In this document: positions 1 to 64,000 of the stretch, in pieces
How the letters are laid out: every line of letters begins with the position of its first letter
Position numbering within the stretch: position 1 is the first letter of the stretch
Assembly: GCA_963744145.1 (NCBI GenBank)
Contig: CAVUSO010000001.1
Location: 4,800,001 to 4,864,000 of the forward strand
Length of the DNA: 64,000 bases
From: an uncultured cyanobacterium
GTDB lineage: Bacteria; Cyanobacteriota; Cyanobacteriia; Cyanobacteriales; CAWUOF01
Reading direction: 5' to 3'
Position numbers and translations under genes: made by a program
Notes under the pieces: generated by a model
Told to the model about the DNA's origin: nothing
The model's database searches: none
The model's input: only the letters and a program-made list of their open reading frames with translations

Positions 1-38
1 GAATGCTTCACCCCTACAACGGAACGGTATTGGCTGAT

Positions 39-131
39 GGCGTTGGTGATTTACGGTATGAATAAATAATTTGTAGGGGCGTATTGCTTTTGCGCCCCTA
101 CAGGATTTTCATACCCTGATTAAGCAACGCC
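39..131. mobile_element. 93-bp MITE with imperfect TIRs enclosing a GTAGGGGC REP-like hairpin; 8-bp target site duplication
   Basis: TIRs GGCGTTGGTGATTTACGGTATGA (39-61) and TCATACCCTGATTAAGCAACGCC (109-131); direct repeat TGGCTGAT at 31-38 and 132-139; inner palindrome TGTAGGGGCG..CGCCCCTACA. Confidence 0.75.
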
Positions 132-1081
132 TGGCTGATAATATGTTGGTAATTTGCATAGGATTGTTGTAATTCATCAGCAATTTGCTTGGCTAACCAG
201 ACTGGTTCTAAAATATGAGCATTTGCCCCATATTTTAAAAGTCTTTGTCGAAACCAAAATAAACAATCTTCTTCTGTTTCAATATCTACAAATCTATTTT
301 CTTGATTACGTTCAATCACTACTTCATGGACTCGACGCGGTTGGTAATTTTTGAGATATCCTGTCATTCGATAACGAATTTTTAAAGTCGGGATATTAAA
401 CATATACCAAGGAGTTTTAGAAGATGGAAATACATATTTAATTCGATCAATCCGAAATAATCGATTTTGCTCAACTTGATGATGATCAAAACGCTGAGTT
501 GAGACAAAAGCAAATAAATAAAGGGTTCCATCATGATAACGGAGTTCAGAATTTCCCAAATCCCAGTTATCTGTTATTCCTTGACTGTTACAATAACGAA
601 TTACATAAAAACATCGTTCTTGACATCTTTTTTGTAATTCATAGATGAGATTAGATAATTTCTCATTACTATAGTCCGTTGGGGGACTAAAATCGGATTT
701 AAGTTCGGAAATATAAGCGGAATTACTAACGTCAGTAATTTTTAAAATTTGGGTTGCTTGAGCGCTAAACCCCAGATCTGATAGTAACTGAGCTGCGATC
801 GCTAAAGCTTGTTTTTGTTCTATTGAGAGAATAACAGGAAAATTTGTCTCTAGTAACTCATAAGGACGATTAGGGGCACTTTTAATTTCAAAACCGCAAT
901 CTTTCAGTTTACGGATAGTACGAGTGAGTTTTTGAGATACGTCTTCCGTAGTTTTACCGTGTTTTTCTAGGAAAACATTAAGCAAATCCGTTAAATCCTG
1001 TCGGTAGTAGGACTTTTCAGCTAAAAGCTTCAGGATTTCTAGGGCAAAAGCAATTTGATTATAACTGCTATTGGTTGACAT
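98..1081 (-). CDS. wHTH-WYL domain transcriptional regulator associated with type I-D CRISPR-Cas (Sll7009-like)
   Basis: N-terminal HTH-like segment (KLTRTIRKLKDCGFEI), WYL core (LRYHDGTLYLFA, RLFRIDRI), WCX-like tail (LLKYGANAHILEP); divergent from cas3. Confidence 0.85.
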   Translation of the reverse strand: MSTNSSYNQIAFALEILKLLAEKSYYRQDLTDLLNVFLEKHGKTTEDVSQKLTRTIRKLKDCGFEIKSAPNRPYELLETNFPVILSIEQKQALAIAAQLLSDLGFSAQATQILKITDVSNSAYISELKSDFSPPTDYSNEKLSNLIYELQKRCQERCFYVIRYCNSQGITDNWDLGNSELRYHDGTLYLFAFVSTQRFDHHQVEQNRLFRIDRIKYVFPSSKTPWYMFNIPTLKIRYRMTGYLKNYQPRRVHEVVIERNQENRFVDIETEEDCLFWFRQRLLKYGANAHILEPVWLAKQIADELQQSYANYQHIISQALLNQGMKIL

Positions 1082-1199
1082 CTAAGTAAAAAGTAGCTCT
1101 ACCTCTCCAATTTTAGATGTAGTCATTTTTTGATAACAACGTTTTTTTGAGGGGGTATAGGCTAATTACAGTTGATTTTGCTCCTTTGCTTAAATAGTC

Positions 1200-3308
1200 G
1201 TGAAAATTTCTTTATTACCGCTCTATTCTCAACTTAATCCTGGACCAGGAAATTGTCCTTTAGGTTGTCCACAGGTTTGTCTGGTTCGCAATCGCGCCCC
1301 CCAACTTTTACCACCAGTCGGTCAACTCTGTCCCCTCTCTTCTCACCAAGCTTTAACTTGTGCCCAATTACAACGGGGAAATGCAGATATCATTTTTAAT
1401 ACATCAGCAACCGGAGACGGTAAATCCCTTGCTGCATTTTTACCGACATTTTTAGTTCCCAGTTTTCGGATCATGGGACTATATCCTACCATTGAACTGG
1501 TAGAAGACCAAGCTGAACAACAGAAATTATATCACACTTTATTTAATTTGGATGCTGGGGTGAGAATCGATCGCCTTTTTGGTGCCGAATTGATGCGACG
1601 AGTGGTGGAAGGTGAAAGTAATAAATTTAATGAACTTTTGCAAGCTATTTATCAAAAGCCGATTTTACTCACCAATCCTGATATTTTTCATTTTATCACT
1701 CACTTTCAATATCAAAACCCGGCAATAGGGAAAGATTTGCTTCCTTTAACCTTAGCTGAATGGCCCGATTTATGGGTATTTGACGAATTTCATATTTTTG
1801 GTCCTCATCAAGAAGCAGCAGCTTTAAATAGTTTGATTTTTATTCGTCATACTCAACAGCAATTAAGACATTTTCTCTTTACTTCGGCAACACCTAAGCT
1901 GGAGTTTATTGAGTTATTGAAAAAAGCAGAGTTTCAAGTAGTGGAAGTTAAAGGAGTATATGAAAATCAAGATCATCCTGGGTTTCGTCAAATTTTACAA
2001 GCAGTTGAATTGGAGTTCGTGGAATTAAAAAATAGTGATGTGTTTACCTGGTTAACTGAAAATATTATTAGTCTGCGACAAATTTTGGAGAGGGAATGTT
2101 ATGGAAGAGGATTAATTGTGGTGAATTCTGTAGCTTTAGCAGGTCGGATTACTCGTCAGCTTCAGCAGTTATTACCAGAAGTTATTGTTAATGAAATTAG
2201 CGGACGTATTGATCGAGCATCGCGATCGCGAATTCAAGCAGATTTAAAAAATGCCAAGCAACCAGTTTTAATTGTGGGAACTTCTGCGGTAGATATTGGG
2301 GTTGATTTTAAGATTCACTTGTTGGTTTTTGAAAGTAGCAATGCTGCAACTGTAGTTCAACGTTTAGGAAGATTGGGGAGACATTCTGGATTTTCTGCTT
2401 ATACTGCGTTTGTGTTAATTTCTGATCATACTCCTTGGGTAATTGCTAGGTTGGAAGAAAAACTCCAATCTGGAACTTCGGTAACAAGAGAAGTTTTACA
2501 AGATGCGATCGCTTATGCTTTTGATCCACCCCAACAGTTTCAAGAATATCGTCATCGTTGGGGTGGTGTACAAGCTCAGGGGATGCTGATCAGAATGGGA
2601 TTTACGAAGGTTAATCAACCAGTGCGCGATCGCATGATCGAAGATTTCCAGCGAGTATATAAAAATTTCCATCCAAATTGTAACACTTGGTTTGCAATCG
2701 GACGTGATGAGGTAGGAAAAGCAATTCAAACAGAAATTCTCAGGTTTCGAGGTGGTTCAAATTTGCAATCAGGGGTTTGGGATGGTCATCATTTTTATAC
2801 TTACGATTTGCTCCGACTTATTCCCTATGCTACGGTTGAAGTTGTTGATCGTGAAGTATTTTTACCAGCAGCGATCGCAGCAGGACATAGTGCAGAAGAG
2901 TTTCCGGATCAGTATATATCAATTTATGTCCGGATTCAAACCTGGGTAGATGCGCGGTTTGAGATTAGTCTTTATTGTAATCGCGATCGGGGTGAGCTGA
3001 AATTAAACGAACTTTCTTTAATTAATCGTTTGAGTTTAATTGGACATCCCCAAACTGAGGTTCAGTCTTGTCTAAAAAAGAAAAAATTACTTACCTTTTT
3101 AGTACCAGTCGATCGCACCCAACCTAACAGTCATTGGGATGTGAGTCGGACTCTGCACCTTGGTAATTTATTTGGATTATATCGACTTGAAGATGGTTCT
3201 GGACAAGCTTATGCTTGTGCTTTTAATCAGGATGCTTTGCTGTTAGAAGCACTCAAATGGAGACTGAAAAAATTTAATCAACACCAACCTCAATCTTTAA
3301 TCTTTTAG
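1200..3308 (+). CDS. cas3: type I-D Cas3' helicase (no HD domain)
   Basis: ATGDGKS Walker A, DEFH, TSAT, QRLGRLGR motifs; first gene of the I-D operon; GTG start. Confidence 0.95.
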   Translation: MKISLLPLYSQLNPGPGNCPLGCPQVCLVRNRAPQLLPPVGQLCPLSSHQALTCAQLQRGNADIIFNTSATGDGKSLAAFLPTFLVPSFRIMGLYPTIELVEDQAEQQKLYHTLFNLDAGVRIDRLFGAELMRRVVEGESNKFNELLQAIYQKPILLTNPDIFHFITHFQYQNPAIGKDLLPLTLAEWPDLWVFDEFHIFGPHQEAAALNSLIFIRHTQQQLRHFLFTSATPKLEFIELLKKAEFQVVEVKGVYENQDHPGFRQILQAVELEFVELKNSDVFTWLTENIISLRQILERECYGRGLIVVNSVALAGRITRQLQQLLPEVIVNEISGRIDRASRSRIQADLKNAKQPVLIVGTSAVDIGVDFKIHLLVFESSNAATVVQRLGRLGRHSGFSAYTAFVLISDHTPWVIARLEEKLQSGTSVTREVLQDAIAYAFDPPQQFQEYRHRWGGVQAQGMLIRMGFTKVNQPVRDRMIEDFQRVYKNFHPNCNTWFAIGRDEVGKAIQTEILRFRGGSNLQSGVWDGHHFYTYDLLRLIPYATVEVVDREVFLPAAIAAGHSAEEFPDQYISIYVRIQTWVDARFEISLYCNRDRGELKLNELSLINRLSLIGHPQTEVQSCLKKKKLLTFLVPVDRTQPNSHWDVSRTLHLGNLFGLYRLEDGSGQAYACAFNQDALLLEALKWRLKKFNQHQPQSLIF

Positions 3309-3318
3309 GTGAAAAATT

Positions 3319-6249
3319 ATGGCTACTGTTTTACAAACTTTGCTCATTGAAACTCTCCCTGCTAATACTGATCCGATTCTCCGTAGTTACATTGAAACAA
3401 TTTTACCACCAATGGAACAAGAATTTGCCCTAATTTCAGCTTTGGGAGGGTCTTTTGACTTCCATTATCAAATTTTAACTAATTTAGGAGATCCCAACGC
3501 ATCGGAAAAAGCGCAGAGATGGTCGAATAATGCTGACCAAAGTTTATTAGTTCATGTTCTTAATGCTTTATTAACCGCTTGGAATTTATCTGGTTATTTA
3601 AGTCAACTATTTGGTCTATCAGATATTGAAAAAAGACTTCTATGTTTGGGAATTACGTTACATGATTATAACAAATATTGTAATGGTCAAGGTGAGGCAT
3701 CTCCCCAAGCTTATGAAGTTAATGATATTTTGAAACTGTGTGAACAATTAGGTGAGAAATTAGATTTTAACTCTTTTTGGTCAGATTGGAAACAATATCT
3801 TTCAGAAATTAGTTTTCTGGCTCAAAATACCCAGTTTAAAGCTGGAACAAATCCAATTCCTGCCAATTGGCCCAAGTTTACCGTTCCCGATCCTCGTCGT
3901 CTTAAACATCCTCTGCGTCATTTGCTTGCTTTTGGAGATATTGCAGTACATTTGCAAGATCCAGCCGATATTATCACAACTACTGCGGGCGATCGCTTGC
4001 GAGAACATCTCAAGTTTTTAGGAATTCAGAAAAAACTCGTTTATCACCGTTTGCGAGATTGTCTCGGATTACTAACTAATGGAATTCACAATGCTACAGT
4101 ACGCTTTGCTAAAGAATTAGACTGGGAACCAATTTTATTTTTTGCTCAAGGGGTGATATATCTGGCACCTATAAATATAGAAACTCCAGATAAAACTGAC
4201 TTACAAGAATTTACTTGGGAGCAAATTAGTCAACTTTTAGGTAATAAAATGTTAGGAGGAGAGATTGGATTTAAGCGAGATGGTAAAGGAATAAAAGTTG
4301 CACCACAAACTTTAGAATTATTTACTCCGGGTCAACTAATTAAAGAATTAAATAATGTGGTAGTTTCTCGGGTTAAGAATGTTAAAGATCCAGCTACACC
4401 GAAACGATTAGAAAAATTAAAGCTGAGTGAGAGTCAACGAGAATTTCTCACTAAAGGAGCAGATATTCGTGCTGATCAAATAGCGGAGTTTATTCTCCTC
4501 AATCAACGTGAATTTTTTGAAAATTGCCCAGATTATACCACCTGGATTTTAACCGCATTAGATTTATCCGAACAAATTACTCCAGCTCAAACCCAAGAAC
4601 AGTCTGGTGGAGTTATTTATGGATGGTATCGAGCGGCTGCTTGCTATATTGCTAATCATCCAACATTGACTCTTGAAGAAGTTTCAGAAAAACTCTCAGA
4701 TTTAGCAGAAAATTTAGTAATTTGGGCTGAAGAAAATGATTTATTACCAGCACATACCAGTCCCACTCGCGAGGTTTTTTTCAGTTACTTAGATCAGTAT
4801 TTAGAGATTCCAGATTTGGAAATACAAAATCAATCATTTATCGATGAGTTAGATATTTATACAAAAGCTAAAACTAAACCTGCTCAACCACCAATTTGTT
4901 CTTTAAGTTCTGGAGAATTTTCTTCTGAAGACCAAATGGACTCAGTAGTTTTGTTTAAACCCCAACAATATAGTAATAAAAATTCTTTAGGGGAAAGACA
5001 AATCAAACGAGGTATTTCTAAGATTTGGTCTTTAGAAATGTTGCTAAGACAAGCACTTTGGTCTGTACCAGCAGGAAAATTAGAAGATCAACAACCAATT
5101 TTTTTATATATTTTTCCAGCTTACGTTTATTCACCCCAAACAGCAGCAGCAGTCAGATTACTGGTTAATGATATTAAACGAATTAATCTTTGGGAAGTCC
5201 GACGACATTGGAGTGATCCAGAAATGAAATCAACCAAATTTTTGCAAACCATAGATTGGTGCTCAGGTGATGAACCAGAAGCAGGAAATCGTGCTGTCGA
5301 TAAGTATTCAGGTCAAGATTTACCTTTCTTAGCAACTATTTATACAACTACCAGAGGTAAAACAGTCACAGATGCTTGGATCGAGCCTTCTTTTCTAGCT
5401 TTAGCTTTACCTTTACTTTTAGGAGTAAAAGTAGTTGCTAGTAGCAGTTCGGTGCCACTGTATAACAGTGATAATGATTTTTGTGAATCAGTAATTTTAG
5501 ATGGACCTGCGAATTTTTGGAATTTATTAGGAATATCAACGGGATTAAGAATTACAGATTTATCTGAAGCACTACAGCGATTATTAGTTGCTTATATGTT
5601 GCATTTGGATAACCGTAGCGCCCCACCAGATGGACGTTGGCAAGCTTTTAATGGCACAGTAAGGGAGGTGATTACCAATGTTTTAAATATATTTAGTTTA
5701 GGTTTTGAAGGATTGCGTCGTGATCAACGCGAACTAACACCAACAGAAGTCAAACGTTACTGGGAATATGCTCAATTTTGGGCTAAAGGAGACTCTAAGA
5801 TGAAGGAAAATTTGAAGCTGACAGAACGATTAGTGCGAGAATATCGCCATTTTTACCAAGTTAATACTACTGAATCGAGTCATGCGATTTTATTGCCAAT
5901 TGCCAAAGCATTAGAAGTTATTCTCACCAGTCCTAATCATCTTGATGCTGAAGATTTGATTTGGCAAGGTGCAGGACAATTGCATGATGCAATTGATCGT
6001 CGAGAAGTTTATCATCGTCCTTTAATTATGGATAAGTCTGTGGAATATCAGATCCGATACCAGCAAGAATTAGCCGCAATTCATCAGTTTATGAGTACCT
6101 GCGTGAATGATCTATTTTTGGGTTTGTATAAAGGCGATCGCGCCCTACTTCAAGAAAATCGTAATCGGATTAAATCCGGGGCTGAGTTTGCCTATCGCTG
6201 GTTATCTTTGCAAGAAAAATCCGCGAAAATTACTACGAAATCTATCTAA
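3319..6249 (+). CDS. cas10d: type I-D large subunit Cas10d/Csc3 with N-terminal HD nuclease
   Basis: DQSLLVHVLN and LHDYNK HD motifs; 976 aa; position between cas3' and cas7. Confidence 0.95.
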   Translation: MATVLQTLLIETLPANTDPILRSYIETILPPMEQEFALISALGGSFDFHYQILTNLGDPNASEKAQRWSNNADQSLLVHVLNALLTAWNLSGYLSQLFGLSDIEKRLLCLGITLHDYNKYCNGQGEASPQAYEVNDILKLCEQLGEKLDFNSFWSDWKQYLSEISFLAQNTQFKAGTNPIPANWPKFTVPDPRRLKHPLRHLLAFGDIAVHLQDPADIITTTAGDRLREHLKFLGIQKKLVYHRLRDCLGLLTNGIHNATVRFAKELDWEPILFFAQGVIYLAPINIETPDKTDLQEFTWEQISQLLGNKMLGGEIGFKRDGKGIKVAPQTLELFTPGQLIKELNNVVVSRVKNVKDPATPKRLEKLKLSESQREFLTKGADIRADQIAEFILLNQREFFENCPDYTTWILTALDLSEQITPAQTQEQSGGVIYGWYRAAACYIANHPTLTLEEVSEKLSDLAENLVIWAEENDLLPAHTSPTREVFFSYLDQYLEIPDLEIQNQSFIDELDIYTKAKTKPAQPPICSLSSGEFSSEDQMDSVVLFKPQQYSNKNSLGERQIKRGISKIWSLEMLLRQALWSVPAGKLEDQQPIFLYIFPAYVYSPQTAAAVRLLVNDIKRINLWEVRRHWSDPEMKSTKFLQTIDWCSGDEPEAGNRAVDKYSGQDLPFLATIYTTTRGKTVTDAWIEPSFLALALPLLLGVKVVASSSSVPLYNSDNDFCESVILDGPANFWNLLGISTGLRITDLSEALQRLLVAYMLHLDNRSAPPDGRWQAFNGTVREVITNVLNIFSLGFEGLRRDQRELTPTEVKRYWEYAQFWAKGDSKMKENLKLTERLVREYRHFYQVNTTESSHAILLPIAKALEVILTSPNHLDAEDLIWQGAGQLHDAIDRREVYHRPLIMDKSVEYQIRYQQELAAIHQFMSTCVNDLFLGLYKGDRALLQENRNRIKSGAEFAYRWLSLQEKSAKITTKSI
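5800..6249 (+). CDS. cas11d: Cas11d small subunit translated from an internal in-frame start in cas10d (149 aa)
   Basis: AAAGGAG Shine-Dalgarno at 5785-5791 and in-frame ATG at 5800 (MKENLKLTERLV); matches the known internal initiation in I-D systems. Confidence 0.8.
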   Translation: MKENLKLTERLVREYRHFYQVNTTESSHAILLPIAKALEVILTSPNHLDAEDLIWQGAGQLHDAIDRREVYHRPLIMDKSVEYQIRYQQELAAIHQFMSTCVNDLFLGLYKGDRALLQENRNRIKSGAEFAYRWLSLQEKSAKITTKSI

Positions 6250-6299
6250 ATTTTTGTAGTAATTACTGTTGTATAAATATCAAATCTGAAGGAGAAAAA

Positions 6300-7292
6300 A
6301 TGAGCATTATCGAAACCCTCAAACCTCAATTTCAATCCACTTTTCCTCGTTTAGCATCAGGAAAATATGTCCACTTTCTCATGTTACGTCACAGTCAATC
6401 ATTTCCAGTTTTTCAAACTGATGGAGTTTTGAATACAGCTCGAACTCAAGCAGGATTAAAAAGTCAAGAACCAATTAGTCGGTTAGTAATGTTTAAACGC
6501 AAACAAACTACTCCAGAACGTTTAGCAGGAAGAGAATTATTGCGATCGCTTGGTTTAACTACTGCTGACAAAGAAGATAAAGAAAAAGGATGTGAATATA
6601 ACGGAGAAGGTTCTTGTAAAAAATGCCCAGACTGTATCATCTATGGTTTTGCTATTGGTGATAGTGGTTCCGAACGTTCTAAAGTTTATTCTGATTCAGC
6701 TTTTTCTTTAAGTCCTTACGAAGAATCTCATCGTAGTTTCACCTTTAATGCTCCTTTTGAAGGTGGAACAATGAGTGAATCTGGAGAAATGCGAAGTGCA
6801 ATTAATGAATTAGATCATGTTTTACCAGAAATTACTTTTCCCACCATCGAAACTCTCCGGGATTCTACTTATGAAGGGTTTATTTATGTGCTAGGAAATC
6901 TATTACGAACTCGGCGCTATGGGGCTCAAGAATCTCGCACGGGTACAATGAAAAATCATTTACTGGGAATTTGTTTATGTGATGGGGAGATTTTTAGTAA
7001 TCTCTATTTTACTCAAGCACTTCATGATGAGTTAAAAAGTGATATTAATGCTCCCTTCAGTGATGTTTTAACTAAAGCAAGTGAGGTCGCAATGAATTTA
7101 CTGAATCAAGAACCTGTTCGGAAAACTAGCTTAATCTTCGGTGCAGATTTAGAAGCACTTCTGGCTGAAGTTTCTGCAATTTATCAAAATGAAAATGTTG
7201 TCCGAGCAACTTTAACAACCCTATCTCAGCAAACTTACTCTTATGCTGAAAGTTTTGGGGCAATTAATAAGGGTAAAGGTAAAAAGAAATAA
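6300..7292 (+). CDS. cas7: type I-D Cas7/Csc2 backbone subunit
   Basis: FKRKQTTPERLAGRE, CxxCPDCIIYGFA, YGAQESRTG motifs; SD AAGGAG upstream. Confidence 0.95.
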   Translation: MSIIETLKPQFQSTFPRLASGKYVHFLMLRHSQSFPVFQTDGVLNTARTQAGLKSQEPISRLVMFKRKQTTPERLAGRELLRSLGLTTADKEDKEKGCEYNGEGSCKKCPDCIIYGFAIGDSGSERSKVYSDSAFSLSPYEESHRSFTFNAPFEGGTMSESGEMRSAINELDHVLPEITFPTIETLRDSTYEGFIYVLGNLLRTRRYGAQESRTGTMKNHLLGICLCDGEIFSNLYFTQALHDELKSDINAPFSDVLTKASEVAMNLLNQEPVRKTSLIFGADLEALLAEVSAIYQNENVVRATLTTLSQQTYSYAESFGAINKGKGKKK

Positions 7293-7296
7293 TCAT

Positions 7297-7343
7297 TTTT
7301 AATTAGGGATAAAGTGGGATTCCTATTTTATTCCTAATTAAAA
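7297..7343 (+). terminator. long RNA hairpin directly after the cas7 stop (stabiliser or partial terminator)
   Basis: TTTTAATTAGGGATAAAGTGGGA-T-TCCTATTTTATTCCTAATTAAAA; the three non-Watson-Crick pairs are all G-U on the + strand. Confidence 0.55.
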
Positions 7344-7346
7344 TTT

Positions 7347-7737
7347 AATCCAGTTCAGTTACCCGTAGGGGCAAAGCATTTCGGCGAATAAATCATTACT
7401 GAAGTGAAGAATAATATGACCGAAATGCTTTGCCCTCACCATCTATGCAGCCAGCAGATCAACCATATAAAATACCATTCAGTTACCATCTTTTTTGGAT
7501 ATCTCGGCGCAGAAGAAGGGCGAAGCATTCGGATATAATATTAACGGATTTAAGCGATTAATTATCGCCCGAATGCTTCGCCCCTACATTTAATTGAACC
7601 GGATTTTGGATATCTCGGCGCAAAAGAAGGGCGAAGCATTCGGATATAATATTACTGGTTTGATCATTCAATTATCGCCCGAATGCTATGCCTCCGGCAC
7701 GCTACGCGATCGCCCCTACATATAACTGAACCGGATT
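7347..7737. mobile_element. composite MITE/REP element between cas7 and cas5 with three GGGC(A/G)AAGCATT(T)CGG...CCG(A)AATGCT palindromes
   Basis: TIRs AATCCAGTTCAGTTA (7347-7361) and TAACTGAACCGGATT (7723-7737); related palindromes recur near 50655, 51821, 55214 and 60009. Confidence 0.7.
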
Positions 7738-7770
7738 GAGATCAAATCTAATTACAGGAGACAAATAATA

Positions 7771-8550
7771 ATGCTTTACCATTGCATTCTAACGCTTCAC
7801 GATAATGTATTTTTTGCCACCAGGGAAATGGGGATTCTCTATGAAACTGAAAAGTATTTGCACAATTGGGCACTGAGTTTTTCTTTGTTTAAAAGTCTTT
7901 ATATTCCCCATCCCTATCGGTTACAAGGAATAGAAGCTCAAAAACCAGGTTATTTAGATGCTCGTAATGAGCAAAACTTATTCCATCTCAATAAAGAGTC
8001 TATTTATGTTTTTCCCGGTTTACCTTTGAGTTGGTCTTACCAAGTAAATACTTTCAAAGCTGCTCAAACTACTTATTATGGTAAACCTAAACAGTTTGGT
8101 GAAAAAGGAGCCGATCGCAACTATCCCGTTAATTATGGACGTGCTAAGGAATTAGCTGTTGGTAGTCAATATCGTACCTATATCATTGGTCCTGAAAAAA
8201 TATCAAAACCGATTCCCCACTGGATACGTTTGGGAAAATGGGGAGCGAAAATTAAGGTGGAAGTTATTCCTATTCCCCCTCAAGCGATCGCCCAATGTTC
8301 CGGACAATATATCTGTCAACATCCTTTAAATCCCTTAGATTTTGCTCCTCATACTAGATTACTCTTGTATAACCGCATTGTGATGCCACCTTCTAGTTTA
8401 GTTAGTCAAGCACAACTAACAGGTAATTATTGGGAAAGTACAGGTCGAGTTTGGGAAGAATTTCAATTACAACATCCAGAATTACCAAAGAGTTTTTGTT
8501 TACCGATCGGATTATCTTATGGAGCCGCTCATGTCATCTCAGTCTCTTAG
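7771..8550 (+). CDS. cas5: type I-D Cas5/Csc1
   Basis: LHDNVFFATRE, LHNWALSF, IRLGKW motifs; SD AGGAG upstream. Confidence 0.93.
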   Translation: MLYHCILTLHDNVFFATREMGILYETEKYLHNWALSFSLFKSLYIPHPYRLQGIEAQKPGYLDARNEQNLFHLNKESIYVFPGLPLSWSYQVNTFKAAQTTYYGKPKQFGEKGADRNYPVNYGRAKELAVGSQYRTYIIGPEKISKPIPHWIRLGKWGAKIKVEVIPIPPQAIAQCSGQYICQHPLNPLDFAPHTRLLLYNRIVMPPSSLVSQAQLTGNYWESTGRVWEEFQLQHPELPKSFCLPIGLSYGAAHVISVS

Positions 8551-9340
8551 TTATACTATTCATTCTTTAGTTGTTGAATTAAGTGCAGCAGAAAAAGGAT
8601 TTATGCCCTTAACCCTTGTCCGCGCAATTCATTCCCAAGTAATGACTTGGCTAAAGTTAGGATCTCCTGAAATTGCTGAAATAATTCATCAATCACAAGA
8701 ATCACCTTTAAGTTTATCAGGATTGTTAGGAAATCGTCGTGCTAATGGCACACAACTAGGCGATCGGTTTTATTTTCGGATCTGTTTGTTAGATGGAAAT
8801 TTGATGCAACCGCTTTTAAAAGGTTTTGAACAGTGGGGTACAGAACCTTTAATTTTAGCAAAGTTTCCCTTTGTGATTCGCAGTATTTATACTATGCCTG
8901 GAACCCATCGATGGGCTGGTGCAGCAGAATATCAAGTGCTGGCTAATATTCCGGTCGTTAGTAATGATTTGATCCTGAATTTTATCTCTCCTACCAGTTT
9001 TAAGAAAGGTCAGACTATTCAAGTATTTCCATTACCAGAATTAGTGTTTGGCAATTTACAAAGACGATGGAATGCGTTTGCTCCTGATGAATTAAAGTTT
9101 TCAGTTAGCGAATGGTTGGGATTAGCTTCAGCTTATGAATTGAAAACTCATGCTTTAAAGATGGAAGGGGGTGCAGAAATAGGTACTCAGGGATGGGTAA
9201 GATATCGATTTCCAGATCAGGAACAGGCGAAAATTGCAACTATTTTAGCTCATTTTGCTTTCTTTTCTGGAGTAGGACGTAAGACTTCAATGGGGATGGG
9301 GCAAACAAAATTAGAGTCGGCTCTACCAACTAATAATTAA
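8519..9340 (+). CDS. cas6: Cas6 crRNA-processing endoribonuclease
   Basis: FISPTSFK and C-terminal G-rich loop GVGRKTSMGMG. Confidence 0.95.
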   Translation: MEPLMSSQSLSYTIHSLVVELSAAEKGFMPLTLVRAIHSQVMTWLKLGSPEIAEIIHQSQESPLSLSGLLGNRRANGTQLGDRFYFRICLLDGNLMQPLLKGFEQWGTEPLILAKFPFVIRSIYTMPGTHRWAGAAEYQVLANIPVVSNDLILNFISPTSFKKGQTIQVFPLPELVFGNLQRRWNAFAPDELKFSVSEWLGLASAYELKTHALKMEGGAEIGTQGWVRYRFPDQEQAKIATILAHFAFFSGVGRKTSMGMGQTKLESALPTNN

Positions 9341-9359
9341 TCAACAGGAATCAACCAAA

Positions 9360-9950
9360 ATGAATGAACCAAATTATTTACCCTTAGCTTCTTTGAATGC
9401 TTGGGAATACTGTCCAAGACGTTTCTATTTTCAATATCAACTGGGAGAAATGGATGAGAATGAACATATTTTGATGGGGCGTTATCTGCATCGCAATATT
9501 AATGAAGAAGGTACAAGTTTAGAAGGAGATACTTTGATTCATCGTCAACAGTGGGTGTGGAGCGATCGCTTATTAGTAAATGGCATCATTGATGCAGTTG
9601 AAGAACGGGATAATCAACTGATTCCTGTGGAATATAAAAAAGGTCGCATGGCGAATCATCTTAATGATCATTTTCAAGTTTGTGCAGCGGCTTTATGTTT
9701 GGAAGAACGTACTGGACAGACGATTAATTATGGCGAAATATTCTATTACGCTAACCGTCGTCGTGAACAAGTACCATTCACATCCCAACTACGTCAATTA
9801 ACTGAAAAAGCGATCGCATCTGCTCGTGCAACAGCCGAAAAAGGCATTATGCCCGCACCAATTACTCATCCGAAAAAATGTCGAGATTGTAGTTTGCAAA
9901 GAATCTGTTTACCGAAAGAAATTCAACAATTACGCAGTGAGGTTTACTAA
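9360..9950 (+). CDS. cas4: Cas4 Fe-S nuclease
   Basis: YCPRRF, GIIDAVE..PVEYKKG RecB motif, C-terminal CRDCSLQRIC. Confidence 0.95.
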   Translation: MNEPNYLPLASLNAWEYCPRRFYFQYQLGEMDENEHILMGRYLHRNINEEGTSLEGDTLIHRQQWVWSDRLLVNGIIDAVEERDNQLIPVEYKKGRMANHLNDHFQVCAAALCLEERTGQTINYGEIFYYANRRREQVPFTSQLRQLTEKAIASARATAEKGIMPAPITHPKKCRDCSLQRICLPKEIQQLRSEVY

Positions 9951-9952
9951 AT

Positions 9953-10930
9953 ATGTCTGTTCTTTATGTAACTCAACCTGATGCTGTAGTTAGCAAAAAC
10001 TATGAAGCTTTTACTGTTGCTTTAAAGCAAGAAGATGGTTCTTGGCAAAAGCAAAGCGTACCTGCTCAAACTATCGAGCAAATGGTTTTAATCGGCAACC
10101 CTCAAGTTACTGGAGATGCTTTAATGTACGCTTTAGAATTGGGAATATCTGTACATTACCTATCTAATTTTGGAAAATATCTGGGATCGGCATTACCAGG
10201 TTATTCTCGCAACGGTCAATTACGATTAGCACAATATGGTGTTTATCAAGACAAAAATCGACGCTTAGAATTAGCAAAAGCGATCGTTACTGGGAAAATT
10301 CACAATCAATATGCCGTATTATATCGACACAACATTCGGGATAATCCCCTCAAACTAAGGGAAAAACAAGTCAAAGAACAAAACACCCTTGATGAGACGA
10401 GAGGAATGGAAGGTAAAGCAGCACAAGAATATTTTAGTTACTGGCAAGAAATGGTAGGAAATAAATGGAGTTTTAACGGTCGTCATCGTCGTCCACCTAC
10501 CGATCCAGTAAATGCTTTGTTAGGATTTGCCTATGGTTTATTGCGAGTGCAAATTACCGCTGCAATTCATCTAGCAGGACTAGATCCTTATATTGGTTAT
10601 TTGCACGAAGTAACTCGCGGTCAACCAGCAATGGTATTAGATTTAATGGAAGAATTTCGAGCTTTAATTGCTGACAATTTAATTTTATCTGTTTTGAGTC
10701 ATCAGCAGCTAAAACCAACTGATTTTAGTGAAAGTTTAGGTGCCTATCGTTTGGAAGAAAAAGGGCGGAAACTGTTTCTAGAAGCTTGGGAAACCAAAAT
10801 GAATAATGAATTCAAACACCCTACTTTTAAATATAGCTGTACCTATCGCAAATCGATTGAATTACAAGCTCGTTTACTCAGTCGTCACCTCCAAGAACAA
10901 GTTACCTATAAACCACTAACACTACGATGA
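9953..10930 (+). CDS. cas1: type I-D Cas1 integrase
   Basis: GMEGKAAQEYF, RRPPTDPVNALL, GLDPYIGYLH, DLMEEFR. Confidence 0.97.
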   Translation: MSVLYVTQPDAVVSKNYEAFTVALKQEDGSWQKQSVPAQTIEQMVLIGNPQVTGDALMYALELGISVHYLSNFGKYLGSALPGYSRNGQLRLAQYGVYQDKNRRLELAKAIVTGKIHNQYAVLYRHNIRDNPLKLREKQVKEQNTLDETRGMEGKAAQEYFSYWQEMVGNKWSFNGRHRRPPTDPVNALLGFAYGLLRVQITAAIHLAGLDPYIGYLHEVTRGQPAMVLDLMEEFRALIADNLILSVLSHQQLKPTDFSESLGAYRLEEKGRKLFLEAWETKMNNEFKHPTFKYSCTYRKSIELQARLLSRHLQEQVTYKPLTLR

Positions 10931-11220
10931 CCACCCTTTTTTACCTAGTTATTTACGACTTACCCGATACCAAAGCTGCGAATAAGCGTCGTAAGCGTTT
11001 ACACAAATTGCTTTCGGGTTATGGGAAATGGACCCAATACAGCGTTTTCGAGTTATTTTTGACAAGTATGCAATTTGTCAAGCTTCAGCAACAAATCGAA
11101 ACACTCATTCAGCCCAAAGAGGATGCAGTCAAAATCTATATATTAGATGTAGGCTCGGTGAAGCGGACAATAACTTATGGTTGTGAAAAGCCTAGACAAG
11201 ATCGAACAATCATACTATGA
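10927..11220 (+). CDS. cas2: Cas2
   Basis: YLVIYDL, WTQYSVFE; ATGA overlap with cas1. Confidence 0.97.
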   Translation: MTTLFYLVIYDLPDTKAANKRRKRLHKLLSGYGKWTQYSVFELFLTSMQFVKLQQQIETLIQPKEDAVKIYILDVGSVKRTITYGCEKPRQDRTIIL

Positions 11221-11438
11221 TGTTTCCATTGGGATTTTTGGCAAGGCGAAGCGAGGTTGAAAAACCAGGGGGTGCCGCCAAAATCTCTAGAACCTTGAAA
11301 AATCAATAGTTTTGCTCTTTTAGAGCTATCAAAAAATCGCCAAAAAGAGGTTGGGGCGATCGCTGAAATGAAGTTTTTTTGGAGACCTGCCAAAACTGCT
11401 TTTCAAAGCTAGTCCCAGTAACCCTTCTAGACCCCGCT
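11221..11438 (+). promoter_or_regulatory. CRISPR leader
   Basis: Non-coding stretch between cas2 and the first repeat with recurring GCCAAAA/TTTTGGC motifs as seen in cyanobacterial I-D leaders. Confidence 0.8.
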
Positions 11439-14400
11439 CTTTCTCAATACTGAATCCCGGTAACGGGACTGAAACGGTTAATCTGATGAACAGTTATTCA
11501 GGTAACATACCCACTTTCTCAATACTGAATCCCGGTAACGGGACTGAAACCAGTTATCGTTTGCGATGGGTTTCCGATCCTGAGATATAGCTTTCTCAAT
11601 ACTGAATCCCGGTAACGGGACTGAAACTGATCGAATTTGCTAGAAGCACTAAACCTAAATCAGCGAACTTTCTCAATACTGAATCCCGGTAACGGGACTG
11701 AAACATCGGTAGATTGTCTTATCCAATTTTTATTTATTTCTTTCTCAATACTGAATCCCGGTAACGGGACTGAAACTTAAAGAATATTGAGTTCTTAAAC
11801 TCTCATAGACCACTTTCTCAATACTGAATCCCGGTAACGGGACTGAAACTTGTTCTAGTATATTTTCTTCTAAGGAAGCCTGATAACTTTCTCAATACTG
11901 AATCCCGGTAACGGGACTGAAACTTGATAATTTTACCGATTACCAAATCTTGGTCTAACTCTTTCTCAATACTGAATCCCGGTAACGGGACTGAAACCTA
12001 CCTGTACTGCCTGCAACGGGACATATTGTCCCGTCTTTCTCAATACTGAATCCCGGTAACGGGACTGAAACGAGAAAGAGTTAACTGTATCGGGTTATGC
12101 TAGAGTACAGTACTTTCTCAATACTGAATCCCGGTAACGGGACTGAAACTGGAGGTGCAGGTATTAATCTGCAACATCGTTGTTTAACTTTCTCAATACT
12201 GAATCCCGGTAACGGGACTGAAACTCTGAAATGTCATCTAGCTTACTAGAATCCTTCAAGAAAACTTTCTCAATACTGAATCCCGGTAACGGGACTGAAA
12301 CTATAGGACTATATTTAATTTTATATATTTTACCTTCTACAGCTTTCTCAATACTGAATCCCGGTAACGGGACTGAAACCGTTAATGTAGCTACTCCAGC
12401 ACTACCTGGGAAATTTGCATCTTTCTCAATACTGAATCCCGGTAACGGGACTGAAACCTGCTACTCTATTAATACATTGATTAAAGTCTTTTTCTGCTTT
12501 CTCAATACTGAATCCCGGTAACGGGACTGAAACTTGTTATGTAACATATCATGAACTTGTTGTGCTATGGCTTTCTCAATACTGAATCCCGGTAACGGGA
12601 CTGAAACATCTTAATAACTTACATAAAGATGTATGTAGAGATTGTAAATTAGCTTTCTCAATACTGAATCCCGGTAACGGGACTGAAACGTATCAATTTC
12701 TGTCCAGTTACTACCATCAGCAGCAGGAACTGTACTAGATAATCCAAGCTTTCTCAATACTGAATCCCGGTAACGGGACTGAAACTACTAATCTAATTCT
12801 AACTTCTAATCAATATACACCTTTCTCAATACTGAATCCCGGTAACGGGACTGAAACGAGTACGAGAATTGTATGAAGATGAGAAACAAAGACTTTCTCA
12901 ATACTGAATCCCGGTAACGGGACTGAAACTATCGCCTTTATGGCAATCTGCTATGTAATATTTAATACTTTCTCAATACTGAATCCCGGTAACGGGACTG
13001 AAACTTGTAAAAGAATGTTTACAGCACTATATGAATAAAGATACTTTCTCAATACTGAATCCCGGTAACGGGACTGAAACCATAAAGAATATGGCGGAAA
13101 GTTTTTATTTAAAAAAGCAGACTTTCTCAATACTGAATCCCGGTAACGGGACTGAAACTTGGTTACAAGAAATATATGTAGAGTATGATACTTTCTCAAT
13201 ACTGAATCCCGGTAACGGGACTGAAACCCGATGTATCTCGAAGTATCAGGTAGAATTTTTCTTGATCACTTTCTCAATACTGAATCCCGGTAACGGGACT
13301 GAAACTATTAAATTCTATTACTAATATAAATAAGACGTTCTTTCTCAATACTGAATCCCGGTAACGGGACTGAAACTTGTAGGTATTTGCTCCCTGTTCC
13401 CAAGTTTGTGATCTACTTTCTCAATACTGAATCCCGGTAACGGGACTGAAACTTAATAATATTTCATTATCCAACCTACGTTGGATTACTCTTTCTCAAT
13501 ACTGAATCCCGGTAACGGGACTGAAACGCTAATACTACTTGGTTAACTCCTAGTAATCGTACTATCTTTCTCAATACTGAATCCCGGTAACGGGACTGAA
13601 ACTACCGTCAGCTCTATAGGGCTTATTTCTCAATGTAGACTTTCTCAATACTGAATCCCGGTAACGGGACTGAAACAAATCTAAACATACATAAATATGG
13701 TTTAATTCTTCTTCTTTCTCAATACTGAATCCCGGTAACGGGACTGAAACTTTATTATTTATAAGAGAAACTACATATACTAAACAACGTCTTTCTCAAT
13801 ACTGAATCCCGGTAACGGGACTGAAACTTTCTAGTTCACAGTTTTCTACGAACCATTGTTTTAACTTTCTCAATACTGAATCCCGGTAACGGGACTGAAA
13901 CCATAAATTTGGTATCCCTACTAATCCTAAACATTGGCTTTCTCAATACTGAATCCCGGTAACGGGACTGAAACTACAAATCCCCAATATGCCTCCTGTA
14001 TATCCAGGTCTTTCTCAATACTGAATCCCGGTAACGGGACTGAAACTCTAAATAATCCGCCAATTCATCAGTAGAGATTTGACTTTCTCAATACTGAATC
14101 CCGGTAACGGGACTGAAACACATTAAAACTCCTGCGGGTTGACAAGATGTCTGTAACTTACTTTCTCAATACTGAATCCCGGTAACGGGACTGAAACTAT
14201 AACAATAGGTATCTATATTCTCTATAGAATCTATACTTTCTCAATACTGAATCCCGGTAACGGGACTGAAACTAACAGGTTTAAAGCATCACTAACTTTG
14301 GCGTAAAGCTTTCTCAATACTGAATCCCGGTAACGGGACTGAAACAAATATTCCTATTAAATCTATTAAATTTATAGATAACTTTCTCAATACTGAATCC

Positions 14401-17400
14401 CGGTAACGGGACTGAAACTGTTGTTCAGTCATACATATACGGAAATTACTTAGGACTTTCTCAATACTGAATCCCGGTAACGGGACTGAAACTTAGATTC
14501 GACGGAAATAACGCTAGGGTGATAACGGCTTTCTCAATACTGAATCCCGGTAACGGGACTGAAACAACTCTAAGTGTACGTTATGGTTTAATCGTATAGT
14601 TAACTTTCTCAATACTGAATCCCGGTAACGGGACTGAAACCTTACTAACGATACTGTTGTAAAATTGCGTTTTAAAAACTTTCTCAATACTGAATCCCGG
14701 TAACGGGACTGAAACCAATATTGATTGTACAAAAAGTTTGTATTATATCAACTTTCTCAATACTGAATCCCGGTAACGGGACTGAAACCAGGACTTATTT
14801 CTAAATCTATACATAGTAGATCAGACTTTCTCAATACTGAATCCCGGTAACGGGACTGAAACGATCAGGATAATTTCTTAACTGCCATTTAAGGACAGTT
14901 CTAGAGCTTTCTCAATACTGAATCCCGGTAACGGGACTGAAACACACTCTAACCCGTCAACCTTAAACCACAAGGAAAACTTTCTCAATACTGAATCCCG
15001 GTAACGGGACTGAAACTAACCACCTACTGTTGTTTTAGGAGATAACGTAAATCTCACTTTCTCAATACTGAATCCCGGTAACGGGACTGAAACTTAGACA
15101 ACATAACAAACTCCTTGATCATTGTGCTTTCTCAATACTGAATCCCGGTAACGGGACTGAAACGATTTATAAGAGTTTAAATAAACTCCAGATAACCCTA
15201 CTTTCTCAATACTGAATCCCGGTAACGGGACTGAAACTGAAAGAACAAAGTATGTGTTCATCACCAATCATGATGCTTTCTCAATACTGAATCCCGGTAA
15301 CGGGACTGAAACTCTACCTATTCTTTTATTAAGATAGAGAGCAAGATAGCTTTCTCAATACTGAATCCCGGTAACGGGACTGAAACAAGTGAATTGTTTT
15401 TAATCCGTCTTTTGTAGGTTGATCCTTTCTCAATACTGAATCCCGGTAACGGGACTGAAACTACGCTGAACTGTTCCAAACAACAGAACAAGAAACTTTC
15501 TCAATACTGAATCCCGGTAACGGGACTGAAACAATGTATTATAAAAAGCTAGTTCTTCTAAACTTGTCATAGCTTTCTCAATACTGAATCCCGGTAACGG
15601 GACTGAAACTCTCAAAATACTTATGTGCTTTTTGTTTTAATAGCTTTCTCAATACTGAATCCCGGTAACGGGACTGAAACGTGCAATACCATAATGATGT
15701 TTTCCTACCTAGTACTTTCTCAATACTGAATCCCGGTAACGGGACTGAAACTATCATGATCTAGAGATAGAAGAATTAAATAATCATCTTAACAGCTTTC
15801 TCAATACTGAATCCCGGTAACGGGACTGAAACGAGAAGAACAAACAAAACAAAACACCAACTAAGGAGATTACAGCTTTCTCAATACTGAATCCCGGTAA
15901 CGGGACTGAAACCTAGAGTTATCAATTAATCCCATAGTAGATAAAGGCTTTCTCAATACTGAATCCCGGTAACGGGACTGAAACGTCTTATTTCATTCCT
16001 TCTAGAATCCAAATAATCTGGACTTTCTCAATACTGAATCCCGGTAACGGGACTGAAACTTATCCAATGCAGATGTTATATGGTCTATTATCCAGCGCTT
16101 TCTCAATACTGAATCCCGGTAACGGGACTGAAACGTAGCCATCAATGCAATGGATAAAACGCAACCAACTACTTTCTCAATACTGAATCCCGGTAACGGG
16201 ACTGAAACATAAGAAACTTTAGAAAAAACAGTCAACATAACTAACTTTCTCAATACTGAATCCCGGTAACGGGACTGAAACAATCGCGTTGATAGAGAAC
16301 ATTGGCACAATTTCTAACTTTCTCAATACTGAATCCCGGTAACGGGACTGAAACAGCAATAATTATCCTTGTCGCGTTTGCCTTTAGAGCCGCTTTCTCA
16401 ATACTGAATCCCGGTAACGGGACTGAAACCTTCCCTACAAAATCTTCGATTCCTAATAGCCCTCGGCTCTTTCTCAATACTGAATCCCGGTAACGGGACT
16501 GAAACCTAATAAAGTTGGCCAGATTGGTTCCAACCTCTTGCTTTCTCAATACTGAATCCCGGTAACGGGACTGAAACCTGTTAATATTGGAGAGTTAACT
16601 GTATCGGGTTATGCCCGCTTTCTCAATACTGAATCCCGGTAACGGGACTGAAACAAGAAACATATCTATGTATATACATGGATATAAATATAGCTTTCTC
16701 AATACTGAATCCCGGTAACGGGACTGAAACGCATTATTATTAAATTCCATTTTGTAAGGGCGTTCCCTGGGGACTTTCTCAATACTGAATCCCGGTAACG
16801 GGACTGAAACTCCAGAAAAAATACTAAGTGCGGATAATTATAGCCACTTTCTCAATACTGAATCCCGGTAACGGGACTGAAACTCGACCTGTGCAAACAA
16901 GTCGGCCAACTCATCGCCTGCGCTTTCTCAATACTGAATCCCGGTAACGGGACTGAAACAAATAATCACTACCTCCAAAATTAGGGTCAATCCCTGCAAT
17001 ATAAGTGTTGCCTGGAAATGGTTGCAGCCAAGTCCCGCTTTCTCAATACTGAATCCCGGTAACGGGACTGAAACGCTTTCAAAAATGGATATCGGTAAGA
17101 TGGATTGAAAAATCTTTCTCAATACTGAATCCCGGTAACGGGACTGAAACCTAATTGGATTTCTTGCTCCTCAATCCACCGACTTTCTCAATACTGAATC
17201 CCGGTAACGGGACTGAAACTCTTATAATCTATCTTTGTTATTCACAAACTCAGATCTTTCTCAATACTGAATCCCGGTAACGGGACTGAAACTCTATAGA
17301 TCTGATAAGAGATTGATATCTAAGATCATGACTTTCTCAATACTGAATCCCGGTAACGGGACTGAAACAATCTCTGTAGTTGGTAGTAGCTGAGTTCTAC

Positions 17401-20400
17401 ATTATTAGCTTTCTCAATACTGAATCCCGGTAACGGGACTGAAACTCTGATCTATAGCTACATATATTAGATTGTTATGGGTTCTTTCTCAATACTGAAT
17501 CCCGGTAACGGGACTGAAACAACAATACTGGATCATGCAAGACCGACAAGAAAAAACAGCTTTCTCAATACTGAATCCCGGTAACGGGACTGAAACTTGA
17601 GAAAGCTTCGCTTCGGTGACTGGGTTAAAATTGTGCGATCTTTCTCAATACTGAATCCCGGTAACGGGACTGAAACATGAAATAGTTAGTATTCTTATTC
17701 TGAGATAAGAACTTTCTCAATACTGAATCCCGGTAACGGGACTGAAACGATTCAGAAGCTCGTAAATTGGGGTCTTTGGTATCACTTTCTCAATACTGAA
17801 TCCCGGTAACGGGACTGAAACTATAATTTTTATTTTTCTTTGCCCTAAAGGGGAATAATTCTTTCTCAATACTGAATCCCGGTAACGGGACTGAAACCGG
17901 AAATTATCTAGAAAATTAGTGTGATTCAAATCTTTCTCAATACTGAATCCCGGTAACGGGACTGAAACGATTTTTTCTATGAGGATAAGAACAGCGAGAG
18001 TTCTGCTTTCTCAATACTGAATCCCGGTAACGGGACTGAAACTTTTATACGCCATCGATGATAAATGCACCTATAGCTGCTTTCTCAATACTGAATCCCG
18101 GTAACGGGACTGAAACATTAATATCCCTAGCTGTTTCTTTTTGAAATTAGCTTCTTTCTCAATACTGAATCCCGGTAACGGGACTGAAACTTTTCAAGCT
18201 CCCACTCACGGAAAACTTCTTTTCTCTGCTTTCTCAATACTGAATCCCGGTAACGGGACTGAAACATTACCAAAACGAACGGCCCGAACTGGATGCTGAA
18301 CTCTTTCTCAATACTGAATCCCGGTAACGGGACTGAAACTTTCCCTGCAACCCAAGCATTAATGGTTACTTCAGGAACTTTCTCAATACTGAATCCCGGT
18401 AACGGGACTGAAACTTTGTACGGTCCATATTTTATGTTTTTCGTTCCATGCTTTCTCAATACTGAATCCCGGTAACGGGACTGAAACATTCAGATATTGT
18501 ATTGCAATAAATCAATCTGTAGCTGCTTTCTCAATACTGAATCCCGGTAACGGGACTGAAACCACTACCCACGGTCTTAACCCAGACACAGCAAGCATCT
18601 TTCTCAATACTGAATCCCGGTAACGGGACTGAAACAATCTGGGAATGACATTTCAACTAGGTCTGACGGATCGGCTACTTTCTCAATACTGAATCCCGGT
18701 AACGGGACTGAAACATTCTGCCTTGCAACCACGGGCTTGAGCTAAAAGACTTTCTCAATACTGAATCCCGGTAACGGGACTGAAACGAAGATTGGCTCAG
18801 GAAGCGAATGAAATTTCATAGGTTTCAGTCCCGCTTTCTCAATACTGAATCCCGGTAACGGGACTGAAACTGCCCACGATACTACCCACACTACCCACGA
18901 TCATTTTGACTTTCTCAATACTGAATCCCGGTAACGGGACTGAAACTTTTTATTAGAAATATAGATTTGTTTGAAACGTTGGCTTTCTCAATACTGAATC
19001 CCGGTAACGGGACTGAAACAAGAGCAGATTTTTACCCAAATTGCCTATGACGACTTTCTCAATACTGAATCCCGGTAACGGGACTGAAACAATAATTCTT
19101 CTACTTGACAAACATGGTAAGGTGGTGCTTTCTCAATACTGAATCCCGGTAACGGGACTGAAACTTTTACAGCTAACGTTTCCCCAGTTAATTTAGTTTC
19201 TGACTTTCTCAATACTGAATCCCGGTAACGGGACTGAAACCCGTCCTTATTTAGCTGTACTGGGAGGGAGTTTTTTGACAGCTTTCTCAATACTGAATCC
19301 CGGTAACGGGACTGAAACGCTTGAACTGGGGTAGCAGTAACGGTAATTGGAGGCTTTCTCAATACTGAATCCCGGTAACGGGACTGAAACGATTGTTAAT
19401 CGCGATCGCACCTACTGATCGAAACGGCTTTCTCAATACTGAATCCCGGTAACGGGACTGAAACCTGCTCAAATAGTTTTTGATTTAACCAAATTTATTA
19501 GCCTTTCTCAATACTGAATCCCGGTAACGGGACTGAAACCCAATATAATGCCTTTAAATCCTACTGTAAAACCTAGTCTTTCTCAATACTGAATCCCGGT
19601 AACGGGACTGAAACTTATCTTTTTTATATACAATTCGGACTGGTTGTGACGGCTTTCTCAATACTGAATCCCGGTAACGGGACTGAAACTTTTCCTTGCT
19701 GTTTAAGGTTGACGGGTTAGAGTGACTTTCTCAATACTGAATCCCGGTAACGGGACTGAAACACATCACAATTATCCCATAAATGACAAAACCCATCCTA
19801 CTTTCTCAATACTGAATCCCGGTAACGGGACTGAAACAATTAATCTTAACTAAGAACGAGAACGACTAAAGCTTTCTCAATACTGAATCCCGGTAACGGG
19901 ACTGAAACAAATAAAATCTTTGCTTGCAACTAAAAAGTTAAACTCCTTTCTCAATACTGAATCCCGGTAACGGGACTGAAACTATTACCTTTACTAGAGA
20001 AGTATGGTATACACCTCTTTCTCAATACTGAATCCCGGTAACGGGACTGAAACCCTTTCTGTTGTATCCAAAACAGAAAACAATCTAGTCCTTTCTCAAT
20101 ACTGAATCCCGGTAACGGGACTGAAACTCCTGACTGCCATTGTTCTGAGGGTGAGTTTTTTGATCTTTCTCAATACTGAATCCCGGTAACGGGACTGAAA
20201 CATTTCATCATAATCAATGTACTGCCAACCATTGTCAGCTTTCTCAATACTGAATCCCGGTAACGGGACTGAAACAAATCTTGTTTGGTAGTCATTTGTC
20301 TTGTCCTGCGTCTTTCTCAATACTGAATCCCGGTAACGGGACTGAAACATGACACGAGAACCATCGGGTTCTCCGCCTTTTATTCCTTTCTCAATACTGA

Positions 20401-23400
20401 ATCCCGGTAACGGGACTGAAACTTTATATTGTCGCAAAGGGGCAGGAAACTCCAGTCCGGGCTTTCTCAATACTGAATCCCGGTAACGGGACTGAAACGA
20501 GAAAATTTAGGAGCAAAAAATGAGATTAGAAGCCTTTCTCAATACTGAATCCCGGTAACGGGACTGAAACTTCAGATTTAGTAAACGACTGCTGAATAAG
20601 TCCCAACTTTCTCAATACTGAATCCCGGTAACGGGACTGAAACAATATAACCAGATCAGCAATGATCTGGTTTTTTAATCTTTCTCAATACTGAATCCCG
20701 GTAACGGGACTGAAACTATCTATATTATATAGTTACTAGGGATTCTCTGAAGTAACTTTCTCAATACTGAATCCCGGTAACGGGACTGAAACTTGCTGGG
20801 CTGATATTGTTTATCGTCAATGTACTGATTCTGCTTTCTCAATACTGAATCCCGGTAACGGGACTGAAACTAACAGAAATGATGCGATCGCACGCCCGCG
20901 AAATTTGCTTTCTCAATACTGAATCCCGGTAACGGGACTGAAACTGGTTTATACTTATGATCATAAACCACAAGAACGGATGCACTTTCTCAATACTGAA
21001 TCCCGGTAACGGGACTGAAACCACTAAATGAACAAGAGGGAATAGAATACTCACCCATCTTTCTCAATACTGAATCCCGGTAACGGGACTGAAACTTCTA
21101 CAATCTGGCTCGACACAACTTTGCTAAAGACTTTCACTACTTTCTCAATACTGAATCCCGGTAACGGGACTGAAACATATCTATAGACGGATATTCCCCA
21201 GACCATCTGGCTTGTCAACTTTCTCAATACTGAATCCCGGTAACGGGACTGAAACTTTATTAATTCATCTCTAAAAGATATAATCTCTAATCTTTCTCAA
21301 TACTGAATCCCGGTAACGGGACTGAAACGTTATTAAGTTCTTCTACATCTAGATCATGATATACATCTTTCTCAATACTGAATCCCGGTAACGGGACTGA
21401 AACTATACATCTATACCATCGATACTAGATATAGATGCTTTCTCAATACTGAATCCCGGTAACGGGACTGAAACAAGGTTAGTTATATAATATAGGTTCG
21501 AGTCCTATACTACTTTCTCAATACTGAATCCCGGTAACGGGACTGAAACTTTTTATATAGTTTGTATAGATTCACCAACAATGGATGCTTTCTCAATACT
21601 GAATCCCGGTAACGGGACTGAAACCGATTGAGTTTTTTGCCAGAAAAGATAAAAAGCTTTCTCAATACTGAATCCCGGTAACGGGACTGAAACATCCTTT
21701 TTAGTATCTATATTTTTACATAGGTAATCTTTCTCAATACTGAATCCCGGTAACGGGACTGAAACATTATATAAAAGTAAAAGATCCATTAGCGTGGACG
21801 CCTTTCTCAATACTGAATCCCGGTAACGGGACTGAAACTATTAACAACGTCAATAATAGAAATCCTTAACTACTTTCTCAATACTGAATCCCGGTAACGG
21901 GACTGAAACTTAGATGTTTTCTTATCCCTAGGCGGTATTCCCGCCACTTTCTCAATACTGAATCCCGGTAACGGGACTGAAACAATTATTTAGGAGACAG
22001 TTTATGAACCCCATTCCACTTTCTCAATACTGAATCCCGGTAACGGGACTGAAACTTGGACGGAAACATTCCCACTTCAATCGTTGAACTGAACTTTCTC
22101 AATACTGAATCCCGGTAACGGGACTGAAACGATTTTTGCCAGATTGGTCGGATCTTATCCGCCTCGCTTTCTCAATACTGAATCCCGGTAACGGGACTGA
22201 AACTTCCCAAGGAGTGGAAAACCGAGGAGCTGTAAAGCCAACTTTCTCAATACTGAATCCCGGTAACGGGACTGAAACTTTCGATTAATTCTGGATCATG
22301 TTCAGGAACTCGACTTTCTCAATACTGAATCCCGGTAACGGGACTGAAACACAGTGCCAAATGATGCTCCTAGCCACAATTCACCCACCTTTCTCAATAC
22401 TGAATCCCGGTAACGGGACTGAAACCCCCCAAAACCGGGGGATAGGATAGAATATTCATGTCCTTTCTCAATACTGAATCCCGGTAACGGGACTGAAACT
22501 TGAGAAAATAAATTCTTATCGGTTGATCAGAGAAGAACTTTCTCAATACTGAATCCCGGTAACGGGACTGAAACGACCCACAAAATTCGCTATTTTTGCG
22601 AAGGTTGCCACTTTCTCAATACTGAATCCCGGTAACGGGACTGAAACTCGTATGGCTTAAGTTGGCTAGATTCATTCCTTTCCAACTTTCTCAATACTGA
22701 ATCCCGGTAACGGGACTGAAACTCCAGGCCAATTGATTTTGCTAAATATTCCAAAGAAACATCTTTCTCAATACTGAATCCCGGTAACGGGACTGAAACC
22801 GGATTGTTGCACTACTGGCGCAGGTTGTGGTGGATGGCTTTCTCAATACTGAATCCCGGTAACGGGACTGAAACCAATGAAACGGCTCAATACTCTTTGG
22901 ATAAATTTACCGACTTTCTCAATACTGAATCCCGGTAACGGGACTGAAACTTGTGCGAGCGGTTTTGTTGGTAGTAGTCATTGTCTTTCTCAATACTGAA
23001 TCCCGGTAACGGGACTGAAACTATTTTTTTATAGTTCTTGTTTTAAGAGAAAATTGAGCTTTCTCAATACTGAATCCCGGTAACGGGACTGAAACTTACC
23101 AATCGGCGATCGCCCATCCGTACTCAAAGCAAGCTTTCTCAATACTGAATCCCGGTAACGGGACTGAAACATACACAGTAATCGTTACAGCGATTTTAAA
23201 AAAACTTTCCGACTTTCTCAATACTGAATCCCGGTAACGGGACTGAAACAACAGCAGAAGAATGTTGTCTTCTCATTAATGAAGCCGCTTTCTCAATACT
23301 GAATCCCGGTAACGGGACTGAAACTCGAACGATGTAACTATAGCCTTTTCGCTGTAAAAACTTTCTCAATACTGAATCCCGGTAACGGGACTGAAACGCA

Positions 23401-23631
23401 TCTTGGCTTAACGTTCTTGAAAACATTACTTCATCATTACTTCTTTCTCAATACTGAATCCCGGTAACGGGACTGAAACTATGCGTCTTTGTCGTCCAAA
23501 GACCACTGCTTACGGTCAGACTTTCTCAATACTGAATCCCGGTAACGGGACTGAAACTTCTTCCATCTACTCCATCTCCGTTAACTTTGCAGCACTTTCT
23601 CAATACTGAATCCCGGTAACGGGACTGAAAC
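11439..23631 (+). CRISPR. type I-D CRISPR array, repeat CTTTCTCAATACTGAATCCCGGTAACGGGACTGAAAC (37 nt), about 163 repeats / 162 spacers (manual count)
   Basis: Direct repeats with TCCCG-GTAA-CGGGA hairpin and GAAAC 3' end; spacers mostly 32-47 nt with outliers of 59 and 78 nt; no repeat variant seen by eye. Confidence 0.99.
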
Positions 23632-24062
23632 AAGGACCTGAATGGAAAATCATATTGGCGATCGTAAATGGTAACGAATTTATTTGGGAAGACGATTTTA
23701 ATACTATTGAAACCAATAAAATAATTTTGGATTCTGATGAAAAAGCAAGACAAAAAAGAAAAACCAACTAAGACTTTAATTGAAAAAAATCAATAAGAAA
23801 TAGAATTGAACGGACAAAAAATGCCAAAACTTTCTTCCCATCAATCAATTGTTTAGGGATAAACTGTATTGATATATTGGATGATCGTTATTCATGAAAA
23901 TAAGACTTTGCAATTTATCGTTACAAGTCATCACAATACGGTTCGTTTAAGGATATTTTGGGAGATATCGACGGAAGTTGGGTGAAGCAAGACACCCAAA
24001 TATGATTATTTGGGATTGAGCAAGCTCCAGTAAAAACTCGAACCTCATCAAGATCATTCTTA

Positions 24063-24099
24063 CTCCCCTTTCCTCTTAGGAGAGGGGTCGGGGGAGAGG
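24063..24099. repeat. cyanobacterial CTCCCC..AGAGGGG..GGGGGAGAGG dispersed palindromic repeat
   Basis: CTCCCCTTTCCTCTTAGGAGAGGGGTCGGGGGAGAGG. Confidence 0.5.
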
Positions 24100-24180
24100 T
24101 CAATCTTGACAATCGCTCAAATAACGACTATTACCAAAGACTATCCCAGAACCTCTTTAGTCAATATTGCTCAAATCTTA

Positions 24181-24232
24181 ATTACCCAAATATTAACTAA
24201 ATAGCCAACCAAAATTAACCCAATATTAACTT
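24181..24232 (+). promoter_or_regulatory. putative Pho box (SphR/PhoB binding site) upstream of the phosphonate operon
   Basis: ATTACCC (24181), ATTAACT (24192), ATTAACC (24214), ATTAACT (24225): offsets are multiples of 11 bp, resembling the cyanobacterial PyTTAAPyPy(T/A) consensus. Confidence 0.65.
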
Positions 24233-24297
24233 ATTTCATAAAGATTTCGTTCTACTGTCTTTTCTAAACATCTACATATAAATACAGGTGAGGAAGT

Positions 24298-25414
24298 ATG
24301 GTTAGAAAAAGCAGATGGTTTCGATTTTGCTGGGCAAGCAGCACTTTCCTGTATTTTAACAGTCGTAGTCAGTGCTTGTGTTGTCCAGAAACAAAATGGG
24401 CCAAATACAAGTGCGAGTGGAACACCAACAACTGCTCCTAGTAGTGCTGCTGCGGGAAGTGCTATTACAGTCTACACTGCTTTAGAAGATGACCAACTTG
24501 GTAAATACTTACCCTTATTTCAAAAAGTTCATCCAGAAATAAAAATTAACAAAGTTAGAGATTCTACCGGAGTAGTTACAGCGAAACTATTAGCAGAAAA
24601 AGAAAACCCTCAAGCAGATGTAGTTTGGGGACTAGCAGTTTCTAGTTTATTAGTTGCGGATCAACAAGGAATGTTAGAACCCTATGCTCCCCAAGGACTA
24701 GAAGCTGTTGGTGCTAAGTTTAAAGATGAACGTACTCCTCCCCATTGGGTAGGAATTGATGCGTGGATGTCTGCATTTTGTGTCAATACAAAAGAAATGC
24801 AAAAGAAAAATTTACCCATTCCCCAGTCTTGGGATGATCTAACCAAACCAGACTATAAAGGGATGATTGTAATGTCGAATCCAGCATCCTCTGGGACAGG
24901 TTTTCTCTCGGTTTCTGCACTTTTACAAATGAAGGGAGAAAAAGCAGGTTGGGATTACCTTGATGCGTTAGATAAAAATGTAGCTCAATATGTGCATTCA
25001 GGTTCCAAACCTTGCAAAATTGCTGGTTCAGGGGAATATCCCATTGGTATTTCTTTTGATTACCGAGCTGTAAAACAAAAGAATGATGGAGAACCCATTG
25101 AAGCAGTGTTCCCGAAAGAAGGATCAGGATGGGATATTGAAGCTAATGCTTTAGTGAAGAAAAGTACCATTAATCCAGCTGCAAAAACATTCTTAGATTG
25201 GGCGATTTCCCCAGAAATAACTAAATTATATGCCGAATCATATCCAGTAACTGCGTTGAAAAGCGGTGTACCAATTCCCAAAGGATATCCAGAAGATCCG
25301 GTGAAACAATTGAGCGAAAAGAATGATTTTAATTGGGCTGCTAAAAATCGTGAAGCAATTTTAACTGAGTGGACTAAACGCTACGACTCTAAGTCAGAAC
25401 CGAAGAAGAGTTAA
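24298..25414 (+). pseudogene. 2-aminoethylphosphonate-type ABC transporter substrate-binding lipoprotein with a +1 frameshift in the signal peptide
   Basis: GAGGAAG SD and ATG 24298 give [10 protein letters not shown]; the mature frame ([17 protein letters not shown] lipobox, [33 protein letters not shown]) is one base off and has no own start before 24671. Confidence 0.75.
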
Positions 25415-25434
25415 TCATCATATCGGAGTTTTCC

Positions 25435-26631
25435 ATGACTAATTCATCTGACGATCTGACAATTGAGCGGGATGAGCGATCGCACCAACCAACCCCAATT
25501 AAACCAGGTGCAGGAACACCACCAGCGATCGCACCCTTATCACCTAATGAAGGGGTTGAACCTTATCTCCAAATCGATAACATTCACAAAAACTTCGGTC
25601 AATTTGTCGCTCTTCGAGATATTTATCTTCATGTTTATCCGGGAGAATTTGTCTGTTTACTCGGTCCGAGCGGTTGTGGTAAAACTACCTTACTCCGAAT
25701 TATTGCTGGATTAGAACAGCAAAATACTGGTCGGATTATTCAAGGGGGAAAAGATATTTCTCGTCTACCCCCAGCAAAAAGAGATTTTGGAATTGTGTTC
25801 CAATCCTATGCGCTGTTTCCCAATTTAACCGCTGCGGAAAATATTGCTTATGGACTACAAAATGCCCAACTCCCTAAACCAGAGATTGAAACTAGAGTTA
25901 AGGAACTATTAGCGAAAGTAGGACTAGAGGGATTCGGTCCTAAATATCCTGCTCAAATGTCTGGTGGTCAACAACAAAGGATTGCTCTAGCTCGAGCTTT
26001 AGCTCTATCACCAGGACTATTGTTATTAGATGAACCCTTATCAGCTTTAGACGCAAAAGTTAGAGTCAAATTGAGAACTGAGATTACCAAACTCCAAAAA
26101 CAGTTAGGAGTCACTACTATTATGGTAACTCATGATCAAGCTGAAGCTCTAGCAATGGCTGATCGAATTGTAGTAATGGATCGGGGATATATTGCTCAAA
26201 TTGGTACACCGCGATCGGTTTACCAACACCCAAATACTCCTTTCGTCGCTAACTTTATTGGGGTGATGAATTTCATTCCTGGAGTAGTAGTTAGCGACGA
26301 AGAAGTACGATGTGGCAATATTTGCTTAAAAACTCCTCCCACCGATCTAACACCTGATACTAAGGTAAAAGTGGCAATTCGTCCTGAAGATATCAACGCT
26401 TTCAATTCAACTGACGACACCACCAATTTCCCTAATGTATTAACGACAGAAATAGAAGGAATTGAATTTCTTGGATCGGTTTATCAACTAGCTCTACGTC
26501 CAGATGGAGATGCAAAAGAACAGTTGATCTGTGAAGTGTCAATCCATGAAGCTCGTGATCTGGATTTAGCTCCCAACACTTCTTTAAAGATTCAATTACC
26601 AACCGAATTAATTCGCGTCTTCCCTGACTAA
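25435..26631 (+). CDS. aminophosphonate ABC transporter ATP-binding protein (PhnT-like)
   Basis: GPSGCGKT, MSGGQQQR, LLLLDEPLSALD; TOBE-like C-terminus; operon context. Confidence 0.9.
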   Translation: MTNSSDDLTIERDERSHQPTPIKPGAGTPPAIAPLSPNEGVEPYLQIDNIHKNFGQFVALRDIYLHVYPGEFVCLLGPSGCGKTTLLRIIAGLEQQNTGRIIQGGKDISRLPPAKRDFGIVFQSYALFPNLTAAENIAYGLQNAQLPKPEIETRVKELLAKVGLEGFGPKYPAQMSGGQQQRIALARALALSPGLLLLDEPLSALDAKVRVKLRTEITKLQKQLGVTTIMVTHDQAEALAMADRIVVMDRGYIAQIGTPRSVYQHPNTPFVANFIGVMNFIPGVVVSDEEVRCGNICLKTPPTDLTPDTKVKVAIRPEDINAFNSTDDTTNFPNVLTTEIEGIEFLGSVYQLALRPDGDAKEQLICEVSIHEARDLDLAPNTSLKIQLPTELIRVFPD

Positions 26632-26637
26632 ATTATT

Positions 26638-28404
26638 ATGACTCCATCAACCTCACCCCTAGTCCAACGGTTGTTTCCCAAAAAGATCAACCATGTCATC
26701 ACCCGTGAAGACTGGATTATGATCGCTTTGCTGGTTTTGGGAATGCTGTTTTTATTAGTGGGAATCGTTTTTCCCCTGTATCCAATTATTGTACGGAGTT
26801 TGCAAGATACCGATGGTAATTGGGTGGGATTGACGAATTATCAAAAATATCTCAGTACACCAGCTCTCACTACTTCCTTATTCAACACCTTTTTCATGTC
26901 AATTGTGACAGCGGTAATTTCAGTAGTCTTAGGTTTTATTTATGCTTATGCTCTTACTAGAACTGCAATGAGTGGTAAATTTGTCTTCCGATTACTGGGG
27001 ATTTTACCTTTATATATTCGTCCCATTGCTAATGCGATCGGACTGCAATATCTATTCGGGAATAAGGGTTTGGTGACTGAGGGACTTTTGGGAATCTTAC
27101 CAGGTTGGAATATTGGACTTTATGGACTACATGGAATTGTGATGGGTGAATTTCTCAACTGCTTTCCCCAAGCAGTAGTGATTTTAACCACAGCCTTAAG
27201 TCTAACTGATGCTAGACTTTATGAAGCAGCAGAATCTCTCCGAACTCATCCCCTCCGGACTTTTTTTACCATTACAATTCCTAGTGTAAAGTTTGGGTTA
27301 ATTAATACTATTTTCGTTTGTTTTATTGTTGCATTTACTGACTTTGGTGTACCTAAAGTAGTTGGGGGAGACTTTAATGTTTTAGCGATCGAAGTTTATA
27401 AGCAAGTAATTGGACAACAGAACTTTTCTATGGGAGCGACAATTAGTGTATTCCTCCTCTTACCAACAGTTTTTGCTTTTATTATCGATCGCATTCTCCA
27501 ACGTCGTCAAACTGCGCTAGTTAGTGCCAAATCAGTTCCCCTCCAACCAAAACCAAATCCGACTGTAGATTGGTTAATGTTTGTAGTTTGTTCTGTGATT
27601 GCTGGATTTGGTTTGATTGTATTCTTAACTGTGATCATGGCATCTTTTGTTAAAGTTTGGCCCTATGACTTCAGTTTAACTTTCAAACATTACGATTTTA
27701 GCACAGCTGGGGGTGGTGGATATGAAGCCTATTGGAACAGTATCCAAATGTCACTTTATACAGCAATTTTTGGCACGATCGCGGTTTTTGTAGGTGCTTA
27801 TTTAGTCGAAAAAGCCAAAGGTTTTCAATGGTTACGATTAATTAACTATTTCCTTTCCACTCTTCCGCTAGCTCTCCCAGGTCTAGTATTAGGGTTAGGA
27901 TATGTGTTCTTTTTCAATAAACCATTATGGCCAATTCCAGGTACAGATTTTTCCCTAGTTAATCCCTTTAATTGGATTTATAGCACCATGACAATCCTTG
28001 TGCTGTGTAATATTATTCACTTTTACACAGTCTCTTTTCTCACGGGGACAACTACTCTCAAACAAATTGATCCAGAATTTGAAGCAGTTTCTGCTTCCAT
28101 GAGAGTTCCCTTTTACAAAACTTTTTGGCGCGTTACTGTACCTTTATCTGTACCAGCAATTTTGGAAATTGGCATTTATTATTTTATTAATTCAATGGTG
28201 ACAATTTCCGCTTTAATCTTCATTTATCCACCTAGTATTCCTCTCGCTTCTGTTGCTATTATCAACATGGATGATGCGGGAGATGTTGCTCCAGCAGCAG
28301 CTATGTCTACTTTGGTAATTGCTACCAGTATTGGGGTGCGACTACTTTACTCATTTTTCACCAGAGGATTGTATCAACGCACTCAAGCATGGCTAAAACG
28401 TTAA
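26638..28404 (+). CDS. aminophosphonate ABC transporter fused double permease
   Basis: Two EAA-loop motifs (LYEAAESL, FEAVSASM), many TM segments, FTDFGVPKVVGG. Confidence 0.9.
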   Translation: MTPSTSPLVQRLFPKKINHVITREDWIMIALLVLGMLFLLVGIVFPLYPIIVRSLQDTDGNWVGLTNYQKYLSTPALTTSLFNTFFMSIVTAVISVVLGFIYAYALTRTAMSGKFVFRLLGILPLYIRPIANAIGLQYLFGNKGLVTEGLLGILPGWNIGLYGLHGIVMGEFLNCFPQAVVILTTALSLTDARLYEAAESLRTHPLRTFFTITIPSVKFGLINTIFVCFIVAFTDFGVPKVVGGDFNVLAIEVYKQVIGQQNFSMGATISVFLLLPTVFAFIIDRILQRRQTALVSAKSVPLQPKPNPTVDWLMFVVCSVIAGFGLIVFLTVIMASFVKVWPYDFSLTFKHYDFSTAGGGGYEAYWNSIQMSLYTAIFGTIAVFVGAYLVEKAKGFQWLRLINYFLSTLPLALPGLVLGLGYVFFFNKPLWPIPGTDFSLVNPFNWIYSTMTILVLCNIIHFYTVSFLTGTTTLKQIDPEFEAVSASMRVPFYKTFWRVTVPLSVPAILEIGIYYFINSMVTISALIFIYPPSIPLASVAIINMDDAGDVAPAAAMSTLVIATSIGVRLLYSFFTRGLYQRTQAWLKR

Positions 28405-28420
28405 TCAGGGAAGGTGTTCT

Positions 28421-29149
28421 ATGGTAATGATTAAATTAGTTGTTTTCGATATGGCTGGTACAACGGTTAAAGATGAACGAGAAGTAGAAAAATGTTTTTT
28501 TACTGCTGCGGAAAGGACTGATTTAACCGCTAGTTCTGAAAAAGTTGTAGCGATGATGGGATTACCGAAAAAAGTCGTGTTCCAAACCCTGTGGGATGAC
28601 CAAATTGGGAAAAATCATCCTAGTTATGCAACCAAGGTGGAAACTTCTTTTGCCGCATTTAAAGACATTTTAGAAAATCATTATCGCACCGAACCAATTA
28701 CACCAACGGAGGGTTGTTTAGAAATATTCACATGGTTAAAATCCCAGGGTATTAAAATTGCTCTGACTACAGGATTCTATCGACAAGTTACAGATATTAT
28801 CCTCGATCGCTTAGGTTGGAGTCAGGGATTAAATAGTGAATATATTGGTTCAGAACAGTCAATTATCCAAATGTCTGTGACACCTTCAGAGATTTTTAAA
28901 GAAGAGGGTCGTCCGGCACCTTACATGATTCAAAAAGCCATGTATAGTCTCGGAATTATTGACTCAAAAAACGTTGTCACGCTCGGCGATACCCCCTCCG
29001 ATCTCCAAGCTGGAATTAATGCAAATTGTCTTTATTCCTTTGGAATTACCAACGGTACTCATACCAAAGCCCAATTAACTCTACATCCTAATGATGGTTT
29101 ATTTAGTTGTTTGTCAGAATTTCAAACACATTTAGCTGGGTTGTTGTAA
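28421..29149 (+). CDS. phosphonatase (PhnX)-like HAD hydrolase
   Basis: VVFDMAGTTV motif I, MGLPK cap motif, GRPAPYMI, GDTPSDLQAG. Confidence 0.8.
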   Translation: MVMIKLVVFDMAGTTVKDEREVEKCFFTAAERTDLTASSEKVVAMMGLPKKVVFQTLWDDQIGKNHPSYATKVETSFAAFKDILENHYRTEPITPTEGCLEIFTWLKSQGIKIALTTGFYRQVTDIILDRLGWSQGLNSEYIGSEQSIIQMSVTPSEIFKEEGRPAPYMIQKAMYSLGIIDSKNVVTLGDTPSDLQAGINANCLYSFGITNGTHTKAQLTLHPNDGLFSCLSEFQTHLAGLL

Positions 29150-29155
29150 ACCACT

Positions 29156-30292
29156 ATGAGTCAAACATATCACTCGGAAGTTGCTATAGTTGGAGCCGGA
29201 ATTGTAGGTCTAGCTCATGCTTTAGCCGCAGCTAAAAAAGGAGCTAAAGTAACAGTATTCGATCGCCATCCGATCGCAATCGGTGCATCAATCCGCAATT
29301 TTGGTATGGTTTGGCCCATTGGTCAACCTACGGGAAAACTGCTCGATCGAGCTTTGCGATCGCGACAAATTTGGACTGAACTATCTGCTCAAGTCGGGTT
29401 TCATGCTGATCCCTGTGGTTCTTTACATCTAGTTTATAATCAAGATGAATTAGATGTCTTAGAAGAGTTTGTCGAAACTCGACAGGAACATCAATATGCG
29501 ATCGCTCTTCTCAAACCTGAGCAGGTAGCTGAAAAAAGTGCTGGAGCTGTAGTTCAGGGATTACTGGGAGCATTATGGAGTGGGACAGAAGTAATAGTTG
29601 ATCCTCGAGAAGCGATCGGCAAAATTCCTGATTTTTTACATCAAGAATATGGAGTGGAATTCCAGTTTAACACTGCGGTTACTCATATTTCCTATCCCAA
29701 CTTTATCGCTGGGGGAGAAAATTGGACTTGTGAGCGACTTTATGTATGTAGTGGAGCGGATTTTGAAACTCTTTATCCCAAAATTTATCAGGAAAGTGGG
29801 ATTACCAAAGTTAAATTGCAAATGCTCAGAACTAGACCTCAACCAAATTTTTGGAGATTAGGTCCTGCACTCTGTGCTGGTTTAACTCTTACCCATTATA
29901 CTGCATTTGCCCATTGTCAATCCCTAACTAAGTTAAAAACCAGAATTCAAACCGAAACTCCTTATTTTGTTGACTGGGGAATTCATGTTATGGTTTCCCA
30001 AAACAACACAGGAGAATTAACTATTGGTGATACCCATGAATATGGTTTAAATCTCGATCCTTTTGATCGAAATGATTTGAACCAATATATCCTCAATTAC
30101 TTTCAATCTTTTGCCAAAGTTCCTGCTCTAGAAATCGCTCAAACTTGGCACGGGATCTACGCCAAAATTCCTCAGAAAACTGAATTAGTAGTTCATCCAG
30201 AACCAGGAGTAACAATTATTAATGCTCTCGGAGGTGCAGGAATGACTCTATCCTTTGGTTTAGCTGAGGAAGTTATGACAATGGAGTCATAA
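29156..30292 (+). CDS. phosphonate-cluster FAD-dependent oxidoreductase (TIGR03364-like, DAO family)
   Basis: VGAGIVGLAHA, GASIRNFGMVWPIGQ, KLQMLRT, IGDTHEY, GGAGMTLSFGLAE. Confidence 0.85.
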   Translation: MSQTYHSEVAIVGAGIVGLAHALAAAKKGAKVTVFDRHPIAIGASIRNFGMVWPIGQPTGKLLDRALRSRQIWTELSAQVGFHADPCGSLHLVYNQDELDVLEEFVETRQEHQYAIALLKPEQVAEKSAGAVVQGLLGALWSGTEVIVDPREAIGKIPDFLHQEYGVEFQFNTAVTHISYPNFIAGGENWTCERLYVCSGADFETLYPKIYQESGITKVKLQMLRTRPQPNFWRLGPALCAGLTLTHYTAFAHCQSLTKLKTRIQTETPYFVDWGIHVMVSQNNTGELTIGDTHEYGLNLDPFDRNDLNQYILNYFQSFAKVPALEIAQTWHGIYAKIPQKTELVVHPEPGVTIINALGGAGMTLSFGLAEEVMTMES

Positions 30293-30295
30293 ATT

Positions 30296-30739
30296 ATGAG
30301 TTCACAAATTCGATTGAGAGTAAGTGTAGTGGGGTTATTTATAGACAACAATGAAGTATTACTTTTGCATCAAACTACTCCCCCAGAACCAAATTGTTGG
30401 GATTTACCAGGGGGAGGATTAGAACCTGGTGAAACTTTAATGAATGGACTCCAACGAGAAATTCAAGAAGAAACCGGGTTAACTCAGTTTCAGGTAGAAG
30501 GTTTACTCACAGTAATCGAAAGCTTTTTTCCCGAACCTGAGCAAAGGATGATGCACACTTTAAATCTGGTCTACAAATGTAAAATTACCCCCAAACCTTT
30601 AACCTTTACCACTAGCGATCCTGAAGTTGGTTCCCAAGGAATTCAATGGTTAGCGATCGCGACTCTCAATCGGGAAATTTGTTCAACTCGAACTTGGAAA
30701 GCTTTAATAGCTGCTGGATTAGTTGATGATTGTTTGTAA
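30296..30739 (+). CDS. NUDIX hydrolase
   Basis: Nudix box GGGLEPGETLMNGLQREIQEETGL; starts 3 nt after the oxidoreductase stop. Confidence 0.9.
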   Translation: MSSQIRLRVSVVGLFIDNNEVLLLHQTTPPEPNCWDLPGGGLEPGETLMNGLQREIQEETGLTQFQVEGLLTVIESFFPEPEQRMMHTLNLVYKCKITPKPLTFTTSDPEVGSQGIQWLAIATLNREICSTRTWKALIAAGLVDDCL

Positions 30740-30769
30740 TTAATTTTGCGATGCGGATGTGAGGAGATA

Positions 30770-32500
30770 ATGATGTTTAAATTGTTTCAGTCTAGTGTAA
30801 AATTAAATCCCCTAGGATTAGGTTTGATTTCTTTGCTATCAGCAACCAGTTTAGCAAGTGCAGCAGCAGCAGTTCCCACTAAACAAAACCATGATCAACT
30901 TAATTTCGCAAATTCTTACCAAGGGTTAGATAAACTAGAGCAATCCCTTAAATTAGCTCAAACTGCTGACCAAATAACACCAATTCAACCCCTAAATTCG
31001 ACAGGAACACAATTATCTCAACCCAATCTCCAGACAACGGAAGAACCAAATGACTCAATAGAACAAGTTACATCTGTTTCTCAACTCACAGATGTTGCTC
31101 CCACCGATTGGGCATTTCAAGCACTACAATCTTTAGTTGAGCGTTATGGTTGTATAGCAGGATATCCAGACAGAACTTATCGAGGTAATCGCGGAATTAC
31201 TCGCTATGAATTTGCGGCTGGTTTAAATAGTTGTATGGATAAAATTCAGCAATTAATCGGAGCAGGAGGTAGTAATACAATCCAGAAAGGAGACTTAGAA
31301 ATCCTCAAAAAACTCCAAGAACAATTTGCTGGAGAATTAGCTACTCTTCGGGGTCGAGTTGATTCCCTCGAAACCCGGACTGCGACCCTTGAAAGTCACC
31401 AGTTTTCCACCACTGTCAAACTAACCGGAGAGGCTATTTTTAACCTTTCTGATGTTTTTGGAAATACGGTTGGGAGTAACAAAAATAATGTTAATGCTAA
31501 CCTAGGCGATCGTCTTCGTTTATATCTGGATGGAAGTTTAATCGGTAAAGATAACTTCCATATTGGTATACAAGCCAACAGTATAACCCCCTATAATACC
31601 AGCGTTACTGGTACTAACATGACCCGTTTTGGTTATGATGGTAGTAGCAATAACACCGTTGATTTGTTTGAATTGTCTTACTCTTTTCCTGTCGGTAATA
31701 AACTCAATTTAACCCTCAGTGCTTATGGGATTGAACCCTACGATTTAATTACCAATTTCAGTCCTTTTAGCAGCAGTGGTACTGGTTCTTTATCTCGTTT
31801 TGGACGTTTTAATCCGGTCTATCGTGCTACCAGTAATGGGACAGCTTTAGCTGCTACCTACAAACTCTCCGATAAAATTGCCCTGGAAGCAGTTTATCAA
31901 GCGGGAGATGATAGTAGTAATCCTAGTCCTAAAAATGGCTTATTTAATGGTCGTTATAAAGCGATCGGTCAAGTGGTTTTTACTCCCTCACAAATGCTAT
32001 CTTTTGGTGTTCTTTATGCCCATGCTTATTATCCCTCTAGTGATGTGAGTATATCTGGTGGTACAGGGAGTTTATTTGCGATCGCACCCTTTGGTTCAAG
32101 ACCAACTTCAGCAGATGAAGTAGGTGGACAATTACAATTAAGACCGACTCCTAAATTGTATTTAGGGGGATGGTATGGAGCTTTCTTTGCTCAAGATGCC
32201 AAAATTTCTAGTCAGTCAGCAACTGTGATGACTGGATCGGTTTATATTGCTTTAAAAGATCTAGGGAAAAAGGGTGCTTTAGCGACTCTATTAGTTGGTG
32301 TACCACCGAAAGTAACTGACACCACTCTTAGTGCCCGTAAAGATAAGGATACCTCAATTCATCTTGAAGGATGGTATCGTTATCCAGTCAACGATCACCT
32401 TTTCCTTACTCCTGGAATGTTTGCTATTTTCAATCCTGAGCATAATAACAAGAATGATACTGAAATAGTGGGCGCACTTCGGGCTACCTTTAAGTTTTAG
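30770..32500 (+). CDS. cyanobacterial SLH-domain outer membrane porin (SomA/OprB-like)
   Basis: SD GAGGAG before ATG 30770/30773; signal peptide; VTSVSQLTDV..WAFQALQSLVERYGCIAGYPD; C-terminal LRATFKF. Confidence 0.92.
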   Translation: MMFKLFQSSVKLNPLGLGLISLLSATSLASAAAAVPTKQNHDQLNFANSYQGLDKLEQSLKLAQTADQITPIQPLNSTGTQLSQPNLQTTEEPNDSIEQVTSVSQLTDVAPTDWAFQALQSLVERYGCIAGYPDRTYRGNRGITRYEFAAGLNSCMDKIQQLIGAGGSNTIQKGDLEILKKLQEQFAGELATLRGRVDSLETRTATLESHQFSTTVKLTGEAIFNLSDVFGNTVGSNKNNVNANLGDRLRLYLDGSLIGKDNFHIGIQANSITPYNTSVTGTNMTRFGYDGSSNNTVDLFELSYSFPVGNKLNLTLSAYGIEPYDLITNFSPFSSSGTGSLSRFGRFNPVYRATSNGTALAATYKLSDKIALEAVYQAGDDSSNPSPKNGLFNGRYKAIGQVVFTPSQMLSFGVLYAHAYYPSSDVSISGGTGSLFAIAPFGSRPTSADEVGGQLQLRPTPKLYLGGWYGAFFAQDAKISSQSATVMTGSVYIALKDLGKKGALATLLVGVPPKVTDTTLSARKDKDTSIHLEGWYRYPVNDHLFLTPGMFAIFNPEHNNKNDTEIVGALRATFKF

Positions 32501-32604
32501 GGAATATCACTTAGGGGAATGGGAACAGACAAGATGTCCGTTCCACAAGAAAATGACTGGGAAGGGCAAAATGCCCTTCCTATTTATTTTAACATCAGTT
32601 TCAC

Positions 32605-32927
32605 GAGTATATCAGTGTTGTCTGTGATGTGAGATATAGTGAGTTCATTAAGGTGATCTGTGGGGCAGGGCGGGTTTATTAAGGTTATTTGTATGTGGCA
32701 AATTAATCGGTGAACCCGCCCCTACAGGTGATCAACCAGGATCTGGGATTGTTTACCAAAAAGTCGATGAATTTATGATGACAATCAACCAGGATTTGTA
32801 GGGGCAGGTTCACCAATCAATTCTGATCCAAACAGATCACGGACAGGCAAGATGCCTGTCCCACTCATAAACCTGCCCAACCAAACGAGATAACTGACTG
32901 TACTTCATTAACAGGTCATCCGCTGTA
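32605..32927. mobile_element. composite REP-containing MITE, copy 1
   Basis: AAGGTGATCTGTGGGGCAGGGCGGG...GAACCCGCCCCTAC and GTAGGGGCAGGTTCACC...AAACCTGCCC; ends TGTACTTCATTAACAGGTCATCCGCTGTA; homologous to 34674-35048 and 52445-55072; left boundary approximate. Confidence 0.7.
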
Positions 32928-32931
32928 TTCT

Positions 32932-32973
32932 CTATCAACTATTTGTACACCTTTTGAGCTAATGGGAGATTAA
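32932..32973 (+). pseudogene. C-terminal remnant of a PIN-domain toxin gene
   Basis: Reads LSTICTPFELMGD*, a typical ICTPxEL PIN C-terminus; cut off by the MITE. Confidence 0.5.
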
Positions 32974-32979
32974 ATAATT

Positions 32980-33168
32980 ATGTGGCACGATGAAGTCTTA
33001 GCAGAAATTTACAAATACCGAGAAGAGTACGCTAAATCCTTTGATTACAATTTACACGCGATCGTTGAAGATTTAGAAAAAAAACAAGCTGCTAGTGGCA
33101 GGCAAATTATTTTCACACCGATCGTCAAACCTACTCAGCAAGAAAACAAATCTTTAGCTGAAGCTTAA
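32980..33168 (+). CDS. small protein of the kind usually paired with PIN toxins (orphan)
   Basis: MWHDEVLAEIYKYREEYAKSFDYNLHAIVEDL pattern; GGAGA upstream. Confidence 0.65.
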   Translation: MWHDEVLAEIYKYREEYAKSFDYNLHAIVEDLEKKQAASGRQIIFTPIVKPTQQENKSLAEA

Positions 33169-33256
33169 AGTTACGTCCTGTTCGGGTTGATCTATAATTT
33201 TATAGAGACGATTCAGTAACATAACTGTTGAAAAGTAAGTTGAGTTTTAACTGTCC

Positions 33257-33808
33257 ATGTCACAAACAAATCTAGAGACCGTACTGCATATTCTCCAGTC
33301 TTTGGGACACGAGCAGTATGGGGGAGAACCCGTCAGTCAATTAGAACACGCTTTACAATGTGCTAGTCTGGCTCAAGATCAGGGAGCAGATCCGGAACTT
33401 ATTACAGCTTGTTTGTTCCATGATTTGGGGCATTTAGTGTCTAAATTAGGGGAAAATGCCGCAGTACAGGGTTATGATAATCGTCATGAATATATAGTCA
33501 TTCCCTGGTTAAAAGACCTATTTTCAAGTAAGGTAATTGAACCAATTCGTCTTCATGTCCAAGCCAAACGTTATCTTTGTTTAGTAAAACCTGGTTATTA
33601 CTCAGAATTATCAGCTGCGTCTCAACAAAGTTTAGCATTGCAAGGAGGAATATTTTCTGTAGCCGAAGCTGAGGATTTTATTAAGTTACCTGATGCAGAA
33701 AATGCAATTCAACTGCGATTATGGGATGAGCAAGCTAAGGTTCCTGGAAAAATAATTCCTACTTTGCATGATTTTATTCCTATCGTTCATGGTAGTATAT
33801 TAGTGTAG
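33257..33808 (+). CDS. phnZ: PhnZ-type HD-domain diiron oxygenase (phosphonate C-P cleavage)
   Basis: YGGEPVSQLEHALQ, FHDLGH, HE, LHVQAKRYL, LSAAS..SL..QGG, LRLWDEQAK. Confidence 0.85.
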   Translation: MSQTNLETVLHILQSLGHEQYGGEPVSQLEHALQCASLAQDQGADPELITACLFHDLGHLVSKLGENAAVQGYDNRHEYIVIPWLKDLFSSKVIEPIRLHVQAKRYLCLVKPGYYSELSAASQQSLALQGGIFSVAEAEDFIKLPDAENAIQLRLWDEQAKVPGKIIPTLHDFIPIVHGSILV

Positions 33809-33902
33809 ATTGTCATTAATAGGTCTCGCTAATCCTCGTCAAAAATGGGCTTTCGCATTTCGGCCCAGTAGCGATCGCATTAACAAGAGAGAATTACATT
33901 AC

Positions 33903-34301
33903 CTAGGGAATAAAAAGCCTGCCAACGCCCATATAGCTATCTATATTGATGACAATCTCCACCAAACGATCAACACATTGCTCTCGATACTCAGTCTCAT
34001 CTATACGACTCATATCTCCAATCGTCACAATCGGAAAAGAACCCAAAGAATTATGATCGCGCATTACCTGCTCCAAAGAATCTTTACCCTTCATATTGCG
34101 ATTGGCAGTCAAAACCATCATTTGATTTGCTTGAGCATAATCCCAAACTACGAGATCGCTGCTATTTTTTGATAAACCAGCCTCCCTAAAAGTGACAAAC
34201 TCAATATTAATTAGATCCAGCCAACCACGCTTAATCAAAATGCCAAGCAGCACAACGGCATAGCCATCTAAATTAAAATCAACCAAAAAATTCACGCCCA
34301 A
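33903..34301 (-). CDS. DUF5615/VapC45-like PIN-like toxin
   Basis: FLVDFNL, SDLVVWDYAQ, VLTANRN; overlaps the upstream DUF433 gene. Confidence 0.7.
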   Translation of the reverse strand: MGVNFLVDFNLDGYAVVLLGILIKRGWLDLINIEFVTFREAGLSKNSSDLVVWDYAQANQMMVLTANRNMKGKDSLEQVMRDHNSLGSFPIVTIGDMSRIDETEYREQCVDRLVEIVINIDSYMGVGRLFIP

Positions 34302-34660
34302 ATCAAACTACGCTCCTTTTTTTGCTGCTCCAATCTTGCTAAAAGCTCCAATTGTGAAGCAGTGCGTGGCTTAGTTCTAATTCGCTCAAAATGTTCACGA
34401 TTTTTATCTTGCCAATATTGATAAATCTCCTCCCGCGTTTTCAATATCTCTTGATATTCAGCTTCCACCTCAACAGGATGATCCGAAATATAAACCAAAG
34501 CCACATTGATCTCCTCATCCGTCAAATTAAAGCGATCGCGGATCAACTTCGGCGGATAATCAGCCCTGAGTAAATCCATCACATCATACAAAGAGATCCG
34601 AGAACCAGAAATAGTTAGTCCCCGCTCAGTCCGAATAATATTTAGCTCTTGATTAGTCAT
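34292..34660 (-). CDS. DUF433 antitoxin-like protein
   Basis: TISGSRISLYDVMD, LTDEEINVALVYI..H..EVEAEY. Confidence 0.8.
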   Translation of the reverse strand: MTNQELNIIRTERGLTISGSRISLYDVMDLLRADYPPKLIRDRFNLTDEEINVALVYISDHPVEVEAEYQEILKTREEIYQYWQDKNREHFERIRTKPRTASQLELLARLEQQKKERSLIWA

Positions 34661-34673
34661 TGCGTCTCACGGT

Positions 34674-35048
34674 TATTGTCTATGACCTGTTTATGAAGTA
34701 TAGCAGTGTTATCTGTAATGCTAGATGGGTTAGGTTCATCAAGGTGATCTGTGAGGCGGGGCGGGTTCATCAAGGTTATTTGTGTGTGGCAGATTTAACG
34801 GTGAACCCGCCCCTACAGGTAATAAATATGTTTGGATCTGGGATTATTTACCAAAAAATCGATAAAATCGATGAATTGATGATGACAATCAACCAGGATT
34901 TGTAGGGGCGGGTTCACCGATCAATTTTGTGACAAATCGATCACTATCCTAAACCCGCCCAACCAACACAGATCACTCATAATCACAATAAATGATCACC
35001 ATTCATATAAAATCTTAATGTACTTCATCAACTAAGGAATATACTGTA
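34674..35048. mobile_element. composite REP-containing MITE, copy 2
   Basis: Left end ATGACCTGTTTATGAAGTA, right end TGTACTTCATCAACTAAGGAATATACTGTA; internal GTAGGGGCGGGTTCACC palindromes. Confidence 0.7.
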
Positions 35049-35057
35049 ATCTCATCC

Positions 35058-36164
35058 TTAAGCATCTGAGCCGATCGCGATCGCCCTCTGATTAGCTATA
35101 ATTGCTTCTGACCATCGACCTAATTTTTGTAAAGCAATCCCTTTATTCACCCAAGCATCTTGGAGATCCGGTTTCAATTCTAAAGCTTGATCCCAACTTC
35201 CGATCGCTTCTTCCCATTTTTCTAACATTCCGAAGGCTAAACCCCGATTAAACCATATTTCCCAGTCCTCTGGTTTAAATTCTAGTGCTCGCTCCCAACT
35301 CTTAATCGCTTCTTCCCATTTTTCTGAATTTGCTAGAGCTAAAGCTCGGTTTGACCAAGTATCTGGTTGCTGAGATTCCAATGCTAAAGCTTGATCATAA
35401 CTCGCGATCGCTTCCTCAATCCGATGCAGATCGAATAACACATCACCGCGATTATTCCAAACTATCAAGAAATCTGGTTTAATCGATAAGGCATGATCGT
35501 AAGCAGTCACCGCTTCACTCAAACGACCACAATGAGATAATACCGTGCCTAAATTTGTCCAAGCTCGGTGATCGTAAATATTTAACTCAACTACATGATT
35601 AAATGATTCTAACGCTCCCTCATAATCTTGATGATCAAGTTGCTCTACTCCCAGCTTAAACCAATCATCAGCACTTTCTGGGGGACGATCGCTTTTTTCT
35701 GCTGGGACAGAATCTGTCGGTGGTTCTGTAACTAGGTCAGTTTCTGAAATTGGGACAACTCTTGCTAATAATTCCGTCCCCATTTTATGGACACTAACTG
35801 CGATCGCTTCGGTGGATGGTAGGGAATGGGCATTTTCACTTAATTGTAACAAGCGTCTGGCTAATTCATGATTCGGTACGGGAGAAGCCATTAATTTTTG
35901 GTCAAACCGCTCCAACCACCCTAACCAATCGGTCATGGTAGCACGATACTTCAGCTCTTGAAAAAACCGGGCAATTTGGACCCGATCCCAACCTTGATTC
36001 ACTCCTTCAAGCAGTTGTAAGAAATAATGTTCATATTCAATTTCGCTCAAGGGTGGTGCTGGTGATGCTGGTCCTGATGCTAGTTCGACTGATAGATGGT
36101 TTCTCCACATCCCTAACAATCTTTGGAAGAGCTGTTTCAACCATTGCCAAATCTGTCGAACCAT
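35058..36164 (-). CDS. tetratricopeptide repeat protein
   Basis: About six TPRs (W.NRG..L..L...EEAI.S.D.AL..KPD). Confidence 0.9.
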   Translation of the reverse strand: MVRQIWQWLKQLFQRLLGMWRNHLSVELASGPASPAPPLSEIEYEHYFLQLLEGVNQGWDRVQIARFFQELKYRATMTDWLGWLERFDQKLMASPVPNHELARRLLQLSENAHSLPSTEAIAVSVHKMGTELLARVVPISETDLVTEPPTDSVPAEKSDRPPESADDWFKLGVEQLDHQDYEGALESFNHVVELNIYDHRAWTNLGTVLSHCGRLSEAVTAYDHALSIKPDFLIVWNNRGDVLFDLHRIEEAIASYDQALALESQQPDTWSNRALALANSEKWEEAIKSWERALEFKPEDWEIWFNRGLAFGMLEKWEEAIGSWDQALELKPDLQDAWVNKGIALQKLGRWSEAIIANQRAIAIGSDA

Positions 36165-36201
36165 GTATACTCCTGCATCTACCTACTTAAAATCTAAATT
36201 A

Positions 36202-36636
36202 TCAGAATTGTCCCGTTAAAGGATCACCTTTTACTGGTATTTTCGGGGGTGAAGTCTTCGGAGGAGGTGGAGTTTGAGATAACCCATGATCATTCGATGT
36301 TGGTTTGGGCACAATTTCCATATTCCGACGATATTCTTGTAGTTTAGCAAGTTCTTCTTGGTAAACTGCAAAAATTTTTGTTAAACTAACTGCAACTGCT
36401 TCCCAGCTTTCATCTTCAGCCAAACTGGTAGCAATTCCACGAAGGATTTCACTCCGCTCATTTTTTTGGACATAACTTTTTAGCCGATCGCTTGATTTAG
36501 CTAAAGCAGCTTCATATACTTCTCCATCTGACCACCATAATCCTGGTTGAGTTAGCAACCATGTTAATATATACTCTTCTGCGTGTTGTTGTTTGACCCA
36601 GGTAGCAAGCTGCTTTAATTCTTCCATTATCTGCAC
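36202..36636 (-). CDS. hypothetical protein with proline-rich C-terminus
   Basis: 144-aa ORF co-oriented between the response regulator and TPR genes. Confidence 0.6.
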   Translation of the reverse strand: MQIMEELKQLATWVKQQHAEEYILTWLLTQPGLWWSDGEVYEAALAKSSDRLKSYVQKNERSEILRGIATSLAEDESWEAVAVSLTKIFAVYQEELAKLQEYRRNMEIVPKPTSNDHGLSQTPPPPKTSPPKIPVKGDPLTGQF

Positions 36637-36679
36637 ATCCTAATTTTTCCATTAACTTTATTATTCATGTTCCCATTAG

Positions 36680-37807
36680 TCAAATAAAATTGACTTCTAA
36701 TAATGACAAATCATCATCAAAAAATTCCTTGCCATTTTTGATTTGCACAAATTGTAAAATTTCGGCTAAGTTACATTTATTTTGCTGACTGAATTCTACC
36801 AGTAAATTAATGAAAGCATCTAGACCCCACACATTTCCATCTGGTTGATGTAATTCGTAAATCCCATCACTAAAAACATACAGAGTGCTACCAGTTTCTA
36901 CGTGACAAGTATCCTCCACAAAATTAGTATCAGGAAACATTCCCACTGCTAAACAAGGTGTTTTTAACCGTTTTGCAGCTTTAGCATTTTTCGATAGTAG
37001 CACCGCTGGAGGGTGTCCAGCACTAGCATAAACAAGTTGTTTTTTATGACGGTGATAGACCCCATACCAAATGGTAAAATAAGTATCATTCCTGACACTG
37101 GTTTGGAAGGTTTGGTTTAAAGCTCTCAGCACATCGCTGGGTTGATGGTAATTAATATTCCGTAGCGATCGCGATCGCAACAGATTTAAAACCGAAATGG
37201 AAGGTAATGCTGCTTTTAACCCATGTCCAGCCACATCAAGCAAATAAATTGCTAAAGAATCATGATCTAACCAAAAATAATCAAACCCATCCCCACCTAA
37301 ACGACTCGAAGGAATAAAACGAGCATCAGTTTTCACTATTTTCGTTAAAGGGTCGGGGAGCAGCGATCGCACATATTCAGCTGCTTCACTAAATTCGGCT
37401 TCCATGATTTCTTTTTGGGTTTGCAGATCCAAAGCTAATTGATGCAATCTTAATCCAGCTCGGACCCTTGCCTGCAATTCATTCATTTCAATCGGTTTAG
37501 AAATAAAATCATCGGCACCAGCATCCAGACCATTAACTCGATCTGCTACAGAATCAAGAGAAGTTAGTAAAATAAAGAAAGTAGTTGATAAATCCGGTTC
37601 TGATTTAACTTGCCGACAAACTTCTATCCCATTCAACCTTGGCATCATCCAATCACAAATAATTAATGCAGGTTGTAATTGTCGGGCTTTAACTAAACCT
37701 TCTTCGCCATTACTAGCTACAGTAACAGCATAGCCTTGTTTTTTGAATGTTCGCTCTAGTAAAACCTGAACCATCAAGTCGTCATCAATAACCAGAATTT
37801 CAAACAT
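36680..37807 (-). CDS. response regulator with PP2C/SpoIIE phosphatase output domain
   Basis: ILVIDDD, CDWMMP, KP receiver; GGD..D, DVAGHG, SAGHPP, SDGIYE, DDLS. Confidence 0.93.
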   Translation of the reverse strand: MFEILVIDDDLMVQVLLERTFKKQGYAVTVASNGEEGLVKARQLQPALIICDWMMPRLNGIEVCRQVKSEPDLSTTFFILLTSLDSVADRVNGLDAGADDFISKPIEMNELQARVRAGLRLHQLALDLQTQKEIMEAEFSEAAEYVRSLLPDPLTKIVKTDARFIPSSRLGGDGFDYFWLDHDSLAIYLLDVAGHGLKAALPSISVLNLLRSRSLRNINYHQPSDVLRALNQTFQTSVRNDTYFTIWYGVYHRHKKQLVYASAGHPPAVLLSKNAKAAKRLKTPCLAVGMFPDTNFVEDTCHVETGSTLYVFSDGIYELHQPDGNVWGLDAFINLLVEFSQQNKCNLAEILQFVQIKNGKEFFDDDLSLLEVNFI

Positions 37808-38492
37808 GGGATCGAGTTACTACAAATCCTTATAAGTTGGAAGGGCTAAACCAATCTAGTTCCAGCTAGTCTGAATTTAGATTCGTTGGCAATCACCAGT
37901 GCTAAAAATACCTTTTAGAGAGAAATATGTTAGATGGCAATACTCCATTAGATTCATTTTAACTAAATAACATTAAACTTTGGTCATCGCGTCTACCTGG
38001 TGCCGATGGTCGGGACATCGGTCGTCGTCAGCATCTGTCCAGTCCCAGCTCAACCTAGAAGCGAGTTATTCAGGGACAACCTGGGTGGGTACATCTTTGC
38101 CAAACCGTTTAAAATTACTATTGGTAATCATCCTGTGCTAATTTTTACTAACCTGATAATGCAATTTTAAAACGGTTACTAGGATTTTGTCTGGTAAGTT
38201 CCTCACATTAACATCAGAAACATTCTACTCAATTATTATCAAGGTTTTTCAGGATGTGCCCTAGGCGACAGAATGGACTAAAAAGATAGTGCTAGTATTA
38301 CTTAGTAACTTCAATTCAGCTAGTCCCACATTAATTTTTTATTTTTTTTTCTAGTTTATTTGCCACTTGTAATTTAATTATAATGTTTGGCCCAAAATAA
38401 AAGAGAAAGAGGGACGAAGATGAGCATCACTTTAATACAGGCTGACTCAATCTCAATTTTAATTTAATGCTGTTTGGGAGGATATAAAACAA

Positions 38493-38660
38493 ATGACTCA
38501 AGAAAGCAAGATTTGCCCATGCTGTGGAGGTTCCCAATTACTCCGTCATGCTCGTCCGGGAGGTTTATATTGGTTATGTATGTCCTGTCGAGAGGAAGTG
38601 TTACCCTTCATTATCAGTCAAGAACATCGTCCCACTTTGGTGAATATGGTGCCTGATTAA
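38493..38660 (+). CDS. 55-aa zinc-ribbon-like small protein (below the ORF track cutoff)
   Basis: GGGAGG SD; MTQESKICPCCGGSQLLRHARPGGLYWLCMSCREEV...; CPCC and WxCxxC motifs. Confidence 0.7.
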   Translation: MTQESKICPCCGGSQLLRHARPGGLYWLCMSCREEVLPFIISQEHRPTLVNMVPD

Positions 38661-38744
38661 ATTAATCCCATGGTGTAAGGATTTTCTACCAATGTTCGAT
38701 CCCTAGTTCATAATAATAGGGATCGTATTTTCGTTTAATCGCTT

Positions 38745-39809
38745 GTGTTAGCAGCATTACTGTACGGACAAAAAGATTTACGTCTAGAAATTGTCGCTGA
38801 CCCCACTCCCGATGTTGGAGAAGTGGTGATCCAAGTAGCAACAGCTACCACCTGTGGGACAGATTTAAAAGTTTGGCGTCGTGGGGGTCATGCGAAAATG
38901 TTGCGTCCACCGACGCTATTTGGTCATGAAGCTTCAGGCAAAATTGTAGCATTGGGAGCGAGTGTAACTGGTTGGCAAATTGGCGATCGCGTAGTAGCAA
39001 ATAATTCAGCTCCTTGTCTGAATTGTTTTTTTTGTCGTCATCAAGAATATTCCCTCTGTTCTCAGTTAACCTGGAATAATGGTACTTTCGCCGAATATCT
39101 TAAAATCCCTGCACCAATCGTCCAACAGAATTTATTACCAATTCCTGACCATTTACCTGATCCGATCGCCGCTCTCACCGAACCTTTAGCTTGTGTACTA
39201 CATGGAATCGCTCGCTCCCACATTCGGTCTGGAGATCGGGTAGTAGTGATCGGGGATGGTGCGATTGGACTAATGTTTGTGGCGGTACTAGCGGCTCAAG
39301 CAGTTGAGCATATAGGAGAGCAGGGGAATAAGCAAGTATTTTTATTTGGTGGCAATCATCAACGTCTAGAAATTGGGAAACATCTGGGTGCAACTCAAGT
39401 CTTCAATTATCATCAAATTGAGGATATCCCCATGATCGTTAAAGAATTAACAGAAGGTTGGGGAGCAGATGTCACCATTGAAGCAACCGGGATACCAACA
39501 GTCTGGGAAACCGCGATCGCGACAGTTCGTCCTGGTGGAACCGTAAATTTATTTGGTGGTTGTCCCAGGGATACTACCATTACCATCAATACTGAACTGC
39601 TTCACTATAGTGAACTTACCCTGAAAGGTGTGTTTCACAATACTCCTCAATATGTCAGAACCGCATTAAATCTGCTCGCTAGTCGCCAAATTCCCTTTGA
39701 ATTATTAATTAGTGAACAGAGACATTTAACCGATTTAGAACAGGTGTTTCAGGATATGAGCGATCGGAAAATTATTAAAGCTGCCATTATCCCGCAATCA
39801 ACGGTCTAA
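38745..39809 (+). CDS. zinc-dependent alcohol dehydrogenase (MDR family)
   Basis: CGTDL, GHE, CxxCxxC, EPLAC, GDGAIG. Confidence 0.92.
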   Translation: MLAALLYGQKDLRLEIVADPTPDVGEVVIQVATATTCGTDLKVWRRGGHAKMLRPPTLFGHEASGKIVALGASVTGWQIGDRVVANNSAPCLNCFFCRHQEYSLCSQLTWNNGTFAEYLKIPAPIVQQNLLPIPDHLPDPIAALTEPLACVLHGIARSHIRSGDRVVVIGDGAIGLMFVAVLAAQAVEHIGEQGNKQVFLFGGNHQRLEIGKHLGATQVFNYHQIEDIPMIVKELTEGWGADVTIEATGIPTVWETAIATVRPGGTVNLFGGCPRDTTITINTELLHYSELTLKGVFHNTPQYVRTALNLLASRQIPFELLISEQRHLTDLEQVFQDMSDRKIIKAAIIPQSTV

Positions 39810-39861
39810 TCTTACTAGGAATATGGCATCTTAATTTTTCTCGCCAAACAGGAAAATCAAC

Positions 39862-40449
39862 ATGACTAAAAGTAGACAATGGTTAATCCTATCGGGAATA
39901 ATTTTATCGGAACTAACTGCTGGGAGTGTGTGGGCACTACCGGGTCAAAGTTCAAATGAGGTGGCAAGTTGGATTAAGAGTAACCCAAATTTAACACCTA
40001 ATGGTAATGAACGATTACAAATCCAGAAAAGAAATACTGCGGCCCAAGTATTCCAGTTTACCGCAGATTTATTCCCACCTGGGTATTTAACCGCATCAAA
40101 GGGTGATGTAATTCGGGCAGAACGGATGGAACTGTTTGATCAGATCAATGGAGTAGATCGTGATGGTCTAGAAGAAATCCTGAGAGAAATTTATGGTCAA
40201 GATATTTATCAAGATTATTATAATGCCCAGGTAGTTTATACTTATCCGAGTGCAGCCACAATTACACAAGCCATTAATCGACATACTCCACTATTAGCAG
40301 CAAGACAAGGAGAATTGCGTTCAGGAATCCGATATGCTTATTGGATTGAAATCGCTAAACCAGAGAAGGCTCAGGCAGTTACCGGAAAAATTGTGGTGTT
40401 TTTAAAAGAAGACCTCAACGATTTAGAAAGCTATCTACGCAATCGTTAA
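39862..40449 (+). CDS. conserved cyanobacterial secreted hypothetical protein
   Basis: Signal peptide, then ALPGQS..EVASWI..NP.L. Confidence 0.7.
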   Translation: MTKSRQWLILSGIILSELTAGSVWALPGQSSNEVASWIKSNPNLTPNGNERLQIQKRNTAAQVFQFTADLFPPGYLTASKGDVIRAERMELFDQINGVDRDGLEEILREIYGQDIYQDYYNAQVVYTYPSAATITQAINRHTPLLAARQGELRSGIRYAYWIEIAKPEKAQAVTGKIVVFLKEDLNDLESYLRNR

Positions 40450-40796
40450 CTATGGTGAGAACTACCGACAAAAACATTTTGAACCGCGATCGAGATCCGA
40501 GTTAAATCTTCATTTAAAAGCGGGGGCCAATCAATGCCAGTTAAACGACCAAGCTCAAATAGTTGACGACTCTCATAAGCAAGGTTATGTAGGGCACAAA
40601 CTATGCGTCGATCTAAAGTAGGTTGTTCTCTGGTAGCTTCAAGCAAAAGTTTCAACGCTAACAATATTGATGTTACTTGACCAGGTATCGGCGCTTTTCC
40701 ACATTTAAGACGTGGGAGGAAATCGTCTGGATTTCGTTCCGTTAACAAAGCTGTTCCTTGGGTAATTAAAAAATTGCGGGCAGTTTCGTAGTTCAT
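40446..40796 (-). CDS. conserved cyanobacterial hypothetical protein
   Basis: PIPGQVTSILLALK, LDRR...ALH.LAYESRQ, WPPLL. Confidence 0.75.
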   Translation of the reverse strand: MNYETARNFLITQGTALLTERNPDDFLPRLKCGKAPIPGQVTSILLALKLLLEATREQPTLDRRIVCALHNLAYESRQLFELGRLTGIDWPPLLNEDLTRISIAVQNVFVGSSHHS

Positions 40797-40978
40797 AGAT
40801 TTAAAAATTTAATTCTAGTCTTTTTCAACTTTTTTCTCTATAGAACCAATTTGACATCTTTTAAAAAGGGGTGGTTCTATAGCTGGATCAAGCTTAATTA
40901 TTTCAGAGCGATCGCTCCGGTGGCTTGATTAAACCGGAAATTTGGTCAGTTTCAGCGATCGCCAGGGGGGAAATTGGC

Positions 40979-41833
40979 TTAATTATGATGGGGAGTAAAT
41001 CTGGCCAAAAGTTCAGTCTGAGATAATTGATAGAGTAAGGGAACTAACTCATCGGTTGATAACTGAATCATTGGTTCAATCATCTGAGCCAGTTCTGGTT
41101 CTAAAGAGCCAAACCGAATCCGCAGCAAATTCTCTACCAATAAGCGTCGTTCCTGCAAACATCCTTCCAGTCGTCCTTCTTGTCGTCCTTCTTCTCGACC
41201 GACCTGCAAAATCTCCTGATAAATTACTGATTCTCGCATGGCATTCTCCTGAAATAATCGATGCAAAATTTGTTGATTAAACTTTAATCCCGCCAAGATT
41301 TGGATGTATGCGGATACTTCTCGTTGCTCTGTAACTGATTCTATTCTATCCACTTGTTGTGCCACTTGTGCTAGCAACTGTTCTGGTTGAGATGTGGCGG
41401 TTAATGCTGCTAAGGGTAGTAACGCTAGATCAGACAGAAATATCTTCGGGTCTTCTTCCCACAGTCGAATTACCCGATACTCATGGTAAGTTGTTCCGAA
41501 CACAAATGCCGTTTCAATTACTGTTCCTTCCCTGGGTGGTAGTAATAAAATTATGACTTGGATGATTGGTTTGCGGTATAACCGATATAGCCTGACCCAA
41601 TAATCTAGCATTCTTAATGGTAATGGTGGCTCTGATTCTAGTCTCACCTGGAATTCTAGATGTAAGATCCGGTCTGTGGTTTCCAGCAAGATCACGGAAT
41701 CGGCTCGAATTGGTTCGATACTCAGTTCGGTTTTTAAGACTTGCACGCTCGGTTGGGGTTCACCTAAAATCCAAGTGGCAAAAGCAGCTGGATATTTTTC
41801 GGCGATGAGTTTACATAGGTTATCAATGGACAT
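40979..41833 (-). CDS. Rpn-family PD-(D/E)XK nuclease / putative transposase with DUF4351-like tail
   Basis: KTELSIEPIRADS, ILHLEFQ, RMLDYWVRLYR, MRESVIYQEI, EGRQEG repeats. Confidence 0.85.
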   Translation of the reverse strand: MSIDNLCKLIAEKYPAAFATWILGEPQPSVQVLKTELSIEPIRADSVILLETTDRILHLEFQVRLESEPPLPLRMLDYWVRLYRLYRKPIIQVIILLLPPREGTVIETAFVFGTTYHEYRVIRLWEEDPKIFLSDLALLPLAALTATSQPEQLLAQVAQQVDRIESVTEQREVSAYIQILAGLKFNQQILHRLFQENAMRESVIYQEILQVGREEGRQEGRLEGCLQERRLLVENLLRIRFGSLEPELAQMIEPMIQLSTDELVPLLYQLSQTELLARFTPHHN

Positions 41834-41986
41834 GATCGATGATGCTCTACTTGAGGAGCAGGCATTTTAGTCGATCGCTGCTGCTTCACGCAACTAGTTT
41901 GAGCGATCGCTTTCCCAGTTTCTCCCATATTTGTGAATCGCGATCGCCTCCTAGTTCGAGTTGATCGCGATCGGATGGGTGAGTTG

Positions 41987-44461
41987 TTAGTGACATGGAA
42001 ACTGTTGGACGTTAAATTGGGGGACGGCTTGGGCTTGACTGATTAATTCAATTTGGCCATTTTGATTGACTTGCCAACCCGTAGCTTCAATGATGGGTAG
42101 TGGTTCTGGTTTGGTTATTTGAGCCTGATTTCTACTCTGATTCGCCGGATGGAGTCGGCTAGTATAATTAGTGTGGTCTTGCCAGATGTCATCACTGGCA
42201 AAAGCTTTCAATGGATCTTCGGACAAACCACCCCGACCGACTAGGGTGAGTTTACCCTCTTTGTTGTTAGTACAAGTTTGGGTGATTTGTGTGCTAGCGT
42301 CGAGGAGGTTTTGCGGTAGTTGGATGAGACTGAGGTTAGACTGATTGGTGGGATCATTGATGGCGATCGTACCTGATATTCCTAGTTGGGAACTAGCTGT
42401 GATTTGGCGATCGGGAGTATAGGGAGCGGTAAATAAGCCTTGGGTGTTGATGAGGATGTTACCACCATTACCTTTGAAGGCGTTAGCATTGATTTTACTG
42501 TTTTCTAGGAGGGCGAGGGTGTTGGCCTTGAGGGTGATGTTGCCACCGTTACCTGTACCTTGTGCTTGGGTGGAGATTTGGCTGGCTTGGCGTAGTTGGA
42601 GGGCGTTGGTGGTGATGTTGAGGTTGCCCCCTTCACCGGATGCGCTAGCTGCGCTGATCCCTTGGTTGGCGTTGAGGAGAGCGATCGAGCCTGCGTTGAT
42701 ATTGAGGTTGCCTGCGTTGCCTGTGCCTTGATTTCCAACACTAATACTAGCATCATCGGAGACTGTGAGGTGGGGGGTGTTGATAGTCACTGTGCCGGAG
42801 TTTCCTGAAGGGCGATCGGGTAGTCCGAAACGTTTTCGGAAGACTGCTGTCTGAATAAGAGCAGCCGATAGTATTCTAGAGGGCAGTCCCCCTCCTTCTC
42901 CCTGGCCACTGACTTCTACAGAATCAGAGGCATTAATTGTAATTATTCCTGCTGAACCTTGTGCAAGAGTTGAGGTAGTAACAGTTGCTCCATCGCTTAC
43001 TACCAATCTCGATGTATTGATAGTAACAATGCCACTATTTCCTAAAGTGACGGTTGCACTGCCAATAGAAGTAGGTTGAAGAATCGAAGGAATACTTCCA
43101 CTCACTATTACAGAGTCAGAAGCGTTGATGGTTAAATCTCCTGCTTTGCTAGTAGCACTAGCACCAGAAATAGGAGTGTTTACACTTCCCCCATCCAAAA
43201 TGGTTAGCTGTTGAGTTAATAGTGTAGTATTTCCTCCATTTCCTGAGCCAAAAGTCAAAGTACCAAGGAAACTAAAAATACTGGGATTAATACTATAAAA
43301 ACCACTGATCTCGATTGAATCAGAAGCGTTTACATATAAATCACCACCTGTGCCGCTGCCAAAGGTTCTAGTCCATATTACCGCCCCGTTAAGTAGTTGC
43401 AATATTCCCGTTGAAACTTTAATTTGACCACTATTACCTGCTCCTAGAGTCTCATTAACCAAGCTGCTGCGGAAGCTATTTGGGTCAGTTCCAGTCAATT
43501 CCAATAAATCAGAAGCATTAACCGTTATGTTTCCAGATGGTTGTTTACCTTGGTTTTGAATTAAAGCGATGGAACCCTCTGTTAACTTGACCTGTCGACC
43601 CACAATTTGGATCGAGCCACCCCCCAAACCACTAGCATCAAGAGCTGCTTTTCCAGATAAGTTAATATCTAGAAAATTTTGCACTTTATTGTAGCTAAAA
43701 GTCCAACCCAAGGTCGTTGGATTCAATCCAATTTGACCTTCACCAATGCTACCTAGCTCAATATGTCCGCTATCTGCAGTTAGCAGACCTCCAGATAAGC
43801 TAATATTACCGCCAACCAAAGCTAAGGTGTTTCCTGGTTTTACCTGCAAGCCACTGGTACTTTCACCCCGATTAATTGGGGCAAAGGTTGGCTGTAGAAA
43901 CGTAAACCCATGACCGATCCCGTTGACCGAAATTGTTCCTGAATTTTGCCCAATTTGCAAGCCAATCGGTACACTAACTGTTAGTAATGGTGTAATTTGT
44001 GGATTAGTGGCATTGAATGTAAACCCATCATTGAATATAATACTATTAGCTGTAGATGCTAGAAATGAACCACCAATATTTAAACGTGCATTAAGACCAA
44101 AAATAAAACCATTAGGATTAATTAAAAATAAATTAGCTCCCCCATTATTAGTAATTGTCCCATCAATATTAGAGACTTTTCCTCCTGTAACACGACTAAA
44201 AATATTTTGAATATTATTAGTATTATTAAACAAAACTGTTGAATTCGTAGGAATAGAAAATTCTTGAAAACTTTGGAATAGATTGCTACCGGCTGTTGTC
44301 CCACCGTTAATCGTGAATGTATTACCGTTAGGCACGACAACCGAATTATTAGGTAAAGTTCTATCGGGAATAATTTGGGCATCAACGCGAATATAAACTA
44401 AAGAAAATGGGATAACTAATAAAATTTGGCATAACACTTTTCGGCAAAACTTTTTCTTCAT
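41987..44461 (-). CDS. filamentous haemagglutinin N-terminal domain (TPS-like) exoprotein
   Basis: Likely start MKKKF at 44461; AQIIPD.TL, NLFQSFQEFS, SRVTGG..SNIDG, NPNG; beta-helical repeats; GRGGL..P and IIEATGW C-terminal motifs. Confidence 0.9.
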   Translation of the reverse strand: MKKKFCRKVLCQILLVIPFSLVYIRVDAQIIPDRTLPNNSVVVPNGNTFTINGGTTAGSNLFQSFQEFSIPTNSTVLFNNTNNIQNIFSRVTGGKVSNIDGTITNNGGANLFLINPNGFIFGLNARLNIGGSFLASTANSIIFNDGFTFNATNPQITPLLTVSVPIGLQIGQNSGTISVNGIGHGFTFLQPTFAPINRGESTSGLQVKPGNTLALVGGNISLSGGLLTADSGHIELGSIGEGQIGLNPTTLGWTFSYNKVQNFLDINLSGKAALDASGLGGGSIQIVGRQVKLTEGSIALIQNQGKQPSGNITVNASDLLELTGTDPNSFRSSLVNETLGAGNSGQIKVSTGILQLLNGAVIWTRTFGSGTGGDLYVNASDSIEISGFYSINPSIFSFLGTLTFGSGNGGNTTLLTQQLTILDGGSVNTPISGASATSKAGDLTINASDSVIVSGSIPSILQPTSIGSATVTLGNSGIVTINTSRLVVSDGATVTTSTLAQGSAGIITINASDSVEVSGQGEGGGLPSRILSAALIQTAVFRKRFGLPDRPSGNSGTVTINTPHLTVSDDASISVGNQGTGNAGNLNINAGSIALLNANQGISAASASGEGGNLNITTNALQLRQASQISTQAQGTGNGGNITLKANTLALLENSKINANAFKGNGGNILINTQGLFTAPYTPDRQITASSQLGISGTIAINDPTNQSNLSLIQLPQNLLDASTQITQTCTNNKEGKLTLVGRGGLSEDPLKAFASDDIWQDHTNYTSRLHPANQSRNQAQITKPEPLPIIEATGWQVNQNGQIELISQAQAVPQFNVQQFPCH

Positions 44462-44679
44462 TTTGATAAAAAACCTTGGATATAATTGGTTAATTTTTAT
44501 AAATAAACAAGTTACCTTATTATACAACAATACTACTAGATATAAATTTTTGATTAATTTTAGGTTAATTTTAGGTAAAATTGCAACAATTTTAGGGTTT
44601 TGAGCTAATACCAGCAATTCTCATTTAAAAAAAAATAGAGTATTAACCCCGATTTGGAAATTGAAAATATAGTACAAAA

Positions 44680-45076
44680 TAACCAAAGAAGTAAGATAAT
44701 ATTGAGTCTCGCCAGTAGTTTTGTTCCAAAGATGACGGATACGATGAACGATGACAATACTTTTTAAACCTGCCCATAATTTGGGTTGGTAAAGGTCAGG
44801 AATAGCCGTAATAGGGATCACCCAAACTTCACGAATTTCCACCCGATGATGCCCTTTCTCAATCCGTTGATCATGAGTGAAATCAATTCCTAAAAAATTA
44901 TTTTCTGTGCAGTTTGGAAGAATTGTTGTACCTGATTATGTAAAGTTGGATGATTGGCTTTAAGTGTCAGAATATAATCAGCTTTTTTATCAATGATCTT
45001 TTGCACAATTTCAGTTTGAGTACCCATGGCATCAATTGTAATAATCGAGCCAGCGATATCAAGTAACTCTAGTAAT
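44680..45076 (-). pseudogene. internal fragment of an ISAs1-family transposase, frameshifted
   Basis: Reads LLELLDIAGSIITIDAMGTQTEI..ADYILTLKANHPTL / EKGHHRVEIR..W.GLKS..ETQYYLTSL. Confidence 0.85.
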
Positions 45077-45477
45077 CAGGGTTAGCGCATCTAATTGTGT
45101 AACCGCAAATACATAATATTTTCATAAAATATGATATCTAGCCATCGAGATCAGAACATCACAAATCTGGTATAGAAAATAGTTGACAAAAGAGCATAGA
45201 GCGTGGTAGGTGAAAAACTATACCGTCCAACTCATAATCTCGCTAGATATTAAAATGTCTCAAGGGTTCGATATCAATATAGCCAATGCTAAACAAAACT
45301 CCCATCCTGCTAGGAAAAACCAAGTAGTAGCTGACTTGATGAAAATACAACAGAGTTTAGTCAAGCATTTTGAAGATGTTGAAGACCCGAGAGTAGACCG
45401 AACAAAAAAAACACTTATTGATAGACATTTTAGTGATTGCAATTCTTGTCAAGCCTAATTGAGATGCTCTTACCCTG
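45077..45477 (+). mobile_element. internally deleted ISAs1 derivative (401 bp) with both TIRs and a 5' transposase stub
   Basis: TIRs CAGGGTTAGCGCATCT and AGATGCTCTTACCCTG; stub reads HFEDVEDPRVDRTK(K)HLLIDILVIAI. Confidence 0.8.
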
Positions 45478-45811
45478 GAAATTTACGCCTTTGTTCAGGT
45501 GTAATGCTTGCCAACCGTTCTTTTTCAATCCAAGCTGCATCAGGAGAGCGATCTCCACCATTAGGTAAATTAAATACAGTTGAAGAACTGAAGGTAAAAC
45601 CTAATCCAGTGCGCCGATTCCAGTTACCTAAATCAATAATTAAGTCAGCTTCTCGATTACCACTATGGCCACCAACTGGTGACATAATAATTAGTTCTCC
45701 GGTAGCACTGCGTTCAAATTGTAACTCTCGGTTATTTTGACATAATTGATAGAACTGTTCGTCGGTGAGGTGAACAGTGTCTAGTTTTAGGTTTAATGGA
45801 CTTGTTACCAT
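45478..45811 (-). pseudogene. Uma2-family endonuclease truncated by the ISAs1 end
   Basis: LTDEQFYQLCQNN..ERSATGELIIMSP..RSPDAAW; breaks at EQRRKFP exactly at the TIR, lacking the PDFVIELRS half. Confidence 0.8.
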
Positions 45812-45886
45812 ATAGTTGAGTCTGAATAGTTGTTTTGACTCAAAAATTGATAATTGATAATCAGTAATTATCAATTATCAATCATC

Positions 45887-47044
45887 TTATTTAACTCGAT
45901 GGGGCGATCGATAAAAAGGTTTTTTGACAACTACTGCTGGGTAAGCTTTACCACGAATTTCTATTTCTAGCTGTTCACCTGGTCGATCTAGATAAGCAGG
46001 AACGTAAGCAAAAGCAATCCCACATTCTAACGTAGGAGACCAAGAGCCGCTAGTAACTTCCCCTACTACTATTCCCCCTGTTAACACTGGATAACCGTGA
46101 CGAGCAATATGACGTCCTTCCATACGCATGGCAACTAATTTTAAGGTTAAACCTTCTTGTTGTTGTCGTTCTAAAGCAGTACGTCCAATAAAATCACCCT
46201 TACTCTTGAGGTGAACTAACCAGTTTAATCCCGATTCTAACGGAGTAGTAGTATCAAGTAAGTCCTGACCATAAAGCATCATTCCTGCTTCTAAACGTAA
46301 GGTATCTCTAGCACCTAATCCACAAGGAGTCACTCCTGCATTTAGAAGCGATCGCCACAATTCGATTCCTACTTCTGGATCTACCATCACCTCAAAGCCA
46401 TCTTCACCAGTATAACCAGTTCTGGCGATAAAACCCTGCTTCCCTAGCACCAGGGTTTCTAAATGTCCAAAAGCTTTAATCGGGGTTAAATTTGCTGCGA
46501 CAAATGGTTGTAGATAATTAACTGCTTGGGGACCTTGAACCGCGAGCAAAACTTTGTCTTTTGACAGATCCTGGAAATTGAGGGTAGTTTTTTCTAAATA
46601 AGTCAAGATCCACGCTTTATCTCTGACTTTAGTAGCTGCGTTGACAATTAGTAAACCTTGTTCCTCGTCAGGGTTAACTAGACCTTGATAATAAAAAATG
46701 AAATCATCTAAGATCCCAGCTTGTCGGTTGAGTAACACGGTATATTGTGCTTCCCCTGGTTTTAACCTTTCTAAATCTGAAGGTACTAAAGCTTGAAGTT
46801 GAGTTCTTAGTTGCTGTCCTTTAATTACAAATTTTCCCATGTGCGAAACATCAAACATTCCCGCACCATTGCGGACAGCTTGATGTTCTTGATTAATCCC
46901 AACATACTGGATGGGCATCTCCCATCCAGCAAAATCGGTCATTTTTGCTTTTAATTCTACAGAAATATCATATAAAGGTGTTTTGGCAAGAGGTTGCCTT
47001 GGTCTTGACTGCTGTTCTTCACTAGCTGGTTGTGTTTTGGCCAC
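45887..47044 (-). CDS. gcvT: glycine cleavage system aminomethyltransferase
   Basis: FAGWEMPIQY, GMFDVSHMG, ARTGYTGEDGFE, CGLGARDTLRLEAG. Confidence 0.96.
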   Translation of the reverse strand: MAKTQPASEEQQSRPRQPLAKTPLYDISVELKAKMTDFAGWEMPIQYVGINQEHQAVRNGAGMFDVSHMGKFVIKGQQLRTQLQALVPSDLERLKPGEAQYTVLLNRQAGILDDFIFYYQGLVNPDEEQGLLIVNAATKVRDKAWILTYLEKTTLNFQDLSKDKVLLAVQGPQAVNYLQPFVAANLTPIKAFGHLETLVLGKQGFIARTGYTGEDGFEVMVDPEVGIELWRSLLNAGVTPCGLGARDTLRLEAGMMLYGQDLLDTTTPLESGLNWLVHLKSKGDFIGRTALERQQQEGLTLKLVAMRMEGRHIARHGYPVLTGGIVVGEVTSGSWSPTLECGIAFAYVPAYLDRPGEQLEIEIRGKAYPAVVVKKPFYRSPHRVK

Positions 47045-47502
47045 AAATATTGCTTTTTTTCCAAATAAACATCTTCATATATTAAGACGCATATTGCGTA
47101 GCAAAAAAATTCTTACTATTGCTTTAGGTTGGTATATTTACCATTAAATATAATTTTTGTCAATAGCTATAGCGAGCCTAAATAATTTGTGAAGCTTAAA
47201 TACTGTGACGTTTATGTCGTTGTTTGCTGTCTGGGGTTGGGGTGCTGTTGGGAGAGGGTGCGATCGCCAACTTAAAGAAATCGCAAACAATCGGATTGCC
47301 GAATTCTTCAACGTTTGCATGCTGAATGTTACCATATATCATAGTTTTGCTGTCCTAGTGTCGTATAGGATGGCCATGCTCTCGGATGCTTCAACATCGC
47401 GAGGGCAATTTTTGCGTGGTCGTAGTTTAGCGCAAAGTTGGCAAGTTTCCCCCCTAATAGTGAAAAAGTAGAAAATAAATAATCGCAAGGAAATTTAAGA
47501 AA

Positions 47503-48027
47503 ATGGTAGTGTCACTTAATGATTATAAGAAGGTCTGGGGACAGAGAGGGTTTGTATTTCAGCGAGTGCAAGAATATGAAACTAGTTTTGGATACAGTAG
47601 CAGTCGATATGAAGAAAGGATAAATATTCTTTTTCCGACAAGTATGATAGCTGTACAATTTATTCAAAAGCTGCATGAGATTTCAAAAAAGAATCAACAA
47701 CAGGTAGATATTGATATTGAAAAATATCTACAAAACGGTTCGGGTATTGAAAAATGGAACTTACCTTATAAAGAACCTTATAGCTGTCCTTATAGCTTTT
47801 GTAAAAATGCAGTAATATTTAAGCCTTTGTCTTATGTACCTTTTAATTCACCGATACAGATTGCCATTGCTCCATTAGAAGATGTTGTATGGCAAACAAA
47901 ACTTATAATAGATGCAATGGCAGTACATGGATGGGAATATTATAATCCAGCGCGGCAATTTGAGTTATTAAATAAATGGTCAATACGTCCATTAACTGAT
48001 AATGAGTTAGAACAAAATAGGAAATAG
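47503..48027 (+). CDS. hypothetical protein
   Basis: 174-aa ORF with AAGGA upstream; no recognisable motif. Confidence 0.55.
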   Translation: MVVSLNDYKKVWGQRGFVFQRVQEYETSFGYSSSRYEERINILFPTSMIAVQFIQKLHEISKKNQQQVDIDIEKYLQNGSGIEKWNLPYKEPYSCPYSFCKNAVIFKPLSYVPFNSPIQIAIAPLEDVVWQTKLIIDAMAVHGWEYYNPARQFELLNKWSIRPLTDNELEQNRK

Positions 48028-48302
48028 TTAGTAGGCGCTAAAATATGTCTTATCTGGATATGCTGTTAAATAAGATAATTTGACTATGGAAATACGTTTT
48101 GACATACTTCTTGAGATCCAAAAAGCGGCCATTTAATTAAAAGCGATCGCACTACTCCCAGCACCATCTCTTATAAATGCGATCGCCCCAAATCCCCATC
48201 AATCACAGAACCCATTATTATATTGGGGCGATCTATCAAACTCGTGGTTCAAGTCAGTTAAACCAAACCCTTGCCTAAATCCCAATCCTCTAGACGATCA
48301 CC

Positions 48303-48914
48303 ATGGCACAAACACTACCCCAATCAAAAAAACTCTTCATTGAACTGCCAGATACCCTCTTATTGCAGGTGACCCAAGCGCAATTTCAAACACTAGCACT
48401 GGTAAATCGCGATTTGAGACTAGAAAGAACCGCCACAGGAGACTTGATGATGAATCCACCAACAGGTTGGGAAACCGGAGAGCGCAACCGCAGTCTGACT
48501 GGTCAACTCGATCGCTGGTATGAAGACCATGAAGATCTCGGAAAAGCCTTTGATTCGTCTACCGGCTTCACTCTGCCCAATGGGGCGATCCGTTCACCCG
48601 ATGTATCCTGGGTGAGCCGAGACGGTTGGGAGGCGTTAACGTCTGAACAAAGAGGAACCTTTGCCAATATTTGCCCCGATTTTGTGGTGGAGTTACGCTT
48701 CGCATCCGATACCCTCCAGTCTTTGCAAGCAAAGATGCAAGAGTACATCGACAACGACGCTAGATTAGGCTGGTTAATTGATCCTCAAAATCGACTGGTA
48801 GAGATTTATCGGCAGGGAAAGGAAGTGGAGATATGGGAAAACCCCACTGAACTATCTGGCGAAGACCTGTTGCCTGGGTTTGTACTGAATTTGCGATCGC
48901 ATAATTTAAAGTAA
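48303..48914 (+). CDS. Uma2-family endonuclease
   Basis: ERTATGDL.MNPP, FDSSTGF.LPNGA.RSPDVSW, CPDFVVELR, LGWLIDP. Confidence 0.9.
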   Translation: MAQTLPQSKKLFIELPDTLLLQVTQAQFQTLALVNRDLRLERTATGDLMMNPPTGWETGERNRSLTGQLDRWYEDHEDLGKAFDSSTGFTLPNGAIRSPDVSWVSRDGWEALTSEQRGTFANICPDFVVELRFASDTLQSLQAKMQEYIDNDARLGWLIDPQNRLVEIYRQGKEVEIWENPTELSGEDLLPGFVLNLRSHNLK

Positions 48915-48916
48915 TT

Positions 48917-49369
48917 TTAATTAATTTGTAGTCCTATAACTCCATTAAGCTCGGCTGTATCAAAATTAGCTTCAGTAATATTAGCCCCAGTCACATTTGC
49001 ATAACTAAGATTAGCAGAATTAAAGTCAGCTTTACTAAGGTCTGCTCCAGAAAGATTTGCATAACTAAGGTCGGCATAGTTAAGGTTGGCAGAACGCAGA
49101 CACGCATTACTAAGATTGGCTAAACTCAGATTAGCAGAGCGCAGACAGGCAGAACGTAGATTAGCAGAGTGCAAATTGGCAGAACTTAAATCAGCTCTGC
49201 TCAAGAAAACCCCATGCAGATTAGCTTCAGCTAAATTAGCGCGACTAAGGTTGGATTCACTCAGATAAGCCCCGTTAAGATCAATTTCAGTTTCAGGTTG
49301 ATCTGTTCGCCATTGATTCAAAACTTCGACGCCTTGTTTAAGTAAATCTAAATGTTTAGAGTTCGCCAT
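48917..49369 (-). CDS. pentapeptide repeat protein
   Basis: Tandem A(N/D)LS.A units after HL..LKQGV...NQWR. Confidence 0.92.
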   Translation of the reverse strand: MANSKHLDLLKQGVEVLNQWRTDQPETEIDLNGAYLSESNLSRANLAEANLHGVFLSRADLSSANLHSANLRSACLRSANLSLANLSNACLRSANLNYADLSYANLSGADLSKADFNSANLSYANVTGANITEANFDTAELNGVIGLQIN

Positions 49370-49759
49370 AGATCAGAATAGTGCTAAGTAAAAATTCAGA
49401 GTCTTTAGACTATTCTACAACGTAGTATTTGAGTGTAGTCGCCTCCTAGAGCCTAATTTCCTGAGAACTGCGATCGCCCTAATTCGTTCAACCAACTCAT
49501 CACCCCTATTGGCCATTCAGATCAAAGTGATCGCAATCACCAAGAAATTCATCACCAGTCACAGATTGCTACAAGCATATATGTGTAAATGTAAATAGAT
49601 AAATTTCCAGTTAAATATAAAAATAACTCACTCGTAATTCCCCAAAGAGTGGGATTAGAAATAATTGGGCTGGATGTTACGGATATTTGCGAGAATGGGC
49701 TCGCTATAAACATTTTCGAGGATTGATTTAATTATCGAAAAACAGGAGTTAGAAATAAT

Positions 49760-50020
49760 ATGTATAATTGCAAATATTCTATTTCAGATAGGAAGAAGGT
49801 TTCAGATTCAGGGTTGCCTAAAAAGTATACTCTAATTAATTTTCTGGTTGCTCTTTTGATCATGACGCTTTTGGCCGCTGTTAAATTGCCTTCTTTCCCT
49901 AACCAAATAGCAAAAGATCAACGAGCCAAAGGTAGAAATACATTTGGTGCTGTTAACCAAGTAAAGCCAGCTTATAGAACCAATTCGGCATCTTTTAGGA
50001 AAGGGTGGCGAGTCTCTTAA
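49760..50020 (+). pseudogene. degenerate type IV pilin-like gene
   Basis: YTLINFLVALLIMTLLAAVKLPSFPNQ..K...GRNTFGAVNQ..AY resembles FTLIELLVV..ILAAIALPSFLNQ..K; the G-F..E cleavage motif is lost and the ORF is short. Confidence 0.55.
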
Positions 50021-50217
50021 TCTTGAGCCTAATCAAACAAAGATTGAGCTTAGTGGGATGAGTCAGGGTTGGGAAAAGCGATCGCATTTAAACTAAACTT
50101 CAGGATAGCGATCGCTCACCACCGGTCTAGACTGCGATCGCACCAATTATTTTCCTTTCATGTTGCCCCTATTTCTTCCACACATCAATCTCCAAGGAAG
50201 TGAATTTTCTCTCTTCT

Positions 50218-50545
50218 TCAACGATAAGCAATCAGAAAAAATCGGCGAAACGGGAATAAGATGTGACCATCTTTTTGCTGTGGATAAGCCAACGTATAGC
50301 CGTCGAGCAGCTGTTGCTCAAAGCGTTGTTTTTGGACTTCGTTCGCCAGTGCTTCCAAAAAAGGGCGTAACCCAGTACCGCGAAACCAAGCGAGGATCGC
50401 CTGTGGATTTTCCATCACATGATAGTATTCGGTTTCCCAAATCTCAAGCCGAGTGGCGAGCGATTGCATGATGTCATAATAAAATGACGGAGTTTCTCTT
50501 GTCAGTGCGTTGCGGGCTGCATCCATGAAATGAAATACTGGAAAC
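50218..50545 (-). pseudogene. tam: 3' half of trans-aconitate 2-methyltransferase
   Basis: YYDI..LEIWETEYYHVM..WFRGTGLRPFL..AYP..DG.ILFPFRRFFLIA; SAM-binding N-terminus absent, replaced by a repeat element. Confidence 0.75.
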
Positions 50546-50731
50546 CTTCGGCACAAAGCCCATCGGGTTAATTTTTTCATTTAATGCCCGCTTTTTTTTG
50601 GGAGGCGATCGCACTAACCAATAATCAATCAACACAGTTCCCTGTATTTCCCTGTAGGGGCGAAGCATTCGGGCGAAAAATTATCGCTTATAACGGCTAA
50701 TATTATACCCGAATGCTTCGCCCTTCTTCGC
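50546..50731. repeat. about 190-bp dispersed repeat with REP palindrome, copy 1 (copy 2 at 55097-55292)
   Basis: Near-identical CTTCGGCACAAAGCCCATC...GTAGGGGCGAAGCATTCGGG...CCGAATGCTTCGCCCTTCTTCGC. Confidence 0.85.
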
Positions 50732-50755
50732 TAAAAAAGGAACCCACACTGAATA

Positions 50756-50965
50756 ATGTTACCATTGAAACTAGACCAAGAAAACGTTCATGCTGCGACC
50801 AGTCCCAAAAAATGTTTTGAGATGGAACAACGGTATGGATGGAAACTCAAAGATATCCGTAAAACTACAGACAGTATCCTAAAAGTAGATTGCGTTTTTT
50901 ATGGAAAGCAAACCAGTTTCGAGGATGAACGATATGAGACAGACTTGGATTATCTACAAAAGTAA
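50756..50965 (+). CDS. small hypothetical protein
   Basis: 69-aa ORF overlapping the next gene; AAAGGA upstream. Confidence 0.6.
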   Translation: MLPLKLDQENVHAATSPKKCFEMEQRYGWKLKDIRKTTDSILKVDCVFYGKQTSFEDERYETDLDYLQK

Positions 50966-51308
50966 CGATCCAGATGATTTTGGATGGGAAGATCGTCAGC
51001 TTTTACCATCGGGAAGTTTGACAAGTATTCTGTCTGAGGAATGGCATTATTCTAGTAATCCTGAAATTCCCACGGTAGGCGATCGGGTGAGGGAATATGC
51101 TAATCTCAACGATCCTGGTAATGGAGTGACTCACGGACGCGATGGTGAATGGGAGGTTGTGCGTGTTTGCCAGTTCGCCAGCTTTGATACTGACGAAAGA
51201 ATTGTAGTGTGTTACTGCCAGTATCAACCAATTGATGCCCAATGGGAAAAATTAGAGCGGGGTATCCCTGTGGATGAAATCCTAGAAACATCACATCAGA
51301 CAGCATAA
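50934..51308 (+). CDS. hypothetical protein (likely start MRQTW at 50934)
   Basis: GAGGA SD before ATG 50934; Trp/Cys-rich 124-aa ORF. Confidence 0.65.
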   Translation: MRQTWIIYKSNDPDDFGWEDRQLLPSGSLTSILSEEWHYSSNPEIPTVGDRVREYANLNDPGNGVTHGRDGEWEVVRVCQFASFDTDERIVVCYCQYQPIDAQWEKLERGIPVDEILETSHQTA

Positions 51309-51429
51309 TTTTGTGCAAACACCCAACCTCTAGGTTGTAGAAAGAGAGCGATCGTGTATAATCATTCTAGTTATTCGAGAGCCTGGAGTAACTGTTCTAT
51401 CAAAGTCTTTTCATCAGTCAGTTGGAGCG

Positions 51430-51678
51430 TCAATGGTCAATTTTTTCAGCATAGTTAGTAGATAATTCTGAATTTTGCTCACTCACAATAAATCCTGGTT
51501 CAGGATGAGGAATTTCTAAACTTCCACAAAGTTCCCAAGTTTGAGTTTTAGTAATATCTAAAGATTCCTTGGCTAAATAATCCTCTAATGCTTTGAGTAA
51601 AATAGATTCGATCGATTCTGATTTGTTTCGGATTAGATTCATTAATTTCTCAGGAATTTCTAAGGTAATTTTGCTCAT
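51430..51678 (-). CDS. small antitoxin-like protein (orphan)
   Basis: MSKITLEIPE RHH-like start; GGAG upstream; no toxin gene follows. Confidence 0.5.
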   Translation of the reverse strand: MSKITLEIPEKLMNLIRNKSESIESILLKALEDYLAKESLDITKTQTWELCGSLEIPHPEPGFIVSEQNSELSTNYAEKIDH

Positions 51679-51820
51679 CTAATTAACTCCATTATATTCT
51701 AAAATATTATAGCTAAAACTAACCACACAATCTGTAAGAGTAATCTCCCTGTGATTGCCCCAAACACCGATCGCATCAGCAACACAACAAAGCAACTATA
51801 GAACATTCGGACATCGTATT

Positions 51821-51893
51821 TGTAGGGGCAAAGCATTTCGGCAGATCAATAATTGCTTAGAACCAGAGAAATATGACCGAAATGCTTTGCCCT
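51821..51893. repeat. GTAGGGGCAAAGCATTTCGG...CCGAAATGCTTTGCCCTC REP-like palindrome
   Basis: Inverted arms; same family in reverse orientation at 60009-60081. Confidence 0.75.
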
Positions 51894-52049
51894 CGGCTAT
51901 TTATGAATCAAATAGATCAGTAAAAAATTCTTGCCCAAAGTGTTAAAAGTGGACGATCGCCAAAAACATTCCCCTGGACAAAGGAGATTACCCTTGGACC
52001 AATGGGAAAGAACAGACCCGGAAATTAGACGAGTAGCAGAAAAATTTGT

Positions 52050-52264
52050 TATGGCTATGACACGAACCGATTTAAAAACTCTTGTTAGTTCGCCAAGTTT
52101 CGGGCTGGATTATTACTCCTTAGCGCCCCATAAAATAACTCTGCTTTTACTACCGAACAAACAGTAATATCTTCTGGCGATATTGTTTGTATCCTTTCTC
52201 TGATTGCCGCCGAACGACCGTTTAAGTATCTCGCACAAACATTAGTATCTAATAAATAAATCAC
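52050..52264 (-). pseudogene. vapC: VapC PIN toxin pseudogene
   Basis: GTG at 52264 gives MIYLLDTNVCARYLNGRS..CSVVKAELFYGA..SNNP.RNLAN*QEFLNRFVS*, with in-frame stops and 3' loss. Confidence 0.75.
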
Positions 52265-52276
52265 AAAATACTATTC

Positions 52277-52444
52277 CTACTCGTCAAATACTCCTACCAA
52301 ATTATCATCCAGTTCTGCTGATATTCCGTCATGATCAATGACAATGGGATCAGTAGCACAACTCCCATAGGTTCTCTCCAAGAACCCCGGTTCCCAGCCT
52401 AATTCCTCTGGTGTTTTCTTCCCTGTTGTAACCTTCTTAAACGT
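52277..52444 (-). pseudogene. 3' remnant of the cognate antitoxin, cut by a MITE
   Basis: Reads KTPEELGWEPGFLERTYGSCATDPIVIDHDGIS..DE*; lies directly upstream of vapC. Confidence 0.55.
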
Positions 52445-52604
52445 TACAGCCTATTCCAGATTTATGAAGTTCATCAAGGTGATCTGTGGGGCAGGGCGGG
52501 TTCGTTAATACCTCGACTACGCTCGGCACAAGGGTTATTTGTGTGTGGCAAATTCATCGGTGAACCCGCCCCTACAGAGATTCACCAAAAAATCTGACAT
52601 TCAA

Positions 52605-54848
52605 CCCACATTCCGCACCCTGAACTGTCACAATTCGTAATTACTGAAATAAACCTCTATCAAAGCTGAAATTTTGGCCCACTATCGTCAAAAAAGAGGT
52701 TTTTAAACCTTGATGGTCAGGTCATCAATCTCTAGTTTATTAATAATTATTAGCAATAAGTAGAAAATGAGGATTTCGGCCCGTTTTTTCAATAAATTTT
52801 GGTGTTGACTAGCTCTCTTAACTCAGTTTTGTTAGTTAATAACTGAACAATCTCTAGTTAAGATAGGTTAATTCTTAGCTCTTAATTAAATTCAAGAACT
52901 CATTCAAGCTAAATATATTTATGCTATATTAGCAAGAGGATTAAGTGATAAATTTATAGTAGCGCCGACAATCTTCTGGTAGCAGGGTCAGGATAAATTC
53001 ACGTTCATTACTCCAATTAGATACTTGTTGTTGTTGTTGAAATGTGACCAGGTGAATTGCTTGAAAGCATTGAAATATCCATTTAGCTGTTGGACGGTCT
53101 GTTGCTTTCCCTAACTGATTTTTTATGGTTGATTTTGCTGCTGATAAAGCGGCTCGTATTTGTCTTTGTGCTAGGGTATAAACCAGTAAACCTAGCCCCA
53201 TAATTGCTGCTAATGATTCGATGCGTTCGGGACTTTTCAGATAAACACTATCTGCAAAAAATGTGGGATCTTTAAGAAAACCAAATCCTCTTTCACAGGA
53301 TTGCTGTGCCTTATACTCAGTCAGCATTGCCTCATTACTAATTTCGCTTTCTGCTAAAACGTTCGTCGCAATTATGAATCTACCTGCACTGTTAGTTTCT
53401 TGTTCAATTTGGCTTTTATCCTCGGTAAAACTGCCGAGAATTTGATAACACTTTTTTTGACTTTTATCTAATTTATCTGGTCTGATTTCCCTTACTTCTT
53501 TTGGTTCAATTTGATGATATTTAAAGGATTTCGATAGGTGAGTTAATGCCTTGACTGCATCAGCTTTACAGGCAAATCTATCTTGGGATAATTTTCCTAA
53601 TTCGCTGTTCAGTTTGGTGGCGGATTTACTAATTTTCTGTGATAATTTCCGTAAATCTGATTCTCTTCTTTCTTGACTTTCCACAACTAGCCATCTTTGC
53701 TTTATCCCACCATAAGTCTGCTCTTTTGCCGCCCATGAATATCCAACTAATTTGCTTTTAGTAAATTCTGAATCTGGCAAATTTGCTACTAATTCTTGGG
53801 CTAATTTTATCTTTAACGGTACTCGGCTTAACCACTTAATTTCCGACATTAATTTGAGATTATCTTCTGTATATAAGGCACAATCAGCTACGATTAAACT
53901 ATCTACTTTTATTTGATTTTTATAATCAATTGCTATCTTCGCAAAGCATGATGAGTCGGCTTGATTTCCTGACGCTGCTTTTAAAAATATTGGGATATCT
54001 CCATCCCCGGTACATACTAATTCTATTAAAAATTGTTTTAAATCAGGTCTATGGTCACGGGAATAACCGTAATTTATTTTGATTGGTTGTCGCGATTTTA
54101 TTTGGGGCTCTCCTTGGTATGACAATTCTGGCTGACTAAATATTATCTCTGGTAATTCTTGATGATATTCCCCATGTACGTGAATTGACGATGAGTCTAG
54201 ATGGGATGTATTTAAAGATATATCAAACTTTTTAACTGCATTTAAAGTAATTGCTAAAAATATTGTATCCAGTCCTTTACTATATAGTTTATCCATCACT
54301 CTTCCCAGTTTATCGTCATTTAAATATTCGGGCTTTACCCCGGCTCCTATTAAATGTTCACAGGGAATTGATTCAAAAAATTTCGGAAACATATATAATG
54401 GTTTAGAAATAAATCCTAACCCATTGATAATCATTGCTTTAACTGCTTGTCCAGCAGTAACTTTTTCTCCCGATTCTATCCCGATTAAATTATTAATTAT
54501 TTCTACTATTCCAATCGTATCTACTATTCCTGCTACTAACCCCAGATGGTCGATATTCTGAATTTTAATATCGTTTATGTCTACCATAGTTACCCAATTT
54601 AACGAGCCAATTTTTGGTTCAATTATCGCATTTTTAGGCTCGATTGCAATTAATTTTTTTACTCTTTCATTTTCCGGACTTCTGCTACGGTTAATCTCTC
54701 AATAACCCAGGACCTCTTTCTGCTCATAAATCTAGTTTAATAAAATTTATTCTCATTAATCTCATTTATGATCTTTTTGAGCCAACTTTCTTCGTCCCCA
54801 ATTTTTACCCTTTTATTAAGATGTGCCAGTGAGGGTGCGGAATGTGGG
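52605..54848 (-). mobile_element. complete IS1634-family insertion sequence (2244 bp)
   Basis: TIRs CCCACATTCCGCACCCT and AGGGTGCGGAATGTGGG; 5-bp TSD TTCAA at 52600-52604 and 54849-54853. Confidence 0.9.
52941..54587 (-). CDS. IS1634-family DDE transposase
   Basis: DHLGLVAGIVD, LNDDKLGR, HLDSSS, YGYSRDHRPDLKQ, VADCALY, YKAQ..CERGFGFLK. Confidence 0.93.
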   Translation of the reverse strand: MVDINDIKIQNIDHLGLVAGIVDTIGIVEIINNLIGIESGEKVTAGQAVKAMIINGLGFISKPLYMFPKFFESIPCEHLIGAGVKPEYLNDDKLGRVMDKLYSKGLDTIFLAITLNAVKKFDISLNTSHLDSSSIHVHGEYHQELPEIIFSQPELSYQGEPQIKSRQPIKINYGYSRDHRPDLKQFLIELVCTGDGDIPIFLKAASGNQADSSCFAKIAIDYKNQIKVDSLIVADCALYTEDNLKLMSEIKWLSRVPLKIKLAQELVANLPDSEFTKSKLVGYSWAAKEQTYGGIKQRWLVVESQERRESDLRKLSQKISKSATKLNSELGKLSQDRFACKADAVKALTHLSKSFKYHQIEPKEVREIRPDKLDKSQKKCYQILGSFTEDKSQIEQETNSAGRFIIATNVLAESEISNEAMLTEYKAQQSCERGFGFLKDPTFFADSVYLKSPERIESLAAIMGLGLLVYTLAQRQIRAALSAAKSTIKNQLGKATDRPTAKWIFQCFQAIHLVTFQQQQQVSNWSNEREFILTLLPEDCRRYYKFIT

Positions 54849-55096
54849 TTCAAGATCAAATTAGCTCATAAAAATGTCTGGTCGATGAATTGATGATCAC
54901 AATCAACCAGGATTTGTAGGGGCAGGTTCACCAATCAATTCTGCTCCAAACAGATAACTATCATAAACCTGCCCAACCAACACAGATCACTCACAATCTC
55001 GGACAGGCAAGATGCCTGTCCCACCATTCATGCCAAATCTTACTGTACTGCATCAACCTAGAATCCGCTGTATTGTTACTCGATTTTCTCTTACCT

Positions 55097-55292
55097 CTTC
55101 GGCACAAAGCCCATCTGGTTAATTTTTTCATTTAATGCCCGCTTTTTTTTGGGAGGCGATTGCACGAACCAATAATCAATCAACACAACTCCCTGTATTT
55201 CCCTGTATTTCCCTGTAGGGGCGAAGCATTCGGGCGAAAAATTATCGCTGACAACGAATAATATTATACCCGAATGCTTCGCCCTTCTTCGC
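55097..55292. repeat. about 195-bp dispersed repeat with REP palindrome, copy 2
   Basis: Matches 50546-50731 with one extra TTTCCCTGTA unit. Confidence 0.85.
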
Positions 55293-55329
55293 CCGTATCT
55301 CCCAAAAAAAATCTTAATTGATCCGGATT

Positions 55330-55520
55330 GAATTATCACCCAACGCGATCGCCCGAATTATGTTCAATCAACGCGATCGCCCGAATTATGTTCAATCAAC
55401 GCGATCGCCCGAATTATCCTCAATTAACGCGATCGTACTAATTATCCTCAATCAACGCGATCACCCGAATTATGTTCAATTAACACGATCGCCCGAATTA
55501 TGTTCAATCAACGCGATCGC
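55330..55520 (+). repeat. 28-bp HIP1-containing tandem repeat, about 6.5 copies
   Basis: Unit CAACGCGATCGCCCGAATTATGTTCAAT starting at 55341, 55369, 55397, 55425, 55453, 55481, 55509. Confidence 0.9.
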
Positions 55521-55766
55521 ATCAATCAAATAAACAAAACCAAAATAAAGAGATTATGGCTAATTGCTATGATCCAAAAGTAGCAGCTCAATTTTTTAGT
55601 GATTAAAAACCCTTTTATTTAACCTGGCGAGGAGATGATTAACCGATTATTTCCTTGGTGGACTCTTTTCTCCCATTGCCAGGTATAGAATTTGGAAAAA
55701 GCCTATGATTTCGTAAAAAAAGTCCTCAAAAAAATAGCTTGACAAACTGCCTGAAGTTGTTATATG

Positions 55767-57947
55767 TTACAGGTTACAGGTCTTTGCACGAGAGAAGAGG
55801 TCACCAACAAATCCCTTACTCTTTACCCAAATTCCAAACACTCTTCCACCACCCTCGTCCCTTATCAAAACACCTCCCGAGTACGTGCCGCCGTATGCGG
55901 AGTAATGGGTCATGGCATCACAGGGTAGATATCCCTTTTGTTCTGTTTGTCTATCGAATGTCAAATCTTTTTCGTACAACCATTTTCCTTCGCTCCTCCA
56001 ACCTATTTTATCACAATATTTTTCATAAGTATAATAATCTGCATTTGGTGTTCCACCTAATTCTTCCCATATTCGTTTTTGGACACTAAACCCAAAATGG
56101 TTATCAGAGTATATTAACCATAAATCATCTATAGTGCGAAGGTCTGTACAAGGAAATTCCAGCCAATCACTCCCATTGAGATAGCATTGTTCTTCCAAAT
56201 TAGCAGCCTGAAGAACAAGAAGACGAGTAGTTTTATCAGCTTCATGCCATTTTTCTTCGGCTAAAAGCTCACGTAAAGGAGTATAATCTACATCTACTTC
56301 ACTAAACTCATCACCCACTAATCTTTCTGTGTAACAAATTTTAAATTTTCGGGCATAACGAGCATACTCTCCCCCTAATTTCTGGAGAATAGAAGGTGCT
56401 ATTTCCGCAAAAGGACGTGAATGTCCATAAAATTCACCCTTCGACCCTGGTTTTTCATATCTTAGATAACCAATAAATTCATCCAGGGTCTGACTCTCTT
56501 TTCCAGTTATATATTGGGAAACAATCACAAACACATTAGCTGATTCTGTTCTCCGGGAAGATGCTAATAATTCATCTCGTACTCCCTCAACAAAATCATA
56601 TTCAATGCGATCCGGATTAGTATCTACATTAATCTCAAATGCCAGTTTCAGTAGTCCACCTAGAAACACCTCAGCGACATGAACCTGTCTAGATTTAGGT
56701 AACTTTTTCGCTTGGATAATCCTCACTACTGGCATAGTAATAATTGGAGCTGCTGCGAGCAAACATACCAATTTCCATGCAAGGGGAGACGCAGAATTAT
56801 AAAAACGTCTAACTTTCTGTGCTGGAGAGAGATCATCATTTAAACTTGGCTCATCTTCATCGGGTTCAAACAACTCTGGCTCAAACACAAAACCAGGTGC
56901 CCACACTCTCCCATGACCAGCAACTAACCGAGACCAAACTGTCACCATTTCTGGTTCTAAGGTGACGATCGGTACTTTAACCCCCGTATCCAAATCAATC
57001 TCATCCCAAGCTGACAAAGGTTTTGTTTTGAGACTATGACTAGGAAGTCCAGGAAATAATGCCTGAAATCGTACTGGTGCAGCTAGATCCAGAGCTGTTC
57101 TTGACCAGAGCCATTCGGGGAACATTTGGATAATCGCGATCGAACTATGTTCAGACCACTGTGAAAGAGCTGATAGTACCGTACCATTGTGCCAGTGATC
57201 AGCTATACAATCGGTCGCAATTAAAACTAACCTACGCCCTTGGGGATCAAATAGTTCATTAGGTTTATAAGTCAATTGATTATGGGTAGTTTTTCCCATT
57301 CCTGGACTAAGATAAACCTGTTGATTTGCAATATTTATCCTCCAAATCCGCACATCCCGGAAAATTCCGTATCGTTCTAGCAATATTTTTAGTTCCTGAA
57401 TTGTCTTGTGCCACAGCAACATTGATTTACTTTGATCTACAACTAAAGCTACTTCTAACCAAGGTTCCATCTCTGGTTGTAAAACTGGTATCCAAAGTTG
57501 AGTTTGGGCAATCTGTTCAATTGTCGCTGTTACATCCAGCACCATATTGACACCTGGTACTTGATGAAACAGATAACGAAGGGCACGAGCTAAAGGTAAA
57601 GGTTCTGGTAATGAGCGAGCATCTTTCAGCTTAATCCCTAAATTTCCACTCCCACCAGCTGATTTATGCTCGATCGGTTGAGCATAAATTTCAATTTTTT
57701 CTTGAGGTTGATGCGAACCTGAAGGATGACCATGACGAACGAGCGGATCAGTTGGGGAAAGAGAAGTTTCAGCATCAGGTAGTGGTAACTGCTGAGATGA
57801 TTCTTTAATTACAGGAGGAGCATATACTACTGAGCTATATTGCTGTACTTGCAACGCGAGCCAAATTGTATCGGCAATTTCTTCTGGTCTTAGTCCGATG
57901 GTGCCGAGATTTTCAATCAATTTTTTTGAGCGATCGCGCATAATCAT
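55767..57947 (-). CDS. SAV_2336-type vWA component of a ternary conflict system, with C-terminal GUN4 domain
   Basis: EEIADTIWLA, LARALR.L, LVVDQSKSMLLW, GIFRDVR.W, LIATDCI..W, LPKSRQVHVAEVFLGGLL; GUN4 motifs VDYTPLRELL..W.EAD..T, FPCTDLRTIDDLW..YS..HFGFSVQKRIW. Confidence 0.85.
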   Translation of the reverse strand: MIMRDRSKKLIENLGTIGLRPEEIADTIWLALQVQQYSSVVYAPPVIKESSQQLPLPDAETSLSPTDPLVRHGHPSGSHQPQEKIEIYAQPIEHKSAGGSGNLGIKLKDARSLPEPLPLARALRYLFHQVPGVNMVLDVTATIEQIAQTQLWIPVLQPEMEPWLEVALVVDQSKSMLLWHKTIQELKILLERYGIFRDVRIWRINIANQQVYLSPGMGKTTHNQLTYKPNELFDPQGRRLVLIATDCIADHWHNGTVLSALSQWSEHSSIAIIQMFPEWLWSRTALDLAAPVRFQALFPGLPSHSLKTKPLSAWDEIDLDTGVKVPIVTLEPEMVTVWSRLVAGHGRVWAPGFVFEPELFEPDEDEPSLNDDLSPAQKVRRFYNSASPLAWKLVCLLAAAPIITMPVVRIIQAKKLPKSRQVHVAEVFLGGLLKLAFEINVDTNPDRIEYDFVEGVRDELLASSRRTESANVFVIVSQYITGKESQTLDEFIGYLRYEKPGSKGEFYGHSRPFAEIAPSILQKLGGEYARYARKFKICYTERLVGDEFSEVDVDYTPLRELLAEEKWHEADKTTRLLVLQAANLEEQCYLNGSDWLEFPCTDLRTIDDLWLIYSDNHFGFSVQKRIWEELGGTPNADYYTYEKYCDKIGWRSEGKWLYEKDLTFDRQTEQKGYLPCDAMTHYSAYGGTYSGGVLIRDEGGGRVFGIWVKSKGFVGDLFSRAKTCNL

Positions 57948-57952
57948 TCCGG

Positions 57953-59044
57953 TTATTCGAGAGATTGGAGTAACTGGTCTAGCAAAGTCTTTTTATCAGT
58001 CTCCGCGATCGCAAATTGACGAGCAAGTAAATAAACTACATTAAGTAATTGGTCAGTAGCTACTTTACCAGTTTCTCTGCGTGCAATAAACTCATTAACC
58101 AACTCCTGAATCTGATCTTGTTTAGTATCTTGTTCGAGATAAGCATTAACGATCGCAATCAAAGTATCTTTTTCTGGATTTTCTAGAGTAATCCGTAAAC
58201 ATCTTCTTAAAAAAGCTGGGGGGAAATCCCGTTCACCATTACTGGTCAAAATAGTGATCGGAAATTCGTAACAGCGCACTTTCCCATTGGTAATTTTAGC
58301 GGTACTATTATCATGAGTTTGGACTTCCACCACAGATTTTTGCTCAGGATTAGATTGACCATCATTAAATCTAGCGAAGCGAACTAATTCGGGAATTTTA
58401 TACTCACCTTCCTCAAACAAATTAAGTAAATCATTAGGTAGATTAATATCACTCTTATCGATTTCATCAATTAATAAAACTCGTGGTTTTTTGAAGGGAA
58501 GAAAAGCCGTACCAAGCGGTCCCAAAGTAAAGTAACGACCAATCGAAATCGGCTCAACTTGCTTTAACTCTCCTTTAAGTAGATTATTATTTTGGAACTG
58601 TTGTGCTTGAGCATCTTGGAGACGAGCGATCGCATCATATTGATACAGCCCGTCTTTTAAGGTAGAGCGGGAATTAATGGGCCAAGATAAGACAGATCCA
58701 AGTTTAAGTTCATACGCGATCGCATAAGCGATCGAAGTTTTTCCAGTACCAGGATTACCTTCAACCAGCAAAGGACGACGTAAATAAATAGCAGCATTAA
58801 CTAGATTTAGAAGTTTTTCACCTTCTTTACCTTCGTCATCTTTAGGTATTTGGAAAGTCTTTCCCCGCTTATCATTATTTTCTAATGTATCTACATCAAC
58901 ACATTCTTTTTCGAGATTCTCAGTTTGCTCAAAATTTCGCCATGTCGGAGGAGGAGGGAGTCTGGTAATCCCATCATGGGGGTCAGAATTGCCCCTAAAA
59001 ATCTTCCAATCTTCATCAGGTTTTTGCTCTTGATTACTACTCAT
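57953..59044 (-). CDS. MoxR-family AAA+ ATPase of a ternary conflict system
   Basis: LPPPPTWR.F, VNAAIYLRRPLLVEGNPGTGKTS, YDAIARLQD, LIDEIDKSDINLPNDLL, TSNGERDFPPAFLRRC, ATDQLLN. Confidence 0.92.
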   Translation of the reverse strand: MSSNQEQKPDEDWKIFRGNSDPHDGITRLPPPPTWRNFEQTENLEKECVDVDTLENNDKRGKTFQIPKDDEGKEGEKLLNLVNAAIYLRRPLLVEGNPGTGKTSIAYAIAYELKLGSVLSWPINSRSTLKDGLYQYDAIARLQDAQAQQFQNNNLLKGELKQVEPISIGRYFTLGPLGTAFLPFKKPRVLLIDEIDKSDINLPNDLLNLFEEGEYKIPELVRFARFNDGQSNPEQKSVVEVQTHDNSTAKITNGKVRCYEFPITILTSNGERDFPPAFLRRCLRITLENPEKDTLIAIVNAYLEQDTKQDQIQELVNEFIARRETGKVATDQLLNVVYLLARQFAIAETDKKTLLDQLLQSLE

Positions 59045-59053
59045 AGGTCACTC

Positions 59054-59950
59054 CTAAGATAATGTGGGAAACTTCCACTTTGGATTTTGGACAGTAGACG
59101 GTAAAAAACAATTAGCATCATCCCATAGCAATACCAAATGATATCCTAAATCTTCTCGTAGTCTATTCTCCCTATGTGCTTGTTTACGCCTAGTAAAGAC
59201 ACGATTTGGAAGATCAATTACACGACCAGCACAAACTAATTTTTCCTGTATTTCAACGCAATGATTTACCTCTGAACTATCGTACCTAGTCCAAATCACT
59301 ATAGGTATACCATCATCCTCTATAATCGACTTAAGAAATTTATCCCTTTGAAAAGGTTTTTCTAAGACTACTCCTAGCTTATTTTCTAGATAAATCGGTT
59401 GAGAGATAATAGGAAAATCATCAGATGTCGGTGAATCTTGGTATCTTTTTATTACTAAATTCCAATTTACTTTCCAGGGTTTATCTTGAACCAATTTTTT
59501 GACTATAGCGTTTTTCTTATCCTTTCTCTTTTCCCTTTCTGTGATGATAAATCTACCTAAATAATGTAATAAAACATTGAACTTTGCTCCAATAGGGTAA
59601 ATTTTGGTTTGATACAAATCAAAAAAATCCCATTTATCAATATCAAAATCCTTAGAATATAACAGATGTTCTGGTATAAAAAAATCAATCGTTATATTAT
59701 TTAAGCTTTTTTCTGTATTCAAGATCCATTGTGATTCATTTAAAAAAAGGTTTATGGCAACTTTCAATTCTGGCAATGATAAAGATAAATTCGCAATATG
59801 GGTACGTTTATCATAATATTCTATATCTTTAATTTTCGCTAAGATTTTTGGTGATATATGTGATATATATTCTGAAGTCTCATCTTCCCAATCTGCAAAT
59901 AAAATACTAGATCCGAATGCTTCGCCCTTTTCTACGCCGAGATCCCTCAA
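59054..59950 (-). CDS. VMAP-C domain protein, probably 5'-truncated
   Basis: IDFFIPEHLL..IDKW, GIPIVIWTR, LP.RV..RR, LGYHLVLLWDD motifs; directly upstream of MoxR; first 13 codons come from a REP arm. Confidence 0.7.
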   Translation of the reverse strand: MRDLGVEKGEAFGSSILFADWEDETSEYISHISPKILAKIKDIEYYDKRTHIANLSLSLPELKVAINLFLNESQWILNTEKSLNNITIDFFIPEHLLYSKDFDIDKWDFFDLYQTKIYPIGAKFNVLLHYLGRFIITEREKRKDKKNAIVKKLVQDKPWKVNWNLVIKRYQDSPTSDDFPIISQPIYLENKLGVVLEKPFQRDKFLKSIIEDDGIPIVIWTRYDSSEVNHCVEIQEKLVCAGRVIDLPNRVFTRRKQAHRENRLREDLGYHLVLLWDDANCFLPSTVQNPKWKFPTLS

Positions 59951-60008
59951 AACATTCTTAACTGAATCTTATTGTGCTATAGTCGATCGCTTTGATGCGT
60001 AAATGGCC

Positions 60009-60081
60009 GAGGGCAAAGCATTTCGGTCATGATTCTCTGGTTTTAGGCAATTCTGATCTGCCGAAATGCTTTGCCCCTACA
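60009..60081. repeat. REP-like palindrome
   Basis: GAGGGCAAAGCATTTCGG...CCGAAATGCTTTGCCCCTAC. Confidence 0.75.
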
Positions 60082-60194
60082 AATCTGGACAAAATTCTGT
60101 TTTGGTTTATTTTTAGTTCGCTATATTTAATGTATCTTTATTGGTAGTAGTGTCGATCGCGAACCCTCCGATCCTAAGAGCTAGCGATTTAATT

Positions 60195-61595
60195 TTACTG
60201 TTTTCTTTCCCGCTTATCTACGCCCATTTGTTCAACTCTTGCAGCTAAATCAATTCCAACTACTACGGTAATATCTGACCAAATATCTCCGGTTGATTCT
60301 ACTTTTATTTGACCAATTCCGAGCTCATCTTTCAGAGCTTGTGCTACTTGCTGATTACCATTTTGAACAATTATTTGACTTTCGGATAAAGGCATTTTGG
60401 CTGAATCAACTTCGTGGTCGCTAATATAAGCATTTTCAAAACCTTGATTTTGAAAAAATACTAAAGTCTTTATTCCTGACTCTTCTCGACCAGTAGCATT
60501 TAAAATCGCGATTTTTGTTGACTTGAGAGCAGCAGCATAATCTGTCTTTTCATTGACTTTTTTATCTTCAGCAATTTGGGTGTGAAAATCAAAATATTGC
60601 TCTAAAATTGGACTAGCTTTTTCCGGATCTTCAATCCAATAACTCAGGGGATATTCATGGGGACGACTAAACCGACCCGGCAGCATGACCATATTCATTT
60701 TTTCTTTACCACTACTAACTAAAAACTGTCCGATCGCTAACATTTCGCTAATTTCTAAATTAGTATCAATATTATTTTTTGCTACTTGCAATATTTCCGG
60801 TAGTTTCACAATCGTTCTGGGTTGTAATACTGACTGTAATAATGCTTTTAAAACTTGTTGCTGACGCTGAACTCTACCAATATCTCCTAATTCATCATGA
60901 CGAAAGCGCACATATTCTTGTAAATGCTGACCATTAAGTCTTTGTTCCCCAGCTTTAAAGCTAATTTTTAGTTTTTGGGAGTGATCTTCATAGTGCATAT
61001 CCTTGGGAATATTAATTTCCACGCCCCCTAAAGAATCGACGATCCGAGCAAATGCTTCAGTATCAATTCTGACGTAACGGTGAATGGGAATATTTGACAA
61101 CGCATTACTAACGATTTTTACAGCTAGTTGCGCTCCACCTACGACGTTAGCATCGTTAATTTTATCAATTCCAACACCTGCAATTTGCACCAGTGTATCC
61201 CTGGGGATCGATAAAATATTAATTTGGTGTGTAGCTGGAATTAAGCGCACCAATAACATGGTATCACTATTACCTGCTAGTCCTTCTGCCACAGTATATT
61301 TATCTACATCATCATGTCCAGAGTTATCAATTCCTAAAAGTAAAATATTGACTGGTTGCCCTAATGTGGCGGGTATAATTGAACTTAAGCTTTCAGATAT
61401 CTGTGGTGTTTGTACTGTTTTTTTATCGATTTTGAGCGGAGTTGCTGCTAGTAATAAAGCAGACAGAGCCCCAAAAGCACAGGAAACTCCAGCCACACCT
61501 ACTAAAAATAGCTTAGGCCAAATTTTTTTCATGCCACCGACCAATTGATTTTGATTCATATTGCGATGGTTTTGACCCATTGATTTTTTGTTCAT
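60195..61595 (-). CDS. LCP (LytR-CpsA-Psr) family protein with LytR_C domain
   Basis: NILLLGID, SDTMLL, SIPRDT, KINDA, YVRFRHD..GDIGRVQRQQ; ILNATG C-terminal domain. Confidence 0.93.
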   Translation of the reverse strand: MNKKSMGQNHRNMNQNQLVGGMKKIWPKLFLVGVAGVSCAFGALSALLLAATPLKIDKKTVQTPQISESLSSIIPATLGQPVNILLLGIDNSGHDDVDKYTVAEGLAGNSDTMLLVRLIPATHQINILSIPRDTLVQIAGVGIDKINDANVVGGAQLAVKIVSNALSNIPIHRYVRIDTEAFARIVDSLGGVEINIPKDMHYEDHSQKLKISFKAGEQRLNGQHLQEYVRFRHDELGDIGRVQRQQQVLKALLQSVLQPRTIVKLPEILQVAKNNIDTNLEISEMLAIGQFLVSSGKEKMNMVMLPGRFSRPHEYPLSYWIEDPEKASPILEQYFDFHTQIAEDKKVNEKTDYAAALKSTKIAILNATGREESGIKTLVFFQNQGFENAYISDHEVDSAKMPLSESQIIVQNGNQQVAQALKDELGIGQIKVESTGDIWSDITVVVGIDLAARVEQMGVDKRERKQ

Positions 61596-62878
61596 TTTTT
61601 ACTCTCCTCATCCACACCTTTTCTAAAATTTCTGTAAGCTAATAAAGCCATACCATAAGCTGCTGCTGTTTGAGTCGATTTGAACACTGATACCTGTAAG
61701 TAACGTCTCCGAATCGCAGTCCAAACCGAGTTTTTTGCACCTCCTCCCGCAGTATAAACCCGAATTAGTCGGGTAGCACCCAATTCTTGCAATAGATGAT
61801 AACCCTGTGCTTCGATCCGAGCAATACTTTCGAGCAAACCATGCAAAAATTCAACGGGATCAGCGGGACGTGGCTCTAGTCTTGGTGGTAGTTTGGGATC
61901 ATTAATGGGAAACCGATCGCCTGGCTTAATCAAAGGATAATACTCTAAATAACTTTGTTGGTCAGGATCGATTTTTATACTGAGGTTTTCTATTTCCGCA
62001 TCAGTAAAAAATTGTCTTAATACTATACCACCAGTATTAGATGCTCCTCCAGTCAACCATAAATCTCCCAGACGATGACTATAAATTCCATACCGACTAT
62101 CATCTACCCGATCGCGACTGAGTAATTTTAACACTAAGGTTGACCCCAGCGAAGTGACTGCTTCCCCTGGTACTTCAGCCCCACTTGCTAAAAATGCGGC
62201 GATGCTATCAGTTGTCCCTGCACATACAACACAATTTTTCCTGATTCCAAATTCCTTCGCAATTTTTGAGCTGATTTCACCAATAATTGTCCCTGGTTTG
62301 ACAATTTCTGGTAAATGTGGTAAGCATTTAATCTCATAAATCCAATTGGGATAGGATAAGGTTTCTGGATCATAACCAAGTTTTAAGGCATTATGATAGT
62401 CACTGATCCCGATTTTCCCATGGAGCAGAAATGCTAACCAATCTGCTTGATGCAAAAAATAGCAGTTTTCGCTAATCGATCGATAATTTTCAATTAACCA
62501 TAAAAGCTTTACTAAACTAGAAGTTGCACTTAAAACAATATGGTTTGGTGGTGCAATTTTCCTTAAATTTTCGATCAGACTTTCTCCACGACCATCATTA
62601 TATAAAATTGGCGCAGCGATCGGTTTACCTGTCTGATCACATAATAAAACCGTACCTGAAGTACCATCGATCGCGATCGCTTGAATTTCCTGACGTAAAT
62701 CCACCGGAATTTGGGCAATTAATCCAAATAAGGCTGATTCCCACATTCCGATCCAATCTTGAGCTTGACTAGGCGAATAAAAATTATAACATCCTTCTGC
62801 CTGAATAGCTCCATTTTCATCAATAACTAGCGATCGCGCTCCGGAAGTTCCAAAGTCAATTCCCAGATATAAACTCAT
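61592..62878 (-). CDS. FGGY-family carbohydrate kinase (D-ribulose kinase-like)
   Basis: LGIDFGTSGAR, IDGTSGT, GTTDSIAAF, TSLGSTL, GGASNTGG, TAGGGA. Confidence 0.92.
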   Translation of the reverse strand: MSLYLGIDFGTSGARSLVIDENGAIQAEGCYNFYSPSQAQDWIGMWESALFGLIAQIPVDLRQEIQAIAIDGTSGTVLLCDQTGKPIAAPILYNDGRGESLIENLRKIAPPNHIVLSATSSLVKLLWLIENYRSISENCYFLHQADWLAFLLHGKIGISDYHNALKLGYDPETLSYPNWIYEIKCLPHLPEIVKPGTIIGEISSKIAKEFGIRKNCVVCAGTTDSIAAFLASGAEVPGEAVTSLGSTLVLKLLSRDRVDDSRYGIYSHRLGDLWLTGGASNTGGIVLRQFFTDAEIENLSIKIDPDQQSYLEYYPLIKPGDRFPINDPKLPPRLEPRPADPVEFLHGLLESIARIEAQGYHLLQELGATRLIRVYTAGGGAKNSVWTAIRRRYLQVSVFKSTQTAAAYGMALLAYRNFRKGVDEESKK

Positions 62879-62881
62879 AAC

Positions 62882-64000
62882 CTATTTTTGGATATCTTGG
62901 CAAATATCGCGCTCATTATCGGTGAGATGAGCTGTAGAATTATCGAGATAATCATGGAGCCAATTACAACCATTTTTGAGAATTTCATTTAAATGAAAAT
63001 TCCAGATTAACATTTTGTCTTCACTCACTATAAATAACATTTTTTGATTTTTATCTGGATTAAAATTTACACTTGTTACCTCACTATTATAACCCTTCAA
63101 AGTATCTAATAAATTCCCATCACTACTCCAAATTCGGACTGTTTTATCATCACTACCAGAAGCAATTAAAGTTCCATCAGGACTAAAACTTACCCAATAT
63201 ACTTGACCAATATGACCTTCTAACGGACTACCGGTCATTTCTGTACCATCAAGATTCCACAATTTTATAGTTCTATCCTTACTCCCCGAAGCAATAATTT
63301 TGCCATCAGGACTAAAAACGACACTATTAACCGCAGCTTTATGTCCGGTGAAGGTATTGAGCAACTTACCAGCATTATTCCAGAGATTAACCGTTTTGTC
63401 ATCACTAGCCGAAGCAATTAATTTACCATCGGGACTAAAGCTCACCCAATTTACCCGATCCTTATGACCAGTCATCGTTTTTAAAACTTTACCTGTTCCC
63501 ACACTCCAAAGCTTGATCGTATGATCATCACTAGCTGAAGCAATCATCGTACCATCAGGACTAAAAGTCACCCAATTCACGGCTTGAGTATGTCCTGTAA
63601 AAGTTTGTAATAATTTACCATTACGATCCCATAATTTTATGGTTTTATCGTAACTACCACTCACAATTTGTTGACCGTTAGGACTAAAACTGACACTACT
63701 CACTACGTCTTGATGTCCGACTAGAGTATTAATTAATTTCCCTTGTAAAGACCAAATTTTTACCGTTTGATCTTTACTAGCTGTCGCGATCGCTAGTCCA
63801 TCTGGACTAAAATTAGCTCCTAACACATTAGCAGTTGCAAAAGCTGTGGATAAAATATTATTCAGTTTCCAGAGTTTAACGCTATTATCCACACTACCAG
63901 AAGCTAAGAGTTGACCATCGGGGCTAAAATTCACACTCAAAACACTATTACTATGTCCTTTCAACGTTTTCAATAAATTTCCATTTTGATCCCAGATATT
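62882..64000 (-). CDS. WD40-repeat protein, 3' part (5' end lies beyond the window)
   Basis: Repeated GH...V..V.FSPDG..IASAS.D.T.KLW units; C-terminal GCNWLHDYL. Confidence 0.92.
   Translation of the reverse strand, partial: NIWDQNGNLLKTLKGHSNSVLSVNFSPDGQLLASGSVDNSVKLWKLNNILSTAFATANVLGANFSPDGLAIATASKDQTVKIWSLQGKLINTLVGHQDVVSSVSFSPNGQQIVSGSYDKTIKLWDRNGKLLQTFTGHTQAVNWVTFSPDGTMIASASDDHTIKLWSVGTGKVLKTMTGHKDRVNWVSFSPDGKLIASASDDKTVNLWNNAGKLLNTFTGHKAAVNSVVFSPDGKIIASGSKDRTIKLWNLDGTEMTGSPLEGHIGQVYWVSFSPDGTLIASGSDDKTVRIWSSDGNLLDTLKGYNSEVTSVNFNPDKNQKMLFIVSEDKMLIWNFHLNEILKNGCNWLHDYLDNSTAHLTDNERDICQDIQK

Follow-up and report, generated by a model that had tools for sequence, protein, structure and literature searches.

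A type I-D CRISPR spacer ending in the reversed end of its own repeat: a probable natural capture from repeat-bearing DNA in an uncultured cyanobacterium

The window analyzed here, a 64,000-nt stretch of the chromosome of an uncultured cyanobacterium (contig CAVUSO010000001.1, positions 4,800,001 to 4,864,000), contains a complete type I-D locus in which the cas genes (1200-11220), a leader, and a CRISPR array follow one another on the forward strand. The products of cas3′, the type I-D helicase gene (1200-3308; TIGR03158), cas10d (3319-6249; TIGR03174), cas7/csc2 (6300-7292; TIGR03157), cas5/csc1 (7771-8550; TIGR03159), cas4 (9360-9950; TIGR00372), cas1d (9953-10930; TIGR04093), and cas2 (10927-11220; TIGR01573) all scored above the NCBIfam cut-offs, and that of cas6 (8519-9340; TIGR01877, E 6e-15) fell just below, with 56.2 bits against a cut-off of 58.65. 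Judging from the I-D family models, the genes and the repeat type point to a cyanobacterium. The 218-nt leader (11221-11438) resembles that found before two other arrays of the same repeat family; type I-D leaders are reported to measure 202-220 bp (PMC10212523). The array itself (11439-23631) comprises 163 identical 37-nt repeats and 162 spacers with a median length of 37 nt, and Rfam searches returned sub-threshold CRISPR repeat matches only. Directly after the array lies a cluster for phosphonate uptake and catabolism (24671-33808), with a PhnS2/T2/U2-like transporter, a phosphonatase-like hydrolase, an FAD oxidoreductase, and an HD oxygenase. A 28-nt tandem repeat is present in seven copies at 55314-55565.

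The chromosome is a single 7.63-Mb contig, and the assembly is 96.3% complete. Two sister arrays of the same repeat family were located near 860 kb and 2336 kb (211 and 130 repeats), both of which are broken by inserts (800 and 564 nt in the first and 1122 nt in the second). Several spacers overlap between arrays of the family on opposite strands, from which it follows that the arrays have sampled the same invaders. Six more arrays with other repeats bring the genome to nine arrays and 790 spacers.

Spacer 98 of the 162 spacers of the type I-D array (18787-18833) is 47 nt long and lies between two intact repeats, at 18750-18786 and 18834-18870. A sequence-only reading had described it as a composite, and this build was borne out: a unique, PAM-proximal part of 35 nt (18787-18821), for which the searches below found no source, is followed, at the PAM-distal end, by the exact reverse complement of the last 12 nt of the repeat (18822-18833, minus strand; repeat positions 26-37). 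The junction between the two parts coincides exactly with the last base of the repeat, and the 3′ end of the spacer reads CCG, with C at -3 and G at -1. A perfect 12-bp palindrome was read directly from the unique part at 18808-18819. The two sister arrays carry the same 12 nt in their repeats, and because this piece is common to all three arrays, it is not assignable to any one of them.

Among the 498 spacer-sized units of the three arrays, only spacer 98 matches its own repeat over at least 12 nt, the runner-up reaching 10 nt. Its length is unusual but not unique, given that 12 of the 498 units measure at least 45 nt, two spacers of this very array (59 and 78 nt) among them. Spacers of 35 nt are common (48/498). 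The over-long spacers at 12690-12748 (59 nt) and 16960-17037 (78 nt) carry repeat remnants of at most 7 nt. The latter, the last 7 nt of which match the same repeat in reverse, was considered as a second case and set aside, its end being within the range of other spacers and fitting the 3′-end preference described below. One of its frames, which we had presumed to be terminase-like, drew no support from PHROGs or from tblastn against phages.

The sequence-only reading had also called for a survey of similar cases, and the build was found to recur in unrelated arrays. A pattern consisting of a repeat end and, 22-52 nt further on, its reverse complement matched 20 loci in genome contigs, 43 in metagenome contigs, and none in viral contigs; a 20-50-nt version matched the present genome and one other among 401 genomes of the phylum. 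The 65 survey loci divided into 31 palindromic elements outside arrays and 34 loci within arrays, and the latter into 13 inversions, fold-backs, or instances of hairpin perfection and 21 (16 distinct spacers) that share the build of spacer 98, with the next repeat intact. Two more were added by shorter-gap searches, one (L074; 17 + 18 nt) from 401 genomes of the order and one (L075; 12 + 23 nt) from 144 genomes of another family, giving 18 distinct spacers of this build, spacer 98 included. Sixteen of these are of normal length (34-40 nt; for example, L033/L055, with a tail of 12 nt and a total of 35 nt), and two are over-long, spacer 98 (47 nt) and L003 (57 nt), a profile biased by the main pattern, which is blind to unique parts shorter than 22 nt and to tails shorter than 11 nt. 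Most of the parallel cases stem from metagenome contigs and from CRISPR systems of untyped kind.

Agreement with the repeat extends beyond what the pattern required. Of the bases past the 11 demanded, 16 of 20 match the repeat of the spacer's own array (P 6e-6 by hand count, with only the first extra base counted for L003). Twelve of the 16 main-survey spacers match their own repeat up to the last base of the spacer and four differ; over all 18 spacers, the captured repeat variant is unlike that of the host array in six. In three cyanobacterial cases with long overlaps (L003, L074, and L075), the captured repeat is foreign to the host array and is present only once in the assembly, which shows that capture from other repeat-bearing DNA happens. 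The tail of L003 is similar (86% over 36 nt, E 0.03) to the repeat of a Nostoc plasmid array that lies next to cas6, and in viral contigs it was found at a single site that is not an array. Plasmid searches with L074 and L075 gave no relevant match. The unique part of L004, another cyanobacterial case, is single-copy in its genome.

Four of the metagenome spacers (L030, L032/L052, L049, and L066), from arrays with one 30-nt repeat, have donor strands that read as the repeat end, a short A-rich stretch, and GGAGGTG, and one of the four shows an ATG after this motif. A ribosome-binding motif thus lies within 8 nt after the repeat end in 4 of the 18 cases, compared with 12 of 292 array positions, a number that includes these cases. 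Viral scans for their donors gave 0 and 5 matches, none of which fitted. In spacer 98, the donor strand has an ATG 2 nt after the repeat end, with the frame open to the end of the spacer. The four spacers suggest elements in which genes are preceded by a repeat end, and a mobile element with a CRISPR repeat end fused to a gene start may be entertained as the donor of spacer 98, although we regard this as rather unlikely. If true, such spacers would be a natural record of hosts immunizing against viral repeat mimics, and the four ribosome-site spacers would point to elements, as yet unseen, in which a Cas6-cleavable repeat end precedes the genes.

Given these numbers, it can be asked whether spacer 98 is an ordinary long spacer from coding DNA that ends in this 12-mer by accident. 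In a shuffle test covering two of the three arrays, any repeat 12-mer anywhere in 288 shuffled spacers was met with P 0.017. The probability of finding precisely this 12-mer at the end of a spacer is 9e-5 to 7e-4 for the 498 spacers of this genome, the upper value making use of the seven copies of the 12-mer that lie outside arrays. These seven copies occur within coding stretches for S-F-S-P-D-G, which we take from the motif to be WD40-like, and they lend the accidental origin some substance. So do the viral matches of a related motif, three of five being tRNA-like or coding DNA of non-CRISPR kind by our own reading, and the two of six frames that are open across spacer 98; a scan of very many arrays will, moreover, meet accidents. 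The frame of spacer 98 that yields F-S-P, however, has a stop four codons upstream, and the expected frequency of such ends is 0.02-0.14 per 100,000 spacers, well below the two full-match cyanobacterial cases observed (spacer 98 and L004), on the assumption of ∼1e5 such spacers in the collection, 201 genomes of the order having given ∼15,200 matches to the motif. A chance origin is considered very improbable.

The inversions and fold-backs among the survey loci (13 of the 34 in arrays) establish that products of assembly error or of replication template switching at the repeat hairpin exist. One locus (L018, 611-742) reads repeat, spacer, reversed whole repeat, reversed spacer, and repeat inside an array, and is either an assembly fold-back or a real inverted duplication. 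In another (L037), the reverse complement of a repeat's end takes the place of its first 13 nt, which yields a perfect palindrome and looks like a quasi-palindrome template switch. Spacer 98 differs from such products in that the repeats on either side of it are complete, the array's 163 repeats are all identical, neither junction shows microhomology, and no second copy of the 35 nt is seen in either orientation, unlike in the fold-back loci L018 and L021. Together with the recovery of the chromosome as one contig, this makes an origin by error or template switch very unlikely.

The 3′ ends of spacers in this genome are not random. Across the three I-D arrays, C occupies position -3 in 41% of 498 spacers, against a background of 19% (P 1e-28), and is avoided at -1 (9%); the same 3′-end bias has been published for type I-B (PMC5416893). 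The end of spacer 98, with C at -3 and a purine at -1, conforms to this preference. Cut at 12 nt, it scores 3.0, which is near the top of the 35 possible cuts in the reversed repeat and is equalled or exceeded by 19% of the 497 other spacers. A CCC run in the reversed repeat places C at -3 for tails of 11, 12, and 13 nt. Because the end agrees with the preference, the break at nt 12 needs no special mechanism. In the survey arrays, the bias was weaker than in this genome (36% versus 25% in 145 spacers and 29% versus 22% in 125 spacers), which counts against the capture reading favored below, as do the biased length profile of the survey and the mostly metagenomic, untyped origin of the parallel cases.

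The end signature also bears on the possibility, raised by the sequence-only reading, that the 35 nt are a complete, normal-length spacer that was recycled or flipped. A total of 35 and 12 nt would equally result from a normal spacer to which a tag had been added, which counts against one continuous capture. If the 35 nt had been a former complete spacer, however, its 3′ end would have scored 0.25, against the 3.0 observed for the whole. In addition, the third 5′ base of spacer 98 is A rather than G, so that the mark of flipped spacers described for type I-B, a bias and not a rule, is absent (PMC5416893). The possibility found no support on these grounds. A combined slip and flip from a GTA in the repeat loop, 1 nt upstream of the 12-mer, was demoted to a minor variant of flipping, given that the end signature argues against a flip.

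Another route by which normal spacer and tag could be joined is an aborted integration. Here, a 35-nt prespacer would be attached to the spacer-side end of the bottom strand of the repeat, released together with 12 repeat bases by a cut at the hairpin loop, and re-integrated in reversed orientation. The junction in spacer 98 is exactly what strand transfer on the spacer side would yield under the I-D model (PMC10212523), the 12-nt break sits at the edge of the hairpin loop of the repeat, and the unique part has a common spacer length. Half-site disintegration is reported to be frequent in vitro in a type II system (PMC8390005). Tails of 11-13 nt were also seen in 14 of the 16 survey cases, against 10.3 expected under uniform cuts (P 0.019). 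This excess is no longer significant when C is weighted 1.5-2.8-fold (P 0.07-0.30), and hairpin cutting as the cause of the 11-13-nt tails is accordingly weakened once the preference for C at -3 is allowed for. The disfavored end of the 35 nt as a former spacer is a further difficulty, as are the 6 of 18 parallel cases with another repeat variant, which an aborted integration cannot make, and the literature search yielded no published demonstration of such a product.

A forward control, in which a repeat end is followed by a second forward copy within 24 nt, was run on 401 genomes and gave 20 matches in 15 of them. Sixteen of the matches, spread over 12 sites, consist of the final 12-14 repeat bases copied again in tandem, a point in favor of the aborted-integration scheme; the remaining four are longer partial repeats or apparent coding DNA. 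The 12 sites (L079-L088, L090, and L094-L098) are solitary, degenerate, or terminal cyanobacterial repeats, often with two or more extra copies, which start at or within the hairpin loop, and the sole site inside an array belongs to an irregular one of five repeats, a setting that weighs against this scheme. A forward counterpart of spacer 98, that is, a forward repeat piece within a spacer of a regular array, was not found in the 401 genomes, the numbers being too small for any claim of orientation bias. On balance, we consider the aborted-integration route improbable.

The spacer was searched for in other arrays and in mobile elements, as the sequence-only reading had proposed, and the searches did not disclose a donor. 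With up to 9 mismatches allowed, the 35 nt occur in their own genome once, in spacer 98 itself, so no source unit of the kind expected at a Pyrococcus-type hotspot was found in an array of the same genome. The best match to the 35 nt among the 790 spacers of the nine arrays is 10 nt. They were absent from the sole other genome of the family and, at up to 3 mismatches, from 400 other genomes of the order. An exact 24-mer from the 35 nt had no match in contigs of viral, genome, or metagenome collections. Phage and plasmid records gave only partial blastn matches (best E 0.3 and 0.06, respectively), and no protospacer beside a full repeat was matched in viral contigs, phages, or plasmids. The collections searched may omit the records closest to this genome. 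A degenerate array with a related 37-nt repeat was noted on a 79.6-kb viral contig (L070), none of the spacers in the part of it inspected being like spacer 98.

The proposal of the sequence-only reading that the adaptation machinery captured a repeat-end junction is the best reading of these data, and we consider it likely that Cas4-Cas1-Cas2 acquired, in its ordinary way, a long minus-strand protospacer from repeat-bearing DNA. In this scheme, the I-D Cas4-Cas1-Cas2 complex would take an over-long protospacer from the minus strand of DNA bearing the 3′ end of this repeat family. Capture would start at a GTN PAM, presumed to lie in the DNA following the repeat, run 35 nt back to the repeat, and end after 12 nt of the latter, at a point that offers C at -3 and a purine at -1, as the complex prefers. 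The 47 nt would then be integrated in normal orientation. Among the units now present in the arrays, 42 of 497 have a GT-containing PAM at the required distance, and since long spacers arise anyway in this system, 47 nt fits the long end of its range. The scheme does call for a donor with a repeat and for an over-long spacer, each of them uncommon, and as the searches disclosed no donor, the PAM and an unbroken 47-nt protospacer are presumed.

Three kinds of donor share the likelihood of this capture roughly evenly: an own array unit that has since disappeared, a foreign array (on a mobile element or other DNA entering the cell), and a solitary repeat mimic. If the donor was an own unit, a PAM-compliant spacer would presumably attack its source, selecting for deletion of the latter; spacer 98 is harmless now because its seed end matches nothing in the genome. 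By analogy with the repeat units and mini-arrays described on phages and plasmids (PMC10651486, PMC11656645), a foreign donor would be as plausible as an own unit.

Effects of the tail on the precursor RNA were explored by prediction. The duplex of the 12 nt with a flanking repeat end has a predicted energy of -20.1 kcal/mol, compared with -8.1 kcal/mol for the repeat hairpin, and the predicted pairing is possible with either flanking repeat end, spanning the Cas6 site, which in Synechocystis lies between G29 and A30 (PMC5741207). In unit-by-unit folds at 37 °C, the hairpin of the upstream repeat has a predicted probability of 0.79 (25th lowest of 161; 0.99 without the 12 nt; array median, 0.95), and that of the downstream repeat 0.27 (5th lowest of 161). 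When only the two repeats are folded, a long helix to the upstream repeat is predicted with a probability of ∼0.77. The earlier expectation that the 12 nt pair with the preceding repeat end thus stands in silico, but in the unit-by-unit folds it is the downstream hairpin that suffers more. The tail is therefore predicted to weaken one of the flanking Cas6 hairpins. Four other repeats of the array fold worse, which implies that the array tolerates a weak downstream hairpin. Mature Synechocystis CRISPR1 crRNAs are reported to be 39 and 45 nt long with an 8-nt handle (PMC3575380), and by analogy the mature crRNA of spacer 98 would keep at most 2 of the 12 nt, leaving a near-normal guide.

On the best reading, spacer 98 is a capture of a kind known from laboratory assays that has become fixed in nature, and alone it matters little. 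The class is more useful: any collection of arrays can be mined for spacers whose terminus is a reversed repeat end, and those with a sufficiently long overlap reveal repeats absent from the host assembly, providing a record of arrays, mini-arrays, or repeat mimics on unsequenced elements. Full-text searches, mainly of open papers, brought up no description of naturally fixed spacers of this kind as a class.

In gene set, leader length, repeat architecture, and variable spacer length, the present locus is like the Cas4-Cas1-Cas2 adaptation system described for Synechocystis type I-D (PMC5896167, PMC10212523), in the model of which Cas4 trims the PAM end (GTN) and the non-PAM end is joined on the leader side. 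Spacers of that system have a mode of 35 nt and a spread of 5-6 nt, compared with the 47 nt of spacer 98. A preference for C at -3 is on record for type I-B (PMC5416893) and had no counterpart statement in the I-D literature consulted; its measurement here extends the type I-B observation to a type I-D system. In Synechocystis CRISPR1/2, adjoining spacers are reported to sequester the repeat hairpin and prevent cleavage (PMC5741207); the competitor in the present array is a perfect 12-nt complement of the repeat end, with an effect that is predicted only. Solitary repeat units (Racrs) and virus mini-arrays bring host-type repeats onto phage or plasmid DNA (PMC10651486, PMC11656645) and are plausible donors; unlike in those cases, no such element with the flank of spacer 98 was found, and 12 nt are too few to type the donor.

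The closest parallels are with capture from arrays themselves. In Pyrococcus furiosus, which has a Cas4 system, minus-strand protospacers are enriched downstream of the first spacer at arrays (PMC5737086), and a protospacer hotspot is reported near the E. coli CRISPR array (PMC10011333). Like the Pyrococcus protospacers, spacer 98 contains minus-strand DNA of array type, its 12-nt reversed repeat end starting at the last base of the repeat. The Pyrococcus and E. coli spacers, however, were newly acquired in the laboratory and their source remains in the genome, whereas spacer 98 is fixed in mid-array in a type I-D system, is over-long, and has a source that was not found. Capture from arrays is already known, and on the best reading spacer 98 is an instance of a rare but recurring, largely known kind of event.

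Follow-up and report, generated by a model that had tools for sequence, protein, structure and literature searches.

Degradation of aminoethylphosphonate (AEP) without the enzyme PhnW has been described before. The pairing of a PbfD oxidase with PhnX was demonstrated in vitro in 2023, in a paper whose accessible text also notes cyanobacterial PbfD homologues (Zangelmi et al. 2023, PMC10590968). That paper shows O2-dependent formation of phosphonoacetaldehyde from M1AEP (and AEP) for just two enzymes, those of A. baumannii and M. fucicola, and used V. splendidus PhnX in its coupled assays. A related HpnWXZ pathway, made up of TIGR03364, TIGR03351 and TIGR03366 proteins, has been proposed (bioRxiv 10.1101/2020.11.04.368217). 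An added phnZ for hydroxy-AEP was reported in 2021, where the accessible Table 1 contains phnWX and phnWAY clusters with phnZ and without phnY* (Zangelmi et al. 2021, PMC8154272). According to the available part of a review, few cyanobacteria catabolize phosphonates, and those mostly via C-P lyase (PMC10291797).

We analysed a stretch of 64,000 nucleotides from an uncultured cyanobacterium, referred to here as the window. The favoured reading, which we consider likely, is that it carries a phosphate-starvation operon that scavenges phosphorus from aminoethylphosphonates and is of the known PbfD–PhnX (HpnWX) type, with a general porin, a separate phnZ and a passenger NUDIX. A reading made from the sequence alone had proposed an undescribed metabolic system. 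However, the core route is already described, and the locus is a modest variant of a known system: the available texts cover the core route (PMC10590968) and the phnZ add-on (PMC8154272).

The locus shares with the Mariniblastus fucicola PbfD2–PhnX system a TIGR03364 oxidase, a phosphonatase-type HAD and the lack of PhnW. It differs in its cyanobacterial host, probable SphR control and extra NUDIX and porin, and in a HAD that lacks the canonical histidine. As in HpnWXZ, HpnW is over its cut-off and the HAD is closest to TIGR03351, but this HAD falls under the TIGR03351 cut-off and the genome has no HpnZ over cut-off. The phnWX/phnWAY clusters share the PhnZ add-on that excludes PbfA, while an Achromobacter hpnW-phnX-phnSTU-phnHD cluster (PMC11203657) has the same four functional parts as the locus. 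As far as the accessible texts go, both kinds of cluster have a canonical PhnX and no NUDIX or porin is mentioned for them, unlike the locus, and the Achromobacter cluster is under LysR regulation.

In the proposed pathway, the substrate would cross the outer membrane through the co-expressed general SomB-type porin and, judging from family membership, enter the cell by the PhnS2/T2/U2 importer. The FAD oxidase would convert N-methyl-AEP, and probably AEP, to phosphonoacetaldehyde plus methylamine or ammonia and H2O2, by analogy with the two PbfD enzymes assayed in the accessible part of PMC10590968. The HAD would then cleave the C-P bond via a Lys50 Schiff base and an Asp10 phosphoenzyme, giving acetaldehyde and Pi. 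PhnZ, probably transcribed separately, may handle (R)-1-hydroxy-AEP, the job of PbfA in sister clusters. The NUDIX would be an optional passenger that travels with the cluster rather than a required step; most likely it is a general nucleotide hydrolase, for phosphorus recovery or for cleaning up nucleotides oxidised by the H2O2 that the oxidase makes.

Gene order, control and the search for other pathways

Every gene on the earlier list lies on the + strand: the PhnS2/T2/U2 importer, the PhnX-like HAD, the TIGR03364 oxidase, the NUDIX, the porin and phnZ (Table 1). Family scores and intergenic gaps of 3–33 bp from phnS2 to the porin bear out the gene content and tight spacing first described, and curated NCBIfam cut-offs are exceeded by PhnS2, PhnT2, PhnU2, TIGR03364, the porin (NF033921) and Phn-HD (TIGR03276). 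The operon is real, and it is probable that the genes from phnS2 to the porin form one unit with the porin last.

Table 1. Features of the locus, in window coordinates (NCBIfam scores in bits, cut-offs in brackets)
Feature	Position	Strand	Basis or remark
Probable SphR/Pho box	24181..24232	+	four TTAAC-like cores, 11-bp register
phnS2-type aminophosphonate ABC substrate-binding lipoprotein	24298..25414	+	TIGR03261 479.8 (392.75)
phnT2 ABC ATPase	25435..26631	+	TIGR03265 500.6 (457.7)
phnU2 fused permease	26638..28404	+	TIGR03262 711.5 (593.25)
His-less PhnX-like HAD	28421..29149	+	best model TIGR03351, 167.1 (218.9)
PbfD-type (HpnW) FAD amine oxidase	29156..30292	+	TIGR03364 458.3 (285.1)
NUDIX hydrolase, rare cyanobacterial clade	30296..30739	+	PF00293, intact Nudix box at residues 40–62
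SLH-OprB (SomB-type) porin	30773..32500	+	NF033921, PF04966, PF00395
Predicted intrinsic terminator 3′ of porin	32558..32582	+	11-pair stem, T-rich tail; consensus match only
Intergenic repeat block, multi-copy, inverted arms	32600..32930	.	not part of pathway
62-aa ORF, multi-copy	32980..33168	+	not part of pathway
PhnZ-family HD di-iron oxygenase	33257..33808	+	TIGR03276 232.9 (214.6)

As first described, phnZ lies downstream on the same strand, but it is set apart from the porin by the predicted terminator, the repeats and a 62-aa ORF, and is probably a separate transcription unit. Terminator-like sites across the region total no more than chance level, and the repeat block of ~330 bp has about 25–125 genomic matches per 20-bp bin. 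At least four paralogues of the 62-aa ORF occur elsewhere in the genome; it has no match in related PbfD loci and no NCBIfam match at 1e-25.

Pho-box-like repeats had been seen upstream of the importer, and our analysis recovers them: four of the five cores are in an 11-bp register, as two pairs 33 bp apart, ~65–115 bp upstream of the phnS2 start, using a core pattern picked after the site had been seen. SphR control was judged by two features, the presence of SphR and promoter boxes of 8 bp arranged in tandem with linkers of 3 bp; the Pho-box consensus came from PMC1906773. Similar in-register repeats stand upstream of two orthologous operons (L017 and L269), and in the genome phoU is grouped with genes for a PhoR-like kinase and a PhoB-like regulator. 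The promoter contains no three perfect consecutive boxes and its strict three-repeat score is unremarkable. A strong repeat was not found upstream of the host's own pstS or pstC, and the two other top-scoring periodic sites in the genome have no recognisable phosphate genes downstream. On these patterns, Pho (SphR) control of the operon is probable.

The lack of PhnW, PhnY and C-P lyase noted for the cluster extends to the host genome (completeness 96.3%), where PhnW, PhnJ (C-P lyase) and PbfA gave no match over cut-off. The best PhnW match is a class V transaminase that scores highest with BhcA and below all cut-offs. At 1e-50, PhnW was found in none of the 31 PbfD-bearing genomes searched; this absence and the family scores support the suggested PhnW-free route of oxidase plus phosphonatase. 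No PhnY* was identified in the genome and no PhyH gene lies near phnZ; of two PF05721 loci more than 1 Mb from phnZ, one is above the ectoine hydroxylase cut-off and the other is split inside a glycosyltransferase region. For the HpnZ zinc alcohol dehydrogenase (TIGR03366, cut-off 328.1 bits) the best genome match reaches 121.6 bits. With that score and no close relative in related loci, the zinc alcohol dehydrogenase at 38745–39809 was ruled out as HpnZ/PbfG. A PhnD-family match at C1:5.60 Mb was rejected as a phnCDE operon after ORF inspection revealed a sensor-type neighbour gene.

PhnZ, the porin and the NUDIX hydrolase

The PhnZ residues H31, H55-D56, H77, H100 and D157, which we take to be the di-iron ligand positions, align to PhnZ/TmpB structures, and the protein scores below the TmpB and GmPhnZ1 cut-offs. 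These features suggest that it cleaves (R)-1-hydroxy-AEP, and the earlier idea of a PhnZ branch that takes substrates with the hydroxyl group already in place is supported. PbfA (6 loci) and PhnZ (41 loci) co-occur in none of 85 loci, and PhnZ was not matched in any of the 5 PbfA genomes. The same mutual exclusion is reported in Table 1 of PMC8154272, as accessible.

The porin had been called dedicated, and perhaps phosphonate-selective. The genome encodes 11 paralogues of this porin, itself included, therefore "dedicated" is not an observation, and a porin is present in 4 of 40 related loci. A strain-specific insertion is ruled out by the same gene order in a second genome (G526), with the porin in the same operon position. 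In a quick tree from which three long-branch paralogues were left out, a single clade for the five cluster porins (against 41 others) was rejected (p-AU 0.008), which rules out one phosphonate-porin lineage; nor is the window porin the best match of three Pseudanabaenaceae cluster porins. Porins have been recruited into such loci at least twice. Cyanobacterial Som porins of the same SLH-OprB family are induced by phosphate limitation (e.g. Crocosphaera som, PMC12260270) and, by analogy, the window porin is plausibly co-induced with phosphorus-uptake genes; unlike Crocosphaera som, it sits within a phosphonate operon.

The NUDIX was also claimed for the system, and its co-occurrence with the cluster is real. 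Among 400 genomes sampled in the order, PbfD occurs in 17 (~4%), NUDIX in 15 and both in 5, so that NUDIX is enriched in genomes with PbfD (5/17 versus 10/383 without; Fisher p 1.7e-4, overstated by kinship). However, the NUDIX is an optional accessory and not a dedicated one, because 10 of the 15 NUDIX-bearing genomes lack PbfD.

A competing explanation, which we regard as unlikely, retains the core route and makes the NUDIX a true ancillary enzyme that acts on nucleotide-activated phosphonates, e.g. CMP-AEP, to free AEP, N-methyl-AEP or hydroxy-AEP; the activated forms would be either imported or made in the cell by mis-activation. Besides the enrichment, it draws on the presence of NUDIX in 12 of 30 PbfD-bearing genomes, at loci that had been selected by PbfD, and on a PF01663 phosphodiesterase/nucleotide-pyrophosphatase gene that recurs near the NUDIX. 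At least four gene orders also place the NUDIX next to phnZ or the oxidase, which exceeds what a passenger needs. Against this, it is missing from 31 of 40 cyanobacterial PbfD loci and from all non-cyanobacterial ones, two thirds of its carriers in the order sample are without PbfD, and in 7 of 15 genomes its neighbour is presumably asnS. Furthermore, cluster-linked copies fail to group as a single clade in a quick tree (5 changes, weak support), and the closest folds are NudI/MutT-like at 24–27% identity, with fold and language-model searches for a substrate returning generic matches only. In a literature mostly without subscription papers, no link of Nudix to CMP-AEP, PbfD or phosphonate catabolism was found. 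A strict tie between NUDIX and phnZ is weakened by loci that have one without the other.

The oxidase and the His-less HAD

The oxidase carries the FAD-binding GxGxxG motif as GAGIVG at residue 13. It is 27–29% identical to Acinetobacter homologues and 51–52% to planctomycete ones, distances that make it a candidate AEP-competent PbfD2.

The HAD scores under the cut-off of TIGR03351 (PhnX-like/HpnX), yet this is its best-scoring family, and other cyanobacterial copies reach 168–171 bits; against the canonical PhnX model TIGR01422 it scores 91.8 bits, below the cut-off of 220. In the available text of PMC7916636, canonical PhnX has the nucleophile Asp12 in DxAGT, the Schiff-base Lys53, Arg160, Asp186 and Asp190. 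The window protein has, as first read, the motifs DMAGTTV and MGLPK(50) and no following histidine, with Val53 at the position of B. cereus PhnX His56. It retains D10, A12, K50, T117, R164, D190 and D194, of which D10, K50, R164, D190 and D194 are invariant among 28 homologues, and is without equivalents of Cys22, His56 and Tyr128 (a Glu/Val region, Val and Phe stand there). Its PDB sequence matches are phosphonatases only, and a fold search returned 1swv on top (TM 0.81).

In cyanobacterial loci the oxidase is adjoined by a HAD in 35 of 40 cases. Among 70 rows of HADs adjoining PbfD, 64 lack the histidine, 6 are canonical KxxH PhnX and 69 keep the lysine. PbfA adjoins the same His-less type in five cyanobacterial loci (its identity, tested on L026, is given by NF049939 at 637 bits, cut-off 525). 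Its pairing with PbfA and its interchange with canonical PhnX make phosphonoacetaldehyde the probable substrate of the His-less HAD. In the literature on TIGR03351/PhnX-like/HpnX, mostly without subscription papers, no assay of the His-less type was found. Surveys based on phnX probably undercount carriers, because standard PhnX models miss the HAD that usually accompanies the oxidase. Both the activity of the widespread His-less phosphonatase towards phosphonoacetaldehyde and a pathway role for the NUDIX become testable in carriers available in culture, namely Tumidithrix helvetica PCC 7403 (which has the NUDIX), Nodosilinea nodulosa PCC 7104 (which has PbfA) and Gloeocapsa sp. PCC 7428.

A joint reading, in which the NUDIX clade is an undescribed ancillary factor that releases aminoethylphosphonates from their CMP-activated forms to feed an SphR-controlled hydrolytic pathway, and the HAD forms and resolves its Schiff base without His56, Tyr128 and Cys22 through another proton relay, is doubtful to us; invariant Asp18 and Tyr88 would be candidates for that relay. 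Rather less probable still is a HAD that acts on a phosphate ester or on another 2-oxo-phosphonate, such as the 1-hydroxy-phosphonoacetaldehyde that the oxidase would form from hydroxy-AEP, in which case the route would differ from PbfD–PhnX. The scores below both cut-offs and the loss of Cys22, His56 and Tyr128 mean that the substrate could differ, and the TIGR03364 description, as quoted in the accessible part of PMC10590968, points to HAEP. However, the partner PbfA yields phosphonoacetaldehyde, the His-less type interchanges with canonical PhnX next to one oxidase family, and conversion of M1AEP to phosphonoacetaldehyde by PbfD enzymes is shown in that same source.

The importer and its frameshift

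In the assembly, phnS2 contains a one-base frameshift near codon 12, at about 24332–24334, a feature absent from the sequence-only reading. A comparison of sequences suggests that it is probably an assembly error. Real decay of the operon in this strain, with import lost, is very improbable. In its favour, assembled phnS2 has neither an in-frame start nor a signal peptide, and one public run lists no indel at a site whose read coverage is not shown, but the break sits in a homopolymer run, a test of 100 other conserved genes of the same assembly found split frames in 2 of them, the remaining operon genes are all intact, and an intact 371-aa cluster member (P0121) on a Logan contig is identical to the window phnS2 product beyond residue 12.

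Pathway type and the His-less HAD

The cluster is a variant of an already known pathway type. It would work like the PbfD-PhnX pathway, with PhnZ, an HD di-iron oxygenase, as a side branch; by profile score the oxidase, the transporter and PhnZ are predicted members of their families. The sequence-only reading of an undescribed Pho-regulated aminophosphonate cluster with a NUDIX and a dedicated porin was thus correct in what it observed, and is supported only in part in its interpretation. PMC10590968 demonstrates that PbfD enzymes, including a member of TIGR03364 (HpnW), oxidise N-methyl-AEP and AEP to phosphonoacetaldehyde and that PbfD2 and PhnX make up a pathway without PhnW, and it records PbfD homologues in cyanobacteria. 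In hydrolytic clusters phnZ is an alternative to PbfA, the ammonia-lyase, for (R)-1-hydroxy-AEP, the two never occurring together in Table 1 of PMC8154272, and an hpnW-phnX-phnSTU-phnHD cluster without phnW appears in the excerpts of PMC11203657. Between them these three papers already put the logic of the proposed two-branch route in print, and that claim of novelty is not supported. An HpnWXZ proposal is also named in bioRxiv 10.1101/2020.11.04.368217.

The cluster shares the PhnW-free logic of oxidase and HAD with the pathway in PMC10590968, but its HAD differs from canonical PhnX and also scores below the PhnX-like cut-off. In alignment it retains D10, A12, K50, T117, R164, D190 and D194, with Val at the His56 position, Phe at the Tyr128 position and no Cys22, which bears out the claim that the likely Schiff-base lysine is kept and the histidine is not. 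Its structure model matches phosphonatase 1swv best (TM 0.81), only slightly ahead of other HADs. The His56 equivalent is missing in 64 of 70 oxidase-adjacent HADs, the window's included, and the lysine is retained in 69; the six canonical forms are planctomycete or acidobacterial. A divergent gene seen at five cyanobacterial loci falls in the PbfA cluster (above cut-off in the one scanned). None of 85 loci, many on short contigs, carries both PbfA (present in 6, one of them borderline) and PhnZ (in 41), and PhnZ had no match in the five PbfA genomes searched. The His-less HAD is thus linked to two different enzymes that make phosphonoacetaldehyde, which is good genomic evidence that it consumes this compound. 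The literature searched held no published assay of the subfamily. Cyanobacterial clusters of PbfA, PbfD and His-less HAD without PhnW or PhnZ were seen at loci L026, L034, L039, L040 and L041.

The claimed absence of PhnW, PhnY and C-P lyase held in a genome search. No PhnW exceeds the cut-off (best 137 bits against 401), profile searches found no PhnJ, PbfA or HpnZ, and two PhyH loci lie far from the cluster and appear unrelated. No PhnW match at 1e-50 was found in 31 PbfD-bearing genomes, many of them incomplete. The zinc alcohol dehydrogenase of the window is the genome's best TIGR03366 match, far below the cut-off and not found in related loci, and was rejected as HpnZ.

Operon structure and control

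The 7.7 Mb genome that contains the window, on its main contig, is 96.3% complete. Its SomB-type porins and the cyanobacterial origin of its nearest homologues point to a cyanobacterial host. The phnZ gene is probably transcribed apart from the seven-gene operon, because a predicted terminator, repeats and a small ORF separate it from the porin.

Features of the phosphonate cluster and its surroundings
Feature	Position	Strand	Remark
WYL, cas3, cas10d, csc2, csc1, cas6, cas4, cas1	98-10930		presumably type I-D CRISPR-cas
Very long array, 37-bp repeat	up to 23630		56 copies within 19500-23630 alone; ends ~550 bp before phosphonate promoter
Promoter	24181-24232		4/5 cores in 11-bp register
Seven-gene operon	24298-32500	+	gaps 3-33 bp
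phnS2, phnT2, phnU2	first three of seven genes	+	all above NCBIfam cut-offs
HAD	after phnU2	+	profile and domain searches
TIGR03364 FAD oxidoreductase	after HAD	+	above cut-off
NUDIX	after FAD oxidoreductase	+	profile and domain searches
SLH-OprB porin, SomB-type	last of seven genes, ending 32500	+	profile and domain searches
Predicted terminator	32558-32582		3' of porin
Multi-copy repeats	between terminator and 62-aa ORF
62-aa multi-copy ORF	between repeats and phnZ
phnZ	3' of 62-aa ORF		TIGR03276 above cut-off
DUF433 and DUF5615 gene pair	33903-34660	-	directly 3' of phnZ; probable toxin-antitoxin module
Zinc alcohol dehydrogenase	38745-39809	+

Pho control of the operon is probable from the promoter sequence. 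Equal core scores occur at only three loci in the genome, a tandem-repeat family aside, for a core pattern picked after the site was seen. The genome also has a PhoB-like regulator, a kinase and phoU. The Pho-box-like repeats of the earlier reading are present, four of five cores in register, but the pattern was not found at pstS and pstC of the host and the strict three-box score of the promoter is ordinary. Comparable in-register repeats stand upstream at two related loci, L017 and L269, although of the 21 further upstream regions put to the strict core test L017 alone passed. The main contig of the host carries pstS separate from pstCAB, with strong SphR-type repeats at neither, and PhoX was not found in the genome search.

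The tightly spaced ABC transporter is present as described, but a frameshift in phnS2 had been overlooked: its ATG at 24298 and the remainder of the gene are in different frames. It likely reflects a misassembled G run at ~24332-24334. The truncated product shares its 90% cluster with P0121, an intact protein of 371 aa from a Logan contig, which starts in the upstream frame and from there on matches the product exactly, and frame splits occur in 2 of 100 conserved genes tested in the same assembly. Against this, one public run lists no indel at the site, whose coverage it does not show.

Related loci, the NUDIX and the porin

The oxidase was found in 5 of 400 genomes sampled across the phylum and in 17 of 400 across the order, the host left out, and cyanobacterial oxidases form a single clade (support 98, quick tree). 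Its neighbours were counted at 40 cyanobacterial loci, five placed as such by tree, leaving out duplicates L099 and L102, L036 (a second contig of one genome) and L271: HAD 35, PhnS2 21, phnZ 10, NUDIX 9 (one a fragment), PbfA 5, ureidoglycolate-lyase-like 5, porin 4 and PF01663 phosphodiesterase 4. A genome of a different family, G526, has the identical seven-gene order at 68-81% identity (porin 49%), with phnZ elsewhere.

The best reading of the NUDIX is as an accessory that is optional and co-inherited. Its Nudix box is intact, and it falls in a tight clade, in which every named member is cyanobacterial. It is found in 12 of 30 PbfD genomes and occurs in at least four gene orders; of 30 metagenome loci, 13 place it beside cluster genes (7 of the 21 groups formed at 90% identity). 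The genome survey upheld its co-occurrence with PbfD in the order sample (5 genomes against 0.6 expected; p 1.7e-4, overstated by kinship), but not its dedication, as the oxidase is missing from 10 of the 15 genomes with the NUDIX. In 7 of those 10 its neighbour is what we take to be asnS. It is absent from 31 of the 40 cyanobacterial and all non-cyanobacterial PbfD loci compared, and cluster-linked copies are mixed with unlinked ones in a tree of weak resolution. The NUDIX could act specifically on phosphonates, though this is unsupported; fold comparison indicated no substrate, and no paper in the literature searched ties a NUDIX to phosphonate breakdown. At locus L120 (679-8462) a same-clade NUDIX, perhaps moved by an insertion element, has an ISL3 transposase as its neighbour and lies 3' of genes for a phnZ-like protein, a TonB receptor and a metallophosphoesterase.

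A porin does end the operon, but it is one of 11 paralogues in the genome, and a single phosphonate-porin clade was rejected (p-AU 0.008, tree without three long-branch paralogues), which argues against a dedicated type. Cluster-linked porins are downstream in the window and G526 and upstream in three Pseudanabaenaceae loci, where they are the top matches to the window porin in their own genomes, not reciprocally. These two recruitments suggest that co-expression with the operon is beneficial. Phosphate limitation induces Som porins, according to the excerpts of PMC12260270.

Further genes recur at related loci. A PF04115 ureidoglycolate-lyase-like gene lies between HAD, oxidase or phnZ genes at 5 of the 40 loci (L019 11231-11875, L022, L027, L270 and L279; at least two families), and at L264 from a third family; it is arguably a candidate new breakdown factor on a par with the NUDIX. 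A PF01663 phosphodiesterase-like gene (L018 4234-9170, L028, L042, L045, L125 and L271) accompanies a different ABC importer, in place of PhnS2/T2/U2 or adjoining NUDIX and phnZ, and may release phosphonate from esters. It had no NCBIfam match at 1e-15, and so was not recognised as PhnA. In several cyanobacteria (L258, L261, L101, L273 and L274) phnZ or PbfD genes stand beside C-P lyase genes, e.g. phnJ and phnM.
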